Assembly: GCA_937901925.1 (NCBI GenBank)
Contig: CALGTS010000058.1
Coordinates: 4,605 to 68,604 of the forward strand
Length of the DNA stretch: 64,000 bases
Direction of reading: 5' to 3'
Source of the DNA: an uncultured Bacteroidales bacterium
GTDB taxonomy: Bacteria > Bacteroidota > Bacteroidia > Bacteroidales > WCHB1-69
A program made the translations under genes and the position numbers. The notes under the pieces were generated by a model. It searched no databases, was not told where the DNA came from, and saw only the letters and a list, made by a program, of their open reading frames with translations. This document shows, piece by piece, positions 1-64,000 of the stretch. Numbering within the stretch: position 1 is the first letter of the stretch; the number at the start of each line of letters is the position of its first letter.

Positions 1-771
1 CCAATTGCTTGGATTGTTGTTATACCCCATCACTGCTTTCCACAATGCTTGGGTAATCTCAGTCTCACCCACATAATAATCAGAGAGAGTTACATAATGA
101 GAGGGGATTTCGTCACTGTCGCAAGATCCGCTACCATAGGTACAACCCAAATAGAGACCTCCGCCTTTTACAAACACCATCTTAAAAGTTACTCCATTGA
201 CGGTAAAATGCTTGTCGGTGCCTGGCACAGGAGAGCGGATGGGGGAAGTTGTTGTGTTTGGGGTACCAAGAAGTTGGCTAATTGCTTTTTCCACAGTGGG
301 ACGTACTTGAGACACCCCTCTATAGTTTGGTTCGTCTGCTTGACCTGACTCAAACGAAGTTTTTGTGGACACATCCACTATACGGGAAGCCACATACATA
401 TAACCATTTTCGATAACGATACTCACCACACATACTTTTTGAGCTCCAAAGTCTTCTCCTAAAACTGCAATCTGATTATCTGCTACATTTCCCGACAATT
501 GGATGGCTATTTCTTTATCTATCGCTTTCAAAAATTCAGTTGAGCGTTCTATCAACCGATAGTTTCCTTTGCCAGTCAAGTGTGTAATAGCTGTACTTTG
601 TGCTATCACCTTGATAGACGTCTCTATAGGTTTTCCATCCTGTAATCCCATAACATATACTGCCAAATTATAATGTTCATTACCATTTTGCGCCTGCAAC
701 AAACTAACACTCAAAAGTAATATTAGACATAGAGATGATAATGTCGCAAATCTATTCATTTTATTTTTCAT
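1..771 (-). CDS. Secreted protein with formylglycine-generating-enzyme (SUMF1/FGE-sulfatase) type domain; 3' end runs off the window
   Basis: Absent from the ORF track because it has no in-window stop. My translation of the minus strand from ATG 771 (alt. 759) stays open to base 1. It starts MKNKMNRFATLSSLCLILLLSVSLLQAQ (signal peptide). It ends FTVNGVTFKMVFVKGGGLYLGCTYGSGSCDSDEIPSHYVTLSDYYVGETEITQALWKAVMGYNNNPSNW, which fits the FGE-sulfatase pattern (E.P.H.V.L..YY.G..E.TQ..W..VMG.NPS). Confidence 0.6.
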   Translation of the reverse strand, partial: MKNKMNRFATLSSLCLILLLSVSLLQAQNGNEHYNLAVYVMGLQDGKPIETSIKVIAQSTAITHLTGKGNYRLIERSTEFLKAIDKEIAIQLSGNVADNQIAVLGEDFGAQKVCVVSIVIENGYMYVASRIVDVSTKTSFESGQADEPNYRGVSQVRPTVEKAISQLLGTPNTTTSPIRSPVPGTDKHFTVNGVTFKMVFVKGGGLYLGCTYGSGSCDSDEIPSHYVTLSDYYVGETEITQALWKAVMGYNNNPSNW

Positions 772-825
772 TTAGTCGAATTATTTATCCAAGGAACTGT
801 AATTTATCAGATTCTAAGAGTTATA

Positions 826-1410
826 CTATTGTCCTTCAAACTTCTTCATTTCTTCATCAAATATTTTAGTGAACATATATTCATCAAAATCCAACTTAAG
901 TTCAGCATTATTAGAAACTGAAGAACTCATTTTCTTGATTACCTGATCTTTCTCAGTTTCTAAGACTATCCAGTAGGTATATTGTCCATCACTACCCTTG
1001 AAACATTTTTCTCCTATCACATCAATATTTTGGGTAACCTGATTCACCACAATTCTAGCCATTTCTTCAAATTTTTTTTCAAAATTTACAGCATCTGCCA
1101 CATTGCGTTGGTTGGTATACTGGTTAGTAACTGCCTTCACGGTATTTTGGATTCGGGTTCCGATTTCGGTAATAGCATTGGCCATGGCTATCTTCTTGGC
1201 TGTAGCCATATCGGGACTCTTTCCTTGGTTTACTGCTCTGAAATAATTGCTATCCGACTTGTACTCTTTACCTGAAAACGGCAAAATAATTTCTGTTGAT
1301 TCTTCCACCTGACCATACAGTTTTCCAGCGTTTTGTTGTGAAGTTTTGCAGGAGGTACACAATAGGCATGCCATAAATACGAGGGCAGCAATAGATAAAG
1401 TTTTTTTCAT
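826..1410 (-). CDS. Hypothetical lipoprotein
   Basis: 194-aa ORF with a lipoprotein signal (MKKTLSIAALVFMACLLCTSCKT). I cannot name a family. Confidence 0.55.
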   Translation of the reverse strand: MKKTLSIAALVFMACLLCTSCKTSQQNAGKLYGQVEESTEIILPFSGKEYKSDSNYFRAVNQGKSPDMATAKKIAMANAITEIGTRIQNTVKAVTNQYTNQRNVADAVNFEKKFEEMARIVVNQVTQNIDVIGEKCFKGSDGQYTYWIVLETEKDQVIKKMSSSVSNNAELKLDFDEYMFTKIFDEEMKKFEGQ

Positions 1411-2052
1411 TTTGATATGTGTTTTTCTTTTTTTCTGCGGATTCCCTACGCAAAATTATTCAGTTAATTTCAAAAAAAACACAATAAAAAAGCGCAGGAA
1501 TCTAAACTCATCGCTCATCCCGCTTATTCAGGCTCTCGCATTGCCTTCCATCCGAGGATAAGCAATGCCGAAGCCCACGCTGTTGTATATCAAAATGGAT
1601 ATTTGGGACTATCCGATTGGTAGAGACACGTATAATAAGCCTCTAAAGGCGTGGACACAAAAAGTATTCCGCACCATAAATATACAAACCAATGGACATT
1701 GAACATTGCCTTACCGTGCGGATGGTTATTGAACTTGCGAGATTCGAATAAGCCGCAGATAAGACGTTGACTCAACGCCTAATATTATGTTTTGTTACCC
1801 GCCTTCCACCCATTCGGACTTCGGAACGAACAACGCTGCAAAAATAATGAAATATTTTTAACTTGAGTAATGGTGATTAAAAAAAATTCACAGGGAGGAA
1901 ACCCACAATACACTCTCCCAAAAAACAAAATAGGATTACATAGTTGTAGAAGTGCGAGATTTTGAAAGAGAGCTTACTCAATAAGCAGGATTTGATGGAG
2001 TAAAATTCTTCAACACAAGTAGCTTTTCAAGTCCCTAACCGACGCAGTGGTT

Positions 2053-2299
2053 GCGTGAGGGATTGCAGCGGTTATGAGCGCCGGATTTGGTGTTAGAATT
2101 TAGTGCTTAGAGTTTGGAACTTGAAATTAGGAAGAATTGAGGCGCGAGAAGGAGGCGCGAAATTTGAGCGGAAAGCCCGACGGCGAGCGCGCGGCAGAAA
2201 GGATAGCTCGAAAAATTAACGCGCTTATCACGGAATTAGCGAACGCAAGCAAACAACGTGAATGGTGAGTGTGCGCAGGAAAAGCCGGCACGCCCAAAT
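2053..2299 (+). repeat. Dispersed intergenic repeat, copy A (long form)
   Basis: Shares three blocks with copies at 5750-5932, 51985-52234 and 55772-55948. Blocks: GCGTnAGGGATTGCAGCGGTTATGAGCGCCGG, GGCGCGAAATTTGAGCGGAAAGCCCGACGGCGAGyGCGC, and GCCGnnACGCCCAAAT. Confidence 0.8.
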
Positions 2300-2350
2300 A
2301 ATCCTAAAAAGCATGAAGTTTCTCCCCCAAAGAAAGATTTAAAGGGCAGA

Positions 2351-3304
2351 CTAACGCCACGGTTCCGAAAAAATAAGCGTGTCTGTTGTTCCAGCATAAC
2401 CGCACCAAACGCCCAAAGCCTCTTCGCCACTGTCGCAGCGAATGTTCGACTGAATGGGAATAGGATTGGTAAACGGATTTTGCCCCATCATCATGTCGCT
2501 GTTGGCAGTGTTCCAAAAACGATATGCGTTGTAGTCGATCTGCGAGTAGTTGACTAAAACGGTATCGCCAACGTGATACGCAAGGCTGTTGTAAGCATTT
2601 ATGGTTTCTTCATCTTCAAAATTTGTGAACAACATTGATGGCGTAGCGCGTATCAAGTCGTACTCAAAGGTGGTTCCGCTGATGACAATATCATCAAAAA
2701 CAGCAGGTAGGGTGTTTACCCACATTCGGTCTTGAAATAAGCGATTGCGAACTTTTACCCGAAATTGGTAGTAGTTGGTTTGTGCGGGATTGTCGGTGAT
2801 AGCGAAACGAATATTTGCCGTTGAATCGTTGTAAAGTTCATTAATTTCAACAAAAAAGAGCGAATCCAAAGCAAAAGGTTCCAAAATGCGTGTTTCCGAA
2901 GTGTAAACCTTTCCATCTAACTCAATTTTTAAATGATATGTGGTGTTGGGTTGCCCTTTGAGTTGCGAACCTTTGTAAGCAAAAAAGAGCGGCGCATCTT
3001 CACTTTGTTGTAATGTCAACACTTCACTTTCCCCAAATTCAGAAGTTACGGTAACCACCGCATCGTCAATAAAAACGTCGTTCATCAAGGTGCTGAAGTT
3101 GATGTCCGAAAAGTAAGGCACACTGCGATGTATAGAAACTATCGGTTCTTTGCCAATTTCAATATATCCTTCAACTACAATTTTGTTGTAATAATCGGGC
3201 GGTGTTACCTCAATTTCTGTCTGACAACTATTAGTAACCAGCAGAGATAAAGAGATCAGCACTGAATATATTAAAGGTATGACAAATTTTCTCTTTTTAT
3301 TCAT
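2351..3304 (-). CDS. DUF4249-like lipoprotein (usual partner of CarboxypepD_reg TonB-dependent receptors)
   Basis: ORF 2351..3328; likely start is MNKKRKF at 3304, directly after the receptor stop codon (3307-3309). Lipoprotein signal ...LLVTNSCQ followed by KIVVEGYI. Position immediately downstream of the receptor is typical of the family. Confidence 0.6.
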   Translation of the reverse strand: MNKKRKFVIPLIYSVLISLSLLVTNSCQTEIEVTPPDYYNKIVVEGYIEIGKEPIVSIHRSVPYFSDINFSTLMNDVFIDDAVVTVTSEFGESEVLTLQQSEDAPLFFAYKGSQLKGQPNTTYHLKIELDGKVYTSETRILEPFALDSLFFVEINELYNDSTANIRFAITDNPAQTNYYQFRVKVRNRLFQDRMWVNTLPAVFDDIVISGTTFEYDLIRATPSMLFTNFEDEETINAYNSLAYHVGDTVLVNYSQIDYNAYRFWNTANSDMMMGQNPFTNPIPIQSNIRCDSGEEALGVWCGYAGTTDTLIFSEPWR

Positions 3305-3306
3305 AA

Positions 3307-5706
3307 CTATTTGATTTTGAAGTTCCAAGTTATTGTAGGTATAATAGGGAAAAGGCTGATTTGGTAGGCTGTAGTATTAAATTCGATGTGAGGAGGAATA
3401 ATATTGGTATCGAATTCTGTTTGAGTTTCGTAAAAGATATAGAATGGATTTTTGCGGTTGTAAACGTTGTAAATGGAGAGGCTGAGGCTGGTGTCGAAGT
3501 GCTTGCGTTTGGCAATGTTCCACGTTAGGGAAAGATCTAAGCGATGATACGGTGGCAAACGATATGCGTTGCGGTCGCTGTATTCTGTAATTAACGAGCC
3601 ATTAAAAAAGTAGAAACCGACAGGAATAGTCATTGTATTTCCAGTTGCATAAATCCATACGGCGCTGGCAGTCAGTTTGCTCGGTAAAATTTCGTAACTA
3701 AGGGTTATTGTCAGGTCGTGCCGACGGTCATACTTAGCATTGAACCATTCGCCGTTGTTTAGCGCATCGAATTGACGTTTAGAGTACGCCAATGTATAGC
3801 CGATAAATCCTGTAAATCGTCCGCGCGTTTTCTTTACAAAAAATTCAATTCCCCACGAGTAGCCTTTGCCAAAGGTGTATAGTTGATCCGCATTTATATT
3901 GACCGATGCCAAATCCAAACCTTCCTTATATTCCGCCAAATTTTTCATATTTTTGTAGTAGGCATCGATGTAGGTTTCAAACATATTATCGTAAAAGTTG
4001 CGATATACGCCCAACGAAACTTGATGTCCAATCTGAGGTTTGATAATGGAGGTAGAGGGCATCCAGATGTCGGTAGGCAGCGAGATATTTGCCATTGCAA
4101 TCTGATGAACATATTGGTGGTTCATCGTATAAGAGATTTTAATAGAGGTGTTTTTGTCTAACAGAAAGCGTGCCGAGAAGCGAGGTTCGACGTTGTTGTA
4201 CTGACTGATAATCTCTCCCGGCTTATAGGTTGTAGAATCACAGATATAGCCAAAATTGTCTAAATGGTAACGGGTAAATCTACCCACGTGCGAGAAGTGC
4301 GTGTACCGAAGGCCGATGTTTATCTTTAGCCATTTGGCAATATCGTATTCGTCGTTGGCATAAATTGCTAACTCGTTGGCATAAAATGGTTTCTGTTCAT
4401 TCAACGAAAACTCCTCATCTACGGCGCCTGTTTCCACCTCAAAACGCGAAGGAAAGAAAGCGTGGAAGGTGTAGTGTGCCCCAAAGTTCAAGGTGTGCTT
4501 TGGATTGGGAAGGAAGGTGAGTTGGCTCTTGAGGGAGTAGTCGCGAATGCCCGAAACAATGGCGGCAGAGTAAGCGTCAATGCCCATTTTTGTATCTAAA
4601 TTGTAGTTACTGAACGAAGCTGTGGTGTTCAAAAAGAGACGCGGTGCCAAAATCCATTGCCAACGCAAAGAAGCCGCCGCATTTCCCCACTGAAATTGCG
4701 TGTTCAGCGCGCCAGAGTTGGACTTAAAACCATAAACATCGTTGCCGTAATATCCGCTCGCTGTAAGGCGATGTTTATCGTTGATATTCCAGCTAATTTT
4801 TGCATTCAAATCGTAAAAGTAGAACTTACTCCCTTTCATCGGAGAATCTTTCTTCAAAAAGGGCTGAATCAGAAAGTCGGCATAGGTTCTTCTTGCAGAA
4901 ACAATTACAGCACATTTATCACGTTTCAAGGGACCTTGTACGGTAAAGCCCGAAAATACGAGTCCAATTCCTGCATCTAACTGCCACCGTTTCATATTAC
5001 CATCGTTCTGCGTTACATCAATAATCGATGCTAAACGCCCGCCATACTGCGCAGGCATCCCTGATTTAAAAATTTCTACATTTTTCACAGCATCAGCATT
5101 GAAAACGGAGAAGAAACCGAAAAGGTGACCTGCGTTATAAACTGTAGCGCCATCTAACAAGATGAGATTCTGGTCGCTATTACCACCACGCACAAAGAAG
5201 CCACTATTGCCTTCGCTACCCGACTGAATACCGGGCAGCAATTGTATCGACTTCAGCACATCAACCTCTCCCATAAAAGCAGGTAGCGACTTTATCGCTT
5301 CTATCTTCATATCCACTTTTCCCACATCAACAGCAGTCACATTTTTATCCTCTTTTTGCGCACTTATGGTTATCCCTTCCGCTTTAAAAACTTTCGGATT
5401 GAGGTCGAAATTTCGCGTTCGGTTGCTCTTCATTACTATTGTTTCTGCAATCTCCTCATATCCTAACGATTCTACTGTAAGTTTATAACTTCCTTGTTCA
5501 ATGGTAATTGAGTAAAATCCTGCGCTATTGGTTATGCTTCCTTGCGGAGTTCCACCACGCAATGTATCCCGCAGCATAACATACACGCCTGCCAAAGTTT
5601 CGCCGTTATTATTATCGCGCACGACACCCGAAAGGGTAACTTTCTGTCCCAACAACGAAAGCGGAATATTTAAGATAAGGATTAGAAAATATATAATTTT
5701 ACGCAT
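3307..5706 (-). CDS. TonB-dependent outer-membrane receptor with N-terminal carboxypeptidase-regulatory-like domain
   Basis: 799 aa with signal peptide. N-terminal GVVRDNNNGETLAGVYVML (CarboxypepD_reg-like), then a plug region (IQLLPGIQSGSEGNSGFFVRGG). Long beta-barrel ending in an aromatic C-terminus (WNFKIK). Confidence 0.85.
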   Translation of the reverse strand: MRKIIYFLILILNIPLSLLGQKVTLSGVVRDNNNGETLAGVYVMLRDTLRGGTPQGSITNSAGFYSITIEQGSYKLTVESLGYEEIAETIVMKSNRTRNFDLNPKVFKAEGITISAQKEDKNVTAVDVGKVDMKIEAIKSLPAFMGEVDVLKSIQLLPGIQSGSEGNSGFFVRGGNSDQNLILLDGATVYNAGHLFGFFSVFNADAVKNVEIFKSGMPAQYGGRLASIIDVTQNDGNMKRWQLDAGIGLVFSGFTVQGPLKRDKCAVIVSARRTYADFLIQPFLKKDSPMKGSKFYFYDLNAKISWNINDKHRLTASGYYGNDVYGFKSNSGALNTQFQWGNAAASLRWQWILAPRLFLNTTASFSNYNLDTKMGIDAYSAAIVSGIRDYSLKSQLTFLPNPKHTLNFGAHYTFHAFFPSRFEVETGAVDEEFSLNEQKPFYANELAIYANDEYDIAKWLKINIGLRYTHFSHVGRFTRYHLDNFGYICDSTTYKPGEIISQYNNVEPRFSARFLLDKNTSIKISYTMNHQYVHQIAMANISLPTDIWMPSTSIIKPQIGHQVSLGVYRNFYDNMFETYIDAYYKNMKNLAEYKEGLDLASVNINADQLYTFGKGYSWGIEFFVKKTRGRFTGFIGYTLAYSKRQFDALNNGEWFNAKYDRRHDLTITLSYEILPSKLTASAVWIYATGNTMTIPVGFYFFNGSLITEYSDRNAYRLPPYHRLDLSLTWNIAKRKHFDTSLSLSIYNVYNRKNPFYIFYETQTEFDTNIIPPHIEFNTTAYQISLFPIIPTITWNFKIK

Positions 5707-5749
5707 TGATTTATTGATATTTATGTTTTAAATCACGTTTCTTTTTTTT

Positions 5750-5932
5750 ATTTGGGCGTATCGGCTCTTTTCCGTCGCACAAAGCCTGCGCACTCGCCGT
5801 CGGGCTTTCCGCTCAAATTTCGCGCCTCTTTCTCTCGCTTCATTTTTTACAAAATTTAGACTTCAAGTTCCAAGTTCTTCATTCTAACTAAGTTCTTAAA
5901 CCGGCGCTCATAACCGCTGCAATCCCTTACGC
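5750..5932 (-). repeat. Dispersed intergenic repeat, copy B (short form, inverted relative to copy A)
   Basis: Reverse complement carries the same three blocks as copy A. Its CGCCCAAAT end faces the TonB receptor start. Confidence 0.8.
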
Positions 5933-5984
5933 ACCTCATCGCTTTTAGAACATCTCTTCGCACAAGTTGTCCCCTCTTCACACT

Positions 5985-7322
5985 CTAAACCTGCTTTTGT
6001 AACCACTTTGCAAACCGCATATAACACAACGAAACTACGCCTAATCCAGTATTATAAATAAACTCAGCACACCATACTTGTTGTAACGAAAATTGAAATA
6101 CAATTGTTGCGAGCAATGTGTAAACTAAATAGATTACCAAAACAATCAACTCCAAGTAGAGTGCGGCAAAGGTGTTTCCGGCACCCGATAGCGCTTCAAA
6201 ATAGACGGAAGAAATGGCTGAAATTATTGTAGTACAACAAATTATATAAATAACAGGTACAGTAGCTTGCGCCAACGAAATTTGGTCTGTGTAGATCGAC
6301 GCCACCGTTGTAGGGAAGAGTACACAAAGCAACGCCAACGGGATAGAGAATAAAATCGAAATTTTGGTAACTCTACGTAACATTGCAGGAATTTCCGCTT
6401 CCTGTCCACTTCCTAACATTCTTCCTGTTAATGTATTAGCAGTTGCCCCAAAGGCAAAACTTGGAATCAGAATCAACATATACACACTACGCACAATACC
6501 CGATACAGCCGACGATTGGTCGCCCAAACGTGAAATCATTGCCAAAAAGATAAACCACATACCAAATGAAATCAGGCGTTGAATCATCGTAGGAAAGGAG
6601 AGTTTTAGCGTCGATTTCATCAGTTTTACATCAAACTTAGGCAAGGAAAACATATTGTATTTCCGAATGGGTAGTCGCCATAAAGTATAGAAAATAAAGA
6701 AGATAAATGCCGAAATTTCTGCCATTACCGAAGCTGTTGCAGCACCCTCAATTTTCATCTCTGGCAGCCCAAATTTTCCAAAAATCAGTGCGTAGTCAAA
6801 AAAGATATTCACCGATGCCATCAGAAGTGTAGTAAAGGTAATCACTTTGGTATTGGAAAGCCCAATATAGAAAGAACGAAATAGATAATTAAAGCACACA
6901 AATATAATTCCGTAGTGTCTGTTATCCATATATTTCAAGGCCTCTTCGTAAAGTTCTGGCGATGGAATAAAAAGCTTTAGAATGGGCTCTGTAGCAAAGT
7001 GTAACAATAGAAACAGCAGCGCTCCTAATATCGCTACAAAATAGGTACCATGGTCAAAAACTTTGCCAATTTGCGGAAAATTCTGCTCACCAAAACGCCG
7101 CGCAATAATAATCTGAATTCCCACCGCAAATCCCCACGCCAAGGTTGAGAAAACGTAGTAATAAATTCCTGCCAACATCGAAGCGCCCAACTCCGTTGCG
7201 CCTACGTGCCCCATAAAGATGGTGTCAGTAAAAGTTATCAACGTTTGCGCCAAATTTCCAAAAATTATAGGGTATGCAATGTTGATGATCTCCCTGTTAG
7301 TGATGCTTTTCGTTGAATTCAT
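5985..7322 (-). CDS. MATE family efflux transporter
   Basis: Polytopic membrane protein. N-terminus ...REIINIAYPIIFGNLAQTLITFTDTIFMGHVG is typical of MATE/NorM. The ORF-track start (TTG 7373) is trimmed to the second in-frame ATG (MNSTKS). Confidence 0.85.
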   Translation of the reverse strand: MNSTKSITNREIINIAYPIIFGNLAQTLITFTDTIFMGHVGATELGASMLAGIYYYVFSTLAWGFAVGIQIIIARRFGEQNFPQIGKVFDHGTYFVAILGALLFLLLHFATEPILKLFIPSPELYEEALKYMDNRHYGIIFVCFNYLFRSFYIGLSNTKVITFTTLLMASVNIFFDYALIFGKFGLPEMKIEGAATASVMAEISAFIFFIFYTLWRLPIRKYNMFSLPKFDVKLMKSTLKLSFPTMIQRLISFGMWFIFLAMISRLGDQSSAVSGIVRSVYMLILIPSFAFGATANTLTGRMLGSGQEAEIPAMLRRVTKISILFSIPLALLCVLFPTTVASIYTDQISLAQATVPVIYIICCTTIISAISSVYFEALSGAGNTFAALYLELIVLVIYLVYTLLATIVFQFSLQQVWCAEFIYNTGLGVVSLCYMRFAKWLQKQV

Positions 7323-7620
7323 ATAGGATTTTTTTAAACTTGCAAAATTCGTATTTTTATCCCTATTTTTCAACTAAAAAATATTAACCTTGACTATAAG
7401 ACCGTCAGTGTTCTACTCGGGCACTCTAATATCAGCACAACCCTCAACCTCTATGTCCACCCAAATATGGAACAGAAGAAGCGATGTATCGAGCAGATGC
7501 TTAAAGCAATTCAGTAATTTTATTCCGCAAGTTTTTATCACAATTCAGTTTCCTTTGCAAAAGAAATTTAAGAACATTTAATTTTCCTATGAAAAGAGGT
7601 TTACCATACAACCATTTGCT

Positions 7621-7914
7621 TTATAGAAAGTCCAGAAATCCCACTATAGCGTTAATAAGTAGTTCATAATGTGCAAAAAGCAGGTAAACTATCACTATCG
7701 CTCCACCACTTCCCATCAATATCCAACGCACTACATCCAAGCGCATTACGAATCGTTCCAACATAGTATAACGCCTCAAACAAGATTCTAGCTTATTATT
7801 GGGCAAGGACAAAAGGTCGATTTGACGAATCACATCTTTCATAAACACCTCATTATCAGAAAATATAGGTGCATTTTCTTGTAAACGCTGTTTTATTTTA
7901 CTTTTTGTACTCAT
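7621..7914 (-). CDS. Small membrane protein, probable anti-sigma factor
   Basis: 97 aa with one C-terminal TM helix. Overlaps the 3' end of the ECF sigma gene, the standard sigma/anti-sigma arrangement. Confidence 0.4.
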   Translation of the reverse strand: MSTKSKIKQRLQENAPIFSDNEVFMKDVIRQIDLLSLPNNKLESCLRRYTMLERFVMRLDVVRWILMGSGGAIVIVYLLFAHYELLINAIVGFLDFL

Positions 7915-8401
7915 TAACTAAAATTGTTTTTAGCTGTTTTCTCGCCCTAAAGAGAGTTACAGCAATGGTTGTTTCTGATAATTGGGTGATTTGATGAATC
8001 TCCCGTATATTTTTCTCCTCTAAATAATACAATACTACAATGGCTTTTGCTTGCTTAGGTAGTTGGTCTATAGCTTGATATAGAGGCTCGTAGAGAAAAC
8101 TTCTATCCGCTTGATCATCAGCAATCATTGTCTTTGCCTTATCATTATCATCAATCGCATCCCGATTTCTTTTCCAATAGCAATTTTGCTCGTTAAGATA
8201 TTCGTTATACGCAATGCGAAAGATCCACGTTTGCAATTTTGCTCTACCATCAAAAGTACCACAATGCAAGTAGGCTTTAATAATGGCATTCTGTGCTAAA
8301 TCGTCTGTTAACTCTTTGTCGCCGTGTGTCAGTACGATCAGGAACCGGCGCACCGATTCCTGAAGAGTACCAATAACGGAAATAAATTGCGATTTATCCA
8401 T
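7898..8401 (-). CDS. ECF-type RNA polymerase sigma-70 factor
   Basis: 167 aa. Region-2-like TWIFRIAYNEYLN and region-4 HTH (EIHQITQLSETTIAVTLFRARKQL). Confidence 0.85.
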   Translation of the reverse strand: MDKSQFISVIGTLQESVRRFLIVLTHGDKELTDDLAQNAIIKAYLHCGTFDGRAKLQTWIFRIAYNEYLNEQNCYWKRNRDAIDDNDKAKTMIADDQADRSFLYEPLYQAIDQLPKQAKAIVVLYYLEEKNIREIHQITQLSETTIAVTLFRARKQLKTILVNEYKK

Positions 8402-8440
8402 ATAAAAGGCTACGATTAATCAGAGACGTGATAAACGCAA

Positions 8441-8887
8441 TTATTCTTTTTCAATAACCTCTTTTTCCTCCTTTTCTATCTCTTCTTGAAGAAACCTCTT
8501 GGATACAAAAAACATTATCAAAAATGCTATTCCAATGGTCAGCAACAATCCTCCGATCATAATTGGGTCGTTTTTCTGTTTACACAATCCATAAATTAGA
8601 AGAAACACGCCTACTAATGAAGATAATGCACCATATTGTAAATGTTTAAGCACTTTTCTCTTGGTGCTTTTCTTCTCGACATTAAATGCACTCAAAATTT
8701 CTGTTACTCGCTTAGAATCAACATTTTCTCCTTTTTCAATCGCCATTGCAATAAGTTCACTTTGCTTATCAATTTGATGACGACGAATTTTAAGTTTGGC
8801 AATAAAGCCCCATAAAATCATGGCAGGGATTCCTCCAAAAATAGCTACTATAGCTAAAATATCATCTAAATAAATTTCAGTCAACAT
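8441..8887 (-). CDS. Hypothetical membrane protein
   Basis: 148 aa, about 3 predicted TM helices. First gene of the sigma/anti-sigma cluster. Confidence 0.5.
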   Translation of the reverse strand: MLTEIYLDDILAIVAIFGGIPAMILWGFIAKLKIRRHQIDKQSELIAMAIEKGENVDSKRVTEILSAFNVEKKSTKRKVLKHLQYGALSSLVGVFLLIYGLCKQKNDPIMIGGLLLTIGIAFLIMFFVSKRFLQEEIEKEEKEVIEKE

Positions 8888-9143
8888 AATTCATTATTTT
8901 AATTAAACATTTATGTGAATTGTCAGAATTTAAGTCTAAAATCAGGCTTTTTATCCATTAAACAAATCAACAACACAAAATATTACATGTACTAAAAAAT
9001 ATTTGAAGAAAATTTTTTCTATCGTACATCAAAATGATAAGAGATTAGATGATTTTCACAAACCACTTTGTAGGCTGATTCAACATTGGATACACATATC
9101 ATGTGGAATAAAAATATTGAGGAGTAGATATTAAAAAAAAATG

Positions 9144-9151
9144 TACTTTTG
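9144..9151 (+). promoter_or_regulatory. Bacteroidetes-type -7 promoter box (TACTTTTG) for glyA
   Basis: Matches the TAnnTTTG consensus, 38 nt upstream of ATG 9189. Supports the shorter glyA start. Confidence 0.45.
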
Positions 9152-9188
9152 CCAACTGAAAATAAAGACACATAAAATACTTAGTATA

Positions 9189-10469
9189 ATGAAAAGAGAT
9201 ACACAAATTTTTGACCTTATCAAACAAGAACGTGAGCGTCAAACCAAAGGTATTGAGTTGATTGCTTCAGAAAACTTTGTTAGCGACCAAGTGATGGAAG
9301 CTATGGGTTCTGTATTAACAAACAAATATGCAGAAGGATATCCAACCAAACGTTATTACGGTGGATGTCAAATTGTTGACCAAACTGAACAATTGGCTAT
9401 TGACCGTGCTAAAGAACTTTTCGGAGCGGAATGGGCAAACGTACAACCACACTCTGGCGCACAAGCTAATATGGCTGTATTGATGGCTTGCCTCAAACCT
9501 GGCGACACTTTTATGGGCTTAGACCTTTCTCATGGTGGTCACCTTTCACATGGTTCTCCAGTAAACTCTTCCGGTCTTCTTTATAAAGCTGTTGCTTACA
9601 CCGTTGAAGAGGAAACTGGCGTTATCAACTACGACAAAATGGAAGAAGTTGCGCTTCGCACTCGTCCTAAATTGATTATTGGTGGTGCTTCTGCATACTC
9701 TCGCGATTGGGATTGGAAACGTATGCGCGAAATCGCAGACCAAGTAGGCGCAATTTTAATGGGCGACATTTCACACCCTGCAGGTCTTATTGCTCGCGGC
9801 CTCTTGAATAACCCTGTTCCTTACTGCCACATCGTTACTACAACTACACACAAAACTTTACGCGGTCCTCGCGGCGGTCTTATCCTTATGGGTAAAGATT
9901 TCGACAACCCTTGGGGTTATACCACTCCAAAAGGTGAAATCAAAAAGATGTCTCAAGTTCTCGATGGTATGGTATTCCCAGGAATCCAAGGTGGTCCACT
10001 TGAACACGTAATCGCTGCTAAAGCTGTTGCTTTCGGCGAAGCTCTTTCTGATGAATACTTACAATATATTAACCAAGTGAAGAAAAATGCTGAAGCTTTA
10101 GGAAAAGCTTTCATGAGCAGAGGTTACAAAGTAATCAGTGGCGGTACCGATAACCACTTATTACTCATCGACTTGAGAACAAAATTCCCTGATTTAACAG
10201 GTAAAAAAGTGGAAAACACTCTTGTTCAAGCTGACATCACTCTTAACAAAAATATGGTTCCATTCGATTCAAGAACTCCATTCTCAACTTCTGGTATCCG
10301 CGTAGGAACTCCTGCCGTTACTTCAAGAGGTTTGAAAGAAGAAGATATGGAAACTATCGTGGGCTTCATCGATGAAGTACTTTGCAATATCGACGACGCT
10401 GCCGTTATTGAAAGCGTTGCTAAGAGAGTAAATGCAATGATGGAAAACCGTCCACTTAACGTTTGGTAA
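9189..10469 (+). CDS. glyA: Serine hydroxymethyltransferase
   Basis: [30 protein letters not shown]..., the canonical SHMT N-terminus, and the [17 protein letters not shown]-lysine motif. Confidence 0.95.
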
Positions 10470-10492
10470 GATATCATTTACACCATAAAAAG

Positions 10493-10519
10493 GACCGGCA
10501 AAACCGGTCTTTTTTTTTT
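10493..10519 (+). terminator. Rho-independent terminator after glyA
   Basis: GACCGG-caaa-CCGGTC hairpin followed by a T10 run. Confidence 0.6.
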
Positions 10520-10587
10520 CAAAAAGTTCAGCATAATAATAACAAATAGACATCGTTTTGCAGATGAACAAATAAAAATCAAAAAAG

Positions 10588-11364
10588 ATGAAAAAACTAC
10601 TATTTTTTATTGTGGGTGTTATAACAATAATTTCATGCAACGAGCCCGACGAAATCAATTATGAACAGAAAATTTTAGGTCGCTGGGCTTGCGATTACAT
10701 CGACGGCAAAGCCAATTCTACACAATCATTTCATATTATCGATTTTCAAGACAACAACAAACTACAATGGTCTGAAGGTATTGAAGCGGAAAATGGAAAA
10801 ACCGATTGGCACAAACACCCTGCGTTCAGCTACAGAGTAACCGAAAACGTCATCACTTACGAAGGCCAAGACGCACAGGGAAATCTAATCAATGCAGAAC
10901 TTTCCATCAACTCCATTACAGAAACTTCCCTAACCTACTACATCAAGAAACTAACCATTAACAATACCAATGTCAGCGATAATAGATTATTCAAATTGAA
11001 AAAAATAAGTTCTGAAACGCCTCAATTAGAAGGAATTTGGTTTGGCAAAGAGGTAAGTCCTGGCACCCAAGCGCACGACTACTATTGGCAATTTTTCAAC
11101 GATGGAAAATTCGATTTCTACTACTACGATGAAGCAACAGGAAAATACAAAAAGGGCGATATGAACGGACGTTATACCCATTACGGAGAGATTATCATTA
11201 TGCACAGCAATGCGCCTATTATTGACAAAGAAAACTACAGTTACGACGCTTGGCATATCACAGAAAAAAGTGCAGAAAATATGAATTGGATGTGCAAAAC
11301 TTCCGATGGAACCAACGTTAGTTTTATGCTCACACACACAACTGAACTTCCAGAAATTGGGTAA
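10588..11364 (+). CDS. Hypothetical lipoprotein
   Basis: 258 aa with lipoprotein signal (MKKLLFFIVGVITIISCNE). No recognisable motif. Confidence 0.5.
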   Translation: MKKLLFFIVGVITIISCNEPDEINYEQKILGRWACDYIDGKANSTQSFHIIDFQDNNKLQWSEGIEAENGKTDWHKHPAFSYRVTENVITYEGQDAQGNLINAELSINSITETSLTYYIKKLTINNTNVSDNRLFKLKKISSETPQLEGIWFGKEVSPGTQAHDYYWQFFNDGKFDFYYYDEATGKYKKGDMNGRYTHYGEIIIMHSNAPIIDKENYSYDAWHITEKSAENMNWMCKTSDGTNVSFMLTHTTELPEIG

Positions 11365-11394
11365 AACTTTTACACATTACAATGCTTAAAAAAG

Positions 11395-11429
11395 TATGGA
11401 AAGATTTGATATTTTTCCATATTTTTTTA
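11395..11429 (+). terminator. Rho-independent terminator
   Basis: TATGGAAA...TTTCCATA hairpin followed by a T-run. Confidence 0.5.
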
Positions 11430-11609
11430 TATTTTCGCAAGTTAAAAGCAGTAAAAAAAACACCTTTTATAAAACTCACAACTCACTATAAACAAACTAC
11501 TTAAAATAGATTTACTTTTAACAAAAAAGAAGAAATAAAACAAAAGCTACCACTTCACAAAAAAAATTGGAGAAAAATCCAATTTTTACAACAACAAAAC
11601 AGATTTATT

Positions 11610-12440
11610 ATGTTAGTTATAAATAAAGTTCAAGAGTTAAAAGAGATTCAACGACGTCTTCACGAAGAGGGAAAAACAATAGGATTGGTTCCCACAATGG
11701 GGGCATTGCACAGCGGCCACTACTCATTATTGGAGCGTGCGCGTCAAGAAAACGACATTGTGGTGTGTTCCATTTTTGTCAACCCTGTTCAATTTAATAA
11801 TGCCGAAGATTTAGAGAAATATCCTCGCACGTTAGAACAAGATTTGGCGTACATCGAAAAGGTTGCCGATATTGTTTTTGCCCCTACTGTTGATGAGGTT
11901 TTTCCCACTCCACCTACCGAAAAATATGATTTTGGTACATTAGAAACGGTTATGGAAGGTGCATTCCGTCCAGGACATTTCAACGGCGTTGGCGTAATTG
12001 TAAAACGTCTTTTCGATTGGACAGAACCCCACAGAGCCTACTTCGGCGAGAAAGATTTCCAACAGTTAGCCATTATCCAAGAGTTAGTTCGCCAATATGC
12101 ACTCAACATCAAGATTATCCCCTGCCCTATTGTCCGCGAAGCCTCTGGATTAGCTCTTAGTTCCCGAAACGCGCGTTTGTCGGAAACTGACCGCAAAACA
12201 GCCGCAAAAATCCACCAAATATTGGAAAGTTCACGAAACTGCACTACACTTCAGGAAACACAACATTTTGTAGAAGAAGAGATTGCCAAAGTTCCTGAAT
12301 TTACGCTCGACTATTTCGCTATTGCCAACGCAAGAACACTACAACCTATAGAAAATTTTTCTGACGCAGAAACTGTTATCGGTTGTATTGCCGTTTTTAT
12401 CGGTGGAGTAAGACTTATCGACAATGTCAAATATAAATAA
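11610..12440 (+). CDS. panC: Pantoate--beta-alanine ligase
   Basis: [19 protein letters not shown] (HIGH-like motif) and overall PanC pattern. Adjacent to panD. Confidence 0.9.
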
Positions 12441-12453
12441 TAACATTCTAAAG

Positions 12454-12798
12454 ATGCAAATTGAAGTATTAAAATCAAAAATTCATCAGGCAGTAGTTAC
12501 TGAAGCAAACCTACAATATGTGGGTAGTATCACCATTGATGAAACATTGATGGAAGCCGCAAATCTTATTGAAAATGAGAAAGTTCAAGTGCTCAATATC
12601 AACAATGGTGAGCGTTTAGAAACTTACGTTATCAAAGGCAAAAAAGATTCTGGCGTAATCTGCCTCAATGGTCCTGCTGCCCGCAAAGCAGCAATTGGCG
12701 ATGTTGTAGTTATCATCTCCTACTGCGCAATGGATTTTGAAGAAGCTAAACATTTCAAACCTTGGATTGTTTTTCCGAAGAATAACAAATTAAAATAA
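12454..12798 (+). CDS. panD: Aspartate 1-decarboxylase
   Basis: [30 protein letters not shown] carries the Gly-Ser self-cleavage site. ORF-track start 12424 trimmed to the ATG matching PanD N-termini. Confidence 0.9.
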
Positions 12799-12805
12799 AG
12801 AAATT

Positions 12806-13552
12806 ATGTATAAACTCGTACTTATTAGACACGGACAAAGTGTTTGGAATCAAGAAAATAGATTTACAGGATGGACAGACGTTGATCTTTCTGAACGTGG
12901 TATTAACGAAGCTAAAGAAGCTGGAAAACGCCTCAAAGAAGCTGGATTAACATTTGAATTTGCCTACACTTCATACTTAAAAAGAGCTATCAAAACGCTT
13001 AATTATGTTTTGGAAGAGATGGATCTTCTTTGGATTCCGGTTGAAAAAACTTGGCGTTTAAATGAAAAACATTATGGTTTCTTGCAAGGAATGAACAAAA
13101 AAGAGATGGTTGATGAATATGGTAGCGAACAAGTTCAAATTTGGCGCCGCAGCTACGACATTGCTCCACCTGCACTTCCAGAAGATGACGAAAGACACCC
13201 TATCAACAACCCAAGATATAAAAACATTGAAGATCCACAAGGACACCCAGGTACTGAATCATTGGCAGATACTACCGCTCGTATCATTCCTTTGTGGGAA
13301 AATTCTATTCAAAAAGCATTACAAAAACACTCTCAAGTGTTAATCGCAGCACACGGAAATAGTTTGAGAAGTATTCTAAAATATTTAAAAGGAATCTCTG
13401 ACGAGGCAATTTCTCAAATCAATATTCCAACAGGTATTCCATACGTATTTGAATTAGATGAAAAATTCAATGTAATTAAAGACTACTATCTTGCTGATGA
13501 AGAAACACTTAAGAAATTGATGGAAGAGGTAGCCAACCAAACAAAAAAATAA
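12806..13552 (+). CDS. gpmA: 2,3-bisphosphoglycerate-dependent phosphoglycerate mutase
   Basis: LIRHGQSVWNQENRFTGW (RHG catalytic motif) and a later AHGNSLR motif. Confidence 0.9.
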   Translation: MYKLVLIRHGQSVWNQENRFTGWTDVDLSERGINEAKEAGKRLKEAGLTFEFAYTSYLKRAIKTLNYVLEEMDLLWIPVEKTWRLNEKHYGFLQGMNKKEMVDEYGSEQVQIWRRSYDIAPPALPEDDERHPINNPRYKNIEDPQGHPGTESLADTTARIIPLWENSIQKALQKHSQVLIAAHGNSLRSILKYLKGISDEAISQINIPTGIPYVFELDEKFNVIKDYYLADEETLKKLMEEVANQTKK

Positions 13553-13554
13553 TT

Positions 13555-16149
13555 ATGAATGTCAATTTTTCCGAAGAGATGAGCGCAGCAATGGAGGAAG
13601 CTCGTAAAATAGCCGCCTCCTACAATTATGGTCAACTCTCTGCTGACCATCTATTTTGTGCCATTCTAAAAGCTCCGAAGCCCAATTCCACAACATCTGT
13701 ATGGGAAAGATATGGTATTAATACAGATGTATTGCTGGAAAAGCTTGAAAAGATTATCAGTCAAAACGAAAATAAAGTACAAGTTGCTCCCGAAGAGATT
13801 TCTCTTAATGAGCAAACAAACAATATTATTCGTCTTGCTTACCTAATCTCTAAAAATTGCCGTAGCAAAGATTTAGGTATGTTGCACTTTATCATTGCAA
13901 TACTAAAAGAGAACAACAATAGTTATAATGTTTCCCAAACCTTACTTCGTCAAAGTGGCATCAATTATCAAGCCTTGATGAACGATACCAAAAGTAGTGA
14001 TATTGCTGAAAGGACCTCTCCTAAAGCAAAAACTTTTGACGATGACGAGGTGGAGGACGATGACGATTTTTCACGTTTTTCTTCCCAACAACCGCGCGGC
14101 AATACACAAAATAGCGCTACCCCGATGATCGATTCCTTCGGAAAAGACTTAACACGTTATGCTCTCGATGGAAAGTTAGACCCTATTGTCGGTCGAGATA
14201 AAGAGTTGGAACGAATCGCTCAAATTCTCTGTCGCCGCAAAAAGAACAATCCCGTGCTCATTGGAGAACCCGGAGTGGGAAAATCTGCTATCGCCGAGGG
14301 ATTAGCACTTCGCATTACGCAAGGCAAAGTTCCTCGCACACTAATGTCGAAGCGTATTATCAGCTTAGACATCTCCTCTCTTGTGGCGGGAACAAAATAT
14401 CGCGGACAGTTTGAAGAACGCGTGCGCACAATTTTGGAAGAGTTAGAAAAAAATCCTCAAATTATCCTCTTTATCGATGAACTTCACACCATTGTTGGCG
14501 CTGGAAGTTCTCCAGGTAGCTTAGACGCTTCCAATATGTTTAAACCCGCTTTGGCACGCGGCGAAATCCAATGTATCGGAGCTACAACCTTGGACGAATA
14601 TCGCCAATACATCGAAAAAGATGGCGCCTTGGAACGTCGTTTTCAAAAGGTTTTGATGGACCCAACCACCCCTGAAGAGACTTTGGAAATTCTTCAAAAT
14701 ATCAAAGATAGATATGAAGAACACCACTCCGTACGCTACACCGATGAAGCACTGCAAGCTTGCGTTACATTGTCGTCAAGATATATTTCAGACCGCTGTC
14801 TTCCTGATAAAGCTATCGACGCTCTTGATGAAGCTGGTTCACGCATCCATATCAAGAACATTAAAGTTCCTCAAGAGATGTTAGATGCTGAAAATCAAAT
14901 TGAACTATTAGAAAAACTTAAAAAAGAAGCAATCGCGAATAATGAGTTTAATGCAGCAGCAAACTATCGAGACGCTATTAAAACTGAAAACGAACGATTA
15001 GCAAAGATTCGCAAAGATTGGGAAACAGAAGAGCAAAATCGCCGAACTCCTGTTACCGAAGAGGACGTTGCTGAGGTAATTGCAATGATGACAGGCGTTC
15101 CCGTAAAGCGAATTGCCAAAAATGAAGGTGAAAAATTGATGCAGATGGCTACTGAATTGGAAGGTAAAGTTATCGGACAAGATGAAGCTATCGTAAAAAT
15201 TGCTAAAGCTATACGCAGAAATCGCGCCGGTCTTAAAGACCCAAACAAACCTATCGGTACATTTATCTTCCTCGGTCCTACTGGCGTCGGAAAAACATAT
15301 CTTGCTAAAGTATTAGCTGAATATCTTTTTGATTCTCAAGACGCTATGATTCGTATCGATATGAGCGAATATATGGAAAAACATACTATTTCTCGTCTTA
15401 TCGGTGCGCCTCCAGGATATGTTGGCTACGAAGAAGGTGGACAGCTAACCGAAAAAGTGCGCCGTAAGCCTTACTCTATCGTACTCCTTGACGAAATTGA
15501 AAAAGCTCACCAAGATGTTTACAATATCTTATTGCAAGTATTTGACGATGGGCAACTTACGGATGGAATCGGCAGAAAAGTTGACTTCAAAAATACCATT
15601 ATCATTATGACATCCAATATTGGCTCCCGAGAATTGAAAGATTTCGGAACAGGCGTTGGCTTTAGCACCGATGCGACCATTGCCAACAAGCGAAAATTGG
15701 AACATAGCGTAATTGATGCCGCTTTGAAGAAAAACTTCTCACCAGAATTTCTCAACCGTATCGATGATACAATCTTCTTTAATAGTCTTACTAAAGAGGA
15801 GATCAAGAAAATTATCGATATCGAACTTGTAAAGCTACTAAAACGCGTATCTGCATTAGGCTTAGAAGTTGAAATCACCGACAAAGCAAAAGATTTTCTT
15901 GTAGAAAAAGGATGGGACAGCAATTACGGCGCTCGCCCTCTGAAACGTGCTATTCAAAAATATGTCGAAGATGTGCTTGCTGAAGAGATTCTTCTCCAAA
16001 AATTGGACAACAACAATAGTGTCATTTTAGATTATAATGACATAAAAGAGGAGATGGAAGTGATAAGTAAAGAGAAAAATTCTGAATTAACAGAAGGAGA
16101 AAAAGCCAACGCTCTTCCGGAACATTCTGATAATCAAAACGATGATTAA
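13555..16149 (+). CDS. clpC: ClpC-type AAA+ chaperone (Clp protease ATP-binding subunit)
   Basis: 864 aa. Clp_N repeats, two Walker A sites ([17 protein letters not shown]). The short UVR-like linker ([15 protein letters not shown]) argues for ClpC rather than ClpB, which has a long M-domain. Confidence 0.8.
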
Positions 16150-16227
16150 TTTCAAAAAAAAGTCAAAATAGGTCTAAAAATTGAAAAAAAAATCATATTT
16201 TTGCACTCACATTTTTAGAGAGTGATT

Positions 16228-16301
16228 GGTCCCATAGCTCAGTTGGTTAGAGCAGCTGACTCATAATCAGCGGGTCCTTGGTTCGAGCCCGAGTGGGACC
16301 A
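16228..16301 (+). tRNA. tRNA with CAT anticodon (elongator Met; lysidine-modified Ile2 not excluded)
   Basis: GGTCCCA acceptor pairs with TGGGACC. D-arm AGCTCAGTTGGTTAGAGC, anticodon loop CTCATAA, T-arm GGTTCGAGCCC. CCA is not encoded. A TATTTTTG -7 box lies at 16196-16203. Confidence 0.85.
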
Positions 16302-16304
16302 CAA

Positions 16305-16334
16305 AAGCCCTTGCGTAAAACGTAAGGGCTTTTT
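16305..16334 (+). terminator. Terminator after the tRNA
   Basis: AAGCCCTTGCG-taaaa-CGTAAGGGCTT hairpin followed by TTTT. Confidence 0.65.
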
Positions 16335-16447
16335 AGTTTCATAAAACTTCTAAGAGTTTTTTACCAACTTATCAGAAAGAAAAGTTTCTTCGAAAAACAA
16401 CACCTCTTTTTTATTATCTTTGCACCTCGAAAAAGTTCCTTAGTATT

Positions 16448-16825
16448 ATGGGTAGAAACAAATTTTCACAACGAGAAATTGATATCATTCGCAAGTTGTT
16501 GCGACGTAAAATGGCGGGAAATCGCGGTGGGCAAAAAGTGGTAAGACACACACTACGTACTGTGTTCGACTTCAACATTTCAGACTTTAACGTACAAGGG
16601 AAAGCTTTCGGTCCGCACGACCTTGACGAATGTGTGCGCCGCGGCAGAATACAAGTGCTTGACGAAGCAACAATAGAAGCGATGAAACTGCGCTACGCCG
16701 AGAAGAAACAACACGAAGAGTCGCTTAAGCAAGCAGAAGCTATTGCTAACGGCGAAATTGAAGATTGGCAAGAGGTGCTGAAACAGTGGAACGAGTACTA
16801 CGGAAATAATCCGGAAGAGGCTTAA
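16448..16825 (+). CDS. Hypothetical protein
   Basis: 125-aa basic/acidic soluble ORF. A TATCTTTG -7 box at 16415-16422 sits 26 nt upstream of the ATG. Confidence 0.5.
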   Translation: MGRNKFSQREIDIIRKLLRRKMAGNRGGQKVVRHTLRTVFDFNISDFNVQGKAFGPHDLDECVRRGRIQVLDEATIEAMKLRYAEKKQHEESLKQAEAIANGEIEDWQEVLKQWNEYYGNNPEEA

Positions 16826-16884
16826 TTCATGTACATCATACAAAAGCAGATTTATAGCATAATCAACTTCAGCACATAAAAAAA

Positions 16885-16909
16885 GCTGCCCACTTTGTTA
16901 ATAGGCAGC
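16885..16909. terminator. Probable bidirectional terminator between convergent genes
   Basis: GCTGCC...GGCAGC hairpin flanked by an A-run and T-rich sequence. Confidence 0.45.
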
Positions 16910-16929
16910 CTTCAGCATTCTAATTACAA

Positions 16930-17466
16930 CTATTCAACTTTCTGTTCCACCCATATTAGTTTATCGGTATTATACCCGCGTTTTTCGGCACTTTTCACCA
17001 GATAATCGAGGTCGGCTTGTGTCAGTTGCGGCGTACGACTCAAAATCCAAAGATAACGATCGCTTTTGCTGCCCACCAACGCATAACGGTAATCCTCTGC
17101 CAACTCTAACACATTGTATTGGCTGTAGATATTCATAAAGAAGGAAACCTCCAGCATACCAGGCTTTGAAGCATCAGGACGACGTGCTTTTCCTACTGAC
17201 TGGTCAAATTTTCCGTCAAGCGTCTTTTTATAACCGGAATTAACGACCAGAATTGATCCATCGTCATTTAGGGAGTAATCAGCGGTACAACCCACCAATC
17301 CACGTTCAAAAGTGTGGTCAAAGCGAGCGATTTCGTACCAATGTCCGAGATAGCGTTCTAAATCCAGATTCTTAACAGGTTCGTTAGGAATGTCTTGCGC
17401 ATCGGAGCAACCGAAAAGGGTTAGCATAGTGATACCGCAAATTAAATGTAAAAATTTTCTGTTCAT
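16930..17466 (-). CDS. blc: Bacterial lipocalin (Blc-like outer-membrane lipoprotein)
   Basis: MNRKFLHLICGITMLTLFGCS lipobox, then GHWYEIARFDHTFERG, the lipocalin signature. ORF-track start 17616 trimmed. Confidence 0.8.
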   Translation of the reverse strand: MNRKFLHLICGITMLTLFGCSDAQDIPNEPVKNLDLERYLGHWYEIARFDHTFERGLVGCTADYSLNDDGSILVVNSGYKKTLDGKFDQSVGKARRPDASKPGMLEVSFFMNIYSQYNVLELAEDYRYALVGSKSDRYLWILSRTPQLTQADLDYLVKSAEKRGYNTDKLIWVEQKVE

Positions 17467-17790
17467 AATGTTTGATTTTAAAATGGTTAATGTTTGATGT
17501 AAAACTCTTGCGAGATTATAGAGTAAAAACATCGTGCTGCGGCAATTGTTCAGAAATAAAAAAAAAGAATATAGATAATGACAACAAACTCCTATCGGCA
17601 CAGCCATACTAAGCATACGGAAGAAAACAATATATCAGAAAATAGTAGTATAAGAAAAAAAAATCTTGCAAAAACTATCTTTGTCTAAAAAAATCACACA
17701 CTCTCCCCTACCATTAATGGAAAATTAATAGTAATTTTGCCAAATATATTTCACTATTCATCACGCATTTATTCATTAACCCAAAAAAAT

Positions 17791-18366
17791 ATGAAAAAGC
17801 TATTTATCACCCTTATTGCCACAATTTTATTGTCACCAATTTTTGCACAAAGCGAACATCTAACCTTCAAAGGCATTCCCATTGACGGCTCCTTAGCCGA
17901 CTTCTCCAACCAAATGAACCAAAAAGGCTTCACCCATATAGCAACTGAGGACGGCACTGCTGCTTTCGCCGGAGAGTTCGCATCATACAAAAATTGTACT
18001 ATTGGTGTTCTATGTTCTAAAAGCACAAAAATTGTCAATAAAGTGGGCGTAATCTTTCCAAAATGCGACACTTGGTCAAAACTATATAGCAACTATAGCC
18101 ATTTAAAAGAGATGTTAACCATTAAATATGGAGAACCCACAGAAAGTACAGAAAAGTTCCAAAGCATCATAGAACCTACAGATGACAACATGAAAATGCG
18201 CTATGTTGAATTAGACAACTGCAAATACACAACCTCGTGGGTAACAGAAAAGGGAACTATAGAACTTGAGATAACGCACCAAGATTACGATTGCCACGTC
18301 GTTTTACACTATTGGGATAAGATTAACACCGAGAAAGTTACCAGCTCAGCGATAGATGACTTATAA
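17791..18366 (+). CDS. Hypothetical secreted protein
   Basis: Signal peptide MKKLFITLIATILLSPIFAQ. No recognisable family. Confidence 0.5.
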   Translation: MKKLFITLIATILLSPIFAQSEHLTFKGIPIDGSLADFSNQMNQKGFTHIATEDGTAAFAGEFASYKNCTIGVLCSKSTKIVNKVGVIFPKCDTWSKLYSNYSHLKEMLTIKYGEPTESTEKFQSIIEPTDDNMKMRYVELDNCKYTTSWVTEKGTIELEITHQDYDCHVVLHYWDKINTEKVTSSAIDDL

Positions 18367-18456
18367 AAGGTGAACTCTCGCCAATATTCTATCTCAGTTA
18401 GTAACATTTTCTCTATCTTTGCCAAGATTTTAGTTTCACTATAAAACAGAAAAAAG

Positions 18457-18924
18457 ATGACCAAAGAGGAATTGATGCGCAGGGCAATTGCGCTGAGTGA
18501 AGAGAATGTAAAATTAGGATTAGGACCTTTTGGCTCCGTCATTGCCAAGGACGGCGAGATTATTGCGGAGGCAGGGAATACCGTAACGCGTGACAACGAC
18601 CCTACCGCGCACGCCGAAGTGAACTGCATCCGTGAAGCCACTCGTAAACTCGGAACATTCGACCTATCTGGCTGCGAAATCTACGCCTCCTGCGAACCTT
18701 GCCCAATGTGCTTAGCAGCCATCTATTGGGCGCATTTGGACAAAATCTACTACGCAAACACAAGAAAAGACGCCGCCGAAATTGGCTTCGACGACGACTT
18801 TATCTATAATGAGATTCCTTTAGAACCCTCGCAACGCCAAAAACAAATTGAGGAGTTGCTACCAGAAGAAGCAAAAAGAGCTTTTGAGATGTGGAAAACT
18901 TCTGAAAACAAGGTGGAATATTAA
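18457..18924 (+). CDS. Zinc-dependent nucleoside/nucleobase deaminase (CMP/dCMP deaminase fold, guanine-deaminase-like)
   Basis: HAEVNCI and CEPCPMC zinc-binding motifs; 155 aa. Confidence 0.8.
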   Translation: MTKEELMRRAIALSEENVKLGLGPFGSVIAKDGEIIAEAGNTVTRDNDPTAHAEVNCIREATRKLGTFDLSGCEIYASCEPCPMCLAAIYWAHLDKIYYANTRKDAAEIGFDDDFIYNEIPLEPSQRQKQIEELLPEEAKRAFEMWKTSENKVEY

Positions 18925-18925
18925 C

Positions 18926-20791
18926 CTACTGCTTTTTCAACAATTTCACCACTTTACCTCCTGAATTCAAGAGATAGAATCCATCTGCAAAGGTCGATAA
19001 ATCCAACACAAAGCGGCTGTCGCTGGCGATGCCTTGCCACAGAAGTTGTCCGTACGCATTATAGAGCGAGATTGGCGTATTGATTTTCAAATCAGATATT
19101 TGAACACTATTGCAACAAGGATTGGGGAACACCTTCCAGCAATCCACAGTGCTGTTTTCCTCCACGCCAACCGGCATCCATCCATTCATCACCGCTACGC
19201 CTGCCAAATCGAAGCCGCCACTGGCAAAATCTGTCGGGTACGGGTCATTTATCGCATTTCCGTTTCTATCGAAAGTTGCCCATTGTGCATCTATAGAACC
19301 GACAACATCCACTACTTTAATATGCGTAATTGCATTGAGATCCAAATTGGAATAACCGCTTAACTGCGCTAAATCGAAAGGTGTTCCCCAACCTACCTTA
19401 TACTTGCCCGCAAGATTACTCAAATTTTGAGCGTCAACGGTTCCCGTACTGCTGATTTGGAGTGCTGTAGGTGTTAAAGAAGTTGCCGGAAAACGGTAAA
19501 AATGAACGCCGTCAGAACTTACCTCTACGAATGCCAATTCCAGAAAAATGTCATTGAGAGCATTTTCAAAGACTGCGAAATCATACCCCACACCATTTTG
19601 AATGGGAGCGTCAAACGTCAGAAGTGCGGCACCACCATCGCCCAAACTCACCACTTCTACTGTAGAGTTGGTCACTTGGCCTACTGCATTGGCAGCTTCG
19701 CCATAAGTGACGGCAAGCATCTGATTTTCCATATTTTGCCAACCTCTATCCACCTCGCAAGTTGCCGCCCAGTCCACAATTTGCGGATCCTCACAACTAA
19801 TAGCTTGGCAATTCTCACTTCCCACTATCCCATCAAACTGCGTTTGCGGAGGCGTTGGCTTAGCAACGGGATTCACAACGGTCAACCAAGTATAATTAAA
19901 GTTCTCATCTGCATTTCCACAACTTTCATCTCCCCATTTCACCACATCACCATCATGTACATATTGGGTTGTAAATCCATTGACAGCTCCCTGACCATTA
20001 ATATTATACATCCACCAATCACCCGCCAACGCAAGCGAGTAGTTTCCATCGTTGAAAGTAATATCGCTCATCATTGAACCATTGGCCAGATAATCGAATC
20101 GTTCATCATAAATCGCAATTGTCCGCATCAGGTCAGCCACCAAGGCACTATCACCTGGGAAACGCACACCCCAAGCGAGACAGATTGCGGTATCGCACCA
20201 ATTCACAGCAACGATAGCATAACTTTCACCATTACCCACCCAATAATCTATCTCTTCAGCCATTATTGTAGCATCCTCATTTTCAGGGGGAAGGTTCGGA
20301 TTGACCGGATAGAAGATATTCTCATTCGGGAGTGTACAATCCGCATACTGGCACATTTCAAAATAATCTCCATCTGCAAGCGGGTCCGACAAACCCGAGG
20401 AGAATGAACCGTTAACGGTGTACATCAGCATACCGCTATCTTCCATATAGTTCAGGGAGCCGTTACTATAGCCAAAACCATTCACCCAACTTCCCAAATC
20501 GATGTAAAAATTGGAGTCTGCGGAGGCTATTGCGTTCAACATATCAGCAATGGTGGCAGAACCGCTAAACCGATAACCATAGGCGACGCCACCGGGTGTG
20601 CTACCACACCAAAAAAAGCCTGCCACAACGGAATTTTCGCCTTCGCCCACCCAGAATTGGATAGCAGAAGCGGGAATATCCGTCACTTCTTTTAACACGG
20701 AACCATTTGAGATCAAATCTCTTACATACTCATTTTGCGCACACAAAGTGAACGTTGAAAAAACAAGCAAAAAACACAAAACTCTTCTCAT
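18926..20791 (-). CDS. T9SS-sorted secreted protein with two transcobalamin-beta-like (DUF4430-like) repeats; predicted cobalamin-binding
   Basis: Signal peptide at the N-terminus. Two internal repeats end in LMYTVNGSFSSGLSDPLADGDYFEM and WMYNINGQGAVNGFTTQYVHDGDVVKW. C-terminal Por/T9SS sorting domain (VFPNPCCNSVQISDL...GFYLLNSGGKVVKLLKKQ). Sits directly downstream of a cobalamin riboswitch. Confidence 0.7.
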   Translation of the reverse strand: MRRVLCFLLVFSTFTLCAQNEYVRDLISNGSVLKEVTDIPASAIQFWVGEGENSVVAGFFWCGSTPGGVAYGYRFSGSATIADMLNAIASADSNFYIDLGSWVNGFGYSNGSLNYMEDSGMLMYTVNGSFSSGLSDPLADGDYFEMCQYADCTLPNENIFYPVNPNLPPENEDATIMAEEIDYWVGNGESYAIVAVNWCDTAICLAWGVRFPGDSALVADLMRTIAIYDERFDYLANGSMMSDITFNDGNYSLALAGDWWMYNINGQGAVNGFTTQYVHDGDVVKWGDESCGNADENFNYTWLTVVNPVAKPTPPQTQFDGIVGSENCQAISCEDPQIVDWAATCEVDRGWQNMENQMLAVTYGEAANAVGQVTNSTVEVVSLGDGGAALLTFDAPIQNGVGYDFAVFENALNDIFLELAFVEVSSDGVHFYRFPATSLTPTALQISSTGTVDAQNLSNLAGKYKVGWGTPFDLAQLSGYSNLDLNAITHIKVVDVVGSIDAQWATFDRNGNAINDPYPTDFASGGFDLAGVAVMNGWMPVGVEENSTVDCWKVFPNPCCNSVQISDLKINTPISLYNAYGQLLWQGIASDSRFVLDLSTFADGFYLLNSGGKVVKLLKKQ

Positions 20792-20894
20792 AATTTAAGT
20801 TTTAAGTTAAACAATAAGTTAATAATATATTGTGTTATTGCCCAGGGAAAAAGAAACGAAAGCTTAAAACAAGATCTCGTGTAAGCCTATCTCC

Positions 20895-21060
20895 CGAAGC
20901 TACTCACAAAAAGTTTACGGCAGGTTTTCTGACTTGTTTCCGAGTGCGCCTTCCCATTGACAAACAACAGTGGCTTTGAGCACTCGATATAATGAAACTT
21001 ACAGCAGCGGGTACTGTACAGGAGTCTCACCTGTTTCCCTCTCACAACTCAACAGAGTTG
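20895..21060 (-). promoter_or_regulatory. Cobalamin (B12) riboswitch
   Basis: Minus strand reads GAGAGGGAAACAGGTGAGACTCCTGTACAGTACCCGCTGCTGTAAG ... AAAGCCACTGTTG ... GGGAAGGCGCACTCGG ... AAGTCAGAAAACCTGCCG. All hallmark blocks are present: AGGGAA, GGTG..A.TCC, CCCGC.GCTGTAA, the B12 box GCCACTG, GGGAAGGC and AGTCAG.A.ACCTGCC. Boundaries are approximate. Confidence 0.8.
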
Positions 21061-21076
21061 CTCACCGAAAACGCGG

Positions 21077-21084
21077 CAAAGATA
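21077..21084 (-). promoter_or_regulatory. -7 promoter box (TATCTTTG) for the riboswitch transcript
   Basis: Reverse complement of CAAAGATA matches TAnnTTTG, just upstream of the riboswitch 5' end. Confidence 0.45.
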
Positions 21085-21206
21085 GTTCTTTTTTCTTTTG
21101 ATTCCACTTTGCAACTCATTTTTTTTTCAAACAAAATCAAATTCACAGAAAAGTCAAAACATTGCTCGGAGGTGATAATTTTTTTTGTATTTTCGCCGCC
21201 GCTTAC

Positions 21207-21294
21207 GGAGAGATGGCCGAGTGGTCGAAGGCGCACGCCTGGAAAGTGTGTAGGCGCCGAAAGCGTCTCGAGGGTTCGAATCCCTCTCTCTCCG
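21207..21294 (+). tRNA. tRNA-Ser (GGA)
   Basis: GGAGAGA acceptor pairs with TCTCTCC. GGCCGAGTGGTCGAAGGC D-arm, anticodon loop CTGGAAA, long variable arm, T-arm GGGTTCGAATCCC. 88 nt. Confidence 0.9.
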
Positions 21295-21301
21295 CAAAAG
21301 A

Positions 21302-21342
21302 GTGTAAATCAAGAAGTTGCAAGATTTACACTTTTTTTTTTT
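21302..21342 (+). terminator. Terminator after tRNA-Ser
   Basis: GTGTAAATC...GATTTACAC hairpin followed by a T11 run. Confidence 0.7.
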
Positions 21343-21539
21343 ACACATACCAAAACTCTACATTGGCAAAAGGCAATCACAACATTAGGAGTCGTAGTTT
21401 TTTTGCGGGTTTTCTGCCAAATTTTTCTCTTCTACGAACGCTTTTCGCAGAAATAGTCAACAATAAAACTTGTTTCTTAATAAAATCGCCCTTACTTTCC
21501 CTATTAAAAAAAATCACCAACAATTACCCCAAAATATAA

Positions 21540-22511
21540 TTAGAATAATGCATCAACAAACTCTTCTACGGAAATGTTAAGCAGATATTTCTCAACTTCA
21601 ATACTTTTCAGCAAGTTAGAAACCGAATTTTTCTCGTGAGGTACATGAATGAGACAATTTTCCAACTCAGAAATATCTTTAAATGCGAAGAAATCACCAA
21701 AAATCTTCACTGCTTCAATCACACCTTTTTCTATCTGAAGATGCACCTCAAGATTTCCCCCTTTCGTTCTTACTACTTTAGAAAAATCGTAGCGCGGAGA
21801 GGTTCCAAAATTCCAATTCCAAGTGGAATATTTGTTATCTCTTAAAAGTTTGATTTGAGTAATTTCCTCAGGCGTAAAGGGTTGCAGATAGGAATTGGAA
21901 CGGGTTTGCAAAATATAATTCATCAATAAATCTGCAAATTGGTCAACCGATAAAGGTTTAGGAAGATGCGAACTGATATTGGTTACACGTTTTCTAACCG
22001 ATTTCACCGCTTTATCCACAAACTTCAACGGATTTACTTTTAAGGCTTCTGACAAATCTGTCATCTCCGTAGAAAAAAGAAGCGTTCCGTGATGCATAAC
22101 ACGCTTACCATGTTTACATTGTGCATTTCCAGAAAACTTCTGACCGTCAATCATCAAATCATTTCTACCCTCAAAACGTGCATCCACTCCTAAACTACGG
22201 AGCAGTTCCAAAATAGGTTGGGTAAAGGTTCTAAAATCACCTTGGCCTTGATTATCAATAAAGGTAAAATTCAGATTTCCGAAGTCATGGAAAACAGCAC
22301 CACCTCCCGTTAATCTTCGTACCACTTTGATATCTTTTTCATTAACATAATCAAGATTTATTTCTGCTAACGAATTTTGAAATCTTCCTACAATTACGGA
22401 AGGCTCGTTTTTCCACAACATAAAAACGTTATCTTCCAGATTTTTAAGCAAGAATTCTTCCACTGCCAAATTAAAATAGGCATCTGTACTGGAATTAAAA
22501 ATGCAACGCAT
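21540..22511 (-). CDS. lplA: Lipoate--protein ligase
   Basis: YFNLAVEEFLL and RRLTGGGAVFHDFGNLNFTF motifs, plus the C-terminal LplA accessory domain. 323 aa. Confidence 0.85.
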   Translation of the reverse strand: MRCIFNSSTDAYFNLAVEEFLLKNLEDNVFMLWKNEPSVIVGRFQNSLAEINLDYVNEKDIKVVRRLTGGGAVFHDFGNLNFTFIDNQGQGDFRTFTQPILELLRSLGVDARFEGRNDLMIDGQKFSGNAQCKHGKRVMHHGTLLFSTEMTDLSEALKVNPLKFVDKAVKSVRKRVTNISSHLPKPLSVDQFADLLMNYILQTRSNSYLQPFTPEEITQIKLLRDNKYSTWNWNFGTSPRYDFSKVVRTKGGNLEVHLQIEKGVIEAVKIFGDFFAFKDISELENCLIHVPHEKNSVSNLLKSIEVEKYLLNISVEEFVDALF

Positions 22512-22529
22512 AAGTAGTTTTTGAGGATT

Positions 22530-23414
22530 TTAGTTTTCGGTTTCAAAATTTCTCAAATCGATTCCCCAGAGCAGTTTTTCTCTAATAACTGAGTAGAAAT
22601 CGGATTTTAGGAAACGCGTAGTTTTGATAGTAAAGTTCTCCTTAGAGATTGTCAAGGTTATTGGATTTTCAAGTGTAATACGCTCTGAATCAACGGTAAG
22701 CAAAAATTTTTCATTTCGTGATAGTACCTCAATTTTCAGCACATCGTTATTACTAATTACGATAGGCCGTACGGCAAGCGAATGGGAGGAGATTGGGGTA
22801 ATCACATTTACCTGCGTTTGGGGATGAATAATGGGACCTCCGCAACTCAAAGAATATGCAGTAGATCCAGTTGGCGTTGCCACGATGAGTCCATCAGCCC
22901 AATAAGTATTTGCAGGCAAATCATTTACCCAAAGTTTTACGCCTGTAATAGAATTGACCTCTGTATTGTGGATTGAGATATCATTCAGGGCAAAAGTATG
23001 TTGCAATGGCAACTTCACATCGGCATCGATATGCAAAAGTGAACGCTCCTCAATAGTATAGCAACCTGTTTCTAACAATTTCCAATACTCTTCAAAATTT
23101 TTCTTAGTAATAGAAGTTAGGAAACCGATTCTTCCTGTATTTACTCCTACAAGAGGTATTCCAAGGTCCGCCAGAACATTAGCGGCATCAATAAAAGAAC
23201 CGTCACCGCCGAATGAAAGCATAAAATCGACGGGAGCGGCATCTTTTAGGTCTTGATATGTCGAAAACCACACAACCTCCTCATCAACAACTACCGATTT
23301 AAAGTACTCGTGTAGAAGAAGTTCATGATTTCCTTTTTTTACGAGTTTCAGAGCTTTACGCACAAACTCAAGGTTGTCATCATTGACATTGCGGCAATAG
23401 GCAGCAATTTTCAT
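22530..23414 (-). CDS. nadK: NAD kinase
   Basis: GGDGSF motif and later TPTGSTAYSLSCGGPI motif. 294 aa. Confidence 0.85.
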   Translation of the reverse strand: MKIAAYCRNVNDDNLEFVRKALKLVKKGNHELLLHEYFKSVVVDEEVVWFSTYQDLKDAAPVDFMLSFGGDGSFIDAANVLADLGIPLVGVNTGRIGFLTSITKKNFEEYWKLLETGCYTIEERSLLHIDADVKLPLQHTFALNDISIHNTEVNSITGVKLWVNDLPANTYWADGLIVATPTGSTAYSLSCGGPIIHPQTQVNVITPISSHSLAVRPIVISNNDVLKIEVLSRNEKFLLTVDSERITLENPITLTISKENFTIKTTRFLKSDFYSVIREKLLWGIDLRNFETEN

Positions 23415-23431
23415 AGTAGTAAATTAACCAA

Positions 23432-24502
23432 CTATAGATACTCTTTAGGTTCCATTTCGCCATTGATGACCAACATTGCATTGAAAGCCATTGCCTTCAT
23501 TTCATCTTCGCCTGGGAACACTTCAACAGGAGCAATCCAATCGATTCTTTCGCGAATTTTAGCCACAATTGGTTTTCCGTAAGCAATACCACCAGTAATC
23601 AAAATAGCATCCACCTTACCTTTCAAAACGGTAGCATTTTCTCCGATACTTTTAGCCACTTGGTATGCCATAGCGGTTTCGAGAAGGTCAGCTTTTTCAT
23701 CACCTGCGAGGGCACGTTTTTCGATTTCGTATGCATCATTTACACCAAAATAGCCTACAAAACCGCCTTTACCAACCACCATTTTCTTCACTTCTTCTTT
23801 AGTATATTCACCGCTGAAGCAGCAATTAATTACTTGATTCATAGGCAAAGTACCTGAACGTTCTGGTGAGAATGGACCTTCACCATCAAGAGCTTGGTTT
23901 ACATCGATAACCTGACCTTTTTGGTGAGCGCCAACGCTAACGCCACCGCCCATGTGTGCAACAATCAAATTCAAATCTTCATACTTCTTACCCACTTTCA
24001 TTGCGTATGTTCTTGCAATTGCTTTTTGGTTAAGAGCGTGGAAAATAGATTTTCTTTCAAAAAGTGGATGACCAGCGATACGGGCCACTTCTGGAAATTC
24101 ATCTACCACAACGGGGTCAGCAATAAAAGACTCTTTTAAGCCGATTGACTGTGCAATACTATCTGCAATTAATCCGCCTAAGTTACAAGCGTGCTCGCCA
24201 TTATAACCCATACGAAGATGCTCTTTCATCAACTCATTTACGCGATACACTCCTGATTGAATAGGTTTAATAAGCCCACCACGACCAATAACAAAATCTA
24301 CAGAACTGATATCGATACCATTTTCTTTTAACTCATTAAGAATTACATTTTTACGAAACTCATATTGCTCAGCAATTGATTTGAATGGTTCCAATTCCTC
24401 AGTAGAGTGTTTTAAATTTTTCACAAACACCTGATTATCATCTTCAAAAACTGCAATTTTTGTTGAAGTTGAACCTGGATTGATAGCAAGAATTTTTTTC
24501 AT
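23432..24502 (-). CDS. buk: Butyrate kinase
   Basis: MKKILAINPGSTSTKIAVFED, the acetate/butyrate kinase N-terminus, then butyrate-kinase-like sequence throughout. ORF-track start 24625 trimmed. A TATATTTG -7 box lies at 24547-24554 on the minus strand. Confidence 0.85.
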   Translation of the reverse strand: MKKILAINPGSTSTKIAVFEDDNQVFVKNLKHSTEELEPFKSIAEQYEFRKNVILNELKENGIDISSVDFVIGRGGLIKPIQSGVYRVNELMKEHLRMGYNGEHACNLGGLIADSIAQSIGLKESFIADPVVVDEFPEVARIAGHPLFERKSIFHALNQKAIARTYAMKVGKKYEDLNLIVAHMGGGVSVGAHQKGQVIDVNQALDGEGPFSPERSGTLPMNQVINCCFSGEYTKEEVKKMVVGKGGFVGYFGVNDAYEIEKRALAGDEKADLLETAMAYQVAKSIGENATVLKGKVDAILITGGIAYGKPIVAKIRERIDWIAPVEVFPGEDEMKAMAFNAMLVINGEMEPKEYL

Positions 24503-24658
24503 ATTTCTATTTTTAATGATTATAATTATCTCTTCAAAATTTTGCGCAAATATACACATTTTTATGATACAAAAGTTGTCTTTTTTCAAATTAAAAGAAA
24601 GATTCAACGAACGACATATTTTCATAATTTTGCAACCCTAAATAAATAAAAAGAGGAA

Positions 24659-25651
24659 ATGTCGCAAAAAATTCTCAAAAACATTCTTACTACACTACAA
24701 GAAGCTATAGTAAAAAGTGGAAAAACGGTATGGTTACTTTTCAAAGTTATGTTTCCTATAGCGATAATAATCAGATTTTTTCAACTTTTAGGTTGGATGC
24801 CATACGTTGGTGATATTTTGGCACCATTAATGCAGTTGATGGGGCTACCAGGAGAGATGGGCATTGTTTGGGCTACCTCAATGTTAGTGAACATTTACGG
24901 TGGAATTTTTGCGTATGTAACGCTTCTTCCAGATTTAGCGCAACCGATGACTATAGCACAAATCACGATTCTTTCCACCATAATCTTATTGGCACACACA
25001 TTTCCTGCAGAGCTCACCGTTGCCAATCGTTGCGGAGTGCGCTGGTGGTTTGCTTTCGCTATCCGTTTTTTCCCAGCTCTACTCTCAGGCATTCTGCTCA
25101 ACGCCATCTATCGTTGGGGAAATTTCCTTACGGAACCTGCAGAGGTAATCATCAACCTGCAGATGCAAAACAGCACTTGGGGACTTTGGATGTTTAGTCA
25201 ACTAAAAAGTTTTGCTCTTATCTTCTTAATTATCTTCTTGATGGTAATACTTCTAAAAATATTAGATAGGTTAAAAATTCTGGACTTTATCAACCGACTT
25301 CTCCATCCGCTGGTAAAATTTTTAGGAATCAGCCCCAATGCTATACCTTCGGTGGTAGTTGGCTTAACAATGGGGTTGGCATACGGTGGAGGGTTAATCA
25401 TTGCAGAAGCAGAAGAACGACAACTTACCCCCCACGATCTACTCTACTCTATCGTTTTACTCAGTTTGTGTCATAGTATCATCGAAGACACACTGCTGAT
25501 GTTCTCGTGCGGGGCGCACTACAGCGGCATCGTTATCTTCAGAATCCTTTTTGCCCTTGTTTTATGCCGAATTTTTATTCTGATTACCCAAAAAACAGGA
25601 ATCAAACCACTTGTGGTCTCAAAAAAAGAGAAAAATCTTTCCCAAAAGTAA
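24659..25651 (+). CDS. Nucleoside-recognition (Gate) domain membrane protein
   Basis: 330-aa polytopic membrane protein whose pattern resembles Gate/SpmA-SpmB-like proteins. A TAATTTTG -7 box lies at 24625-24632. Confidence 0.5.
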   Translation: MSQKILKNILTTLQEAIVKSGKTVWLLFKVMFPIAIIIRFFQLLGWMPYVGDILAPLMQLMGLPGEMGIVWATSMLVNIYGGIFAYVTLLPDLAQPMTIAQITILSTIILLAHTFPAELTVANRCGVRWWFAFAIRFFPALLSGILLNAIYRWGNFLTEPAEVIINLQMQNSTWGLWMFSQLKSFALIFLIIFLMVILLKILDRLKILDFINRLLHPLVKFLGISPNAIPSVVVGLTMGLAYGGGLIIAEAEERQLTPHDLLYSIVLLSLCHSIIEDTLLMFSCGAHYSGIVIFRILFALVLCRIFILITQKTGIKPLVVSKKEKNLSQK

Positions 25652-25703
25652 TCCTGCATATCATTTTTTGATGTAATTTTGCATTTTTATTAATTGCATT
25701 TCT

Positions 25704-26714
25704 ATGTATAGAAATATCGAAGAATTAAAATCACAACTATCTGAACCTAAAGAGATTACAATAATAACTCATTATAACCCTGATGGTGATGCCTTGGGTT
25801 CCTCTTTAGCATTACGTCATTATTTAACAGGAAAGGGTCACAAAGTAACTTGTATTGTCCCCAATAACTTTCCCAATTATTTAGAGTGGATGCCGGGCAG
25901 CGACTCGGTAATCATTGCTAATAAACACCTTAACACAGCGCACAAACACATTCTGAATTGCGACATACTATTTGCCGTAGATATGAATGGCGCACACCGC
26001 AGTGGCAAAGAGTTGGAAGAGGTTATTGATCAATCAACAGCCTATCGCATTCATATTGACCACCATATTAACCCAATGTTTTCTTGCAACTTCTGCTTTT
26101 CTGAAACGACAACCACCTCTACTTGCGAAATGGTTTATCGATTTATTAATGAGTACTTAGACGACATCCAATCGTTGTCAAAAGAAGCTGCAGAATGTAT
26201 CTATAGTGGCATTATCACCGATACAGGCTCACTAAGTTATTCGTGCAATCACACCATCACCTATCGTATTTTGGAGCATCTTATCTCTTTGGGAGTAAAT
26301 GGCGAAGCAATACATCGATTGATTTACGACAACTACTCCACCAGTCGCTTGCGCTTATTGGGCGTTGCGCTCAACAATCTTAAGATTATGGAAGAGTTAG
26401 AAACTTCCTATATGTATCTTTCTAAAAAAGAGCTACAAGAAAATGAATTTAAAGATGGTGATACAGAAGGATTTGTAAACTATGGTTTGTCGCTCCGATG
26501 CGTAAAATTCACCGCTTTTTTCACAGAAAAGGAGAATCGAATCCGAATATCATTCCGTTCTAAAGGCGACTTTGATGTTAACACTTTTGCATCTACCTAT
26601 TTTTCTGGTGGCGGACATAAAAACGCTGCGGCTTCATACCATTATGACACATTAGAAAACACCATCAAATACTTTGAAGAGGTTGTACGTAACCACCCAG
26701 AATTGAAAAAATAG
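25704..26714 (+). CDS. nrnA: DHH-family phosphoesterase (NrnA-like oligoribonuclease/pAp phosphatase)
   Basis: HYNPDGDALGS, DHH (IDHHIN) and DHHA1 GGGHKNAAA motifs. Confidence 0.8.
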   Translation: MYRNIEELKSQLSEPKEITIITHYNPDGDALGSSLALRHYLTGKGHKVTCIVPNNFPNYLEWMPGSDSVIIANKHLNTAHKHILNCDILFAVDMNGAHRSGKELEEVIDQSTAYRIHIDHHINPMFSCNFCFSETTTTSTCEMVYRFINEYLDDIQSLSKEAAECIYSGIITDTGSLSYSCNHTITYRILEHLISLGVNGEAIHRLIYDNYSTSRLRLLGVALNNLKIMEELETSYMYLSKKELQENEFKDGDTEGFVNYGLSLRCVKFTAFFTEKENRIRISFRSKGDFDVNTFASTYFSGGGHKNAAASYHYDTLENTIKYFEEVVRNHPELKK

Positions 26715-26721
26715 AAGGCGA

Positions 26722-27252
26722 ATGAAAAAAATCTTCTACTTATTTATTACCTTAACATTATTTTCGTGTGGACAGAAAGAGGATAGCACGGGCACCATTC
26801 TTACTAATACAGAACAGGAAACAGAAGAGGAAGATCCATTTGTAGAACTCAACTCTCGAGCCATACTTTTAGAAAACGAAGAGATAGACCTTTACATAAA
26901 ACGTCACGAATGGGAGATGAAGAAAACAGGTTCTGGATTACGTTATATGATACTGCACGAAGGAGATGGAGAAGTTCCCACAGAAGGTACGACAGTGGCC
27001 CTCAGCTACAAAACCTATCTTCTTACTGGAGAAGAGATTGACAACTCTGAAAAAAGTGGTCTCATCCAATTTACCGTTAACAAATCGGAAGCGATACCTG
27101 CGCTGCACGAAGTAGTTCAGTTGATGAAACTTGGCAGTAAAGCACGTATTGTCATTCCAGCACATTTGGCATACGGCGTTTCTGGCGATGGCAATAAAGT
27201 TGGCATTGCTCAAAGTTTGATGATGGAATTTGAAACAATTTCAGAAAAATAA
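26722..27252 (+). CDS. FKBP-type peptidyl-prolyl isomerase (lipoprotein)
   Basis: Lipobox LFSCG. C-terminal FKBP domain (GLRYMILHEGDG...IPAHLAYG). Confidence 0.8.
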   Translation: MKKIFYLFITLTLFSCGQKEDSTGTILTNTEQETEEEDPFVELNSRAILLENEEIDLYIKRHEWEMKKTGSGLRYMILHEGDGEVPTEGTTVALSYKTYLLTGEEIDNSEKSGLIQFTVNKSEAIPALHEVVQLMKLGSKARIVIPAHLAYGVSGDGNKVGIAQSLMMEFETISEK

Positions 27253-27281
27253 TCATTATAAAAATCATTAACTACAAAAAA

Positions 27282-28157
27282 ATGAAAAAATCAACTCTAC
27301 TTATGCCTATTATGGCAATTATGGTACTTCTTGCCTGCGGATTTACCTCTTGTAACTCAAAACACAAAGGGTTTAAAAAAGATGACACAGGCTTTTACTA
27401 TAAATTTCACATTAACAACGACACTGCCGCTATGCCTCAAATGGGCGATGTTGTTGAGATGACCTACACCATGCGCATTGGAGACTCTATACTCATTCCA
27501 ACAGGAATTTATAACGATAGAATTATTGAATCTATCTATGAAGGAGACATTTACGACGCTTTAAGAACGATGCACGTAGGCGATAGTGCTACATTTATTT
27601 TTGAAGCTGATACCTTCTTCCACTACTTCCAAATGCCTTGGAGTTTTGAAGAAAAAGACCTTTATGTTGATGTTAAATTAAACCAACTCATTCCTAACAT
27701 TGAGGTTGAAAAAATGATCGAACAACGTCAAATTCAAGACTCACTTATGCGCGAACAACGCCGCATAATGGAAGATTCGCTCATTCAAGGATATAAAGCC
27801 ATTAATAAGATTAAAACGGCCCCAACTGAATCAGGTTTAATTCTTACTTTCAACAAAAAGGGAACGGGAGAACCCGCAGCCATTGGGGATACTGTAGTTT
27901 TCTCTTACAAAATGTTCTCCATTGAAAAACAGTTATTAGCAGAAAATCCTATCAACAAACCCGATACCATTGAATTGTCTGATGATATTATTCAAGGTTT
28001 AAAAGAGACTTTAAGCGCTTCTAACAAAGGCTCACGTGTAACGGCATTACTTCCATCTAACATCGCATTCGGTGAATATGGAACTCCAATTATTCCTCCT
28101 TACACTCCTATTATCATGGAAATTGAAGTAGTTGATATATTCTTCAAACAAAAATAA
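27282..28157 (+). CDS. FKBP-type peptidyl-prolyl isomerase family lipoprotein
   Basis: Lipobox LLACG. Two FKBP-like segments (GDVVEMTY..., GDTVVFSYKM...LPSNIAFGEYG). Confidence 0.65.
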   Translation: MKKSTLLMPIMAIMVLLACGFTSCNSKHKGFKKDDTGFYYKFHINNDTAAMPQMGDVVEMTYTMRIGDSILIPTGIYNDRIIESIYEGDIYDALRTMHVGDSATFIFEADTFFHYFQMPWSFEEKDLYVDVKLNQLIPNIEVEKMIEQRQIQDSLMREQRRIMEDSLIQGYKAINKIKTAPTESGLILTFNKKGTGEPAAIGDTVVFSYKMFSIEKQLLAENPINKPDTIELSDDIIQGLKETLSASNKGSRVTALLPSNIAFGEYGTPIIPPYTPIIMEIEVVDIFFKQK

Positions 28158-28158
28158 G

Positions 28159-28956
28159 ATGGAAAAGATAGAAAAAAGAAGAGAGCATTACGAACTGCTA
28201 CTCTCGCAAGCACAAGCCCTAATTTCTGCCGACAATGATCTAATTTCTAATATGGCAAACTTAGCGGCATTACTGAAAGAGGAACTTAAACATCTTTGGA
28301 TAGGATTTTATCTTGTTAAAGGGGAAACACTCCACTTAGGCCCATTTCAAGGATCGATAGCCTGCACACGAATTAGCAAAGGGAAAGGCGTTTGTGGTAC
28401 CGCTTGGGAACGCAACGAAGTTGTAATTGTTCCCAATGTACACGATTTTCCAGGGCATATTGCTTGCAACAGTGCTTCACAATCAGAAATTGTAATTCCT
28501 ATTAGTGATAAACAGGGCGTTTTTGCTGTATTAGACATCGACAGCGAACAACTTAACACTTTTGATAACGTAGATGCAGAATATCTCCAACAGATGGTTG
28601 CTCTACTAAAACGAGAACCCGAATCTATTGATTACTTCCGTGAAGCCCCATTTGCTGTCACCGTTTGCAATCAAGATGCTATCATTCTTAATATGAATGA
28701 GAAATCAGTAAAAACCTTTGTCAAAGATGGGAAAAGCATTATCGGAAACTCCCTTTTCGACTGCCATCCGGAGCGTGCCGCTCAAATGTTGCGGGGTATG
28801 TTAGCAAGTCACAACACCAACGCTTACACCATTGAGAAAAATGGCATCAAGAAACTGATTTACCAAGCTCCATGGTTTAAAAAAGAAGAATTTGCAGGTT
28901 ACATTGAACTTTCGATGGAGATTCCCTTTGAGATGAAACATTTTGTCAGAAAATAG
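28159..28956 (+). CDS. GAF-domain protein (free Met-R-sulfoxide reductase-like) fused to a PAS-like C-terminal domain
   Basis: N-terminal ~160 aa resemble YebR/fRMsr GAF proteins (GFYLVKGETLHLGPFQGSIACTRISKGKGVCGTAW). C-terminal ~100 aa look PAS-like. ORF-track start 28132 trimmed to MEKIEKRR. Confidence 0.65.
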   Translation: MEKIEKRREHYELLLSQAQALISADNDLISNMANLAALLKEELKHLWIGFYLVKGETLHLGPFQGSIACTRISKGKGVCGTAWERNEVVIVPNVHDFPGHIACNSASQSEIVIPISDKQGVFAVLDIDSEQLNTFDNVDAEYLQQMVALLKREPESIDYFREAPFAVTVCNQDAIILNMNEKSVKTFVKDGKSIIGNSLFDCHPERAAQMLRGMLASHNTNAYTIEKNGIKKLIYQAPWFKKEEFAGYIELSMEIPFEMKHFVRK

Positions 28957-28972
28957 AAAACTTCTATAAAGA

Positions 28973-29003
28973 AAGCCGTTTACATAACGTGAACGGCTTT
29001 TTT
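28973..29003 (+). terminator. Terminator at the left edge of the CRISPR-Cas island
   Basis: AAGCCGTT...AACGGCTT hairpin followed by a T-run. It lies between convergent genes. Confidence 0.55.
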
Positions 29004-29048
29004 ATTAACAATCTCAAAATAGGATTCTACTTTACCAAGCGTTTCATC

Positions 29049-30212
29049 TCACTTCGCCAGTTTACGCATATCTTGAATTACCTGCACCAACTCTTTCTGC
29101 GAATTTATCATCTCCCCATCCACAAACTGAATATCCATATTCGCGGCGATACGTTTCAAATCCTCTTTGTGGTCTTTCTTAAGCGAAAAGATATAGCTGT
29201 AGCAGGAGATTCCCAGCATCATCTCACGAAGAGCGCACACCTTATAGACAATTTCGTTAAACATTCTTTTTCCTTGCACTCCTGATTTGCATTCAATCAC
29301 AAAGAGTTTGTTATTCTTGATGCACACCACATCCAACTCGTTATTGAGACTAACGCCTTCACGACCGATATGGGGACCTATTAGCGCTTCGTCGGGTTGC
29401 AGATTCTCAATCACTTGATAATAGACATACTCCTCGAACCAGCCGCCTGTCAGATACTCCAACTCAGGTTTTAGCAAAACGCCTTTCTTGATAGGAAAGA
29501 AACATATACTATCCAAAAAAGCAGAAAGATTCGGAATTGGTGGTTCTTTTTTATCTCCACCACGTTCCACATTTCCGATATCGATTCGTTTTTCATCGCG
29601 ATAGGAGTTTCGAAGGATCTCCAGCACATCATAATCAGCATTTGTCAATTGGCCGCTGGTAAAAATAGTGAGGAATCGTTCTGCATCCTTCCTTGAGCGG
29701 ATTGGTTCGAAATCCTTTAGATTTTTGATATCATGTTTCACGGAATGAATCCGCAGATATTCCGCCACCGACATCCGATATTTGACAAGAAAGAAATGGT
29801 CATCATCATCATAGATACTATCGTCGAACACTGACTTTACGATTACATTTTTCTCCACGTCGAGGTAGTAGTAGTCGGCGTGAAACTTCTCGAACACCTG
29901 TTGCACAGCGAGAGCCATATAGTGGGTTCCGCCGGCGAGGTTCACGCAGTAGCGGACGCCAGGAACGAGGCGTGCGCGCACAGTACGGCAAATCTTCTCG
30001 TAGGTAATCTCGTCCATATCGTGTTTCAGCACCACCTCATCAATTAGGTTCGATGGAACGTCAAATTGTTCTGCCAGGGCGTCCAGATCCTCCTCAGTAT
30101 CCTTCGCGGAGATAAAGAGCAATCTATCGCCAGATTCATACATCTCCTTAATAAAGAGATATGCGGGCACAGGATTATCTTCGGTAACAATATTTACAAT
30201 AGTTTTGGGCAT
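29049..30212 (-). CDS. Can2/Card1-like cOA effector #1: N-terminal CARF + C-terminal PD-(D/E)xK nuclease
   Basis: 387 aa. CARF-like Rossmann N-terminus (IVNIVTEDNPVPAYLF...VNLAGGTHYMALAV). LTGGWFEEYVYY, then ELDVVCIKNNKLFVIECKSG (D-x13-E-x-K). Confidence 0.7.
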   Translation of the reverse strand: MPKTIVNIVTEDNPVPAYLFIKEMYESGDRLLFISAKDTEEDLDALAEQFDVPSNLIDEVVLKHDMDEITYEKICRTVRARLVPGVRYCVNLAGGTHYMALAVQQVFEKFHADYYYLDVEKNVIVKSVFDDSIYDDDDHFFLVKYRMSVAEYLRIHSVKHDIKNLKDFEPIRSRKDAERFLTIFTSGQLTNADYDVLEILRNSYRDEKRIDIGNVERGGDKKEPPIPNLSAFLDSICFFPIKKGVLLKPELEYLTGGWFEEYVYYQVIENLQPDEALIGPHIGREGVSLNNELDVVCIKNNKLFVIECKSGVQGKRMFNEIVYKVCALREMMLGISCYSYIFSLKKDHKEDLKRIAANMDIQFVDGEMINSQKELVQVIQDMRKLAK

Positions 30213-30231
30213 AAGGAATTAATTGAGGTTG

Positions 30232-30239
30232 CAAAGGTA
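30232..30239 (-). promoter_or_regulatory. -7 promoter box (TACCTTTG) for Can2-like #1
   Basis: Reverse complement of CAAAGGTA, 20-27 nt upstream of ATG 30212. Suggests this gene is its own transcription unit. Confidence 0.4.
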
Positions 30240-30305
30240 TGAAAAAATCCTTTGAACAACAAGATTGAATACTCATTAAATTTTTATAGCTGCCCTATCC
30301 AGCCC

Positions 30306-30671
30306 TCACTCATAATATCTAAATCTTTCAAATTGGAAGACAACCTCTTTTTTCTGACCAGAACTATCCATATTAACAATGCGTTTGGTTGTTGAAGCAA
30401 CACAATTTATATTCCTATTTTTCAACCTCTTAACCAAAGAATATGCAAAAGTTTGCTCTCCCATCAAATGTACAACCACATTTTCTCTTTCTGCTATGAG
30501 TAGAATTTTTTGTAAATATTCATCAGCTAACTTTGAAATATAATTTTCATCGGCAGACTCGTCAATATGAGGGAATGGCATATCTACGACTTTGCCGAAA
30601 AGTTGTATTGCTGTTCTTTTTTGCTTCTCGCTCCAAATATTTGACGGATGATTCGTAAAATTAAGTAACAT
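30306..30671 (-). CDS. 121-aa orphan Rossmann-like CRISPR-linked protein, paralog of the N-terminal domain of helicase 44707..46755
   Basis: MLLNFTNHPSNIWSEKQ...VVHLMGEQTFAYSLVKRL...NCVASTTKR...FERFRYYE. The start ATG overlaps the upstream stop (TAATG at 30669-30673). ORF-track start 30704 trimmed. I cannot assign a named family from memory. Confidence 0.5.
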   Translation of the reverse strand: MLLNFTNHPSNIWSEKQKRTAIQLFGKVVDMPFPHIDESADENYISKLADEYLQKILLIAERENVVVHLMGEQTFAYSLVKRLKNRNINCVASTTKRIVNMDSSGQKKEVVFQFERFRYYE

Positions 30672-31906
30672 TACAATATTTTTTTTAACTGTTCTGATCC
30701 ACAAATCAATTTTTTGTCTAAAATCTTTATTCTCGAAAGGGAAGCTCTATTAAGCAAGCCCTGCATTTTCTTTAATTTATTACTATCACTTCCTATATAT
30801 TCTTTAAAATCTGTCAAAGTAAAAATATAGGATTTTGCAAACAACCCAAATTTTGTTTTCAAAGCATCTGATTTATAAATAGTTTCACCTAATATTTCAA
30901 CTGGTTTTTCAATTAAAATTGGATTATTATTTTCATCAAAACAAAGTTTCCCCTTCTTATCCTTCTTCTGTTTTTGCTCTATATTTATGATTGACGTTTT
31001 ACATTCAATTATATGAAATTCGCCATTTTTCATAAACATCACATCAATTTCATTGGGTGTATAGTCTTCGCTTGTATCTTTAATTCCAAAATCTGCAATA
31101 GGATTAAGGTCTTTTTTGTCAGCAATTTCTTTTCTAATCTGTGCTCCAATTAAAATATCACCATCACCCAATTCTAATTCTTTTTTCAAACGCTCTCCAA
31201 CATATTCTTCAAACCATTCACCTGTAAGATATTTAACCTCCAATTTATCTAGACAATTTTGCTTTTTGGGAGTATAACCTATTGCGTTCAGAAATTCATT
31301 AACTCGAGAACAATCTCTTAAACCATCTTTTCTTTTCTCTCTCAGTATCTTAAGTTCCTCCTTATAGGTATCAAATACACCATTGCAAAAATGGTTAAAA
31401 ATAGAATTTGTAACATCAAATTCAACTCCGCTTGATTCTGTGGTCTCAAAATCAAACCCATACGCATATAAGTACTCTCTAATACCGATATGGGCACTTA
31501 ATTTTAACTCTTCGTACGGAGACTTCATATTCAAGCGACAATCATTTCTTCCTGTAAGGTAGTAAATTTCCGTATTACTTTTATTAACGAAATAATCATA
31601 TACTGCCAGCGACATTATCTTTGTTCCTCCAGTAATGTTCACAATTATTCTTTCGTAATTATCATACTTAATACTATTCAATTTCTGCTCAATATCACAT
31701 TGTGAATATTCATCAACTACAATTTTATAAATAGGACAATTCGTGATATTTGCAGATTTTTCAACCCATTTACACACACCTTTTCGCTCCATACTTTGTG
31801 TTGAAACAAAGAGATAATCAGGTTTCACGGACTTGTATTCCTTAATAAGTTGCACATTAGGTAAAGTCTGATCACTTACCAATGAAACCAACAATATTTT
31901 TCCCAT
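30671..31906 (-). CDS. Can2/Card1-like cOA effector #2: CARF + PD-(D/E)xK nuclease
   Basis: 411 aa. MGKILLVSLVSDQTLPNV...VNITGGTKIMSLAVY (CARF). LTGEWFEEYVGERL, then EIDVMFMKNGEFHIIECKTS (D-x13-E-x-K), with a Lys-rich insertion after the ExK. Confidence 0.7.
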   Translation of the reverse strand: MGKILLVSLVSDQTLPNVQLIKEYKSVKPDYLFVSTQSMERKGVCKWVEKSANITNCPIYKIVVDEYSQCDIEQKLNSIKYDNYERIIVNITGGTKIMSLAVYDYFVNKSNTEIYYLTGRNDCRLNMKSPYEELKLSAHIGIREYLYAYGFDFETTESSGVEFDVTNSIFNHFCNGVFDTYKEELKILREKRKDGLRDCSRVNEFLNAIGYTPKKQNCLDKLEVKYLTGEWFEEYVGERLKKELELGDGDILIGAQIRKEIADKKDLNPIADFGIKDTSEDYTPNEIDVMFMKNGEFHIIECKTSIINIEQKQKKDKKGKLCFDENNNPILIEKPVEILGETIYKSDALKTKFGLFAKSYIFTLTDFKEYIGSDSNKLKKMQGLLNRASLSRIKILDKKLICGSEQLKKIL

Positions 31907-31908
31907 AA

Positions 31909-33048
31909 TTATTTTGTATTAATGTTAAACAACTCGCTTTCCAACAAAAATTGAAGAGCCTTTTCTTCTGTTAAACCTAAATGGCTATCTTGCAACGAGA
32001 ACGACAAAATACCGTGCTCCTCGCATTTTGCTTTTGCAATATCCGTCATCTTTGCATCTGTGACAAACACCCCCTTACTACCCATGCCTCCATAGTTTTT
32101 AATAACACTACGAAATTTATCAATATCTGTTATGTTATTAATCTGCGTCTTGCACTCTACAAACAGCACTTTAGAACCTGTATTTACAACTATATCTGCT
32201 TCGTTTTTATCTACGTCTTTTTTGTACGGAAATTTGCAATTCATACAAATCTCCTTGCTTCTACTCCACGTACTGAGATATTTTGCCACTTTAAATTCAA
32301 ACCAACCACTATTAAACGCCAAATCCACTGCATTAGTAGACTCTAACTTGACCTCTTTTGACTTTCCGTTCTTTTTTATCAGAAAAACACGCACAAAGCC
32401 ATCTTGTTGTTCTGTAGTCTTTTCCCACTCCACATAAGAGCCCGAAATATGTTCAAACTTACCATATTTACAATTCTTTAAAATGTGCTGTTTTTGTTTA
32501 TCTAAAACGGTCAACAATGCATTAAATGTCTGAACAGCAAAATTTCTAATCTCCTCAATTTTCTTCATTGCTTCAACATCTGCTTCGGTGTAATCTGAGA
32601 ACTTTTTATAATTATTCTCTATAGAATTGCCATAAAGCCGAAAGTGGGTATGCATATCAAACTCAAACTCTTGCAATCCTTGCATTGTTCTATAATTCCA
32701 CAATACATTATTCTGGTCCATATAGACTATAGTAGCATTTTCCTTAGATTGGAACATTACACCAAATAGATGAGACCACGACTTCGGACCACTTGAAATA
32801 TTGACAACAACTTCATCTTTCGCGTATTGTTCTGCCAACTTTTTAACCACCTTTTGTATTTCTACGGCTTCCGTAGGCGATAATTGAACCGACTCATAAG
32901 GAACATTTATCTCCTTGATTAACGCATTCAAAGCCTTAAGACTATCTATCGAATGCACAAATACAACTTTATCTGGATTTGTTGCCTTTATCCCATTATA
33001 CACTGGAGCTGGCTGTCCTCCTACTAATGTTATGTGTATTTTACTCAT
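31909..33048 (-). CDS. Can2/Card1-like cOA effector #3: divergent CARF + PD-(D/E)xK nuclease
   Basis: MSKIHITLVGGQPAPVYNGI...VNISSGPKSWSHLF (CARF-like, with the GGT motif replaced by SGP). NSGWFEFKVAKYL, then EADIVVNTGSKVLFVECKTQ (D-x13-E-x-K). ORF-track start 33066 trimmed. Confidence 0.65.
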   Translation of the reverse strand: MSKIHITLVGGQPAPVYNGIKATNPDKVVFVHSIDSLKALNALIKEINVPYESVQLSPTEAVEIQKVVKKLAEQYAKDEVVVNISSGPKSWSHLFGVMFQSKENATIVYMDQNNVLWNYRTMQGLQEFEFDMHTHFRLYGNSIENNYKKFSDYTEADVEAMKKIEEIRNFAVQTFNALLTVLDKQKQHILKNCKYGKFEHISGSYVEWEKTTEQQDGFVRVFLIKKNGKSKEVKLESTNAVDLAFNSGWFEFKVAKYLSTWSRSKEICMNCKFPYKKDVDKNEADIVVNTGSKVLFVECKTQINNITDIDKFRSVIKNYGGMGSKGVFVTDAKMTDIAKAKCEEHGILSFSLQDSHLGLTEEKALQFLLESELFNINTK

Positions 33049-33052
33049 AAGC

Positions 33053-33631
33053 TTACATTTTTTCACACAACCTCAATGCCAACCCAGACCACAACTCAAA
33101 TTTTTCCAAATTTAGTTCTTTCGGATTTTCCCATTGGGGCAAACCGATTTCTGCGTCAAATCTCATCTGTCCCACTGCTACATTCACTCGAAAAACTACT
33201 CCGGTATGACAATGTCCTACCGATGTCTCCTCTTCGTTTATCATGCCCAACAACTCCACATCGCTATCATGCAAGGAAACGCCTACCTCCTCTCTAAACT
33301 CTCGCTTCAAACCTTGCAAAAGGGTGTTGTAAGGTGTTAACTGTTTATCTCCGTCTGTCACATGTCCGCCAATGCCTGCCGAACGGATTCCCTTCAATCG
33401 TTTTTCACTACCACATCTCTGATAGGTTAACACTTGCCCCTTTGCATTAAACACCAATGCATACGCTATCAATTGCTTGTATGTATAATCCTGCTCTAAA
33501 AATGCTCTTTTCTCAAAACACTGTGGCAATCTATTTAATTCCTCTACGGTTATTTGCCATGAGCACAAATTTAAATCAAATGCCAGCCGCATCTGCTCAA
33601 CTGGTACACATAATACATTTTCGTCTTTCAT
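33053..33631 (-). CDS. NUDIX hydrolase, translationally coupled to the CARF-adenosine deaminase
   Basis: 192 aa with a Nudix-box core ...GIGGHV...LLQGLKREFREEVGV. Its ATG overlaps the deaminase stop (ATGA at 33628-33631). Confidence 0.75.
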   Translation of the reverse strand: MKDENVLCVPVEQMRLAFDLNLCSWQITVEELNRLPQCFEKRAFLEQDYTYKQLIAYALVFNAKGQVLTYQRCGSEKRLKGIRSAGIGGHVTDGDKQLTPYNTLLQGLKREFREEVGVSLHDSDVELLGMINEEETSVGHCHTGVVFRVNVAVGQMRFDAEIGLPQWENPKELNLEKFELWSGLALRLCEKM

Positions 33632-35664
33632 AACAAATCCTGTTTTATCAATTCACTAATTTTTTCCTCAACCCTTCTTATCAACTGTTTCTTCTGCTCA
33701 TAGGGATAGAATGCTGTTCGAAAACCGTTACACGTCAATTGCAACAAATCCCACTTGGACAGACCACCTCGTGTTAGGCGTGCCGCCCTATGCAACTCTT
33801 GGGTTGGGGTTGTTAAGGAAATCCCCGGATTATCTGTATTCACTGATACCTTCAATTCGCAGTCAAGATATTTTTTCAACGGATAATCTGGCATGTTTTG
33901 AGTTCCAGAAAAATAATTATCTCTATATCCTACAATCTGATAATTACTGCTCGGGCACATCTCTATACCAATACCCCGCTCCAAAAACTTAACCATCAAA
34001 TCCTCTTTTTCTATCAACTTCAATCCATGTCCAATACGTTCTGCTGTCAAATAATAAACTGCCTCCCAAATATTTTCTGCCGGAGCTGTTTCGCCTGCGT
34101 GTATTGTGATGTTGTAACAATCTTTCATTATCTCCAGGAATTGTTCTCGCACCTCCTTAGGTGATTTGGCACTTTCATCTCCAGCCAAGTCAAAACCTCT
34201 GAAATACTTCTTAAATAAAGCATCATCCTTCAACTGTTTTGTCAGCTCTATACTCTGCAGGATTTTATCATCTCCACCATGACGAGAGGCTATCATTATA
34301 ACAGAAGTTTCCACCTCCGGTTCTCTTTCCAATTCTTCAAATATAGCTTGCAGAACTTGATTCGGGCTTAATATTGATGTCTGATAATTAATTGGAGAGC
34401 AGCGTATCTCTAGGTATGCAATATTCTCTTTTTTACACTTTGATAAGAGAATTTGGACAGTTTTCCTTATGGCAGTTTCATTACATAATAGAGCCGAACC
34501 CTGTAAATCGCCTAAACTCTCGTATGCATTAATACCTATTGACTTATAATCTGACTCTTGAATGTAATTTCCGAATATTATTTGCTCTAGTGCTCTTGGG
34601 TTATCTTCATATTCCAAAATAAATCTTGACGCAATTAATCCTTTATGAACACCTAAATGGTTTTCCAAAGCTTTATACCAATCTTTTATTGGCAACTTCT
34701 TATCATACTTACAATCCCATTTACTATAGAGTAAGTTTTGCTTTTTTTCCTTTTCAATCAAAGGTAGATAACACTTAGCTACCTCTATCATCTCTTCTGC
34801 TGTCAATACACCACCAAGATGACAATGAAGGTCTGACTTAGGCAATCGTTGCAAATACTCTAATTCCTCTTTTTGTTTTGATGGGTCGATTCCTAAATAA
34901 TCCGTTTTCAGTTCCTTAATTTTTGATGGAGGCAATGTGTAAAGGATATAAAAATTGGAACGAGTCTCTTTTTCATCCAAATAATATGTTGTATAAAAGT
35001 GTTGCGCATTTCTTTTTTGATTCTGAATATCTGTCAAAAAATCTGTATCCGGTGTACATTTTACAACAACACCTTCGTCAAAATAAAGATCCTTCACTTT
35101 CAAAACCTCATTTTTCTTGATTGCTCCTAAATTCAATGGAAAAGCCTCTTCTTTCCTATCTCCTAAAACATGTATGAGTGCATCGCACCCAAAGCAATAG
35201 GCTGCCTCCTGAAAATCAGCACTCATCGTTTTTCGTCCGCATGCCAATGATAAATACAATCTTCCGCCATCACATTGCTGTCTTGCATAAGCAATCACTT
35301 TATAAGCAAGGTCTCTGTATTGAAAAGCTTCATCATCATTAGTAATATCATTTACACCTTGCAGAACAAACAAACGAATACGTTTTACATACTTACTACA
35401 ACTTTCTTCTATCTGTTTAAAATCTTCAAAAGTTGATTTAATATCTCTGAAACTCCCTTTTTTACCTTCCCTATCGGTTGCAACAAGCCATAGTTCATCA
35501 ATAGGGAAAGAGGAAAAATCAGCCTCTTCTCTACTCGTTTGTATGCTCTGAAAGGAGACTAATTTTTCATAAAAATCAATCTCCTTAAAATTAATATACC
35601 CAACCGTCTCTTCAATAATATCAGGTTGTGCACCTAATGCCGAAACCAATATATTTTTGACCAT
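33628..35664 (-). CDS. cad1: Cad1/CAAD-type CRISPR-associated adenosine deaminase (N-terminal CARF + C-terminal ADA domain)
   Basis: 678 aa. N-terminus MVKNILVSALGAQPDIIEETVGY (CARF-like Rossmann). C-terminal ADA motifs LPKSDLHCHLGG (HxH), ITIHAGE and SVNTDNPG. Confidence 0.85.
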   Translation of the reverse strand: MVKNILVSALGAQPDIIEETVGYINFKEIDFYEKLVSFQSIQTSREEADFSSFPIDELWLVATDREGKKGSFRDIKSTFEDFKQIEESCSKYVKRIRLFVLQGVNDITNDDEAFQYRDLAYKVIAYARQQCDGGRLYLSLACGRKTMSADFQEAAYCFGCDALIHVLGDRKEEAFPLNLGAIKKNEVLKVKDLYFDEGVVVKCTPDTDFLTDIQNQKRNAQHFYTTYYLDEKETRSNFYILYTLPPSKIKELKTDYLGIDPSKQKEELEYLQRLPKSDLHCHLGGVLTAEEMIEVAKCYLPLIEKEKKQNLLYSKWDCKYDKKLPIKDWYKALENHLGVHKGLIASRFILEYEDNPRALEQIIFGNYIQESDYKSIGINAYESLGDLQGSALLCNETAIRKTVQILLSKCKKENIAYLEIRCSPINYQTSILSPNQVLQAIFEELEREPEVETSVIMIASRHGGDDKILQSIELTKQLKDDALFKKYFRGFDLAGDESAKSPKEVREQFLEIMKDCYNITIHAGETAPAENIWEAVYYLTAERIGHGLKLIEKEDLMVKFLERGIGIEMCPSSNYQIVGYRDNYFSGTQNMPDYPLKKYLDCELKVSVNTDNPGISLTTPTQELHRAARLTRGGLSKWDLLQLTCNGFRTAFYPYEQKKQLIRRVEEKISELIKQDLL

Positions 35665-35693
35665 AAATCTGCTTTAAAACACTTATTACTATC

Positions 35694-35993
35694 CTACAAC
35701 TCCATTACCTTTGGACAAGTTACTTTCAATATCTCCTTGCGAATATCATCAGGTACAACTCCGCCTCCATAATACCTCAAACTTACAACATTGGTTACAT
35801 TCTGTACCGTAAAATGCTTTTGTCTTATTTTAAATGAGCCACAACTTAATTCTACTTTTTTCCAAAACTGGTTACGTATATCGGTATAGAACACGTAAAA
35901 TATTGCAATATTAGCCATTGCTCTAACAGCTGATATAAAAACAACATAACTATTGAACCACTCCGAAATTACATCAAGAATATCTTTTTCCAT
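35694..35993 (-). CDS. Hypothetical 99-aa protein with one predicted TM helix
   Basis: ORF only. Hydrophobic segment YVVFISAVRAMANIAIFYVFY. Ends 29 nt upstream of the cad1 start. Confidence 0.35.
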   Translation of the reverse strand: MEKDILDVISEWFNSYVVFISAVRAMANIAIFYVFYTDIRNQFWKKVELSCGSFKIRQKHFTVQNVTNVVSLRYYGGGVVPDDIRKEILKVTCPKVMEL

Positions 35994-36030
35994 AACTTTA
36001 TTTTTTAAATCAAAATTCTATGCACATTCA

Positions 36031-37371
36031 TCATAACTCTTTCTCTAATATTCGCTCAATCTGTCCGACATAATAAAACGGAACATTAATCAACTTAAAT
36101 TGTTTTCCTTTGAAAGTTGTCACATTATCAACAGAATAAGGATTAGACCAAACTCTGATTGCGATGGCGTGCGGAGCTTTCTCCATAAAAAGATGCAACG
36201 ATTTGAGTTTAGCATTATGCCCAGACTTTACCTCTATTGGAACTACTAAATTTCTGAACTGATATAGAAAATCGACCTCGGCATCCGAGCCATCCTTATC
36301 TCTGCGCCAATAGTTATGACGAAGTGACACATCGTTGTCATACGCCACAAGCTCTTGGGCAACTATATGTTCTGCTATTCTACCTCTCCACACTTCACAT
36401 ATATCTTTTGCCGAAAAAACATCATCCTGAACCTTTGAGGCATAATTGACAATACCCGTATCCACCCACAACAATTTAGGGCGTTTCTTAAAATTAGGTA
36501 ATATCGGTATGTGAGTATCTGATGTGGGATAGACCAATTCTGTCAGCATGGCTTTTTCAATAATTTGGAAAGCCTCGCTCATTTCTCGCGACCGATAGTT
36601 AGAACCTCCAAAGCCTTCGAACGAAATGGTCTCTGCAGCGCACTGCCACCCATAAGTCATTATTGTACGTATCACCTTCACCATTGTTTTGCTACTTGTA
36701 TATTTCTCTACATCATCTTTGTAGGCTTGCAACAATGAATTGAACACGCTTGAACACGACAAGAGATCTCTTCGCTTTGCATATTGCATAATCACAGCAG
36801 GCATTCCGCCTACCAGAATATACTCGCGAAAAAGCTGCATTACTCGGTGATGTACAACAGAATCAACGTTGAAACTCGTTACAAGATTTCTATCAAAATC
36901 TTCGCCAATACCGTCCAAAAACTCCCAAAAAGAACATGGCCGTAAAGACATAAACTGCACTCGTCCTACAGGGAATGAAATTTTACGAACATCCATCACC
37001 GTCTCTAACAAAGAACCTGCCACTATTACATGAATATCCTTTGCCTCTTCGTAAAAATAGCGAAGAATTGCCACCGCTTTCTTAGAGTTTTGTATCTCAT
37101 CAATAAAAAGTAGCACAGAACCATCGATTTGTTCCTGTTTTTTATAGAAATAGATAGATTTCAACAATTGATGCACATCATCTGTCTGCTCAAACAATTC
37201 AGAATCTCGACTTCGTTCAAGATTAAGATACAAAAAAGTATCAAAATCCTTTGCAAACTCTTTCACCAAGGTTGTTTTACCAACTTGACGAACGCCCCTG
37301 ATTATTAAAGGTTTTCTATCTTCAGAACTTCTCCATTCTTTTAGTTTATTTATTGCCAATCTTCTTATCAT
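36031..37371 (-). CDS. AAA+ ATPase with C-terminal DUF4143 (PD-(D/E)xK-like) domain
   Basis: Walker A GVRQVGKTT, Walker B LLFIDEIQ, C-terminal DAEVDFLYQFRNLVVPIEVKSG. 446 aa. Confidence 0.8.
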   Translation of the reverse strand: MIRRLAINKLKEWRSSEDRKPLIIRGVRQVGKTTLVKEFAKDFDTFLYLNLERSRDSELFEQTDDVHQLLKSIYFYKKQEQIDGSVLLFIDEIQNSKKAVAILRYFYEEAKDIHVIVAGSLLETVMDVRKISFPVGRVQFMSLRPCSFWEFLDGIGEDFDRNLVTSFNVDSVVHHRVMQLFREYILVGGMPAVIMQYAKRRDLLSCSSVFNSLLQAYKDDVEKYTSSKTMVKVIRTIMTYGWQCAAETISFEGFGGSNYRSREMSEAFQIIEKAMLTELVYPTSDTHIPILPNFKKRPKLLWVDTGIVNYASKVQDDVFSAKDICEVWRGRIAEHIVAQELVAYDNDVSLRHNYWRRDKDGSDAEVDFLYQFRNLVVPIEVKSGHNAKLKSLHLFMEKAPHAIAIRVWSNPYSVDNVTTFKGKQFKLINVPFYYVGQIERILEKEL

Positions 37372-37381
37372 ACGCCATAAC

Positions 37382-37461
37382 TTTTGTAATAAAACGACGG
37401 TGCAAAGATAGTATTTTTTGTAATAAAACGACGGTATAATTATGATTTTTTTGTAATAAAA
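37382..37461. repeat. Three direct repeats of TTTTGTAATAAAACGACGGT (third partial) in the ATPase promoter region
   Basis: Copies at 37382-37401, 37416-37435 and a partial one at 37449-37461. Spacing is 34 and 33 bp. Confidence 0.7.
37403..37410 (-). promoter_or_regulatory. -7 promoter box (TATCTTTG) for the AAA-ATPase gene
   Basis: Reverse complement of CAAAGATA, 32 nt upstream of ATG 37371, sitting between direct repeats 1 and 2. Confidence 0.45.
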
Positions 37462-37641
37462 AGGGGTTAAATCAACAATATTTGTAAAGAAATTACGGCT
37501 AAAAACATTTTCTCAATACAAAAAATCGTAAACAATCATTTAACATAATAAAACAATAGATTTTGCGAACGAAAGAATAATATTTTCTTGCATAAATTTG
37601 AAGAATTTTCCCTGCCGATGTGGCAGGGAAAATAAGGACTA

Positions 37642-38766
37642 TTATTCCTGTAATGATAATTTTACAAATCCCAATAACTCACAAACATCATCAACTCTTC
37701 TTGTCTTTGGAAAATCATACTCACTATAGTTTTGGTTATTTGGTCGAGACACTGGAACTACAAGGCTTTCAAAATTATCTAAGTCTCTTGCCCATCCTCC
37801 AGTTATGAAGTTCCAACCAGAGCCATGACCTATGCGCAACACACACTCTTTCCCTTTGCCACAGTTCTGAGCTTCGTTCTTTATTGATTCAATCTTCTCC
37901 AAATAACACTCTACTTTATCTGAATCATCTCTATCTGACCGTTCTTTCCAATATTCCAATTCAAAATCTAATAAACGAATTGTGTGGTTATTAATTGCTT
38001 CGAATAAAGATTCATAGGATGACATAATATTAGGCAAATCGCCAATTGTAGACCATTTCTCTTTCGATTTATTATAACCTTCTACATTAAGCTTCATCTC
38101 AAACCTTGTTATATCTTCGGAAGGTAAAGCTTCAATCATTTGAGATTTACTTTTATCCCAAAAAATTTTTGATGTTCGCTCATTTATATTCACCATTCGC
38201 AAAGATACTGTATAACATTCCCCAAAATAAGCATCACCAACTTGCAGAAATCTGAAAACATCATTATTTGGGTCACTACCAAACAACTCCTTTTCTACCT
38301 TATTGGCATTTGTTTTTTTCTTACCATTGGCAGAAACATCTATTTTTCTTTCTGCATCATTGACATTCTCAGCAAGAGATGCAAGTATTGCTGTCCTAAT
38401 CGCTCCTTTTATCGAACTACCAGGTATGTACGGTTTACCCTGTCCGTTATGAATATGTTCCTTCAATGTGTCTCTCTCATGAGCTTCTGACCATTCCAGA
38501 ACTATACGTTTCGCATAATCTTCAACTTTAGCATTGGGAGCAAATCGTTTAACCACATTACCTGTGGATTCCTTACGTTCAATCGCCACCACCCAATCTT
38601 GAAGATGTTCTTCACCAATCAAATCCAACACTTTTTCAGGAGAAACTACCGCCAACACATAATTGTTGCCCATCTTTCCTTTCACAAAGTCAGAACCTAT
38701 TTGCAAAACCTCACCGGAGCCTATATGCACAGATGTCAAAGTTTTTATCTTAACTATTTTTTTCAT
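37642..38766 (-). CDS. csm5: Type III-A RAMP protein Csm5
   Basis: MKKIVKIKTLTSVHIGSGE... and KPYIPGSSIKGAIRTAI RAMP motifs. Last gene of the csm operon. ATGA overlap with the csm4 stop. ORF-track start 38841 trimmed. Confidence 0.8.
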   Translation of the reverse strand: MKKIVKIKTLTSVHIGSGEVLQIGSDFVKGKMGNNYVLAVVSPEKVLDLIGEEHLQDWVVAIERKESTGNVVKRFAPNAKVEDYAKRIVLEWSEAHERDTLKEHIHNGQGKPYIPGSSIKGAIRTAILASLAENVNDAERKIDVSANGKKKTNANKVEKELFGSDPNNDVFRFLQVGDAYFGECYTVSLRMVNINERTSKIFWDKSKSQMIEALPSEDITRFEMKLNVEGYNKSKEKWSTIGDLPNIMSSYESLFEAINNHTIRLLDFELEYWKERSDRDDSDKVECYLEKIESIKNEAQNCGKGKECVLRIGHGSGWNFITGGWARDLDNFESLVVPVSRPNNQNYSEYDFPKTRRVDDVCELLGFVKLSLQE

Positions 38767-39758
38767 ACTATATTCTTCTTTATAGGTACAACAAAAGGTT
38801 TCCCACTCCTGTAAATTGCATGCATCTTTTCGTTGTTCCACTCAGGCTTCAAGTTAACAATTGCACCTTCAAGATTTTTTGACGAAGTTATGACAGAGCC
38901 TACGTTAAACATATATACAGATTTTTTTCTCAAATGACGAAATCTTACCTCTTCACTACCCGAAATAAAACCTCCTCTAAGCAAAAGTTCATAACTCGAA
39001 TTTTCCAAATCTATACACTTCAACTCTTCTTCTGTTGGAACATATAAAGATAACAACATAAAGGAGTCCGCATCTTGCACATCCTGAACAATCTGCTTAT
39101 CAACTTTTTCTACCTCAAAACGTCCTCCTCCCACACTTCTGTCTGTCCCGATACCAATTTCTCCTAACTCCTCAAATAGAGTTTTCAATTCTATTTCAAG
39201 GTCATCTGGTGCGTCCAAGATACAATAAAGCCCCGCATTTTCACGAAAATAGGTCCAATCAAAAAAGAACGGTTCGGTCTTTCCATCTCCTCTCGGCACG
39301 CTCACTCGTTGATTCACTTGCGATTTTGAGGGCGAATCGAATTTCTCAAAAGCGCCTGCCGAAAGCAGATAATCTCCTTGCAACTGTTCTTCTTTAACTT
39401 CTATTTCTTTGCCTCTGATCAAATCTTGCCACAACAAGGAATCCACGAACTTCACCTTTTTCAGTTTTTTTCGATAAGCATGCTCTTCTTGACCTTTTAC
39501 ACGCACATTTAACCGACCTTGCACTTTTGGCAAAAAATAAAACTCGCCAAAATATGGGAAAGCAGAACTTACCACAAAAGACATCAAGAACGATTCTATA
39601 TCAGAAGATTTTCCCTTCTGAGCTCTTAAAGAAGCTAACGCAGACGACAAAGTATCGCTATGAAACACAGAAGAGGAGAAATCGTAATTCTCCTTTCCTG
39701 TACCGATATGCAGAGGAGTAAGATTCTTAAATTTTATTATAAATCTACTCATAATCAA
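38763..39758 (-). CDS. csm4: Type III-A Csm4 (Cas5-like RAMP)
   Basis: FKNLTPLHIGTGKENYDFSSSVFHSDTLSSALAS, a typical Csm4 N-terminus. Position between csm3 and csm5 with ATGA overlaps on both sides. Confidence 0.8.
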   Translation of the reverse strand: MIMSRFIIKFKNLTPLHIGTGKENYDFSSSVFHSDTLSSALASLRAQKGKSSDIESFLMSFVVSSAFPYFGEFYFLPKVQGRLNVRVKGQEEHAYRKKLKKVKFVDSLLWQDLIRGKEIEVKEEQLQGDYLLSAGAFEKFDSPSKSQVNQRVSVPRGDGKTEPFFFDWTYFRENAGLYCILDAPDDLEIELKTLFEELGEIGIGTDRSVGGGRFEVEKVDKQIVQDVQDADSFMLLSLYVPTEEELKCIDLENSSYELLLRGGFISGSEEVRFRHLRKKSVYMFNVGSVITSSKNLEGAIVNLKPEWNNEKMHAIYRSGKPFVVPIKKNIV

Positions 39759-40402
39759 TACTCTTTTACAACACCATTATCAATGTCAAGTCCTTCAAAC
39801 TTAATCTGACCATATCCACGTGAGCCATGACCACCCAAATAGTCGTCTTCTAACAATTCAATTGCCTGTTTAAGCGTCTTCTTCAGTTCTTTTTCATCTT
39901 CACCTTCAAATACATTCAACACCATGTTTAATTTAAACTTAGCCCCAGCCGGAACACGTTCAAACGTACGCGGATTTGCCTTAGCCGTTACTCTATCAAT
40001 TGCAACTTCCGTCTTACTTTCTGTATAAGGCAAGTCTGTATTACTAAAATCACAAGCATCAACATCCAACTCTGCATCTCTAACAATCAGACGAGATGGT
40101 CTGTTATTATCAGAACCTGTTGCAACACCAAACAACTTTCCAGAAACCGAATCTGGATCCTTACTTGGTCCTACTTTTCCTCTGTCAACTTCGACGCAAC
40201 CATTTGCAATCTCTACCAACGCACGCATCTTACCCTTCAAAGAACTGCCCGGAATATAGGGAATATTGTTAATAGGATTTCTAACCACAAACTTGTCCGG
40301 ACCTCCAATATTCAACGCTGCATTTGTACCTCCAATATGCAAACCTGTTTTTAGCACTATTGTGCCTGTATATAATATTTTCTTTACTAATTTCGTAGCC
40401 AT
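39755..40402 (-). CDS. csm3: Type III-A backbone RAMP Csm3 (Cas7), with Asn at the catalytic Asp position
   Basis: TGLHIGGTNAALNIGGPDKFVVRNPINNIPYIPGSSLKGKMRAL and C-terminal DDYLGGHGSRGYG. Collinear with S. epidermidis Csm3 as I recall it. Confidence 0.9.
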   Translation of the reverse strand: MATKLVKKILYTGTIVLKTGLHIGGTNAALNIGGPDKFVVRNPINNIPYIPGSSLKGKMRALVEIANGCVEVDRGKVGPSKDPDSVSGKLFGVATGSDNNRPSRLIVRDAELDVDACDFSNTDLPYTESKTEVAIDRVTAKANPRTFERVPAGAKFKLNMVLNVFEGEDEKELKKTLKQAIELLEDDYLGGHGSRGYGQIKFEGLDIDNGVVKEY

Positions 40403-40442
40403 ATTTTTACTTTTTATGATTTAACAAATTAAATAAAATAGA

Positions 40443-40928
40443 TTAATCTTTACCTCCGTTAGCTTTATGATAAGCCAAAACCGCCTCCATAAGATTGCAA
40501 AAATTCAAATAAGATTTCTGATTCGTAACATAAACAAAACACTCATCAAATAATTTTTTAAAAAGTTTGAGCCCTTCATTTTTTTCATCTCTTCCTAGTG
40601 CATAAGCAACTTTCGGTTTCAACAAATAAAAAGAGGACTTCTCCTTTTCAAATTCACCCATTTGAATTCTCTTTATTTCGCCGTACACATTACGAATTTT
40701 AGAGTTTGTAAGACCATTTTTTGCCATAAACTCGCCAACTTTTTCTGCAAAATCAACCAAATCTGGCGTTGCTCCATTTATAATCCACTCACGATTATAT
40801 GCAGGGTCTAATTTACTCCAAAACGTATCTGACTTAGACGATCTATCGCTTGAAGCAAAACCGCCCCCATTGTTACCTCCGTGAGGTCTGTCATTTCGTC
40901 TGTTTGTATTAAAATTCATATTACTCAT
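40443..40928 (-). CDS. csm2: Type III-A small subunit Csm2 (Cas11)
   Basis: 161 aa, helical, located between cas10 and csm3. Has a Gly/Asn-rich N-terminal extension. Confidence 0.7.
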   Translation of the reverse strand: MSNMNFNTNRRNDRPHGGNNGGGFASSDRSSKSDTFWSKLDPAYNREWIINGATPDLVDFAEKVGEFMAKNGLTNSKIRNVYGEIKRIQMGEFEKEKSSFYLLKPKVAYALGRDEKNEGLKLFKKLFDECFVYVTNQKSYLNFCNLMEAVLAYHKANGGKD

Positions 40929-40955
40929 AATATCTTTATTTAATTGATTAATACT

Positions 40956-43478
40956 CTATTTACTTCTATATTCTAACTCCGCCCAACGTGAAGCAAAAGC
41001 CCACAACTCAAGCGGATGATAATCTGAAACTATCGGTTCACCATTGAGTTTACCCTTGTTTTTGTCGCACACCTCTTTTATGCAATTGTCAATCATGTTA
41101 TTAACCTCCTCGCCCGCACTACGGGTCTTCATTCTGCTCAAATCATACGTCAACATCCAATATGTCTTCGTTCTGGTAATTTGATGTTTTTTCATTTCTG
41201 AATTTGCATAATGAGACATCACTTTTGAAATAAAAGACTTTGGCAATTTGTTTGAATCGAGCAACTTTACAATCTCTCCTTTCAGTTTCTCAACCGTTGT
41301 GAATTCCAAATCCCAATTCAACGGAAAATCCATAAAAGACAGTGCATTCTTATCAACTCCTTTTACAGAGTGACCTTTTGCCGCTTTCTCTTCTGTATCA
41401 CTCTCTTCCGCTCCTTTCATTATAGGATACGATGGAGAAATAATTGCGATTCCTCCAGACACAGAAAAGGCTTTGTTTTCACATGTAAACTCTCTAAAAT
41501 CCTCCTTTATTCGTTTTGCTATTTTTATTGTCACATCCCAACTTCCGACAACAAAGACATCATCACCTCCGCTATACACGATAAACGATTTCTCTGGAGC
41601 AACCTCTTTCCATATCGTATTAAGATAACCTGAGAAAAAGAAGTCGAAAGAACGGCTCAACGCCGCGTATCTCGACAGTGTTGCACGCTCAGACGGAATA
41701 CCTTGCTGGAAAATATGGCCTAGATTATCTACGTCCATCCTTAACACTCCCATTCTTGAAAAACGCCCTTCTTCATTTTTTGCGTCACACATCTCTTCAA
41801 AAGTGGAATTGTTAAACTCGTTTCCTCCATAAAAATCCAACGCATATATATTATTAATACCGTCCACTGTGTGCATAAAGTCACAATTTCCGTTCTTACC
41901 ATTCAGCGTAATTACCGTAACCTTGTCTGCCGAGGCTTTTAATTCCTCTTTCTTAGACTTCAAATCGTTATCATTTAGGAAATAATATGTAAAACCTAAT
42001 CCTAATGGCTCAATCTTAGTCATATTGCTCCAATATGACAAAGGTTCTCCATCTTTCACCACTAATAAATCTACATCTCTCAGTTTCTCTCCTATTTCTA
42101 TCTGTTTAGCTGTTGTTGGTTTCAGTATCAAAGAGTCTTTTTTTATCGGCTTTTCTGTTGCCAAAAACTCTTCTCCTGTTATAGTGTCTCTTTGTGCATC
42201 TCCTCCCTGCATCAATGGTTTAAAGAATTGCGAATAATTATCCTTAATCAACTGAGAAAACTTCGTATTCTTTTTTCGGTCTCTTAATTGGAACAACTTG
42301 CCCCAAACTTCTCCAAGCCCACCATTCTTGTGCATCAATGCATCCTCAGACAAACCTACACTATCTATCGCAACAAACAAAGATGTTCCGTGCGATTCAA
42401 ACAGCTTCTTTTCAATTGTCGAAACAGCCTCTTTAAGTTGTTCTTTTACATACTTAGTATTAGGAGCAAGAAGATAAAAGCCTCCGCCTGAATTATATAT
42501 AATATTTGCCTGAAACAAATTAAGTTGTTTCAACAAATACCTTACAACTGTATCAGATAACAATCTCAAATAGAACGACCTACCTTTCAGATTCTTACCT
42601 GCATATTTTGATACAATCTGGTATATATACGGCTGAATGCCACTAAAATCGGCTCCAACAAGCAAAAACGGCTCATCTCCTGCTTTTTCTCCTTTTTCAT
42701 AATCATACAAGCAAACAGAGAGCGCTGCAGTTGTTTTCAAATGATCATACAACGACACATCAGGGAAATTTATTGTACTTGCCGGAACACAACTCGTATA
42801 TTTCTGCAACAAATTCAACAATGTCTCAGCAAACGCTTTATAAGTATTTGCCTGTATAAATTTAAACTCTCCTATAAAAGCATTCCACAACGATAAATAA
42901 TCCGCCTCCTTCTCAAACTTTTCTTTGGGAAAACAATCTTTCGTCAGAGTGAGTTTTTCTATCGGTATATGTTGCCAATTTGTTTTACTCTCCAGCTCTG
43001 CATCTGACAATGATATTGTTTCCAATATCGACGTCATTCTTTTCTTCTTAAAAGAATCCCAACCGCTCTCTTCCTCATCTTGCGCATCTTTCATCGCAAC
43101 ATCAGAACTACGATCCATACCTGATGAAAGACAATCTGCCTTCTTAATCAATCTCCCCAAATCGGAAATTTGCTCTTCTGACAAATGATGTCCTGCTGCT
43201 AAATTAATAAGATTGTTCTTATCAGTCAAATCAGCAAAATTCGAACCTACAAGATTACGAAAAACAGCCATGTTATCTTCAATAAACTGGGCCGTCCATA
43301 ATACATGCTTATGAGAATAAGAACCTTTATAAAGAGGACAAAAAGTTGATTCTGTTTTGCAATATTCACTCAAAAACCGACTCTTGCTAACAGACCCCTT
43401 ATCCGCCCTCTGATAAAACTTACCGATATCATGCAACAGCGCCGCTAAATAAATATGTTCTCTAATTTTATCTTCCAT
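40956..43478 (-). CDS. cas10: Cas10/Csm1 with HD nuclease and cyclase (GGDD) domains
   Basis: 840 aa. N-terminal HD motif YLAALLHDIGKFY. Palm motif IVYSGGDDVFVVGSWD. Confidence 0.9.
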   Translation of the reverse strand: MEDKIREHIYLAALLHDIGKFYQRADKGSVSKSRFLSEYCKTESTFCPLYKGSYSHKHVLWTAQFIEDNMAVFRNLVGSNFADLTDKNNLINLAAGHHLSEEQISDLGRLIKKADCLSSGMDRSSDVAMKDAQDEEESGWDSFKKKRMTSILETISLSDAELESKTNWQHIPIEKLTLTKDCFPKEKFEKEADYLSLWNAFIGEFKFIQANTYKAFAETLLNLLQKYTSCVPASTINFPDVSLYDHLKTTAALSVCLYDYEKGEKAGDEPFLLVGADFSGIQPYIYQIVSKYAGKNLKGRSFYLRLLSDTVVRYLLKQLNLFQANIIYNSGGGFYLLAPNTKYVKEQLKEAVSTIEKKLFESHGTSLFVAIDSVGLSEDALMHKNGGLGEVWGKLFQLRDRKKNTKFSQLIKDNYSQFFKPLMQGGDAQRDTITGEEFLATEKPIKKDSLILKPTTAKQIEIGEKLRDVDLLVVKDGEPLSYWSNMTKIEPLGLGFTYYFLNDNDLKSKKEELKASADKVTVITLNGKNGNCDFMHTVDGINNIYALDFYGGNEFNNSTFEEMCDAKNEEGRFSRMGVLRMDVDNLGHIFQQGIPSERATLSRYAALSRSFDFFFSGYLNTIWKEVAPEKSFIVYSGGDDVFVVGSWDVTIKIAKRIKEDFREFTCENKAFSVSGGIAIISPSYPIMKGAEESDTEEKAAKGHSVKGVDKNALSFMDFPLNWDLEFTTVEKLKGEIVKLLDSNKLPKSFISKVMSHYANSEMKKHQITRTKTYWMLTYDLSRMKTRSAGEEVNNMIDNCIKEVCDKNKGKLNGEPIVSDYHPLELWAFASRWAELEYRSK

Positions 43479-43486
43479 ATTTTATA

Positions 43487-44179
43487 TCATTTTTTTACAT
43501 TTCTCTTCATCATTTTCACCATTCCCATGCCGAGGCTGGTACCTTTTCCCAGTCCGCAGAAGTCGGGTAAGGAGACGTTGGTCTTGAATTCCACGTCGAA
43601 ACTCATCATCTTGACACCCTTATAGAGTTCCAGACGGGGTTCCTCCATTTTTAAAATCTCACAAGTAATGTCTCGTTCAAGGCGTATGCCCAGACCTTTA
43701 CACATTGAGAGTATATTGCCCACCAAAATCCGCTGCAGGAACTCTGCCCGCGCAGCCAACCCTTCTAATTGTAAAAACTCATTGTAATTGTTAGAGTTAA
43801 AAGGTAACCATTTACGCAGGGTGTAACGAAAAGTGTCGTCCCACGCCTGCACTAAAATTTGCTTGGCATCTACACTGTCAATCTCAAAACGCTCCTGCTC
43901 TCGGTTGCCAATCTGCAAGTCGAAGTCGCACGACGAGAAGAACTCACCAATCGCCTCAACCCCATCACCAATACAAACTATTGCCGCCTTCCCACCAATC
44001 CGCTTATATTGTATCAGCGGATATGAGTAGCGCAAACCCTCTTCAGTATGACCACTAAAGAACTCATCGTGCGGAGTACCACAAACACGATCCAAAACTG
44101 CGCCACGGAAGAATCTAATCTCAGTTTGCCGTAATGGATTTTTAAATCTCACAACCAACAATTTAATTCTTGCACCCAT
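43487..44179 (-). CDS. cas6: Cas6-like crRNA endoribonuclease
   Basis: 230-aa RAMP-like protein with a C-terminal glycine-rich loop CGLGKGTSLGMGMV. First gene of the interference operon. Confidence 0.65.
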   Translation of the reverse strand: MGARIKLLVVRFKNPLRQTEIRFFRGAVLDRVCGTPHDEFFSGHTEEGLRYSYPLIQYKRIGGKAAIVCIGDGVEAIGEFFSSCDFDLQIGNREQERFEIDSVDAKQILVQAWDDTFRYTLRKWLPFNSNNYNEFLQLEGLAARAEFLQRILVGNILSMCKGLGIRLERDITCEILKMEEPRLELYKGVKMMSFDVEFKTNVSLPDFCGLGKGTSLGMGMVKMMKRNVKK

Positions 44180-44218
44180 ATCGTTCTAAAACTTTTTCAA
44201 AATAAATCTAACCATCTG

Positions 44219-44226
44219 CAAAAATA
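44219..44226 (-). promoter_or_regulatory. -7 promoter box (TATTTTTG) for the cas6-cas10-csm operon
   Basis: Reverse complement of CAAAAATA, 40-47 nt upstream of ATG 44179. Confidence 0.4.
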
Positions 44227-44706
44227 TAGTTTTTTTTACAAATCTGAGTAAAATTTGAAATTTTCCAAAAAAAATCATAATTTTTAAAGCCAAATCTTTT
44301 CCCCAAAAAAACATTGATATTTTTTTGCAAAAGTTAGAAATAGGTCTCCACAGCAAAACGGAATTGGTCAATGAAAATTTGTTTAAATGCTGAGATCTTA
44401 TTTTGCTCATAAAATAGCAGCATAGCTTTAATACTTTCAACATTTAATTTTTGCAATAAATCGACTCGCAAGAATAGCCAAATCGACTTAATTGCGCAAT
44501 AAAAATGAGCCGATCATTTAAAAATGAGCTGATTGTATTTTTTTCACACTTTCCTTTCTTTAATCAAAAAAATTGTAACAATTCTATGATAATTTCGCTT
44601 TTTTTATAAATTTGCAACTTTGTTTAAAATTTCCAAATAATGATGGAAACTCTTATTCATATAGAAAATCTATTTGTGGTATTGTATTAAGAAATAATAT
44701 TTTACA

Positions 44707-46755
44707 ATGTTAATAAACTTCTCTAATTATCCTTCCCAAAAGTGGAGCGCCGAACAATTAGCTCAAGCAAAGAAACAATTTGGCGGCGTAACAGACCTAA
44801 AATTTCCCAATGTAAATCCCAATTGCACAGAATCTGATATTGCAAACCTGACCAATATCTTCTATCAGAAAATTCAGAAAATTGTAAAAAACATAAAAAG
44901 AACGGAAGAGATTACCGTTCTTATTATGGGCGAAAGCACGCTCACCTTTACCCTACTCACACGACTTTTAGGTTCAGGTATTCCTTGCGTGGCTTCTTGT
45001 TACCAAATCGATACAATTAAAAATGAGAATGGTAAAAAAGAGAGTATTAGGAAATTTGTAAAATTCAGATACTACAATAGTTATACTCAACCGAAGGCGG
45101 ATTCTAACATTATAAAAGCGGTTTGTCCCCAGCTGACACCTCCTATTGTAAAGGGAAAGATTGACCTTGATACATTAAAACAGGAGACAAGGCCGATCAA
45201 GAAGAGTCAGCAGCCACCTATTACTCCCCCTTTGCCCACTCTTCCTAAAAGCCTAAAAGATATAAAACTCACCGCCCATCAAAAAGAGGCGTTAGATAGT
45301 ATAAAGCGATTTATTAACGATGATAGTAAACGCATTTTTATTCTGAAGGGATTTGCGGGTACAGGAAAAACTACACTTACACGTTTTCTTTTAGAACATC
45401 TTAAAAAGGAGAAAATTGATGTTTCTCTTATGGCACCTACTGGACGAGCAGCCAAGATTCTATCTAACCTTAGCAATTATCCAGCGGCTACCATTCACTC
45501 TAGTATTTATAAGTTCAACGATTTAAACAAAGATTTACCAGAGGAAAAATTAGAGGAGTTAACTGCCGACCAAACTGGACAGTTGTATCTTACTTTCTAC
45601 CCTACTCGAACAACTTTTGATGATCAGTATAAAGGGAAAATCTATATTATTGATGAAGCCTCAATGATTTCTGACATAGAAGAGCTTTTGATATCGCAAG
45701 CAAAATATGGTAGTGGCAAGTTACTCACTGAACTATTGGAATATGACAAACACCCCAAAAGCAAATTTATCTTTATTGGAGACCCGTGTCAATTGCCACC
45801 CATACGCGGGCTTGAATCTCCCGCATTATCACCAAGTTACTTGCAAAAACATTTTAATTGCAGTGCCGATGAGTTCACGTTAACTGAAATTATGCGACAA
45901 GCAGGCGATAGCGACTTGATTATGGCGACAAAAAAAATCCGCGAACTCCGAGAAAATGCCCCTTTGGAAGAGGATTCATTTTCTGACTCCTGGGCACGAC
46001 TACCGTTAAGAGACTGCAAAGAAACCCATATTTATCCTGACATTGATTCTATGTTAGGAAAACATATCGAATTGATCAAAAGTAATGGCTATAATGATTC
46101 TATATTTATTTGCGGAAGCAATAGGAGGAGAAACCAATATTCTGCAAAAATCAGAAGAAGTTTGGGATTTTCCTCCCCACAAGTTGAAAAAGGCGATTTA
46201 CTGATGGTAATTCAAAACAATATACCTACGGGATTACTTAATGGTGATATGGTTGAGGTTCTTCGTGTCGATTCTCAACGCACCTATAGAGCCAATTGCA
46301 CATTTATCAATATTCACGTCAGAGAACTATTTACCCCAAAAGAACACAATGTACTACTAATGGAACAGCCCTTAAACCACAACTCTCTCAATATCAGCAC
46401 CGATATGCAAACAAACCTATTTATAGACTTTGCTCAAAGGATGAATAAAAATGGAATCACCCAAAATAAACATCCAAAAGAGTTTCAGAAAGCCTTAATG
46501 GAAGACCCCTATTTAAATGCTTTACGTTGCCACTACGGATACGCCATAACGTGCCATAAAGCGCAAGGGGGCGAATGGAACAATGTGTTTATTGATTTTG
46601 GACTAAATATAAAAAATCCAACCCAAGAGAAATACCAATGGATCTATACTGCAGTTACAAGAGCCAGAACGGGACTACACGTATTAGACAAACCTTATAT
46701 TTGCAACTTGGACGGAACCTTAGGAACTCCTTTTTACGAAACGATTTTTTTATAA
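44707..46755 (+). CDS. SF1 RecD/Dda-like helicase (AAA_30 + UvrD_C_2-like) with N-terminal orphan domain paralogous to ORF 30306..30671
   Basis: Residues 1-125 run MLINFSNYPSQKWSAEQ...IMGESTLTFTLLTRL...PCVASC...FVKFRYYN. A Pro-rich linker follows. Helicase motifs: GFAGTGKTT (Walker A), MAPTGRAAKIL, IYIIDEASMIS, FIFIGDPCQLPPI, GYAITCHKAQGGEW, YTAVTRAR. Confidence 0.8.
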   Translation: MLINFSNYPSQKWSAEQLAQAKKQFGGVTDLKFPNVNPNCTESDIANLTNIFYQKIQKIVKNIKRTEEITVLIMGESTLTFTLLTRLLGSGIPCVASCYQIDTIKNENGKKESIRKFVKFRYYNSYTQPKADSNIIKAVCPQLTPPIVKGKIDLDTLKQETRPIKKSQQPPITPPLPTLPKSLKDIKLTAHQKEALDSIKRFINDDSKRIFILKGFAGTGKTTLTRFLLEHLKKEKIDVSLMAPTGRAAKILSNLSNYPAATIHSSIYKFNDLNKDLPEEKLEELTADQTGQLYLTFYPTRTTFDDQYKGKIYIIDEASMISDIEELLISQAKYGSGKLLTELLEYDKHPKSKFIFIGDPCQLPPIRGLESPALSPSYLQKHFNCSADEFTLTEIMRQAGDSDLIMATKKIRELRENAPLEEDSFSDSWARLPLRDCKETHIYPDIDSMLGKHIELIKSNGYNDSIFICGSNRRRNQYSAKIRRSLGFSSPQVEKGDLLMVIQNNIPTGLLNGDMVEVLRVDSQRTYRANCTFINIHVRELFTPKEHNVLLMEQPLNHNSLNISTDMQTNLFIDFAQRMNKNGITQNKHPKEFQKALMEDPYLNALRCHYGYAITCHKAQGGEWNNVFIDFGLNIKNPTQEKYQWIYTAVTRARTGLHVLDKPYICNLDGTLGTPFYETIFL

Positions 46756-46764
46756 AAATAGATT

Positions 46765-47748
46765 ATGGAACTTATAATCAGCACTTTTGGCACATCACTC
46801 AACCGTGAAAATGAAGGTTTTGTCATCACTACAACAGAAGGAAGACAGCGCATTCCGGCAGAAGGAATTACCTCGATTCAAATTAGTCGTGGCGCGCAAA
46901 TCTCTTCCGATGCGGTAATGTTAGCAATGGAAAAAGAGATTGAGGTGCTATTTATGGATAAAAATGGCAATGTAACAGGCAGAATCTGGAGCCCCAAATA
47001 TGGTTCTGTTTCCACAATACGCAAAGGGCAGCTCAATTTCTCATTCTCTACAGAAGCTATCCGATGGATCAAAGAGGTTATCTGCCAAAAAATTGAAAAC
47101 CAACAAGCCCTGCTGCTCACTTTTGAGAGTTCTGACATTATGATTCAGAATCACGTTCAGAAATCGATACGCAGGCTAGAAGATTACCGCACGAAAGTTT
47201 CCACCATCAACGGAGAGGTAATCTCGGATATAGCCTCCACTTTAAGAGGTTGGGAGGGATTATCGTCGAAAATCTATTTTGAAACGCTAAACCTTTTTCT
47301 TCCAGAACAATACCGTTTTGAAAAAAGAAGTCAACATCCTGCTACCGATGTTGCAAATGCATTTCTGAACTACGGCTACGGCGTTCTATACGGGAAAGTA
47401 GAGGGCGCACTCATCAAAGCAGGCATTGACCCATATATTGGAGTTTTACACCGCGACGACTACAACCGCCCCGTATTGGTGTATGACGTCATCGAACTCT
47501 ATCGCGTTTGGGTTGATTATGTAGTTTTTACCCTTTTAACCCAAAATGTAATTACTGATGAATTCTATTCTGTACAATCAGATGGCTCCTATTGGTTAGA
47601 ATCTTTAGGAAGACGAGTACTGATACAATCGCTAAACGATTATTTGGAAGAAACTATTGAAGTAAATGGAAATAGTCGTTCTCGTGCCTATCAAATTTTT
47701 CTATATGCTCAGAAGCTAGCACAACAATTTAAAAAAGCAGAACGATGA
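46765..47748 (+). CDS. cas1: Cas1 integrase
   Basis: 327 aa. NAFLNYGYGVLYGKVEGALIKAGIDPYIGVLHRDDYNRPVLVYDVIELYR, the Cas1 C-terminal catalytic region. Confidence 0.9.
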   Translation: MELIISTFGTSLNRENEGFVITTTEGRQRIPAEGITSIQISRGAQISSDAVMLAMEKEIEVLFMDKNGNVTGRIWSPKYGSVSTIRKGQLNFSFSTEAIRWIKEVICQKIENQQALLLTFESSDIMIQNHVQKSIRRLEDYRTKVSTINGEVISDIASTLRGWEGLSSKIYFETLNLFLPEQYRFEKRSQHPATDVANAFLNYGYGVLYGKVEGALIKAGIDPYIGVLHRDDYNRPVLVYDVIELYRVWVDYVVFTLLTQNVITDEFYSVQSDGSYWLESLGRRVLIQSLNDYLEETIEVNGNSRSRAYQIFLYAQKLAQQFKKAER

Positions 47749-48761
47749 TACTATTTGGCAAAAACATAATTTCTTCGGGAGATGTTTTGACCAAAGTTCC
47801 TATTGTCAAAATCTTCCATGCGCTTAAAAATCCCAAAAGCGAAACGATTGCTCAAATTCGGCAACTCCGGATTGTTAGAAAGATAGATATCAAACGATAT
47901 AATACTCTCAAACGGCAACTTCCCTACTTCGTTTGTGGAATCTTCACACCACCACTTCGAAAAAGTGAAAACTTTGCCTACATTGAATATTTCATTCTAG
48001 ATATTGATAAAATTACCGAAAAAGGTCTCAGTGTTCAAGATTTACGCCAAAAGATAGAGAAAGATAATCGTGTTTTGCTCTGTTTCATTTCACCAAGTGA
48101 AGATGGTATTAAAATCCTATTCAAATTAAAAGAACGTTGCTACGACAAAGGTATTTTCTCGTTGTTTTACAAAACATTTGCCCAGCAATTTGCTCGACAA
48201 TACAACATTGAGCAGGTAATTGATAATCAAACTTGCGATGTAACGCGCGCTTGCTTTGTTAGCATTGACCCTCAAGCCTACTACAATCCTAATGCAGCAA
48301 CGATAGAAATTGAAAAATTCTTACAAATTAACAATCCTACAGAGATGTTTGATATCAAACATCAATTTGAAATTCAAGAAAAAGAACATAGAAAAGAGAT
48401 TGTAACTCCTGTTTCAGAAAAAGTTGATGTGGACGATGAGGTGATTCGGAATGTCAAGATGATTTTAAACCCCAAACTAGCACAGAAAGAGGAGAAAAAA
48501 GTATATATCCCCGAGCAGCTAACGGATATTATGGAAGAGTTGCAGAAATATATCACGGCAACAGGCATTCAGATTACAGAAATCATCAACATATCATACG
48601 GAAAAAAGATACGAATGAAATCACGCACCAAGCAGGCAGAGGTAAATGTTTTCTATGGAAAGAGAGGATTTTCTGTAGTAAAATCTCCACGAAGTGGAAC
48701 TAATGAAGAACTTAACGAACTGATGGCATCGCTTATACAATCATTTTTTGACCAAAACTAA
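47745..48761 (+). CDS. CRISPR-associated Prim-Pol (CAPP-like; archaeo-eukaryotic primase superfamily, BT4734/VirE-N-like)
   Basis: AEP-like motifs YFILDIDK (DxD), FISPSEDGIKILFKL and CDVTRACFVSIDPQAYYN. Its ATG overlaps the cas1 stop (ATGA), and its stop lies 4 nt before the cas2 ATG. Confidence 0.65.
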   Translation: MILFGKNIISSGDVLTKVPIVKIFHALKNPKSETIAQIRQLRIVRKIDIKRYNTLKRQLPYFVCGIFTPPLRKSENFAYIEYFILDIDKITEKGLSVQDLRQKIEKDNRVLLCFISPSEDGIKILFKLKERCYDKGIFSLFYKTFAQQFARQYNIEQVIDNQTCDVTRACFVSIDPQAYYNPNAATIEIEKFLQINNPTEMFDIKHQFEIQEKEHRKEIVTPVSEKVDVDDEVIRNVKMILNPKLAQKEEKKVYIPEQLTDIMEELQKYITATGIQITEIINISYGKKIRMKSRTKQAEVNVFYGKRGFSVVKSPRSGTNEELNELMASLIQSFFDQN

Positions 48762-48765
48762 CACA

Positions 48766-49257
48766 ATGCCGAGAAAAAAGAAACCGCCACTTACTTTTGT
48801 GGAGAAGATGAAAAAACTATATGCCGCAGGATTAAAACCGACGGAAGTTTCGGAGATTGCATCTGATGACATTGACTCCAACCAATCGTTACTTCCGTTA
48901 GAGAAAAGAGTTGAGCTATTATTTAATATTGTAAAGAATAAAAAAAGGGCAGCCACACAGATGTTATTTTTTGTAATGTATGATATAGAGAGCAATCGAG
49001 TTCGTCGGCAGATTGTCAAATATTTAGAGCGGCAAGGATGCACCCGGGTGCAGAAATCTATTTTTCTTGCAGACTTACCGATTTCGCAGTACGAACAGAT
49101 AAAATCGGATTTAGCGGAAGTGCAAGCTTGTTATGAAAACTTTGATAGTATTTTGGTAGTACCTATTTCAACTGATTACCTCAAAGCGATGAAAGTTATC
49201 GGGCAAAGCATCAATGTAGATGTAATTACCAAAAGTTCCAATACACTATTTTTCTAA
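48766..49257 (+). CDS. cas2: Cas2 with ~65-aa N-terminal extension
   Basis: Cas2 core MLFFVMYDIESNRVRRQIVKYLERQGCTRVQKSIFLADL. Preceded by MPRKKKPPLTFVEKMKKLYAAGLKPTEVSEIA... (HTH-like). The TTG at 48748 is an alternative start. Confidence 0.8.
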   Translation: MPRKKKPPLTFVEKMKKLYAAGLKPTEVSEIASDDIDSNQSLLPLEKRVELLFNIVKNKKRAATQMLFFVMYDIESNRVRRQIVKYLERQGCTRVQKSIFLADLPISQYEQIKSDLAEVQACYENFDSILVVPISTDYLKAMKVIGQSINVDVITKSSNTLFF

Positions 49258-49410
49258 AAAAAACGTTGCATTTGCAACAAAACAAAATATATTACGTTCT
49301 TTGCTTATTGAAAAAATAAAATTTAGGTACATAAAAAAGGGAAAAAACGAGAAAAAAAACGGATATTACACTTATAACACATTAATAATCAACAGGGTCT
49401 ATTTTTTGCT
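49258..49410 (+). promoter_or_regulatory. CRISPR leader
   Basis: AT-rich 153 nt between cas2 and the first intact repeat. The degenerate repeat lies at the opposite end of the array. Confidence 0.6.
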
Positions 49411-51826
49411 CTCCAAGAGCAACTTCCACTAAAATAAGGATTAAGACTTCTGCGCAAATCGTGATTGCTACGCTCGAATCCTTTACTCCAAGAGCAACTT
49501 CCACTAAAATAAGGATTAAGACCCCCACCATAAAAAACACTAAAAATGGAAAAAAACGAGAAGCTCCAAGAGCAACTTCCACTAAAATAAGGATTAAGAC
49601 TGTTCATTTCGTTTGCGTTTGCGGTGCTGTTTACAGCTCCAAGAGCAACTTCCACTAAAATAAGGATTAAGACCATTTAGTCCTAAGTATAATGTGTGTT
49701 TTTTCATAACCTCCAAGAGCAACTTCCACTAAAATAAGGATTAAGACTTCATAAAAATGGCACTATCCTTTACATCTTGTTGTCTCCAAGAGCAACTTCC
49801 ACTAAAATAAGGATTAAGACTCTTATAAATGTATTGTTCCGCATAGAATAGACACCTCCAAGAGCAACTTCCACTAAAATAAGGATTAAGACTTCAATTC
49901 TCAGTGTTTTTTCGAAAACAACTGTACCGTCTCCAAGAGCAACTTCCACTAAAATAAGGATTAAGACTTTTTTTATTGTTTTATTAAGGTTGATCACAGC
50001 AATTCTCCAAGAGCAACTTCCACTAAAATAAGGATTAAGACTGTTATTATTAAGGTCGATCACATTCATCTTGTAGTCTCCAAGAGCAACTTCCACTAAA
50101 ATAAGGATTAAGACCCACCTCTGCCAACGTGGAATAGAAAATGTTTTTCTTGCTCCAAGAGCAACTTCCACTAAAATAAGGATTAAGACTGTGAACTTAC
50201 TATAATTATTTTCATAATATAATACGACTCCAAGAGCAACTTCCACTAAAATAAGGATTAAGACTCTATCTCTCTTTCTATCAATCTTTTAGCCAAAGTC
50301 TCCAAGAGCAACTTCCACTAAAATAAGGATTAAGACAGGGTAAGCATTTACCACCCCTAATTTTATTAGTCTTCTCCAAGAGCAACTTCCACTAAAAAAA
50401 GGATTAAGACCTTACGGGAATTTCCCGAACAGACAGATTTTTCTGCCTCCAAGAGCAACTTCCACTAAAAAAAGGATTAAGACTTCGTAAGTTTTTTTAT
50501 CTGGCACTCCGCCATTACCTCCAAGAGCAACTTCCACTAAAAAAAGGATTAAGACTATGTCGTTATAAGTACAAAATTCAAAATCGTTTAAGCTCCAAGA
50601 GCAACTTCCACTAAAAAAAGGATTAAGACTGCTCGGTCAAAACCTCGTGCCAGCTTGGATCAGTATATTCTCCAAGAGCAACTTCCACTAAAATAAGGAT
50701 TAAGACGAGAAGTATATTTTAAAAAATCATTCATAAATTAATAAGGCTCCAAGAGCAACTTCCACTAAAATAAGGATTAAGACGTAACACACAAACGTCC
50801 ATCCTTGATGCTCCCTTGCAGACTCCAAGAGCAACTTCCACTAAAATAAGGATTAAGACCTATATTTTGATAAGTCATTCATATTAATATGGCAAACCCT
50901 CCAAGAGCAACTTCCACTAAAATAAGGATTAAGACGTTCAAATCTTTTGATGTAATAAACCACCTGCACAAGCCTCCAAGAGCAACTTCCACTAAAATAA
51001 GGATTAAGACATTGATTTTGCTATCGAATTGTTTGAAAATGTTACCTCCAAGAGCAACTTCCACTAAAATAAGGATTAAGACATTTCATAGTTACGATTT
51101 AATACCATAAAATCAAGCGTCTCCAAGAGCAACTTCCACTAAAATAAGGATTAAGACAAGCAATATTCGCCGTGCTGGCGAACTGATGCACCTTTTAACT
51201 CCAAGAGCAACTTCCACTAAAATAAGGATTAAGACGGGTCTATGTATGTTGTAAAGTCCTTAATCGGTAGTCTCCAAGAGCAACTTCCACTAAAACAAGG
51301 ATTAAGACGTTGTTATTATTGTTGTTTTTTTACACTGCAAAGATCTCCAAGAGCAACTTCCACTAAAATAAGGATTAAGACTATTATTTTTCTTTATATT
51401 TTTGATAAGTTCCGTCTTCTCCAAGAGCAACTTCCACTAAAATAAGGATTAAGACTTCATCAAACATATAACTCATATCAGTGATATCTCCAACCTCCAA
51501 GAGCAACTTCCACTAAAACAAGGATTAAGACTGCTTATATCGTCAGTTATATACCATCGACCCATCGCTCCAAGAGCAACTTCCACTAAAATAAGGATTA
51601 AGACCCTTGTATCCATAGGTTCTACCTTTAAATACGATAACTCCAAGAGCAACTTCCACTAAAACAAGGATTAAGACTCTTGCGTATTTGCATAATAATT
51701 TTTGAATATGTCGTCTCCAAGAGCAACTTCCATTAAAACAAGGATTAAGACAATAACAAATCTTTTTCGTTCTGTGTCATAATTAATGCCTCCAAGAGCA
51801 ACTTCCACTAAAATAGATATTTAGGA
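49411..51826 (+). CRISPR. CRISPR array: 33 repeats of 37 nt, 32 spacers of 35-41 nt
   Basis: Repeat is CTCCAAGAGCAACTTCCACTAAAATAAGGATTAAGAC. First repeat at 49411-49447. The last (51790-51826) is degenerate in its 3' half. The 3' octamer ATTAAGAC resembles the type III crRNA 5' tag. I enumerated all repeat starts by hand. Confidence 0.97.
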
Positions 51827-51984
51827 AAATTTCAATTGATTGATAGTAGATTCAAATTAATAGTTATGGTGCGAGATTTACATTTTTTTCTCAACACAAT
51901 ACTGTTATAGGGCGGCGCGACGAAAACGTGAAGCGGAAGATGAAGTGTGCCTCCGCCGCCTTGACGATAAATAGTATGCGGCGC

Positions 51985-52234
51985 GCGTAAGGGATTGAAG
52001 CGGTTATGAGCCCGCAAACTCGATTTTAGAATACTCGCTGACGAACGAATAGAAAGTGAATTTTAGGTAAAAATAACGCGAATGATTGAGCGGGCGAAAT
52101 TTGAGCGGAAAGCCCGACGGCGAGTGCGCGGCAGAAAGAGCACTGCCATAAGAAACAATTGCCCTAAACGAATAAAAGTTCGTAAAAAATGACACGGAAG
52201 TGGGAGGCGCGCAGATGAGCCGATACGCCCAAAT
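51985..52234 (+). repeat. Dispersed intergenic repeat, copy C (long form)
   Basis: GCGTAAGGGATTGAAGCGGTTATGAGCCCGC ... GGGCGAAATTTGAGCGGAAAGCCCGACGGCGAGTGCGCGG ... GCCGATACGCCCAAAT. Same orientation as copy A. Confidence 0.8.
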
Positions 52235-52286
52235 CAAAAAAAATAAAATCAGAGAAAAAGCAACACAAAATATCCATTTTTTTGAT

Positions 52287-52294
52287 TATCTTTG
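52287..52294 (+). promoter_or_regulatory. -7 promoter box (TATCTTTG) for alaS
   Basis: TAnnTTTG match 29 nt upstream of ATG 52323. Supports the shorter alaS start. Confidence 0.45.
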
Positions 52295-52322
52295 CAAATT
52301 ATCTATAAACAATCATAAGTAT

Positions 52323-54935
52323 ATGAACTGCAACGAAATACGTACAAAATTTTTAGATTTTTTTGCCTCTAAACAGCATACAATCCTACCATCTGCTCCG
52401 ATGGTGATAAAAAATGACCCCACACTGATGTTTACCAATGCGGGAATGAACCAATTTAAAGATATTTTTTTGGGAAATACCCCGCGCACAACCCCGCGCG
52501 CTGCCGATAGTCAGAAATGTCTGCGCGTTTCAGGTAAACATAACGACTTGGAAGAGGTGGGACGCGATACCTACCACCACACAATGTTCGAAATGCTTGG
52601 AAATTGGTCGTTTGGCGATTATTTCAAACGTGAAGCTATTGACTACGCTTGGGAGTTTCTTACCCAAGTGATGGGCTTGAATCCTGAGAGAATGTACTCC
52701 ACCGTGTTCCAAGGCGATGAGAAAGATGGCACCGCTTTCGATCAAGAAGCTTTCGATTTCTGGAAAGCACATCTTCCAGAAGATCGTATTTTAAGAGGAA
52801 ATAAAAAGGATAATTTCTGGGAAATGGGCGATACGGGGCCTTGTGGTCCTTGCTCTGAAATTCATATCGACTTGCGCGACGACAGCGAGCGCGAAAAGAT
52901 TAAAGGTCAGGAGCTTGTAAATAAAGACAACCCGTTAGTAATTGAGATTTGGAACCTTGTATTTATGCAATACAACCGTTTAGCTTCGGGAGAATTGGTA
53001 CCGCTTGCAGCTAAACACGTGGATACAGGAATGGGATTTGAACGCCTTTGCATGGCCGTTCAAAACAAGAAATCGAACTACGATACCGACATTTTCCAAC
53101 CCATAATTCAGAAGATTGCGCACAATGCAAAAGTAAACTACGGCGACAGCACAGAGGTTGACATTGCATTGCGCGTTATTGCCGACCACTTGCGCGCAGT
53201 AAGTTTTGCCATTGCCGACGGTCAACTACCTTCAAACAATGGCGCTGGATACGTCATCCGCCGCATTTTGCGCCGCGCTATCCGCTACGGTTTCACTTTC
53301 CTCAACTTCAAAGAACCTTTTATGTTCCAATTGGTGGAAGACCTCGTAGGTCAAATGGGGCATCAATTCCCAGAATTGAAAGCACAACAGGTTTTAATCG
53401 AGAAGGTTATCCAAGAGGAGGAAAACTCTTTCCTGAAAACTTTAGATTCTGGTATTCTCAAATTTGAAAACTATTGCAAAAAACTACAAAATAGCACCGT
53501 AGTTGATGGTGAATTTGCCTTTGAACTCTTTGATACTTACGGATTTCCTATCGATTTAACACAACTGCTCGCTTCTGAAAAGTCGCTAACTGTCGATATG
53601 GAAGGTTTCCAACAAGGTTTGGCAGAACAGAAACAGCGTTCCCGTGCAGCTGCCGCCATGGAAACTGAAGATTGGGTTGAACTGATTTCAGATTGCGCAA
53701 CTCCCGAATTTGTGGGCTACGACTCATTAACTTGCGAAACCCATATTGTAAAATATCGCTGTGTTAAGACCAAAGGTAAAAAGTTCTACCAAATTGTTCT
53801 TAACAAAACTCCATTCTACGCAGAATCAGGCGGACAAGCTGGAGATACCGGCGTATTGGAAAGTATTAACGAAAAAGTTAACATTATTAATACCGTTAAG
53901 GAGAACAATTTAACCATTCACTTAGCACAAGAGTTACCCGAAAATCTCACAACAGAATTTACCGCTAAAGTAAATCGAGAAGCACGCTTGGCAACCCAAA
54001 ACAATCACAGTGCAACCCACCTAATCCACAATGCTTTGCGAGAAATTCTCGGCACACACGTTGAGCAAAAAGGTTCTTCAGTAACCCCAGACCGTTTGCG
54101 CTTCGACTTCTCCCATTTTTCTAAACTCACTGCTGACGAGTTGCGACAAGTGGAATTGAAGGTAAACCAAGCCATTCGCGAAAATTATCCGTTGGAAGAG
54201 TTCCGCAACTTGCCTATCGAAGAAGCAAAAACAATGGGCGCAATGGCTCTTTTCGGCGAAAAGTATGGCGATTTTGTCCGCGTGATTAAGTTTGGGCACT
54301 CTATTGAACTTTGCGGCGGTACGCACACGCCCGCAACAGGCAACATCGGAATGCTAAAGATTGTTTCTGAAGGTGCAATTGCCGCTGGTATCCGCAGAAT
54401 TGAAGCGGTAACAGGCGCAGCAGCCGAACAATATATTAACGAAATGCAAGACGCTTTCGACCAAGCCAAACAACTACTCAATGCTCCAAACATCATCCAA
54501 GCTATCCAGAAATTGATGGCTGATAACGAGAAAGCCAAAAAAGAGATTGAAGAGTTCAACAAAGAGCGCGCAAACAATTTTGCAAAAGAGGCACTGAACC
54601 AAGTGGAAAATCGCAACGGCGTAAATATCATCTCAGCAGTGAACCAGTTTGCACCAGATTTGCTCAAACAAGCAGCTTACGACATTCGCAACCAGAAAGA
54701 GCAATTGCTGGTCGTTTTCGGAACCACAAATGGTGAAAAGCCTAACATTGTAGTTGCTCTCTCCGATGATTTGGCAGCTCAAGGTTTAAATGCTGGACAG
54801 ATGGTTCGCGAAGGTGCCAAGCTGATACAAGGCGGTGGCGGCGGACAACCCACATTGGCAACAGCAGGCGGTAAAAATTGCGCAGGCATCAACGACGCTA
54901 TCCAGAAAATTATTGAAATCGCTACAAATCGCTAA
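52323..54935 (+). CDS. alaS: Alanine--tRNA ligase
   Basis: [28 protein letters not shown]..., the canonical AlaRS N-terminus, and the editing-domain HSATHL motif. ORF-track start 52200 lies inside repeat copy C and was trimmed. Confidence 0.95.
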
Positions 54936-54940
54936 TCAAA

Positions 54941-55405
54941 ATGGGAAAATTTAAACAACCCAACATATCAATCAAGAATAGAAAAGCTGAGTTTGAGTAT
55001 TTTCTTCTCACTTCTTACTCAGCAGGAATCGTCCTTTCCGGTACCGAAATCAAGTCGATTCGTGCCGGAAAGGCTAATATTACCGACGCATACTGCTCGT
55101 TCGAAAATGGCGAATTGTGGGTTCATAATATGCACATCAGCGAATACGCCAATGGAAGCTACAACAATCACGAACCTAAACGCGACCGCAAGCTATTACT
55201 GACTGCAAAAGAACTCAAGAAGTTGTTAATCAAGCTCAACGAGCGCGGAATGACCATCATCCCTACCCTACTCTGGATTAACGAAAAGGGATTTGCCAAG
55301 TTAGACATTGCGTTGGCGCGCGGTAAAAAGATGTACGACAAGCGCGAAAGCATAAAAGCCAAAGATAACAGACGAGAAATGGCGCGCGGAGAGATAAATG
55401 ACTAA
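54941..55405 (+). CDS. smpB: SsrA-binding protein
   Basis: [11 protein letters not shown]...[13 protein letters not shown]...[11 protein letters not shown], typical of SmpB. 154 aa. Confidence 0.9.
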
Positions 55406-55408
55406 ACT

Positions 55409-55735
55409 ATGAAAGAGGAGATTGAAAAACTTTACTTCAGCATCGGCGAAACAGCAGAGATGTTCAATGTAAACCCATCATTACTAAGATATTGGGAGAA
55501 GGAGTTTGACATTATTCAACCTCGAAAAAACAAAAAAGGAACCCGCTTTTTCACTAAAAAAGACATTGAAAACATCCGCACTATCCACTACCTAACCAAA
55601 GTGAAGGGCTATACCTTACAAGGCGCCAAAGACGCACTCCAACACAACTACCTCAAGGTAACCGGCATTGCCGAAATGGTGGACTCGCTCAACCGCATCA
55701 AAGGTTTTCTCCTGCAAATCAAAGAGGAACTATAG
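55409..55735 (+). CDS. MerR-family transcriptional regulator
   Basis: YFSIGETAEMFNVNPSLLRYWEKEF, the MerR-type HTH. Confidence 0.8.
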   Translation: MKEEIEKLYFSIGETAEMFNVNPSLLRYWEKEFDIIQPRKNKKGTRFFTKKDIENIRTIHYLTKVKGYTLQGAKDALQHNYLKVTGIAEMVDSLNRIKGFLLQIKEEL

Positions 55736-55771
55736 TTAAAATTCAGAAATAGAAATAGATTTTGATTATGG

Positions 55772-55948
55772 ATTTGGGCGTTCCGGCTATCTCTCCGCAC
55801 AAAGCCGCCCACTCGCCGTCGGGCTTTCCGCTCAAATTTCGCGCCTTTTTCCCTCGCACCAATTCCTCCCAAAATCCAATTTCTAAGTTCCAAACTCTTA
55901 TTTCTAAGTTCGAAAACCGGCGCTCATAACCGCTGCAATCCCTAACGC
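55772..55948 (-). repeat. Dispersed intergenic repeat, copy D (short form, inverted relative to copy C)
   Basis: Reverse complement carries GCGTTAGGGATTGCAGCGGTTATGAGCGCCGG ... GGCGCGAAATTTGAGCGGAAAGCCCGACGGCGAGTGGGCGG ... GCCGGAACGCCCAAAT. Confidence 0.8.
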
Positions 55949-56024
55949 AACCCGACTGCACACACAATAACCTTGACCGTCAATGTTGCCCATTTCAAAA
56001 AAAATCTCCCAATTTCCCAACCCC

Positions 56025-56606
56025 CTATTCATCAACAAACGCTTTCTCCTTCCGCAAAGGATAACGCTCTAATACACGATAAATCGGTCCTTGTGGCGTG
56101 AGACGACTCTGAATTAACAATAATGAATCAACACGAACAACTTGGCTTTCTTTCGGTTGCAAAGCAGTTACCAATTCCCAAAATCGTTTCTTGTTTTGAA
56201 TCTGCTTGATTCTTCCTAAGGTGAGATGGGGAACGAAATTGCCATAATTAGGTTCAAAACCTATGGCTAATAGTTGGGGTTCCAATTGGAGGAAAAGCTG
56301 TCGAAAAGGTTCAAAATCTTGAAAACCAAGCCATATCACTTGTGGCGAATGTTTTGAGCCAAAAACGCCCAAACTATTCATCTCCATCGAAAAAGCATCA
56401 TTGTCAGCGGTAAGCTTCGCCAATGCTTGCTTTAACGGAGGAATATAAGGCTCGGGAGTTTGTCCGAGAAAACGAAGTGTTAGGTGGTGTAATTTATCGT
56501 CAACCCAAACTACCTTATCCAAGCACAATGTCTGTTTCAAATTCATCAACAATGCTTGAAAAGATTCAGAAATCTGAACCTCAACCGCAACAAAAAGACG
56601 CTTCAT
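56025..56606 (-). CDS. thpR: RNA 2',3'-cyclic phosphodiesterase (2H phosphoesterase, ThpR/LigT)
   Basis: Two HxT motifs (HHLTLRFLG and PHLTLGR). 193 aa. Confidence 0.8.
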   Translation of the reverse strand: MKRLFVAVEVQISESFQALLMNLKQTLCLDKVVWVDDKLHHLTLRFLGQTPEPYIPPLKQALAKLTADNDAFSMEMNSLGVFGSKHSPQVIWLGFQDFEPFRQLFLQLEPQLLAIGFEPNYGNFVPHLTLGRIKQIQNKKRFWELVTALQPKESQVVRVDSLLLIQSRLTPQGPIYRVLERYPLRKEKAFVDE

Positions 56607-57491
56607 CTATGCCTCTCTTTCGTATGAAATTTCGGAGATAAGACGCAGATTTTCAGGGTCAACTTCATCTAAAGCGTAGTTCATCATTTTAGAATCTCTC
56701 CCCTGCTCATCAACAAAAAAATCAGTACGTGCCACAATTTTCTCCTCTTTATTATATTGTGTTACAGATGCAAGATGATTTTCTTCGTACTGATACACCA
56801 TTTTTTGATAGGAATCCAAATCTTCCTCTTCCGCCTCAATCAGACGCCCTTTCTCATCGTAAACAAAATATTTTGCAGCAATCAAGGTGTCTGAATAGTT
56901 GTAAATCAGCTCCTTCACTTTCTTTCCATCTTCGTAAGTATATAGAAATGTACGACGATCTTTATCTTTCACTTCATCTCTAACGTAAGAGGTCATCTCT
57001 CTATTCTCGTTATAAGTATATTGATGAATATACTGTTTTTCACCGAAATCGTCGTAATCTACCTGTTTTACTAACAAACCATCTTGATACTCCATCTCCT
57101 TCTCTGTGTATGAAAATTCGTCATCATCATAAGCATCTTGGCGAATAGGAAGATGATTTTCATAAACAAATCGAGAGGTATAAGCCATTCCCTCTTCACC
57201 ATAGAAATCGGAACGTTCGCATAAATCACCTTCACTATCATACTGACAGATAGTCTTTTTCGATATTTCACCCTCTTCATCATACAGCAAAGAGTTGACT
57301 AACTTATTTTTTTCATCATACTCGTTTACCAAACGACTCAAACATTGATTTTCGGGGGAAAAATGGGTTTCTTCCAGCACATCTTTATTATCGTTATAGA
57401 TAACTTCAGCCTCTTTATAATCGATTTCTTGGATATCATCTTTTGCATATCCAACTCTTGCATAGTTCTTTACAAATACAGTAATTTTCAT
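56607..57491 (-). CDS. Hypothetical acidic cytoplasmic protein with YD-like repeats
   Basis: 294 aa, no signal peptide. Recurring Y-D/E-x-x-G segments (YDEEGEI, YDSEGDL, YDEKGRL). Abuts the thpR start. Confidence 0.45.
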   Translation of the reverse strand: MKITVFVKNYARVGYAKDDIQEIDYKEAEVIYNDNKDVLEETHFSPENQCLSRLVNEYDEKNKLVNSLLYDEEGEISKKTICQYDSEGDLCERSDFYGEEGMAYTSRFVYENHLPIRQDAYDDDEFSYTEKEMEYQDGLLVKQVDYDDFGEKQYIHQYTYNENREMTSYVRDEVKDKDRRTFLYTYEDGKKVKELIYNYSDTLIAAKYFVYDEKGRLIEAEEEDLDSYQKMVYQYEENHLASVTQYNKEEKIVARTDFFVDEQGRDSKMMNYALDEVDPENLRLISEISYEREA

Positions 57492-57497
57492 AACTAA

Positions 57498-59555
57498 CTA
57501 TTTTAATGTTGAATATTCATGAGCGTAGCGCATCATCTGGTCAACGTATGTTTCTGAATAATCCAACTTAATATCAGTAATATTTCCATCATTATCTTTC
57601 TCAACTACAAATTTCGGATTAACAAAACCACCATACGGAGCAATATCCAATTTAGCGAAACGTTCGAGTACCTCTTGGTGTAAGGTTGGATTGACTTTCA
57701 CACCATATTTCTCTACCAAATCTGCAGCTGCTTTGTAATTACCTGTAGATTTAATCTCTTGAACGTAGGCTAACAATTTCCCGAAAAGTTCACGAAGTTT
57801 CTGATAATCATTAACTTTTACGTAAGTTTTTCCATCTCGAGTAACCATTTCGATTACATTATCAGCACGACCATTTTCATAACACCAATTGGCAATGATA
57901 GCACGATTACGCATGTGTGCTTCCGTAATCTGCTCACCTGGGTTGATACGATTCAATTGAAGCATTAAGCCATTAACGATAAAACGATAGTAACCGGCTT
58001 GGTAGGCATCTTCTTCCGGAAGAAGTTCCAGTTCAACCAATTTAGGGTCAGCCAAGAAGTAGAGCGAAAAGAGGTCTGCACGAGTTTCTTCAATCACGGA
58101 GTGATAATTTTTCAGTAAATCATCACTTACGCCTGGCAACATCTGTCCAGAACCATGTCCCAAACACTCGTGCATATCAGTAAGAAGATTATCGGCGATA
58201 TAGCCATACTTTTCATTCATACTAATCTCATATTCAGAAAAATAGAATTCATCAGCAGTTCCATTTTTCATTCTTGCTTGCGCGTATGCATACACTATAT
58301 TCTCCATCGTTACCGATTTAGAACCATGCTCCTTACGAATCCAATTAGCATTAGGAAGGTTGATACCGATTGGTGTTGCTGGAAAACAATCACCGCCGAG
58401 ATGAGCCACAGTAATTACCTTTGCAGTAACGCCTTTCACATTTTCCTTTTTGAACTTATCCGCAATCGGGGAATTGTTCTCAAACCATTGAGCATTCTGA
58501 CTGATAATCTCTGTACGTCTCGAATTTTTCAAATCTTTATAATCCACAACAGCTTCCCAGGTAGCTTTTCTTCCCATTGGGTCGTTATACACTTCAATAA
58601 ATCCATTCACGTAATCCACAAATGATTGAGTATCTTCTACCCACTGCACATTGTATCTGTCCCACGTAAAAAGGTCTCCAGTTTTGTAATAATCTATTAA
58701 TGTTGTAATATGTTCCTTTTGAGCATCATTTTCTGCCACTTCTGCAGCTTTCTGCAACCAGAAAACCACCTTTTGCAAAGGTTGTGCATACAATCCTTCC
58801 GTGCAATAGACACGTTCATAAACTTTATTGATTTCCAAATCTTTAACCAACTGTGAATTAAGCCCTAAGGATATTGGTTTCTCTGGATCGTAAGCTTTGC
58901 CCAAACTGGTTCTATAATATTCGTAATACTCTTCCACCTCTTGTTGAGTTACATTTCTGTAAAAGTTGACAGCTGAACTTTGTACCAAATCTGCATTGGG
59001 GTCTTGACTCACTTTCAGAGAAACTTTCGTAGTGTCAAAAATAACATTAGCAATCAGATCCATAACTATTTTCTGTTGAAGTTGATCGCCAGCAAAAATT
59101 TTATTTTTATCGGAACCATTCATCAGCGAAAAGAAATACTCTTTCGAGATTTCTGGATAGAATTTGGCGTAAGAGTAGTGGTGATGGATTCCGTTAGAGA
59201 ACCAAAAACGTTTCACATACTCCATAAACTTTTCCCAATCTTGGGTTGACTTATCGCCTGAATAAGTATCAACTATTGCTTCTAAAGCATTCTTAATCAA
59301 AATATTATAAGCACAATTTTGATCGAATATAATATCTCTTCCGCAGAGAGCGGCTTCACTTAGGTAATAAACTAATTTCTTTTGATTTAGTGAGAGCGAA
59401 TCCCAATTATCCACCTGATAGCGCATAATTTCGACATCTGCAAAGTGATCTACAACATAATTAAATGATTGTGCTGATTCTTTCACCTCTTCTTCTGTTT
59501 TACAACCTGCCAAAAGTGCAGCAATTCCGAACATAAGAACAAAAATTTTTTTCAT
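57498..59555 (-). CDS. Dipeptidyl-peptidase III (peptidase M49) lipoprotein
   Basis: Lipobox LLAGCK. Zinc motifs HECLGHGSG and EETRADL, characteristic of M49. Confidence 0.8.
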   Translation of the reverse strand: MKKIFVLMFGIAALLAGCKTEEEVKESAQSFNYVVDHFADVEIMRYQVDNWDSLSLNQKKLVYYLSEAALCGRDIIFDQNCAYNILIKNALEAIVDTYSGDKSTQDWEKFMEYVKRFWFSNGIHHHYSYAKFYPEISKEYFFSLMNGSDKNKIFAGDQLQQKIVMDLIANVIFDTTKVSLKVSQDPNADLVQSSAVNFYRNVTQQEVEEYYEYYRTSLGKAYDPEKPISLGLNSQLVKDLEINKVYERVYCTEGLYAQPLQKVVFWLQKAAEVAENDAQKEHITTLIDYYKTGDLFTWDRYNVQWVEDTQSFVDYVNGFIEVYNDPMGRKATWEAVVDYKDLKNSRRTEIISQNAQWFENNSPIADKFKKENVKGVTAKVITVAHLGGDCFPATPIGINLPNANWIRKEHGSKSVTMENIVYAYAQARMKNGTADEFYFSEYEISMNEKYGYIADNLLTDMHECLGHGSGQMLPGVSDDLLKNYHSVIEETRADLFSLYFLADPKLVELELLPEEDAYQAGYYRFIVNGLMLQLNRINPGEQITEAHMRNRAIIANWCYENGRADNVIEMVTRDGKTYVKVNDYQKLRELFGKLLAYVQEIKSTGNYKAAADLVEKYGVKVNPTLHQEVLERFAKLDIAPYGGFVNPKFVVEKDNDGNITDIKLDYSETYVDQMMRYAHEYSTLK

Positions 59556-59577
59556 TATATATCAATTATAGTTTCTA

Positions 59578-60234
59578 TTAAAAAGCTACAAAGCCTATTC
59601 CCAATTTCAATCCAATGCAGTAATTCTCCAGCACTCTTGTTTTTGCGTTTTCAACCGCATCATAATGAAAATCAAAGAATTTATATCCTGACATTGTGGC
59701 GCCAAGGAAAAAGCCGTAATTCAATTTCAAGCGTTGGCAAAGTACAAAATCACGACCATATTCCAACTTCACTCCAAAACTATTTTCTCTTTCCGAAGGT
59801 AGAGCATTCTCCACATCTTGGAGTTTGTAATTAAAAGAAAACCAATCGAATTGCACGCGGAAATATCTTCCTAACGGAGCCACTGCGTTTTTTCCAAGAT
59901 AGATTTTAAAAAAAGCTCCAGCACCCATTGCCGTCAAATCATAATAAGCAAATCTGCCCGAATCATCTTTACTACGAAATGCTGTGGTAAAGAAATTAAA
60001 ATAGGGCCCTACAGTAATTTTCTGTCCTGCAATAATCTCAAAACCTGGAGAAAAGTTGTAGTTAAAGTGCCAATATTTACCTTCATTACTAATAAAATTG
60101 GGTAAGGTAAAAGCGGGAGACAGGCTCAAATCGGCATTCACAATAAAGCGGCGACCTATAAAACCGACATTTTGCGCTTCAGATGCTGTTCCCAAGCAGA
60201 GAACGAACAAACAAACAGTTAAAAACTTTCTCAT
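59578..60234 (-). CDS. Hypothetical outer-membrane beta-barrel protein
   Basis: Signal peptide, alternating beta-strand pattern and a C-terminal aromatic residue (GFVAF). Confidence 0.45.
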   Translation of the reverse strand: MRKFLTVCLFVLCLGTASEAQNVGFIGRRFIVNADLSLSPAFTLPNFISNEGKYWHFNYNFSPGFEIIAGQKITVGPYFNFFTTAFRSKDDSGRFAYYDLTAMGAGAFFKIYLGKNAVAPLGRYFRVQFDWFSFNYKLQDVENALPSERENSFGVKLEYGRDFVLCQRLKLNYGFFLGATMSGYKFFDFHYDAVENAKTRVLENYCIGLKLGIGFVAF

Positions 60235-62324
60235 TTTCCACCTCCTTTCTTTGGGGTAATATTATGATAAAAGCGATAAATCGCATTTTCTATCTCTGCA
60301 CGGGGCACTAACGTAGATGCCGTATAATTATCCATAATAAGCGGTTCTGATTCAACCATATCATACAACATAAAGACACATTCCACATCGTGATAATACA
60401 ATATTGAATTGAAGACTGCAAAGGGCGTTGCGACGGGCAGCAAAGCAATCGTATAGATAGCTCCAAACCAAGCTGAAGAGAATGATATTCTGTCTGGCAC
60501 AGAAACGGCGTAGAGCAGATTCAGATATTGGGTACCCAAGGCATCGCAAGTGGGTTGGATTCCGCTTGACTGATAGAGAAACATCTTAGCGTCACCCATT
60601 CGAAGGAAATCGTAACTCCAGAGTTGTAATTTGCAATAATGGTTGTACATCTCATCTGACACAAACATATCTTTTGCAATCAGCAGTGATGCGTTCAGGT
60701 CTTGTTTTTTTAGTGAAATTTCTACAACATTATCGAGCACCTTATCTTTATCTTTAGGGACATCTTTTCCCCAGCGGAAACGGTAAAATTGAGGATGCCA
60801 AACAATAAAACGCTCAGACATTGCATTTTTCTCTCCTATCAACTTCTCATCCTCCTCTTCATCTAAAGCATCGTAATACAATTTCCAAAACTCATCATCG
60901 GCACGTAAATCCACCAACATATAGTTTTTGGTTTCAAAATCCTCGTTAGGGAGCACCTTTTCACGTTCATTTCCTTGCTGACTTTTAATTTTATCATACT
61001 TCCCCTTCTTTTCGGTTTCTGTTTTCTTAACCGTTGTATCTACAGGAATTGTCGAAGGGTCAATACCCATAGCATAGTCGGAATAGTTCTGATATTTCAT
61101 CTTTCCTTTTTCAGACAACACCTCAATAATTTCACCTGCAACTTGTTTAAAGTAGCTATTTTCGGGGAATATTTTTGCATAGTTCCAAGCAAAGCGTAAT
61201 GCTAACAAAGCGCATTCATCGCGGGAAATTTTTGACAGAAAATGACTCAGTCGTTGTTGTTCACCTTCAACCAAATCAGACTTCGTGATGTAGTCATTTC
61301 CATTTCCCTCTAACTTATGCATTGCAAATCCATAAATTCCAGCAACCCAAGCTTGACAAAGAAAAGGATCGTTAGGATTTTCATCTAACAGAACGTATGT
61401 ATTATACAAAGCTGCATCATACTGATGGAAAGTAAGATCGATATTGATGGTTTCACATCGTGCTTGATGGCGGAGTTTATAAAACAGTTCTTCAGATTGA
61501 AGAAAACGAGAACGATTTTCATCACTTTTTCGTTCCACTTGATTGGCAATCCATTCGCGACGTTTTGCCAAGTTTGGGTGTGTCAATAGTGTATCTACAT
61601 AATCTTCACGACTACGAATAGGTGTTACTGCCGAAATAAAATACTTATCGGGGAAAGTATAATATTCAGACTCAACAAATGCTCTTTCAAACTCAACTTC
61701 ATCAAAAGGAAGGTATGAATATTGAAGCACATCAAAAACACCATCAAGAGCTTCGTAGCTATATTTAGAATTTTGATAATAGCGTTCAAAGGCGATACGG
61801 TCGGCTTCGGTTTCCTGTTCGCGGCTCCGAACCATACGCAAAAAACCACCCACATCATATTTCTTATCCTTTTTCTTGACTTTCTTCTCTTTTTCCAAAT
61901 GTTTTTCAGCATAATGTGCTATTTCGTGCGCCAATATAAAGGCCAATTCGCTTTCATTCTGCAGTTGCGCAAGCAGCCCCGTTGTTACCACTATCATTCC
62001 ATTAGCGTAACTATAAGCGTTCACATCAGAACGACGTAAAATATAAAAACGCAACTCCTGACGCAAAGTGCGATAATGACTTTCTAGAAGATTGTCAGCT
62101 ACTTTCTCCACATATTTATTCATTGGAGAGCCATAAACCAACAAGCCACTTTCTACCAAATACTTATAAACGCCATCTTCCTCATTAGCACCTTTATCCA
62201 AGTAATAAGCAAAGTCAGCGGGCACAGGACCAGCCGACTGTAACGCTTCATAAACAAACTTAGATTGTGCTTGTGTAGTAAGTAGCGTAAAAAAAACAAA
62301 AAACAATAAAAAAACTCTTTTCAT
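60231..62324 (-). CDS. M48-family zinc metallopeptidase domain protein
   Basis: Signal peptide and HEIAH (HExxH) within LAFILAHEIAHYAEKH. 697 aa. Confidence 0.7.
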   Translation of the reverse strand: MKRVFLLFFVFFTLLTTQAQSKFVYEALQSAGPVPADFAYYLDKGANEEDGVYKYLVESGLLVYGSPMNKYVEKVADNLLESHYRTLRQELRFYILRRSDVNAYSYANGMIVVTTGLLAQLQNESELAFILAHEIAHYAEKHLEKEKKVKKKDKKYDVGGFLRMVRSREQETEADRIAFERYYQNSKYSYEALDGVFDVLQYSYLPFDEVEFERAFVESEYYTFPDKYFISAVTPIRSREDYVDTLLTHPNLAKRREWIANQVERKSDENRSRFLQSEELFYKLRHQARCETINIDLTFHQYDAALYNTYVLLDENPNDPFLCQAWVAGIYGFAMHKLEGNGNDYITKSDLVEGEQQRLSHFLSKISRDECALLALRFAWNYAKIFPENSYFKQVAGEIIEVLSEKGKMKYQNYSDYAMGIDPSTIPVDTTVKKTETEKKGKYDKIKSQQGNEREKVLPNEDFETKNYMLVDLRADDEFWKLYYDALDEEEDEKLIGEKNAMSERFIVWHPQFYRFRWGKDVPKDKDKVLDNVVEISLKKQDLNASLLIAKDMFVSDEMYNHYCKLQLWSYDFLRMGDAKMFLYQSSGIQPTCDALGTQYLNLLYAVSVPDRISFSSAWFGAIYTIALLPVATPFAVFNSILYYHDVECVFMLYDMVESEPLIMDNYTASTLVPRAEIENAIYRFYHNITPKKGGGK

Positions 62325-62334
62325 AGTTCAAAAA

Positions 62335-63951
62335 TTAATCCCAACTCCATTGTCCATCAAGATCAAAATGGTAGATACTATAATTCTTGCCGAAAGTACC
62401 GAAGTAAACGCGGTCACCATCTACATTCCAAACCGTGTTAAAACTCTCTTTCAGTTTGGTTGGAAGCATTACCACTTTACGTTCTACATCGCCCAAATTG
62501 GCAAATTTTGCCATTACAACGCAAGTTTGTTTGGTCTGCGCAACGTTGATACTCAATCTTTCTGGCTTTTTATTTTTGCCATTAAAATTCTTAATGTTAT
62601 CAGTATAAATAAAATAGATATCGCTACCTTTAATTATAGGGTAGAACGAAACGCCACCATTAGGGTATTGATATACAGGTTCTCCGGCTCCAGCATTTAC
62701 ATTAAATCCTAAGATTCTAATTGCAGTTCTACGTTCACCAGAATTGCGCTCTCCCATCTGCACACCATTGGAAAGAAGTTGTCTTTTATGTATCACTTCA
62801 GTACCCACATTTTCACCATCCTTAGCAATTAAAGTGCAAAGGATATTACCTAAACGATGAGAATAGCTTTTTTGACCCGTTCGTTGATCAACATATATAA
62901 TAGTCTGTCTTTGCTCACCTAATAAAGCAATATATTCATTATCCAATTGATACAAACCTCTACATTCAGTTATTTCGTTTGGATTAATATCGTTTTGCCC
63001 AATATTTTTAGTTTTCACATCAAAAGGCACCACTGTTGAATGCTCTAACTCCTCTTCTCGTTCATTGAAAATTGCGGTAAAGTAACCTGCTGTCAACAAC
63101 TTTTTCTCTCCATAATAACCGCCCACCATATAATTTCCATTGGGCAGAATCATCATCTTCATAGATGAAATCGTTCCAAATTCAGCAGGCATCTCCATCG
63201 AAATTACATCATTTTCGTTGAATGAAAGAAGCTGTGCCATAGGATTTAGGACTTTCCTTTTTTCATTAGTTGCTGTAGAAAGTAGCATCACAACTTTTCC
63301 TTTATCAGAGAATTTCATATCCTCAATAGAGAATGAATTTCCCTTAATTTGAGGTTGATAGATATTGCTCCACAACTCGGTAGCACTATTATCGTATGCA
63401 GCAATATAAATCCCTTTCAAAACATCTTTTCCATCTAATAATGCCACAGCAAAAGCATATTTAGAACCATCAGGCGATTGAGAAGCATAGCTCCAAACTT
63501 CCGCTTTTTTCCCAACATTTTGGACAAAAATCTCTTCAGGTTTTAGCTCTTGAATACCATTAGAAGACCTTGACAAGGAGGCAGTTGCACTATAAATTGT
63601 ACATTTTTGAGTTTTATTATCAATAAGATAATAGTAGAGATTCACAACTTCGCCAACTACGTGAGAATGAATATAGCGAAATCCTACAGGCAAACTTAAA
63701 TTCTCTTCATATACCGATTTTCTAGATTTATCATAATAAACAAGCGAATGATGCTCATTTTTCTTTCCATTGCCATAAGAAAGATGATAATTTACAAATT
63801 GATCCTCATCTTCATAAACAGGATATTGTTCAGAATACATAAAATTATACTCTGGAACAACCGCTCCAGTTCCTTGAACAAGAGGTGTTTGTGCAAATAA
63901 ACTCATTGAAACACAAATCACAAAAGCGACAAAAAGGTAAACTTTCTTCAT
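62335..63951 (-). CDS. Hypothetical secreted protein
   Basis: Signal peptide MKKVYLFVAFVICVSMSLFAQ. Beta-rich, no recognisable motif. ORF-track start 63975 trimmed. Confidence 0.5.
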   Translation of the reverse strand: MKKVYLFVAFVICVSMSLFAQTPLVQGTGAVVPEYNFMYSEQYPVYEDEDQFVNYHLSYGNGKKNEHHSLVYYDKSRKSVYEENLSLPVGFRYIHSHVVGEVVNLYYYLIDNKTQKCTIYSATASLSRSSNGIQELKPEEIFVQNVGKKAEVWSYASQSPDGSKYAFAVALLDGKDVLKGIYIAAYDNSATELWSNIYQPQIKGNSFSIEDMKFSDKGKVVMLLSTATNEKRKVLNPMAQLLSFNENDVISMEMPAEFGTISSMKMMILPNGNYMVGGYYGEKKLLTAGYFTAIFNEREEELEHSTVVPFDVKTKNIGQNDINPNEITECRGLYQLDNEYIALLGEQRQTIIYVDQRTGQKSYSHRLGNILCTLIAKDGENVGTEVIHKRQLLSNGVQMGERNSGERRTAIRILGFNVNAGAGEPVYQYPNGGVSFYPIIKGSDIYFIYTDNIKNFNGKNKKPERLSINVAQTKQTCVVMAKFANLGDVERKVVMLPTKLKESFNTVWNVDGDRVYFGTFGKNYSIYHFDLDGQWSWD

Positions 63952-64000
63952 AATATTATTTTTAAAATTAAACATTCAAAATTAAGGTGCAAATATACGA

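Follow-up and report, generated by a model that had tools for sequence, protein, structure and literature searches.

The window, the whole 64,000-nucleotide stretch analysed here, comes from an uncultured Bacteroidales bacterium and contains a complete type III-A CRISPR locus, within which a cad1 gene and a NUDIX gene lie side by side. The effector block csm5-csm4-csm3-csm2-cas10/csm1 occupies 37642..43478 on the minus strand. It consists of cas10/csm1 (40956..43478; NCBIfam Csm1 1.5e-183), whose product carries an HD at residue 16 and a GGDD at 637, csm2 (40443..40928; NCBIfam Csm2 1.5e-14), csm3 (39755..40402; NCBIfam Csm3 5.6e-66), csm4 (38763..39758, start approximate; NCBIfam Csm4 1.4e-63) and csm5 (37642..38841, start approximate; NCBIfam Csm5 3.5e-24), all on the minus strand. 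A minus-strand cas6b encoding 230 aa (43487..44179; Pfam Cas6b_N 3.7e-20, Cas6b_C 1.2e-33), Cas1 and Cas2 are also present, as is a CRISPR array with 32 copies of a 37-nt repeat and spacers of 35-41 nt (49411..51751).

Accessory genes on the same minus strand flank the pair. Between csm5 and cad1 is a gene for an AAA_14 + DUF4143 ATPase (36031..37371, Pfam), which matches the PADLOC candidate defence gene PDC-S01 at 4.2e-178 and was found in 7 of 80 related loci. A 99-aa ORF directly upstream of cad1 (35694..35993) has no match in Pfam, NCBIfam or PADLOC and is conserved in loci L001 and L002 (~1e-50) and L009 (9e-23). Only 4 nt past the NUDIX stop begins the first of three Card1/Can2-like genes, encoding a CARF + PD-D/ExK nuclease of 379 aa from its ATG (31909..33048; PADLOC CARF4--CARF_PDDEXK E=8e-147, weak Pfam Card1 matches); identical contigs also have it called as 379 aa. 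The second Card1-like CARF nuclease has 411 aa (30671..31906; Pfam CARF_Card1 2.6e-36, Card1_endonuc 1.3e-9; PADLOC CARF4--CARF_PDDEXK 2.6e-47) and the third has 387 aa (29049..30212; Pfam Card1_endonuc 8.4e-18, CARF_Card1 1.9e-12; PADLOC 1.4e-49). Between these two lies csx20 (30306..30671, 121 aa), of the cA4 ring nuclease family (PADLOC Csx20 6.4e-38; NCBIfam CAS_Csx20; precomputed PF27247 MJ1673). Csx20 is a confirmed cA4 ring nuclease that occurs only with cA4-dependent effectors (PMC12409355), and its product here is the predicted off-switch of the cOA signalling pathway. Nothing bearing on the cad1-NUDIX module turned up in Rfam and tRNA scans of the window. A sigma-70 promoter and terminator scan, a method ill suited to Bacteroidota, did no better than chance, and operon boundaries were not drawn from it.

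We recovered both ORFs of the pair on the minus strand at exactly the coordinates of a first-pass annotation. The cad1 gene (33628..35664, ATG start) encodes 678 aa, a cOA-sensing CARF domain fused to an ATP-deaminase domain of the ADA fold. The first-pass annotation had proposed a CARF-like N-terminus joined to an adenosine deaminase motif set, as in Cad1/CAAD, and our searches agree. Pfam matched the ORF to A_deaminase (6.9e-47) and to the CARF family Cas_NE0113 (4.8e-8), and the motifs HCHLGG, HAGE and NTDNPG lie at residues 280-285, 522-525 and 609-614. The PADLOC profile CARF5--CARF_ADA covers the protein from end to end (residues 3-675, E=1.8e-192). When the AF2 model (a monomer, pLDDT 91) was compared with known structures in Foldseek, the top 38 matches were all Cad1/CAAD cryo-EM structures. 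A phmmer search of the PDB gave the Bacteroidales Cad1 9c67 as best match (E=4e-54), followed by 9ebt, 9ubl and 8z3k; the sequence matches are all solved Cad1/CAAD proteins, with E=4e-54 to 1e-45. The 678-aa protein belongs to the Cad1/CAAD family over its full length. Its overall identity to the solved proteins is ~25%, and its nearest homologue among genome representatives, from a Bacteroidales MAG, is 81% identical. Close homologues carry the NCBI label 'CRISPR-associated ring nuclease'. Many independent metagenome contigs carry identical or near-identical copies, indicating that these are real genes.

Sequence and structure comparisons bore out the first-pass annotation for both domains. 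The CARF domain (~residues 1-205; 35050..35664, minus strand) has a Rossmann-like beta-alpha pattern in the AF2 model and aligns with the Cad1 CARF crystal chains 9c69 and 9c68. Lys145 and Asp106 are its predicted cOA-binding residues: in alignments, K145 corresponds to K104 of Cad1 and K106 of TaqCad1, and D106 to D67 of Cad1. K145 and D106 are both invariant among homologues, and the motif GRKT (143-146) around K145 does not vary across 44 of them. Position 144 is Arg in the window protein, the essential stacking Tyr105 in TaqCAAD and Ile in the Bacteroidales Cad1. Because of this Arg, the ligand preference of the window Cad1 is uncertain. A partly disordered linker follows (~residues 206-270; 34855..35049, minus strand), with pLDDT < 50 at residues 223-231 and helices at 208-226, 239-254 and 261-273; the corresponding linker L1 of the Bacteroidales Cad1 has 51 aa (PMC11645235).

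The ADA-fold deaminase domain spans ~residues 271-678 (33628..34854, minus strand). Its Foldseek TMt is 0.77-0.80 against Cad1 ADA chains and 0.82-0.89 against classical ADAs. The metal ligands and catalytic residues H280/H282 (HxH), H522/E525 (HAGE), H546 (GHG) and D611 (NTD) are invariant among the 44 homologues, H546 and D611 corresponding to H485 and D548 of TaqCAAD. The triphosphate/Mg2+ site motif YxxLGDxxGS is present and aligned to Taq 310-319, and Y381, E382, L384, G385, D386, Q388, G389 and S390 are invariant or nearly so in the same set; G385 and S390 correspond to the TaqCAAD triphosphate/Mg site residues G314 and S319. Cad1 proteins differ from canonical ADA by two signature substitutions, mouse Asp19 to Gly and Asp296 to Asn. 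Both are present in the window protein, as G284 of HCHLGG and N612 of NTDNPG (TaqCad1 G264 and N549). HCHLGG had been counted in a complete adenosine-deaminase motif set; the motif is there, but the canonical ADA form is HxHLDG, and the change from Asp to Gly is one of the two published Cad1 signatures. G284 is invariant; at the NTD[N/D] position, 111 of the homologues examined carry N and 26 carry D. TIGR01430, the model for housekeeping Add, scores 180 bits, below its cut-off of 216.55, and matches only from model position 59 onward. This shortfall, the CARF fusion, G284 and N612 rule out a housekeeping adenosine deaminase, a stand-alone protein of ~330 aa.

The NUDIX gene (33053..33631, minus strand, ATG start) encodes a 192-aa hydrolase of the TM1382-like family (Pfam NUDIX 4.6e-7). 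TM1382 itself (3e57) is matched in the PDB at E=1.8e-20, and the AF2 model (pLDDT 93) finds Nudix enzymes in Foldseek, with TM 0.81/0.85 to 3e57. The fold gives no substrate clue narrower than a generic NTP pyrophosphohydrolase. The REx2EE of the Nudix box is intact, with R110, E111, E114 and E115 invariant among homologues; the loop ahead of the helix is 7 residues longer than in the canonical GX5EX7REUXEEXGU, and D95 replaces the first Glu. Homologues share the N-terminus MK-ENVLCV, which begins at the overlapping ATG. Housekeeping TM1382-like members form a separate subclade, with INDD/ETWSQ in place of INEE/ELWS. A distant TM1382-like member (P0206, 35% identical) lies among housekeeping genes with no CRISPR context.

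The two genes share a 4-nt ATGA stop/start overlap (33628..33631, minus strand), read directly from the sequence: the junction runs ...TTG TTA TGA, then ATG AAA GAC... in the +1 frame. The overlap had been noticed before and read as implying fixed stoichiometry. The overlap itself is confirmed; it supports co-translation and co-expression of cad1 and NUDIX, and fixed stoichiometry does not follow from it. We asked how often the arrangement recurs. In 52 of 69 related cad1 loci with enough downstream DNA, the very next gene, also on the cad1 strand, belongs to the same NUDIX family. The NUDIX gene overlaps the cad1 stop by 1-23 nt in 42 of these 52 paired loci, and the -4 overlap is found in 26 of the 52. 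Pairs with overlapping codons occur in Bacteroidota, Fibrobacterota, Desulfobacterota, Planctomycetota, Spirochaetota, Verrucomicrobiota and Proteobacteria, and mid-distance NUDIX relatives (34-44% identical) lie directly downstream of Cad1 in 3/3 cases checked. The pairing of cad1 with NUDIX is not due to chance.

The window NUDIX can also be compared with the CAAD-associated Nudix hydrolase (NH) by way of the neighbours of close LnCAAD relatives. For this neighbour search, residues 310-625 of LnCAAD were rebuilt from a PDB alignment and used as the query; a large protein collection lacks the exact protein, its best matches being 68-71% identical. In a metagenome scan, downstream neighbours of LnCAAD relatives matched an HMM of the window NUDIX family at E ~1e-50. 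All four relatives at least 71% identical (L085, L116, L086, L088) have this NUDIX downstream, as do 16 of 64 LnCAAD-like loci overall. Among other LnCAAD relatives, one locus (L084) has a Card1 gene downstream and no NUDIX there, and another (P0280) has an unannotated 209-aa gene in that position. These neighbourhoods support, by proxy, the assignment of the window NUDIX to the NH family. Baca et al. report immunity without any NUDIX, which is nowhere mentioned in their paper (PMC11645235). Because of that result and because only 16 of 64 LnCAAD-like loci carry the gene, NUDIX is dispensable for Cad1 function.

The window Cad1 differs from the characterised proteins in length. It has ~50 extra helical residues in the ADA domain between 294 and 372, where the unaligned span is 78 residues compared with 27-32 in solved Cad1s; the helices at 289-368 are modelled with pLDDT > 90. 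By sequence comparison, we place it in a long-form subfamily (~680 aa) apart from the characterised Cad1s, which are of a shorter type (600-635 aa). NUDIX is carried by 75% of long-form loci versus 25% of LnCAAD-like loci, so the long form with its extra helical segment is much more often NUDIX-paired than the type to which the characterised proteins belong. The long-form subfamily also bears on an earlier suggestion that TDNP, in place of the TDDP of housekeeping ADA, may relate to ATP specificity. The point is already in the literature, where the TaqCad1 N549D variant loses ATP deamination. However, the position is variable, and 26 of 67 long-form relatives have D there naturally. Long-form proteins with N have a NUDIX in 25 loci and lack it in 15, and those with D have it in 21 and lack it in 5, a weak trend, uncorrected for phylogeny, on which we base no claim.

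[quoted passage not shown] The domain architecture, the fold, the conservation of the full set of published residues for catalysis, ATP binding and cOA binding, the locus context and the deep conservation of the pair all point to this reading. With the ligand, ATP specificity, hexamer, ITP-to-IMP activity and physiological outcome carried over from homologues, the module would act as follows. The Csm complex would recognise a phage transcript, and the Cas10 GGDD cyclase would produce cyclic oligoadenylates, most likely cA4 and possibly cA6 too. cOA would bind the dimeric CARF domain of Cad1 in the pocket with K145 and D106 and allosterically activate the ADA-fold domain of the presumably hexameric protein, which would convert ATP to ITP. 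The published Cad1s need to be hexamers (trimers of dimers) for activity, and cA4/cA6-dependent conversion of ATP to ITP, and not deamination of adenosine, AMP or dATP, has been published for three Cad1 homologues. The co-translated NUDIX, a predicted ITP pyrophosphatase by analogy with the published CAAD-NH pair, would then convert ITP to IMP + PPi. The adenylate pool would be drained or ITP cleared, growth would arrest and phage replication would halt, while the three Card1-like nucleases of the operon would add cOA-activated nucleic-acid damage. Csx20 would end the signal by degrading cA4.

A two-enzyme nucleotide module in which NUDIX acts on the inosine product had been proposed in the first-pass annotation, and it matches a published system. 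As cited in later papers, Li et al. (Science 2025, doi 10.1126/science.adr0393) reported CAAD as a cA4/cA6-activated enzyme that converts ATP to ITP, which a Nudix hydrolase then converts to IMP. The idea of a CAAD-Nudix module is not new, since both the pair and the ITP-to-IMP activity are already in that report. The literature is split on the role of the CAAD-linked Nudix hydrolase, between growth arrest and mitigation of toxicity. The window NUDIX may either mainly enforce arrest, as an irreversible ATP sink, or mainly limit ITP toxicity and aid recovery.

One alternative concerns the substrate of the NUDIX. The enzyme might not be primarily an ITP pyrophosphatase and might act on another nucleotide of the cOA pathway, such as linear or cyclic-phosphate cOA breakdown products, ATP/dATP or capped species, or be a regulator or effector itself, its link to Cad1 being one of several partnerships. 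Members of this NUDIX clade occur fused to the cA4 ring nuclease Csx20 (P0180, P0328, P0382), NUDIX::Card1-like fusions occur in four separate clusters at ≤50% identity (P0321, P0322, P0323, P0326), and the generic fold offers no further clue. One NUDIX::Card1 fusion (L164) comes directly after csm3-csm4-csm5 with no cad1 between, which hints at a Cad1-independent NUDIX substrate. However, the L164 contig is 5.7 kb long and cad1 could lie past its end, the other fusion with readable context (L163) also follows cad1, and adjacent operon genes commonly fuse without a new substrate having to follow. The CAAD-linked Nudix hydrolase is published as converting ITP to IMP, and the position directly after cad1 in most related loci and in every mid-distance relative checked argues for the same partnership here. 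We therefore consider a non-ITP NUDIX unlikely. A broader proposal, to which we give a slim chance, is that the TM1382-like NUDIX belongs to the cOA response as an integral part, perhaps in physical association, and partners CARF proteins generally, with the conserved helical segment of ~50 residues in the ADA domain of Cad1 as its docking site. If NUDIX did dock there, the pair could channel ATP through ITP to IMP or carry its own recovery switch.

The ATP-to-ITP activity of the deaminase could itself be questioned. The deaminase domain of the long-form protein might be inactive or act on another substrate, the main task of the protein being to soak up cOA as a sponge or cleave it as a ring nuclease and so tune the three Card1-like nucleases. 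[quoted passage not shown] Yet the metal-binding, catalytic and triphosphate-site residues are all invariant over 44 homologues, the ADA domain is modelled with confidence and overlays the ADA chains of Cad1, and the tightly coupled nucleotide pyrophosphatase beside an inactive deaminase would serve no purpose, making this reading very improbable. The idea that adjacency is incidental and that NUDIX is a housekeeping MutT-like enzyme is hardly credible. Distant relatives such as P0206 do sit amid housekeeping genes without CRISPR, but such members belong to the separate subclade described above, and the pair with overlapping stop and start codons has been kept over the phyla listed above. The synteny counts effectively refute a housekeeping neighbour.

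These findings allow a confident functional annotation of two genes for which public pipelines give no more than 'adenosine deaminase', 'ring nuclease' or 'hypothetical' for the first and 'NUDIX domain protein' for the second. Far from being peculiar to one organism, the Cad1-NUDIX module is deeply conserved over many phyla and in most cases translationally coupled. The operon, with its deaminase, NUDIX, three Card1-like nucleases and Csx20, could be a natural system for studying how cA4 effectors are coordinated, and could help decide whether NUDIX enforces arrest or aids recovery. The window leaves the present view of type III CRISPR immunity as it stands and offers a clear-cut further example of a published anti-phage module.

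Among known systems, LnCAAD + NH (type III-B; PDB 8Z3K, 8Z3P, 8Z40) resembles the window in its two-gene module, where a NUDIX gene comes after the gene for a CARF-ADA deaminase. The ADA, ATP-site and CARF residues are common to both deaminases, and the closest relatives of LnCAAD have the same NUDIX family alongside. Overall identity is ~23%; LnCAAD has 635 aa versus 678, the window protein having ~46 extra residues after HCHLGG. The LnCAAD context is III-B (Cmr) whereas that of the window is type III-A (Csm), and the window operon has three Card1-like nucleases, Csx20 and an AAA ATPase in addition. The Bacteroidales Cad1 (Baca et al., Cell 2024, PMC11645235; PDB 9C67 and related) is the best sequence and fold match (E=4e-54). 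It shares the phylum-level host, the type III-A context, the NTDN motif and the CARF residues K104 and D67 (K145 and D106 here), but has 600 aa, ~25% overall identity and Ile in place of Arg144.

TaqCad1/TaqCAAD of Thermoanaerobaculum aquaticum (PMC12669630, PMC12993439; PDB 9EBT, 9UBL) has the same architecture and, like the window Cad1, is co-encoded with a second CARF effector. Its tested residues K106, G264, G314, S319, H485, D548 and N549 correspond to K145, G284, G385, S390, H546, D611 and N612. In contrast to the window, the partner of CAAD in the Taq locus is Csx1 and a NUDIX is absent, the stacking residue Y105 is replaced by Arg144 here, and the system is type III-B from a thermophile and not type III-A. 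TM1382 of Thermotoga maritima (a putative Nudix hydrolase, PDB 3E57) is the closest solved relative of the window NUDIX at ~30% identity, with the same extended Nudix loop (GGHx4D...REx2EE) and N-terminal extension; our literature search for TM1382 found no paper and no reported substrate or CRISPR link. RADAR RdrB (an ATP/dATP deaminase of an anti-phage system) and the ITPases RdgB/ITPA and NUDT16 are similar by logic, in that (d)ITP is made or removed for immunity or house-cleaning. Unlike the window module, RADAR is neither cOA-regulated nor CRISPR-linked and pairs its deaminase with an AAA+ ATPase, and RdgB/ITPA are Ham1-fold enzymes, whereas the window partner is a Nudix enzyme.

The first-pass annotation described two ORFs joined by an ATGA overlap, and this arrangement was confirmed as written. 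On the (-) strand, cad1 (33628..35664) encodes a 678-aa protein and the NUDIX gene (33053..33631) a 192-aa protein. The cad1 gene ends in ...TTG TTA TGA, and the NUDIX start is the ATG within TTATGA, giving a 4-nt ATGA overlap. The quoted deaminase motifs are present at residues 280-285 (HCHLGG), 522-525 (HAGE) and 609-614 (NTDNPG) of the 678-aa protein. Several independent metagenome contigs carry identical copies of these proteins.

Pfam assigns residues 52-171 of the deaminase to the CARF family Cas_NE0113 (4.8e-8) and residues 390-667 to A_deaminase (6.9e-47). The full-length PADLOC model CARF5--CARF_ADA matches residues 3-675 (E=1.8e-192). When the PDB was searched with the window Cad1 sequence, the best five matches were solved CRISPR deaminases: Bacteroidales Cad1 (9c67; 4e-54, with an alignment spanning both domains), TaqCad1/TaqCAAD (9ebt and 9ubl; ~9e-47) and LnCAAD (8z3k/8z3p; ~1e-45). 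The first housekeeping ADA appeared at 8e-26. We also built an AlphaFold2 model from 44 homologues, which was confident (pLDDT 91), and compared it to the PDB using Foldseek. Each of the top 38 matches was a Cad1/CAAD chain with a full-length alignment, and ADA-only chains matched at a TMt of 0.77-0.80. The proposed reading as a CARF-ADA deaminase of the Cad1/CAAD type paired with a NUDIX hydrolase was essentially right, and the observed architecture, residues, context and synteny of the module agree with it.

We carried published functional residues onto the window Cad1 through the PDB alignments and scored their invariance in the 44 homologues. TaqCAAD H485 and D548, which engage the 6-amino group, correspond to H546 and D611, and both are invariant. 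G314 and S319 of the triphosphate/Mg2+ site correspond to G385 and S390, which are nearly invariant (at least 90%). In the CARF domain, K145 (TaqCad1 K106 / Cad1 K104, cOA binding) and D106 (Cad1 D67, cOA pocket) are invariant and are predicted to have the same roles here. According to the EMBO J paper, the Cad1 signature relative to canonical ADA is mouse Asp19 to Gly and Asp296 to Asn. Both substitutions are found in the window Cad1 (G284 and N612). Because G284 lies in HCHLGG, where canonical ADA has HxHLDG, this motif is the Cad1 version rather than the canonical one.

It had also been suggested that TDN in place of TDD might relate to ATP specificity. The direction of this suggestion holds, as reverting the Asn in TaqCad1 (N549D) abolished ATP deamination, but this is already published (EMBO J paper) and the position is not fixed in homologues. 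At the NTD[N/D] position, LnCAAD-like homologues carry N in 71/71 cases, and long-form relatives with a readable motif (n=67) carry N in 40, D in 26 and G in 1. A natural Asp is confined to the long-form set (26/67), though the equivalent N549D inactivates TaqCad1.

The 192-aa partner matches Pfam NUDIX (4.6e-7), and its nearest solved relative is TM1382 (3e57; E=1.8e-20). Its model (pLDDT 93) superposes on 3e57 at a TM of 0.81-0.85, and the next structural matches are generic NTP pyrophosphohydrolases. The Nudix box residues R110, E111, E114 and E115 are invariant; the pre-helix loop is longer than canonical, and the first Glu is replaced by D95. The profile libraries searched (NCBIfam, PADLOC) gave no family name beyond 'NUDIX'.

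To determine how widely the pair is conserved, we scanned species-representative genomes with an alignment of window Cad1 homologues and recovered 80 loci from many phyla. Pairing was counted where 650 nt or more of sequence followed the cad1 stop, which left 69 loci. A homologue of the window NUDIX lies directly downstream of cad1 on the same strand in 52/69 loci, and upstream of cad1 in 2 further loci. The cad1-NUDIX junction overlaps in 42 of these 52 (-4 in 26, -8 in 8, -1 in 4, other in 4). At only 34-44% identity, NUDIX relatives are still found right after Cad1 homologues of 710-723 aa. The NUDIX profile matched 1,915 cluster representatives at E <= 1e-30. A separate NUDIX subclade (INDD/ETWSQ rather than INEE/ELWS) was found among housekeeping genes.

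A CAAD-Nudix hydrolase pair in which the Nudix converts ITP to IMP has been described (Li et al., Science 2025, doi 10.1126/science.adr0393, as cited in two papers). For comparison with this pair, we used the 8z3k alignment to reconstruct LnCAAD residues 310-625 as a query. The exact LnCAAD protein was not found in the protein collection searched, and a metagenome scan returned 74 relatives, 64 with enough downstream DNA. The window-NUDIX-family HMM matches the downstream gene at ~1e-50 in 4/4 loci at least 71% identical to LnCAAD, and in 16/64 LnCAAD-like loci overall. With these neighbours of LnCAAD relatives as a proxy, the window NUDIX and the published partner belong to one family. The NUDIX is far commoner with long-form Cad1 (52/69; L001-L080) than with LnCAAD-like short forms (16/64; L085-L158).

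The Cad1-linked NUDIX also occurs in fusions. In protein P0180 (L159:2027-2998, L160:3002-3973) a Csx20/MJ1673 ring-nuclease domain is joined to the C-terminus of the NUDIX, and the fusion comes straight after a Cad1 of 641 aa; P0328 and P0382 are also NUDIX::Csx20 fusions. Several loci (L023, L054, L021) have a separate csx20 gene right after the NUDIX gene. Four separate clusters (P0321, P0322, P0323, P0326) are fusions of 536-573 aa to a Card1-like protein (CARF + PD-D/ExK), spanning two Card1 subfamilies. In both kinds of fusion, the catalytic residues of the Nudix domain are for the most part preserved. One Card1-like fusion follows a cad1 (P0321, L163:934-2649). Another (P0322, L164:3350-5056) comes after csm3-csm4-csm5, with no intervening cad1 and with csx20 as the next gene, on a contig of only 5.7 kb. 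These few examples, all outside the window, suggest that the NUDIX may have wider ties to cOA machinery than expected of a simple accessory to Cad1.

Upstream of the window cad1, on the same strand, lie cas6b, cas10/csm1 (HD at residue 16, GGDD at 637), csm2, csm3, csm4 and csm5. An AAA_14 + DUF4143 ATPase (36031-37371, (-); PADLOC candidate defence family PDC-S01, E=4e-178) lies between csm5 and cad1 and is found in just 7/80 related cad1 loci. Just upstream of it is a 34-bp tandem repeat of 2.4 copies (37382-37461). A 99-aa ORF with one hydrophobic stretch (35694-35993, (-)) lies just upstream of cad1 and has no match in Pfam, NCBIfam or PADLOC. Two related loci (L001, L002) have a conserved counterpart, as does a third (L009), where its position differs.

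The genes downstream of cad1 are tightly packed. Three paralogous Card1/Can2-like CARF nucleases (29049-33048, (-)) form one operon with Cad1. After the 4-nt cad1-NUDIX overlap, the junctions are a 4-nt gap from NUDIX to the first Card1-like gene, a 2-nt gap to the second, a 1-nt overlap with csx20 and a 93-nt gap to the third. A single Cas10 thus stands over four CARF effectors and one ring nuclease (Cad1, three Card1/Can2-like, Csx20). Csx20 has been confirmed by experiment to be a ring nuclease for cA4 and occurs exclusively alongside cA4-dependent effectors (PMC12409355), so cA4 is the likely messenger at this locus.

An adaptation module of a RecD-like SF1 helicase, cas1, a CRISPR-associated primase-polymerase type B (NF040562, 7e-130) and cas2 lies at 44707-49257 (+). 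A CRISPR array of 32 repeats is at 49411-51751. For the helicase, precomputed Pfam matches in identical contigs include a Csx20/MJ1673 domain. A cobalamin riboswitch (20902-21084, (-)), tRNA-Met (16228-16302, (+)) and tRNA-Ser (21207-21295, (+)) are unrelated to the Cad1-NUDIX pair.

Most likely, the Csm complex would recognize target RNA, Cas10 would then make cOA, and the Cad1 CARF dimer would bind it. The hexameric ADA core would turn ATP into ITP, which the co-translated NUDIX would convert to IMP and PPi, with growth arrest as the outcome. The Card1-like nucleases would work in parallel with Cad1, and Csx20 would terminate the signal. The ligand, substrate, oligomer state and phenotype in this scheme are those expected from homologues. 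The NUDIX role differs between papers, deepening arrest in one and limiting toxicity in another.

Further CARF effectors, including Card1, are reported in 76% of CAAD loci (TaqCAAD literature), so the multi-effector layout is already known. The deaminase shares ~25% overall identity with the characterized enzymes. The stretch left unaligned between HCHLGG and YxxLGDxxGS runs to 78 residues in the window Cad1 (294 to 372), against 27-32 in the three solved Cad1s. AlphaFold2 models region 289-368 as confident helices, and N310, W316 and K327 within this extra segment are nearly invariant in the 44 homologues. At CARF position 144, Arg is invariant; TaqCAAD has the essential Tyr105 there and Bacteroidales Cad1 has Ile. 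A length of ~680 aa is common among the nearest 120 homologues, indicating that the long form is widespread. By sequence, the window protein is a Cad1/CAAD from a long-form subfamily outside the characterized set, within a CAAD-Nudix system that has itself already been described.

Follow-up and report, generated by a model that had tools for sequence, protein, structure and literature searches.

To our knowledge, both the source of prespacers in type III CRISPR systems and the coupling of acquisition to interference are poorly understood. Several other helicases are tied to CRISPR immunity, namely Cas3 in type I systems, CasDinG and RecD-like proteins in type IV systems, and RecBCD in naive adaptation. 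As for Csx20, it was reportedly predicted to be a CARF-like ring nuclease by Makarova et al. in 2020. One representative was shown to be a CARF-like ring nuclease that specifically cleaves cA4 (Hoikkala et al., 2025, PMC12409355; bioRxiv 10.1101/2024.09.24.614671), and fusions of ring-nuclease domains to effectors are known, i.e. Csx1-Crn2, Csx1-Csx20 and Crn3-AAA ATPase. Regarding adaptation, a helicase-cas1-CAPP_B-cas2 operon (CAPP_B standing for CRISPR-associated primase-polymerase type B) was depicted by Zabrady et al. (2021, Nat Commun 12:3690, PMC8211822; their Fig. 1c), where DbCas1 interacts with DbRecD, a "RecD-like helicase", and with DbCAPP, the Cas1-helicase binding being seen by yeast two-hybrid, and where Csx20 goes unmentioned. 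CAPP_B itself primes and polymerises DNA according to the literature. The helicase-cas1-Prim-Pol-cas2 operon is already known, the role of the helicase in it being backed by one two-hybrid result, and a first-pass annotation of the present DNA, which took the arrangement for a departure from the usual cas1-cas2 modules, had been anticipated by that figure.

Organisation of the CRISPR locus

In the window, i.e. the whole stretch of 64,000 nt analysed here, the helicase heads a helicase-cas1-CAPP_B(Prim-Pol)-cas2-CRISPR operon belonging to a cA4-signalling type III-A system. Its ORF (44707-46755, plus strand) begins with ATG, encodes 682 aa and is free of internal stops. It is followed on the same strand, after a gap of 9 nt (10 nt in the first-pass annotation, which had rightly placed it just upstream of cas1), by cas1 (46765-47748; Pfam Cas_Cas1, 3e-67; TIGR00287, 242 bits), CAPP_B (47745-48761; NF040562 PrimPol_Db, 433 bits for a cutoff of 200; Pfam BT4734-like_N), cas2 (48766-49257) and a CRISPR array (49411-51751) made of 32 repeats of 37 nt, CTCCAAGAGCAACTTCCACTAAAATAAGGATTAAGAC, separated by spacers of 35-41 nt. 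The mechanically called ORF of cas2 begins at 48748 and the Met at 48766 is its likely start; Cas2 is extended at its N-terminus by about 65 aa, and the Cas2 domain covers aa 72-169 of the ORF. The C-terminus of CAPP_B also matches weakly the C-terminal part of the PDC-M16A helicase profiles of PADLOC, a similarity that was not reproduced by jackhmmer over 170 loci.

As also read in the first pass, the helicase diverges from cas6 and cas10, both of which lie on the minus strand within the type III-A effector operon (37642-44179) comprising cas6 (43487-44179), cas10/csm1 (40956-43478, with HD and GGDD motifs present), csm2, csm3, csm4 and csm5. An ORF of 85 aa at 44186-44443 (minus strand), which overlaps the likely cas6 promoter, was rejected as spurious, family matches as well as homologues in related loci being absent. 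Further along the same strand, six ancillary genes of cyclic oligoadenylate (cOA) signalling (29049-37371) encode an AAA_14/DUF4143 ATPase (36031-37371), a CARF-adenosine deaminase (33628-35664), a NUDIX protein (33053-33631) and three Card1/Can2-like CARF nucleases (31909-33066, 30671-31906 and 29049-30212). These nucleases and the deaminase, along with the GGDD motif of Cas10, place the locus in a cA4 context. Besides, a stand-alone Csx20 paralogue (30306-30671, minus strand; PADLOC Csx20, 128 bits), located 14 kb from the helicase, keeps residues H8, H72, M77, T98, T99, R101 and F115.

Upstream of the helicase, a candidate Bacteroidetes-type -7 promoter box, TAAATTTG (44607-44614, plus strand), lies about 93 nt before the ATG, inside a 19-nt direct repeat (44598-44636). 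As the -7 pattern is unenriched across the window (89 occurrences found vs. 78 expected), the box is suggestive by its position only.

An SF1B helicase of the RecD2/Dda type

The gene encodes a three-part protein, namely a Csx20-family domain, a linker of about 60 aa and an intact SF1B helicase. The Dda/RecD2-like core (45262-46755, plus strand) spans aa 186-682 plus the stop codon, and the five motifs quoted in the first-pass annotation were all located in it, i.e. the Walker A GTGKTT of motif I (45358-45375, aa 218-223), DEAS of motif II (45652-45663, aa 316-319), GDPCQLPP of motif III (45778-45801, aa 358-365), CHKAQGGEW of motif V (46552-46578, aa 616-624) and TAVTRAR of motif VI with the arginine finger (46648-46668, aa 648-654). 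The SF1 motif columns are invariant in 59 homologues and the window helicase keeps all the family-invariant columns; more than 7,700 homologues of the protein were retrieved at E<=1e-10.

Family assignment converges from different sides, in agreement with the RecD/Dda-like identity first proposed. Pfam gives AAA_30 (4e-21) and UvrD_C_2 (6e-16), sequence matches in the PDB are the Dda of L. ferriphilum, RecD2 and T4 Dda, and the AF2 model of the core (pLDDT about 90) retrieves with Foldseek DSH9 (2.8e-23), Dda (1.8e-21) and RecD2 (6.6e-19), as well as RecD and Pif1, with values ranging to 1e-12, in keeping with a fold of two RecA-like domains and accessory domains like those of Dda and RecD2. 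The best NCBIfam match is RecD2 (TIGR01448, 1e-33), at 116.5 bits for a curated cutoff of 500, so that the helicase is, as judged from its profile scores, RecD2-like, the equivalog cutoff excluding a RecD2 orthologue. A 5'->3' polarity of translocation and unwinding would be expected from family membership only. In PADLOC, the core scores 419 bits against the candidate defence protein PDC-M16A, and the typeIV_RecD profile matches the window protein in part (105 bits). Full-length membership in PDC-M16A was rejected, since the match to this profile of 721 positions covers only 6-490 (the profiles having about 690-930 positions); a literature search found no paper on PDC-M16.

The N-terminal Csx20-like domain

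The first-pass annotation had recognised a CRISPR-linked N-terminal domain, which is real, but had left it unidentified. This domain (44707-45081, plus strand, aa 1-125) appears to belong to the Csx20 family of CARF-like ring nucleases, and it points to cyclic oligoadenylate signalling rather than to a generic link with CRISPR. Its residues 1-123 match the PADLOC Csx20 profile PDLC01397 from position 1 to 114 out of 114 (E 8.4e-25, 85.6 bits), and its alignment with stand-alone Csx20-like proteins extends over their whole length (41-50% identity); the NCBIfam Csx20 profile (NF040559) gives 18.9 bits, under its cutoff of 70. For proteins 76-97% identical to the window protein (P0001-P0003), precomputed annotations report PF27247 (MJ1673). 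Helicases and short Csx20 proteins were aligned separately, a joint alignment having misplaced the short proteins within the helicase region. The AF2 model (pLDDT 92.8) displays a Rossmann-like beta-alpha-beta topology with a long hairpin. Foldseek gives only weak structural matches (best E 5.6e-4, TM 0.4-0.5), of which the first two correspond to a lobe of ribose-binding protein; SAVED/CARF sensors and the ring nuclease Crn1 Sso2081 are found among the others. A profile search of the PDB with the Csx20 alignment gave no match.

In 120 out of 120 stand-alone Csx20 homologues, H8, H72, M77, R101 and F115 are invariant, and all of them are changed in the window protein, which has Y8, L72 and I101 in place of H8, H72 and R101; T98 and T99, near-invariant in the same homologues, are absent as well. 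H8, H72 and R101 lie at the presumed cA4 site and are putatively catalytic, and with the loss of this His/His/Arg set the cleavage of cA4 is probably lost in the fused domain. The missing invariant residues, together with the score below the NCBIfam cutoff, make the ring-nuclease activity of the domain doubtful. The fused domain is nonetheless under purifying selection, with dN/dS of 0.09-0.26 vs. 0.11-0.14 for the helicase. Between the two, the Pro/Lys/Thr-rich linker (45082-45261, plus strand, aa 126-185) is predicted to be disordered, pLDDT falling below 50 over residues 109-178 of the full-length model; it is low in complexity and differs in length between fused homologues, P0003 reaching 741 aa.

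Fusions and split pairs

Csx20 is usually encoded by a separate gene, which in split loci overlaps the start of the helicase gene by 4-8 nt and suggests translational coupling. In the lineage of the window, the fusion is rare, being seen in P0001-P0003, i.e. three clusters at 90% identity, and in none of 80 species genomes and 80 metagenome loci. The loss of H8, H72 and R101 is progressive within this fused clade, P0003 still having both His. A second, independent fusion (P0286, locus L170), which shares 37% identity with the window protein, keeps all Csx20-invariant residues intact and occupies the same cas1-CAPP_B-cas2 context, so that the fusion arose at least twice independently. Both the overlapping gene pair and its fusion are apparently unreported in the literature consulted.

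Such a fusion might be incidental, overlapping neighbours having merged to leave Csx20 as a dead appendage, at most a tag for dimerisation or solubility, disconnected from cA4, with the helicase working like its unfused relatives in a locus that already has another Csx20. The rarity of the fusion in the window lineage, the stepwise decay of its presumed site, the intact paralogue at the same locus and the long, variable, low-complexity linker would all fit. We nevertheless hold it to be unlikely, as selection on the fused domain is as strong as on the helicase, as the distant lineage has fused the same partners with the invariant residues intact, and as the overlapping gene pair is conserved in most split loci.

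Csx20 has other partners too. About one fifth of the Csx20 domains in the examined loci are the C-terminal portion of a larger protein, a Csx1/HEPN-like effector of about 570 aa, and several of these directly precede the helicase or cas1. Adjacency to the helicase could then partly be a matter of conserved gene order, the ancillary module preceding the adaptation module, and not of functional coupling. Csx20 is also found immediately before cas1 at loci devoid of the helicase.

Linkage across Bacteroidota

Synteny was surveyed in 10-kb neighbourhoods for 80 GTDB Bacteroidota species, the closest species-level relatives of the helicase. The co-occurrence with cas1 and the Prim-Pol, which the first-pass annotation had singled out for a check, is borne out: 52/80 species have cas1 no more than 10 kb away, 39/80 have it directly downstream, and CAPP_B is near the helicase in 50/80. 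The complete order, in which the helicase directly precedes a co-oriented cas1-CAPP_B-cas2, is seen in 37 of the 80 species loci, as well as at L001-L008, and six individual homologue neighbourhoods are consistent with these counts. At loci that have cas1, the helicase almost always directly precedes it in the same orientation, a few nt away. The linkage to cas1 is thus conserved. The helicase itself is optional: it is present in 31 of the 59 evaluable CAPP_B-cas1-cas2 modules and missing from 28, and is therefore not required for this machinery. Besides, in one sub-lineage (L009, L014, L017, L020 and L032) the helicase occurs with type III effector and Csx20-fusion genes, without adjacent cas1.

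In 67/80 species, a CRISPR gene of any kind lies no more than 10 kb from the helicase. A housekeeping DNA-repair helicase, orthologous to RecD2 or Pif1 and set beside a CRISPR locus by chance, would agree with RecD2 as the best NCBIfam match and with relatives at about 35-43% identity found in housekeeping contexts, next to recG or aspS. It is very improbable, and effectively refuted by the synteny counts, to which the RecD2 score far under its cutoff and the fusion to a CRISPR-specific domain are added.

A Csx20 domain is near the helicase in 56/80 species and adjoins it in 46/80, i.e. more often than cas1 does. This favours a function in interference rather than adaptation, where Csx20-helicase would be an ancillary effector or regulator of cA4 signalling, e.g. 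a cA4-gated motor acting on invader DNA or replication forks, or a helper of the Card1/Can2 nucleases, its position next to cas1 reflecting operon order. The sub-lineage keeping the helicase-Csx20 pair amid effector and ancillary genes, the score of the core against PDC-M16A and the known ring-nuclease/effector fusions go in the same direction. Against it are the almost constant position directly 5' of cas1 where cas1 exists, the location of both independent fusions directly before cas1-CAPP_B-cas2 and the published binding to Cas1 in yeast two-hybrid (PMC8211822), and we regard it as rather unlikely.

A possible link between cOA signalling and adaptation

On the preferred reading, for which we see the balance as about even, the protein would be a helicase of the adaptation module whose regulatory domain derives from Csx20 and may sense cA4. 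In this reading, all the functional steps of which we infer, the helicase would unwind DNA as an accessory subunit of the adaptation machinery formed by Cas1-Cas2-CAPP, moving 5'->3' on single-stranded DNA and thus exposing template for priming and fill-in by CAPP, whose products would be passed to Cas1-Cas2 as prespacers. The part played in prespacer generation, also suggested in the first pass, is entirely inferred. Csx20, normally a separate subunit, would be a dimerising regulatory partner linking the helicase to the cA4 signal of Cas10. In the window, the fused module may still bind cA4 or merely tether two motors, and the intact stand-alone Csx20 (30306-30671) would provide the ring-nuclease activity.

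What is new compared with the known operon is that a domain of a cA4 ring-nuclease family is the most constant neighbour of the helicase, its gene usually overlapping the start codon, with fusion on two or more occasions, and cOA signalling may hence communicate with the adaptation machinery. A stronger version, in which Csx20 and the SF1B helicase respond to cA4 as one unit and start acquisition, or set its timing, once Cas10 has detected invader RNA, is speculative and has, in our judgement, a rather low probability. If true, cA4 would gate a helicase feeding DNA, perhaps pre-nicked by the co-encoded cA4-activated Card1/Can2 nucleases, to CAPP_B and Cas1-Cas2, Csx20 would serve through its ring-nuclease activity as an off-timer with the window variant as a sensor-only version, and type III systems would possess a signal-coupled, "primed-like" adaptation pathway. 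Natural variants are at hand, i.e. a fused protein whose site is apparently dead (window), another whose site is intact (P0286), and many split pairs. Should Csx20 and the helicase be linked by gene order only, the finding would come down to a further member of a known operon.

Comparison with known systems

The CAPP_B operon of the Dysgonamonadaceae bacterium (Zabrady et al., 2021) has the same layout as the locus of the window, also in a type III system of Bacteroidota, and a helicase of the same SF1B family, the Db helicase being compared by description. In a Dysgonamonadaceae MAG (L043), the homologue is 45% identical and the layout is again the same. Compared with the helicase of the published operon, the window copy has in addition a fused N-terminal Csx20-like domain and a linker, whereas at L043 the gene before the helicase encodes a protein of 574 aa that ends in the Csx20 domain.

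T4 Dda, Deinococcus RecD2 and DSH9 have all SF1 motifs and the fold in common with the window helicase (Foldseek E 1e-23 to 1e-17, target-normalised TM of 0.5-0.68), but share only about 18-20% identity with it and differ by the CRISPR context and the Csx20 domain of the latter. Compared with PDC-M16A, the window protein is deprived of about 230 C-terminal profile positions and has the N-terminal Csx20 domain instead. Cas3, CasDinG, the type IV RecD-like helicases and RecBCD differ in (sub)family, CRISPR type and locus position, and none has a Csx20/CARF-like domain. As a group they share with the window protein the tie between a helicase and a CRISPR system, and the first-pass analogy with motors that generate prespacers applies to them.

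With Csx20, the N-terminal domain shares a Rossmann-like topology in its model, the match over the full PADLOC profile and the cA4-type effectors of the locus, but stand-alone Csx20 proteins have about 120 aa whereas the domain is here joined to a helicase. As for the ring-nuclease/effector fusions, Csx1/HEPN-Csx20 fusions are themselves present in related loci and the logic is the same, that is a domain binding and degrading cA4 joined to the protein presumed to be regulated; unlike them, the window combines a Csx20 domain that looks catalytically dead, judging by its residues, with an SF1B helicase heading an adaptation operon rather than with a nuclease effector.

Helicase and cas1 operon

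The open reading frame at 44707-46755 (+) is a clean frame of 682 codons, and all five SF1 motifs quoted by the first-pass annotation were found in its product, namely GTGKTT (aa 218-223), DEAS (aa 316-319), GDPCQLPP (aa 358-365), CHKAQGGEW (aa 616-624) and TAVTRAR (aa 648-654). In Pfam, aa 186-660 match the AAA_30, AAA_19, UvrD_C_2 and PIF1 helicase families (4e-21 to 3e-10); the top NCBIfam model is RecD2 (1e-33), but its 116 bits are far under the equivalog cutoff of 500, so the protein is RecD2-like and not RecD2. Sequence matches in the PDB comprise L. ferriphilum Dda, RecD2, T4 Dda and DSH9, and the AlphaFold2 model of the helicase core (pLDDT ~90) best matches DSH9 (2.8e-23), T4 Dda (1.8e-21) and RecD2 (6.6e-19), with RecD within RecBCD and Pif1 further down. 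As family and structure matches all fall among SF1B helicases, this assignment is solid, and family membership suggests a 5'->3' polarity.

As first annotated, the helicase heads the cas1 operon on the same strand, with cas1 (46765-47748, +) following after 9 nt instead of the 10 nt reported. The type B CRISPR-associated primase-polymerase gene CAPP_B (47745-48761, +; NCBIfam PrimPol_Db, 433 bits) and cas2 (ORF 48748-49257, +) come next. The Cas2 domain starts at ORF aa 72, after a ~65-aa N-terminal extension that looks conserved, since the Cas2 proteins of the other CAPP_B operons seen are 157-165 aa long. Beyond cas2 on the (+) side lies a CRISPR array of 32 repeats (49411-51751), in the middle of which (50373-50639) four successive repeats share a common variant, AAAAAAAGG in place of AAATAAGG. 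Regarding CAPP_B itself, aa 257-330 (48513-48734, +) give a weak TBP-TOTE (TATA-binding-like) Pfam match under the cutoff, and its C-terminal region shows weak PADLOC cross-matches to the C-terminal part of the PDC-M16A helicase profiles, which could be a Rosetta-stone link from helicase to Prim-Pol; the cross-match was absent from a local jackhmmer search. In the related locus L065, a long member of this helicase family (~685 aa; L065:15860-17914) lies directly downstream of cas2 and carries a C-terminal extension resembling PDC-M16A, the upstream helicase being frameshifted.

The genes cas6 and cas10, correctly described as divergent from the helicase, belong to a type III-A effector operon, complete with csm2-5, whose Cas10 has both HD and GGDD motifs. 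The divergent cas6/helicase promoter region contains a 19-nt direct repeat in two copies (44598-44636), overlapping a candidate Bacteroidetes-type -7 box, TAAATTTG (44607-44614), and this repeat could be an operator.

A Csx20-like domain that has lost the family's invariant residues

The proposal that the N-terminal domain is CRISPR-linked held up, as the PADLOC Csx20 profile aligns over its whole length with aa 1-123 (85.6 bits, E 8.4e-25), which the PADLOC fusion profile CARF_HEPN_CSX20 matches too. The NCBIfam Csx20 model scores 18.9 bits, well short of its cutoff of 70, and close homologues of the protein carry a precomputed assignment to Pfam family PF27247 (MJ1673). The AF2 model of the domain, built with 60 homologues, is Rossmann-like (pLDDT 92.8); its Foldseek matches are weak, the best being the lobe of a ribose-binding protein (E 5.6e-4), yet cyclic-nucleotide sensors are among them (SAVED domains as well as the CARF domains of Cam1, Csm6 and Cad1), as is the Sso2081 ring nuclease. 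Csx20 began as a predicted ring nuclease, and experiments later showed it to be cA4-specific (PMC12409355), in a paper where helicases and adaptation are nowhere mentioned.

All 120 stand-alone Csx20 homologues share H8, H72, M77, R101 and F115, and T98 and T99 are nearly invariant; the window protein instead carries Y8, L72, S77, C98, Y99, I101 and R115. In the model, H8 occupies the loop that follows strand 1, and H72 immediately precedes the MGE turn after the third strand, positions where, judging from this topology, CARF-type domains would bind their ligand. P0003, which branched off earlier within the fused clade, retains both histidines but has K101. Among the three fused genes, dN/dS is 0.09-0.26 for the domain (0.11-0.14 for the helicase), so the domain is not decaying; it is maintained, though probably catalytically inactive.

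Farther along the window, a cOA-signalling module comprises an AAA_14/DUF4143 ATPase, a CARF-adenosine deaminase with a NUDIX gene, three CARF nucleases and Csx20. The ATPase (36031-37371, -), a 591-bit match to PDC-S01, a single-gene defence candidate in PADLOC, recurs in the related loci L001, L005 and L026, and a 34 nt x 2.4 tandem repeat (37382-37461) separates its gene from csm5. The Cad1-like deaminase (678 aa) and the NUDIX hydrolase gene directly after it (33053-35664, -) are also paired in L005/L006. A stand-alone Csx20 paralogue (30306-30671, -), its invariant residues intact, lies within a tandem run of three Card1/Can2-like CARF nuclease genes (29049-30212, 30671-31906 and 31909-33066). 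Two Csx20-type domains in one locus are unusual, given that more than one ring nuclease occurs in only ~4% of ring-nuclease-positive loci surveyed (PMC12409355).

Gene pair and recurrent fusion

Among more than 7,700 helicase homologues, the N-terminal extension is confined to three clusters at 90% identity (P0001-3, 97-76% identical); the others are ~490 aa long. In the nearest unfused relatives (L003-L008), a separate Csx20-like gene of 114-130 aa overlaps the helicase start by 4-8 nt, and both precede cas1-CAPP_B-cas2. Scanning one genome per species with the helicase alignment gave 80 loci, nearly all in Bacteroidota, whose flanks were annotated by HMM and phmmer. The co-occurrence proposed as a check was borne out, with cas1 within 10 kb of the helicase in 52 of the 80 and directly downstream in 39; nearby were also CAPP_B (50/80), a Csx20 domain (56/80, directly adjoining in 46), type III effector genes (40/80) and any CRISPR gene (67/80). 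That this is a housekeeping helicase thus appears very improbable; relatives at 35-43% identity, a point for caution, do sit in housekeeping surroundings. In the reverse scan of metagenomes with CAPP_B as query, cas1 adjoined CAPP_B in all 59 loci with sufficient upstream sequence, the helicase lay upstream of cas1 in 31 and a Csx20 domain was present in 45. No fused ORF was found in the 80 species loci or the 59 metagenome loci. One metagenome CAPP_B (L090, JGI contig Ga0233362_1000076) is 100% identical to that of the window and probably comes from the same organism; among GTDB species representatives no helicase exceeded 55% identity to the window's, so the source organism seems absent from that collection.

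When 1.84 billion cluster representatives were searched exhaustively with the window domain, its own lineage came back together with a second Csx20-helicase fusion, P0286 (637 aa; L170:10001-11914). Only 37% identical overall, P0286 retains all seven residues, as does the window's stand-alone Csx20. It precedes cas1-CAPP_B-cas2, and its locus is a different type III variant in which Cas10 is short. Just downstream, on the opposite strand, is a reverse-transcriptase gene. As the P0286 helicase is about as distant from the window helicase as from many unfused ones, and the window clade is nested among unfused helicases in a neighbour-joining tree, fusion arose at least twice.

Other Csx20 architectures were also encountered. 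A family of 500-566 aa (including P0243, P0260, P0271, P0311, P0353 and P0368) has an N-terminal Csx20 domain followed by ~380-440 aa for which no Pfam match was found; one member (L014:11469-12995) directly follows the helicase in a locus devoid of cas1. In P0241 (293 aa) the domain is duplicated in tandem, possibly giving a single-chain pseudo-dimer, and in P0335 the domain is joined to a family-2 glycosyltransferase.

Proposed role and alternatives

Domain identity and synteny are what is shown; beyond them, the best-supported reading, with about an even chance, is that the helicase is a 5'->3' DNA motor serving the Cas1-Cas2-CAPP_B adaptation machinery, with its Csx20 partner, or the fused domain in the window, as a dimerising, cA4-linked regulatory module; the window's domain would have given up catalysis, the ring-nuclease job moving to the stand-alone paralogue. 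That the fusion is incidental and the Csx20 part an inert appendage seems unlikely. Of the 116 Csx20 domains in these loci, 24 make up the C-terminus of a Csx1/HEPN-like effector (~570 aa), several of these effectors lie directly upstream of helicase or cas1, and in loci lacking the helicase Csx20 can likewise stand immediately before cas1, so the adjacency could partly reflect conserved operon order. Fusion has recurred, start and stop codons overlap, and the pair persists where cas1 is absent, all of which speaks for real coupling without proving it. Rather doubtful is a helicase acting as a cA4-dependent ancillary effector unrelated to adaptation. Caution is called for in that the helicase is missing from about half of CAPP_B modules and that one of its sub-clades (L009, L014, L017, L020 and L032) has type III effector genes and genes for Csx20-fusion proteins next to it but lacks a nearby cas1. 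The most far-reaching reading, spacer acquisition gated by cA4 and coupled to interference, is tentative and rather unlikely.

Relation to known systems

The coupling of Csx20 to the helicase, the independent fusion events and the degenerate active site of the window lineage appear unreported in the literature searched, which left aside the main CARF classification paper; no further paper linking CAPP with the operon helicase was found there beyond that of Zabrady et al. (2021). These authors defined the CAPP_B class, almost confined to type III loci of Bacteroidetes, and characterised the enzyme of a Dysgonamonadaceae bacterium, encoded between cas1 and cas2 (PMC8211822). In their yeast two-hybrid assay the Cas1 of that bacterium bound its RecD-like helicase, and Cas1 is described as interacting with CAPP as well. 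A helicase at the head of a cas1-Prim-Pol-cas2 operon is thus already known (their Fig. 1c and Fig. 8e,f).

Follow-up and report, generated by a model that had tools for sequence, protein, structure and literature searches.

The open reading frame (ORF) between cas1 and cas2 in the window (the whole 64,000-nucleotide stretch analyzed, from an uncultured Bacteroidales bacterium) is a gene of a known kind, encoding a CRISPR-associated primase-polymerase of class B (hereafter referred to as CAPP). Its product is very probably an orthologue of the characterized DbCAPP of Bacteroidales type III systems, a primase-polymerase that would be held on Cas1-Cas2, making prespacers and filling repeat gaps. 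The protein matched the NCBIfam equivalog NF040562 (PrimPol_Db, “CRISPR-associated primase-polymerase type B”) with 433.1 bits (E 7e-130, cutoff 200), and the match is full-length (aa 2-335 on profile positions 1-335 of 335). Given this score against a curated equivalog HMM and the existence of 1249 clusters of homologues, the ORF is a genuine gene and not a chance reading frame. Identity to the relatives sampled in species-representative genomes ranged from 42 to 65% (best 65%), and two near-identical clusters were found in metagenomes (86-99% identity). Among the 80 closest loci in species-representative genomes, almost all belong to Bacteroidales. The original prediction had described such genes as rarely annotated, but a curated equivalog exists and the name is already in public records: a 2021 publication described the family together with its operon and biochemistry, and the NCBI annotation pipeline now assigns the name automatically. 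As a discovery, the window CAPP matters little.

Organization of the locus

The features of the locus are listed in Table 1. The locus is of type III: CAPP lies between the cas1 and cas2 genes, and the opposite strand encodes csm1-5 and cas6; the type III-A operon is supported by TIGR02578 (612 bits), Cas6b_N/C and the Csm2-5 models.

Table 1. Features of the CAPP locus, with positions in the window
Feature	Position	Strand	Size and support
Type III-A effector operon (cas6, cas10/csm1, csm2, csm3, csm4, csm5)	37642..44179	-	divergent
Fusion protein: Csx20/MJ1673-like domain, Pro-rich linker, SF1B RecD2-like helicase	44707..46755	+	682 aa
Csx20/MJ1673-like domain of the fusion	44707-45078	+	aa 1-124
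SF1B RecD2-like helicase part of the fusion			aa 185-682; AAA_30, UvrD_C_2 and RecD2 matches
cas1	46765..47748	+	327 aa; PF01867 E 3e-67; TIGR00287 242 bits
CAPP class B gene	47745..48761	+	338 aa, ATG start; ORF list and NF040562 match
AEP (VirE_N/BT4734-like) catalytic domain	47745..48386	+	about aa 1-214; PF08800, Foldseek, invariant columns
LDIDK			aa 85-89 of CAPP; motif I DxD
SPSEDGIKILFKL			aa 116-128 of CAPP
TRACFVSID			aa 167-175 of CAPP
C-terminal helix–four strands–helix domain, putatively TBP-like	48513..48758	+	aa 257-338; Pfam, AlphaFold, Foldseek
cas2	48766..49257	+	163 aa from ATG 48766; TIGR01573 46.5 bits over aa 66-163
Presumed CRISPR leader	49258..49410	+	between cas2 and first repeat; inference
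CRISPR array	49411..51826	+	33 repeats of 37 nt (CTCCAAGAGCAACTTCCACTAAAATAAGGATTAAGAC); 32 spacers of 35-41 nt

Both gene junctions described in the original prediction were seen in the sequence. The CAPP start codon (ATG, 47745-47747) and the cas1 stop codon (TGA, 47746-47748) share an ATGA, and the CAPP stop codon (TAA, 48759-48761) is followed by four nucleotides (CACA) and then by the cas2 ATG at 48766. The cas2 ORF as computed reaches further 5', to a TTG at 48748; position 48766 is nonetheless the likely start, because in 37 related loci an ATG aligns with residue 1 of its product. The same 4-nt cas1/CAPP overlap was present in 18 of 81 related loci, and the gap between these two genes was no larger than 30 nt in 75 of the 81. 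The order cas1-CAPP-cas2 on one strand was general among the related loci (cas1 in 81 and cas2 in 80 of 82), the exceptions being contig ends. A terminator scan identified no plus-strand terminator-like sites within 44707-49257. The number of promoter-like sites (29, versus 22.7 ± 3.9 in shuffled sequence) was not above expectation, and the sigma-70 consensus used is unsuited to Bacteroidales. Cas2 carries an N-terminal extension of about 65 aa, for which profile searches gave no family match (aa 1-70); in each of the 80 related loci retaining cas2, the alignment of this extension starts at residues 1-10. As the degenerate terminal repeat marks the far end of the array, the leader side would adjoin cas2. 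The CAPP codons at 47902-47923 resemble the 5' end of the repeat over 22 nt (73-82% identity, family D5), a similarity treated as chance.

Catalytic and C-terminal domains of CAPP

The original prediction had read the ORF as a Prim-Pol, to be checked against BT4734 and VirE_N profiles, and this comparison did find an AEP domain, with PF08800 (BT4734-like_N) matching aa 55-180 (E 1.2e-18). In Foldseek searches of BFVD, the AlphaFold model retrieved phage VirE_N primases (E 2e-11 to 2.5e-8, prob 1.0), aligned over 189-214 columns with an rmsd of 3.5-4.9 A; identity was 22-24% across about 190-210 residues. Searches of the PDB with the full-length model yielded LigD PolDom (prob 0.84, E 0.035) and Prim-PolC (prob 0.60), with weak E-values, in a list dominated by irrelevant AMPK chains. 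At the level of predicted structure, the AEP fold of CAPP is settled by the viral library and not by the PDB. Sequence and profile searches of the PDB (full protein, 22-sequence family profile and C-terminal profile) gave only chance-level matches (E >0.05), to interleukin-2 and designed proteins; the PDB chains searched included the Marinitoga CAPP entries, which had no sequence-level match, and no class B CAPP structure has been solved that could be aligned. CAPP has a VirE_N/BT4734-like AEP domain and no second recognizable enzymatic domain, and profile searches detected no fusion of its Prim-Pol domain to a TPR, PriCT, RT or helicase domain.

The three AEP-type strings quoted in the original prediction were all located (Table 1), and the catalytic acidic residues, the loss of which on alignment would have counted against an AEP, are present: D86 and D88, forming the motif I DxD, are invariant in 22 family members. 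Together with the full-length NF040562 match and the profile and Foldseek results above, this bears out the Prim-Pol reading. The other invariant residues are S116-P117-x-E119-D120-G121-x-K123, D160, D165, R168 and D175. The canonical histidine of motif II (sxH) is absent: none of the family columns that are invariant or 90% conserved holds a histidine. From pattern matching, we take the expected position of this histidine to be occupied by the invariant K123 of S116-P-x-E-D-G121-x-K123. As the absence is family-wide and DbCAPP is active, it is evidently compatible with activity, and it constitutes a modest lead for CAPP workers. Three invariant residues, D160, D165 and D175, are candidates for the motif III acidic position. 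TRACFVSID had been put forward as an AEP motif; the string is present and its D175 is invariant, but this residue need not be the motif III aspartate, and D160 (VID...R168) appears from its sequence context to be the best fit to the usual hD-x7-R pattern.

The phage VirE primase-helicases are the nearest structural relatives of CAPP, and class B relatives also exist outside CRISPR loci, in mobile elements (PMC8211822), as would be expected if CAPP were a leftover replication primase of such an element, or a non-catalytic scaffold, performing no DNA synthesis for adaptation. This is most improbable, given that CAPP keeps its place between cas1 and cas2 in about 80 loci of different species whose proteins are 42-65% identical, that every candidate catalytic residue is invariant, and that the orthologue DbCAPP is active and binds Cas1 and Cas2.

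According to the original prediction, the C-terminal ~130 aa had no recognizable motif. They were found instead to include a compact domain, modeled as a helix, four strands and a helix and apparently of the TBP-like/RnlA-N type, preceded by a linker (aa ~219-256) modeled with low confidence. A domain-only AlphaFold model of aa 257-338 had a pLDDT of 90, and RnlA was its top match in the PDB (Foldseek TM 0.52-0.54, rmsd 2.6-2.8 A, prob 1.0, but E only 5e-3 to 1e-2), with KA1/AMPK-type domains scoring nearly as high. Over about 80 superposed residues, the predicted topology of the CAPP C-terminus resembles that of the N-terminal domain of RnlA (PDB 6Y2Q), and it also resembles that of TBP-TOTE. 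The Pfam family TBP-TOTE (PF22721) matched the CAPP C-terminus with an E-value of 2.9e-4 and 20.8 bits, below the gathering score of 27, and was matched by six of the 22 family members at E 0.01 or better (best E 2.5e-5). With moderate confidence, the nearest counterparts of the modeled C-terminal ~80 aa are TBP-TOTE and the TBP-like domain of RnlA. This domain is probably an accessory module binding nucleic acid or a partner, and its fold assignment is a further modest lead for CAPP workers.

The upstream helicase and its Csx20-like domain

The original prediction had also linked CAPP to a helicase, as parts of a primase-helicase machine. An SF1B RecD2-like helicase is indeed encoded upstream, with a Walker A motif (GTGKT) and DEAS in its translation, but the link is not universal and had already been published (PMC8211822). 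Among the 63 related loci with enough upstream DNA, a helicase lay directly upstream in only 26; 19 had a Csx20-like gene but no helicase and 18 had neither, ruling out helicase and CAPP as an obligate pair. The helicase is therefore not essential to the CAPP mechanism, being absent from many loci. A primase-helicase machine would here be an analogy only.

In the window, the helicase is fused to an N-terminal domain homologous to stand-alone MJ1673 proteins (Csx20, NF040559; Pfam MJ1673, PF27247; E 7e-27 and 9e-34), which have 113-131 aa and whose genes precede cas1 in other CAPP_B loci. This domain is 37-42% identical to the stand-alone proteins, and the helicase part shares 51% identity with a stand-alone helicase of 499 aa. 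A frameshift or assembly artefact was rejected as the source of the fusion, as independent assemblies encode proteins 84% and 76% identical with the same fusion and operon; the fusion is lineage-specific. Csx20 is a ring nuclease that degrades cA4. In the window, the domain is fused to the helicase and lacks H8, H72 and R101, which are present in all of 56 stand-alone homologues and are replaced here (H8Y, H72L and R101I). The match of the domain to NF040559 reached only 20.5 bits, under the cutoff of 70. A speculative scenario, which we consider improbable, is that the Cas1-associated RecD-like helicase of this lineage captured the neighboring Csx20-like (CARF-related) ring-nuclease gene as an N-terminal domain, which then lost its family-invariant histidines. 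If this domain could bind cA4 without cleaving it, the cA4 interference signal would turn on the adaptation helicase and hence the supply of single-stranded DNA to CAPP and Cas1-Cas2, and type III systems would gain a signal-coupled, “primed-like” spacer acquisition. An equally speculative and independent idea is that CAPP_B uses its TBP-like C-terminal domain in place of the PriCT/PriL-type initiation module of other primases. The lineage-specific fusion, with its degraded candidate active site, is a modest lead for CAPP and ring-nuclease workers.

Proposed function and comparison with known systems

The operon RecD-like helicase–cas1–CAPP–cas2 has already been described (Zabrady 2021, Nat Commun, PMC8211822). 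DbCAPP has polymerase and GTP-initiated primase activity with a preference for DNA templates, its D86A/D88A (AxA) mutant is dead, and in yeast two-hybrid assays DbCAPP binds DbCas1 and DbCas2, and DbCas1 binds DbRecD (PMC8211822). By orthology, the window CAPP would be a DNA-dependent primase, starting with a purine ribonucleotide (GTP) and continuing with dNTPs, and a DNA-dependent DNA polymerase whose metal site is D86/D88. Its gene would form one transcription unit with those of the RecD-like helicase, Cas1 and Cas2, immediately preceding the leader and array, and the protein would be held on the Cas1-Cas2 integrase. Its most likely job would be the conversion of single-stranded invader DNA into short duplex prespacers for integration by Cas1-Cas2; the Cas1-bound helicase, where present, may supply the single-stranded DNA. 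After integration, CAPP may also fill the single-stranded repeat gaps at the leader-proximal repeat. The in vivo roles of CAPPs in spacer acquisition are models, termed prospective by their authors (PMC8211822). For prespacer synthesis versus integration-site repair by CAPPs in vivo, the window is no more testable than the Db system.

RNA is targeted by type III systems. Certain class A CAPPs carry a fused RT domain (PMC8211822), raising the idea that CAPP supports spacer acquisition from RNA, in place of the reverse transcriptase of RT-Cas1 systems. DbCAPP and MpCAPP are, however, far weaker on RNA than on DNA templates (PMC8211822), and profile searches identified no RT domain in the window CAPP, making such a role very unlikely. 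A possible though less probable reading than the dual role proposed above is that CAPP acts only after integration, as a gap-filling, strand-displacing polymerase completing the repeat duplication, with no synthesis of prespacers. Each Cas1-Cas2 integration leaves two single-stranded repeat gaps needing a polymerase. CAPPs show strand-displacement synthesis and have been proposed by the authors for this role (PMC8211822, Fig. 9d), and the tight cas1-CAPP-cas2 linkage would suit an enzyme acting on an integration intermediate. Nevertheless, DbCAPP retains primase activity with a defined initiation preference, for which gap filling has no need because 3'-OH ends are already present, and host polymerases suffice for most CRISPR systems. 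Gap filling is, moreover, compatible with prespacer synthesis, the two roles not being mutually exclusive.

Of the known systems, the phage VirE-type primase-helicases (such as Cellulophaga phage phiST M4SL79) share the fold of their primase domain with the window CAPP, but they are proteins of 600-800 aa, annotated as primase/helicases, with a helicase in the same chain, whereas CAPP has no helicase domain. The class A CAPPs MpCAPP and MsCAPP from Marinitoga (PDB 7P9J, Prim-Pol domain) are also AEP primase-polymerases at type III cas1-cas2 loci, and GTP-initiated DNA priming is common to this class and to class B (DbCAPP). Class A nevertheless forms a separate sequence clade, the PSI-BLAST sets of the authors having no intersection (PMC8211822), and its members dimerize and carry a TPR domain at the N-terminus and a PriCT-like domain at the C-terminus; profile searches detected neither TPR nor PriCT in the window CAPP. 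The closest likeness is to DbCAPP (Dysgonamonadaceae bacterium WP_101486965.1, class CAPP_B), as judged from the NF040562 profile and the published description; the species differs and the helicase of the window carries the fused Csx20-like domain, but no functional difference between the two CAPPs is evident. The two proteins are of nearly the same length (337 aa for DbCAPP and 338 aa here), and in both a small C-terminal region follows the VirE_N AEP domain, the catalytic residues D86 and D88 have identical numbering, and the gene lies between cas1 and cas2 in a type III locus, downstream of a RecD-like helicase gene.

Family assignment and active site

The CRISPR-associated primase-polymerase (CAPP) of the window occupies the usual genomic setting of its family, which is already known, has been curated and has been characterised biochemically. 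The protein matched the NCBIfam equivalog NF040562 ("PrimPol_Db, CRISPR-associated primase-polymerase type B") over the whole profile (aa 2-335 aligned to positions 1-335 of 335) with 433 bits, the curated cutoff being 200. The name "CRISPR-associated primase-polymerase type B" is already in use in public records, and the view of these genes as rarely annotated is outdated. Zabrady et al. (Nat Commun 2021; PMC8211822), who defined CAPPs, recognised a class A (Marinitoga type) and a class B (CAPP_B). The only domain discernible in class B proteins is the catalytic VirE_N domain, and these proteins are found mostly in type III operons, almost exclusively in Bacteroidetes (PMC8211822). The gene for the model enzyme of the class, DbCAPP (337 aa; Dysgonamonadaceae bacterium, WP_101486965.1), lies between cas1 and cas2; the enzyme is a primase and DNA-dependent DNA polymerase that primes with GTP first and then dNTPs, favours DNA over RNA templates, and is inactivated by D86A/D88A (PMC8211822).

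A BT4734-like_N (formerly VirE_N) AEP domain was detected at aa 55-180 of the window CAPP (Pfam, E 1.2e-18). A search for PDB chains related to the protein by sequence detected none. The protein was modelled with AlphaFold2 from 22 family members (mean pLDDT 82). The first ~190-214 residues of the model resembled the structures predicted for VirE-type primase-helicases of phages (prob 1.0, E 2e-11 to 2.5e-8, rmsd 3.5-4.9 Å), and the full-length model gave weak AEP matches to solved structures (LigD polymerase domain, prob 0.84; Prim-PolC, prob 0.60). The Prim-Pol (AEP) identity put forward in the original prediction therefore stands: the AEP domain and fold were found, as were the catalytic acids.

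The three peptide strings on which this identity had been based lie at aa 85-89, 116-128 and 167-175. The residues invariant in the alignment of 22 family members (22/22) were D86 and D88, both present in DbCAPP with the same numbering; S116, P117, E119, D120, G121 and K123; and D160, D165, R168 and D175. No histidine in this alignment was invariant, or even 90% conserved, indicating that the whole class lacks the histidine typical of AEP motif II. The usual pattern of AEP motif II is S-x-x-G-x-H, and we take the place of its histidine in class B (aa 116-123) to be occupied by the invariant K123. As DbCAPP is active, this absence is a property of the family rather than a defect of the window protein. 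The residue previously assigned to motif III is D175, the Asp of "VSID"; this motif commonly reads hD-x7-R, a pattern to which D160 (VID160...R168), a candidate from sequence, appears to conform better. The word "motif" does not occur in the main text of the 2021 CAPP paper (PMC8211822).

The region at aa ~220-337 has been described as "a diverse smaller C-terminus", with no fold assignment (PMC8211822). In our model, aa 219-256 form a low-confidence linker, and aa 257-338 a helix, four antiparallel strands and a helix; modelled by itself, this domain reached a pLDDT of 90. Two Pfam families matched the region below gathering, TBP-TOTE (PF22721, E 2.9e-4) and RnlA_toxin_N (E 0.018). TBP-TOTE was also matched at E ≤0.01 by 6/22 relatives (best 2.5e-5), and appears in the precomputed annotation of three homologues. 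Foldseek ranked E. coli RnlA first (TM 0.52-0.54, rmsd 2.6-2.8 Å over ~80 residues, prob 1.0), with a modest E value of 5e-3 to 1e-2 and KA1/AMPK-type domains nearly as good. We consider the domain, with moderate confidence, to be TBP-like; it would bind nucleic acid or a partner.

The cas1-CAPP-cas2 unit and its array

The position and junctions of the gene had been read correctly: its ATG overlaps the cas1 stop codon as ATGA, and four nucleotides (CACA) separate its TAA from the cas2 ATG (see table). A mechanical ORF list begins cas2 at TTG 48748, but the start is likely to be 48766, because residue 1 of the product from that ATG aligns with ATG in 37 related loci. No terminator-like site was found on the plus strand between 44707 and 49257.

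Features of the locus
Feature	Position (strand)	Description
Three tandem paralogues	29049-30212, 30671-31906, 31909-33066 (all -)	Card1-type CARF and Card1-like endonuclease domains (Can2/Card1 family)
NUDIX hydrolase gene	33053-33631 (-)	directly after Cad1-like gene, 4-nt overlap
Cad1-like gene	33628-35664 (-)	678 aa; CARF-like (Cas_NE0113) and adenosine deaminase domains
AAA_14/DUF4143 ATPase gene	36031-37371 (-)	between csm5 and CARF effector genes
cas6, cas10/csm1, csm2-5	opposite strand	type III-A effector module; profile matches
Helicase fusion	44707-46755 (+)	682 aa, upstream of cas1; SF1B RecD2-type helicase domains, profile matches
Csx20/MJ1673-like domain	44707-45078 (+)	N-terminal, joined to helicase by Pro-rich linker
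cas1	stop TGA 47746-47748	adjoins CAPP upstream; TIGR00287, 242 bits
CAPP	47745-48761 (+)	338 aa; ATG 47745-47747, TAA 48759-48761
cas2	ATG 48766	adjoins CAPP downstream; TIGR01573
Cas2 N-terminal extension	48766-48960 (+)	~65 aa, no Pfam or NCBIfam match
Presumed leader		153 nt, after cas2, before array
CRISPR array	49411-51826	33 repeats, 37 nt each
Repeat variants	50374-50659, 51272-51826 (+)	inside array

The homologue search with the window CAPP yielded 1249 clusters, and a one-genome-per-species scan found a relative in 257 species, the best 80 of which were nearly all Bacteroidales, with ≤65% identity to the window protein. Synteny was assessed in 82 loci collected by tblastn with the window proteins (one obvious duplicate removed, otherwise not de-replicated). 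Same-strand cas1 lay directly upstream of CAPP in 81/82 loci and cas2 directly downstream in 80/82, the loci lacking either neighbour being contig ends. The cas1-CAPP gap was ≤30 nt in 75/81 loci, 18 of the 81 having the ATGA overlap. The gene is thus an integral part of the adaptation operon, as had been proposed; this fixed synteny and the invariant active site disfavour the alternative that CAPP is an idle mobile-element relic. The Cas2 extension is also conserved (alignment beginning at residues 1-10 in 80/80 CAPP_B loci retaining cas2), and CAPP or Cas1 may dock on it.

The helicase is distributed more patchily. Upstream DNA of at least 3.4 kb was available for 63 loci: 26 had a Csx20-like gene and then a helicase directly upstream of cas1, 19 a Csx20-like gene without helicase, and 18 neither gene; none had the helicase without the Csx20-like gene. 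In one locus (L002), the helicase is downstream of cas2. Yeast two-hybrid assays showed contacts of DbCAPP with DbCas1 and DbCas2, and of DbCas1 with the RecD-like helicase of the operon (PMC8211822). The CAPP concept of the original prediction, including the helicase partner, therefore coincides with the published picture of operon, activity and contacts. Co-occurrence with the helicase is nevertheless not universal, and the helicase is better viewed as a frequent accessory to the cas1-CAPP-cas2 unit.

The array end far from cas2 holds the most degenerate repeat (6 mismatches in the terminal repeat). Four repeats in a row carry one substitution (AAAATAAGG to AAAAAAAGG), with single substitutions further along the array. 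This variation and the degenerate terminal repeat fit leader-proximal growth from the cas2 side.

Helicase fusion and neighbouring effectors

The first 124 residues of the window helicase displayed 37-42% identity to stand-alone MJ1673 (Pfam) proteins of 113-131 aa (E 7e-27 and 9e-34), whose genes precede cas1 or the helicase in other CAPP_B loci. Matches to NCBIfam Csx20 were all below cutoff (E 2e-8 for stand-alone proteins, 5e-4 for the window domain). Ring-nuclease activity of Csx20 on cA4 has been confirmed by experiment; the ring-nuclease survey left out proteins >250 aa and has no mention of helicases (bioRxiv 10.1101/2024.09.24.614671). The two genes are separate ORFs in 33/33 other loci in which they are adjacent, and the fusion was present in only three of the best 120 helicase homologue clusters (76-97% identity to the window protein). 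In two of the fusion clusters, which stem from independent assemblies, the operon is organised as in the window, down to the 4-nt overlap and the 4-nt gap, so the fusion is real and lineage-specific.

Walker A (GTGKT) and the DEAS box are intact in the window helicase. Its fused domain keeps 19/25 positions that are ≥90% conserved in 56 stand-alone homologues, but H8, H72 and R101, each of them 100% conserved in those homologues, are replaced by Y, L and I, respectively. Both histidines are present in the 76%-identical fusion of another locus (L085), indicating that the fusion predates their loss. The domain may sense cA4, may still be an enzyme or may be a dead remnant; we think it improbable that the fusion and lost residues underlie a cA4-sensing adaptation helicase.

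The 678-aa protein shares the architecture of Cad1, a cOA-activated ATP-to-ITP deaminase (PMC11645235); counting its gene, the locus has four cOA-responsive effectors. A gene with the same AAA_14/DUF4143 domains as the window ATPase adjoins csm5 in two related loci (L001 and L084), and this type III-A variant may have the ATPase as a conserved accessory.

Possible role in adaptation

Orthology, intact candidate catalytic residues and operon structure are established for the window CAPP; a search of the literature up to 2026 found no in vivo evidence for any CAPP. Held by Cas1-Cas2, CAPP would convert ssDNA into duplex prespacers, the ssDNA being supplied by the 5'-3' helicase or by the nucleolytic activity of the Card1/Can2-like effectors of the locus; Can2 nicking has been proposed as a source of CAPP substrates (PMC8211822). 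CAPP might also fill the repeat gaps left beside the leader after integration, and that it only fills gaps is a serious alternative to prespacer synthesis. A reverse transcriptase-like role is disfavoured by the weak activity on RNA templates.

A primase-helicase machine at the window locus is best regarded as an analogy, in which the published contacts of Cas1 would link the two proteins. Structurally, the CAPP primase domain is closest to long phage proteins annotated as VirE primase/helicases, whereas the helicase of the window operon is of the SF1B RecD2 type.
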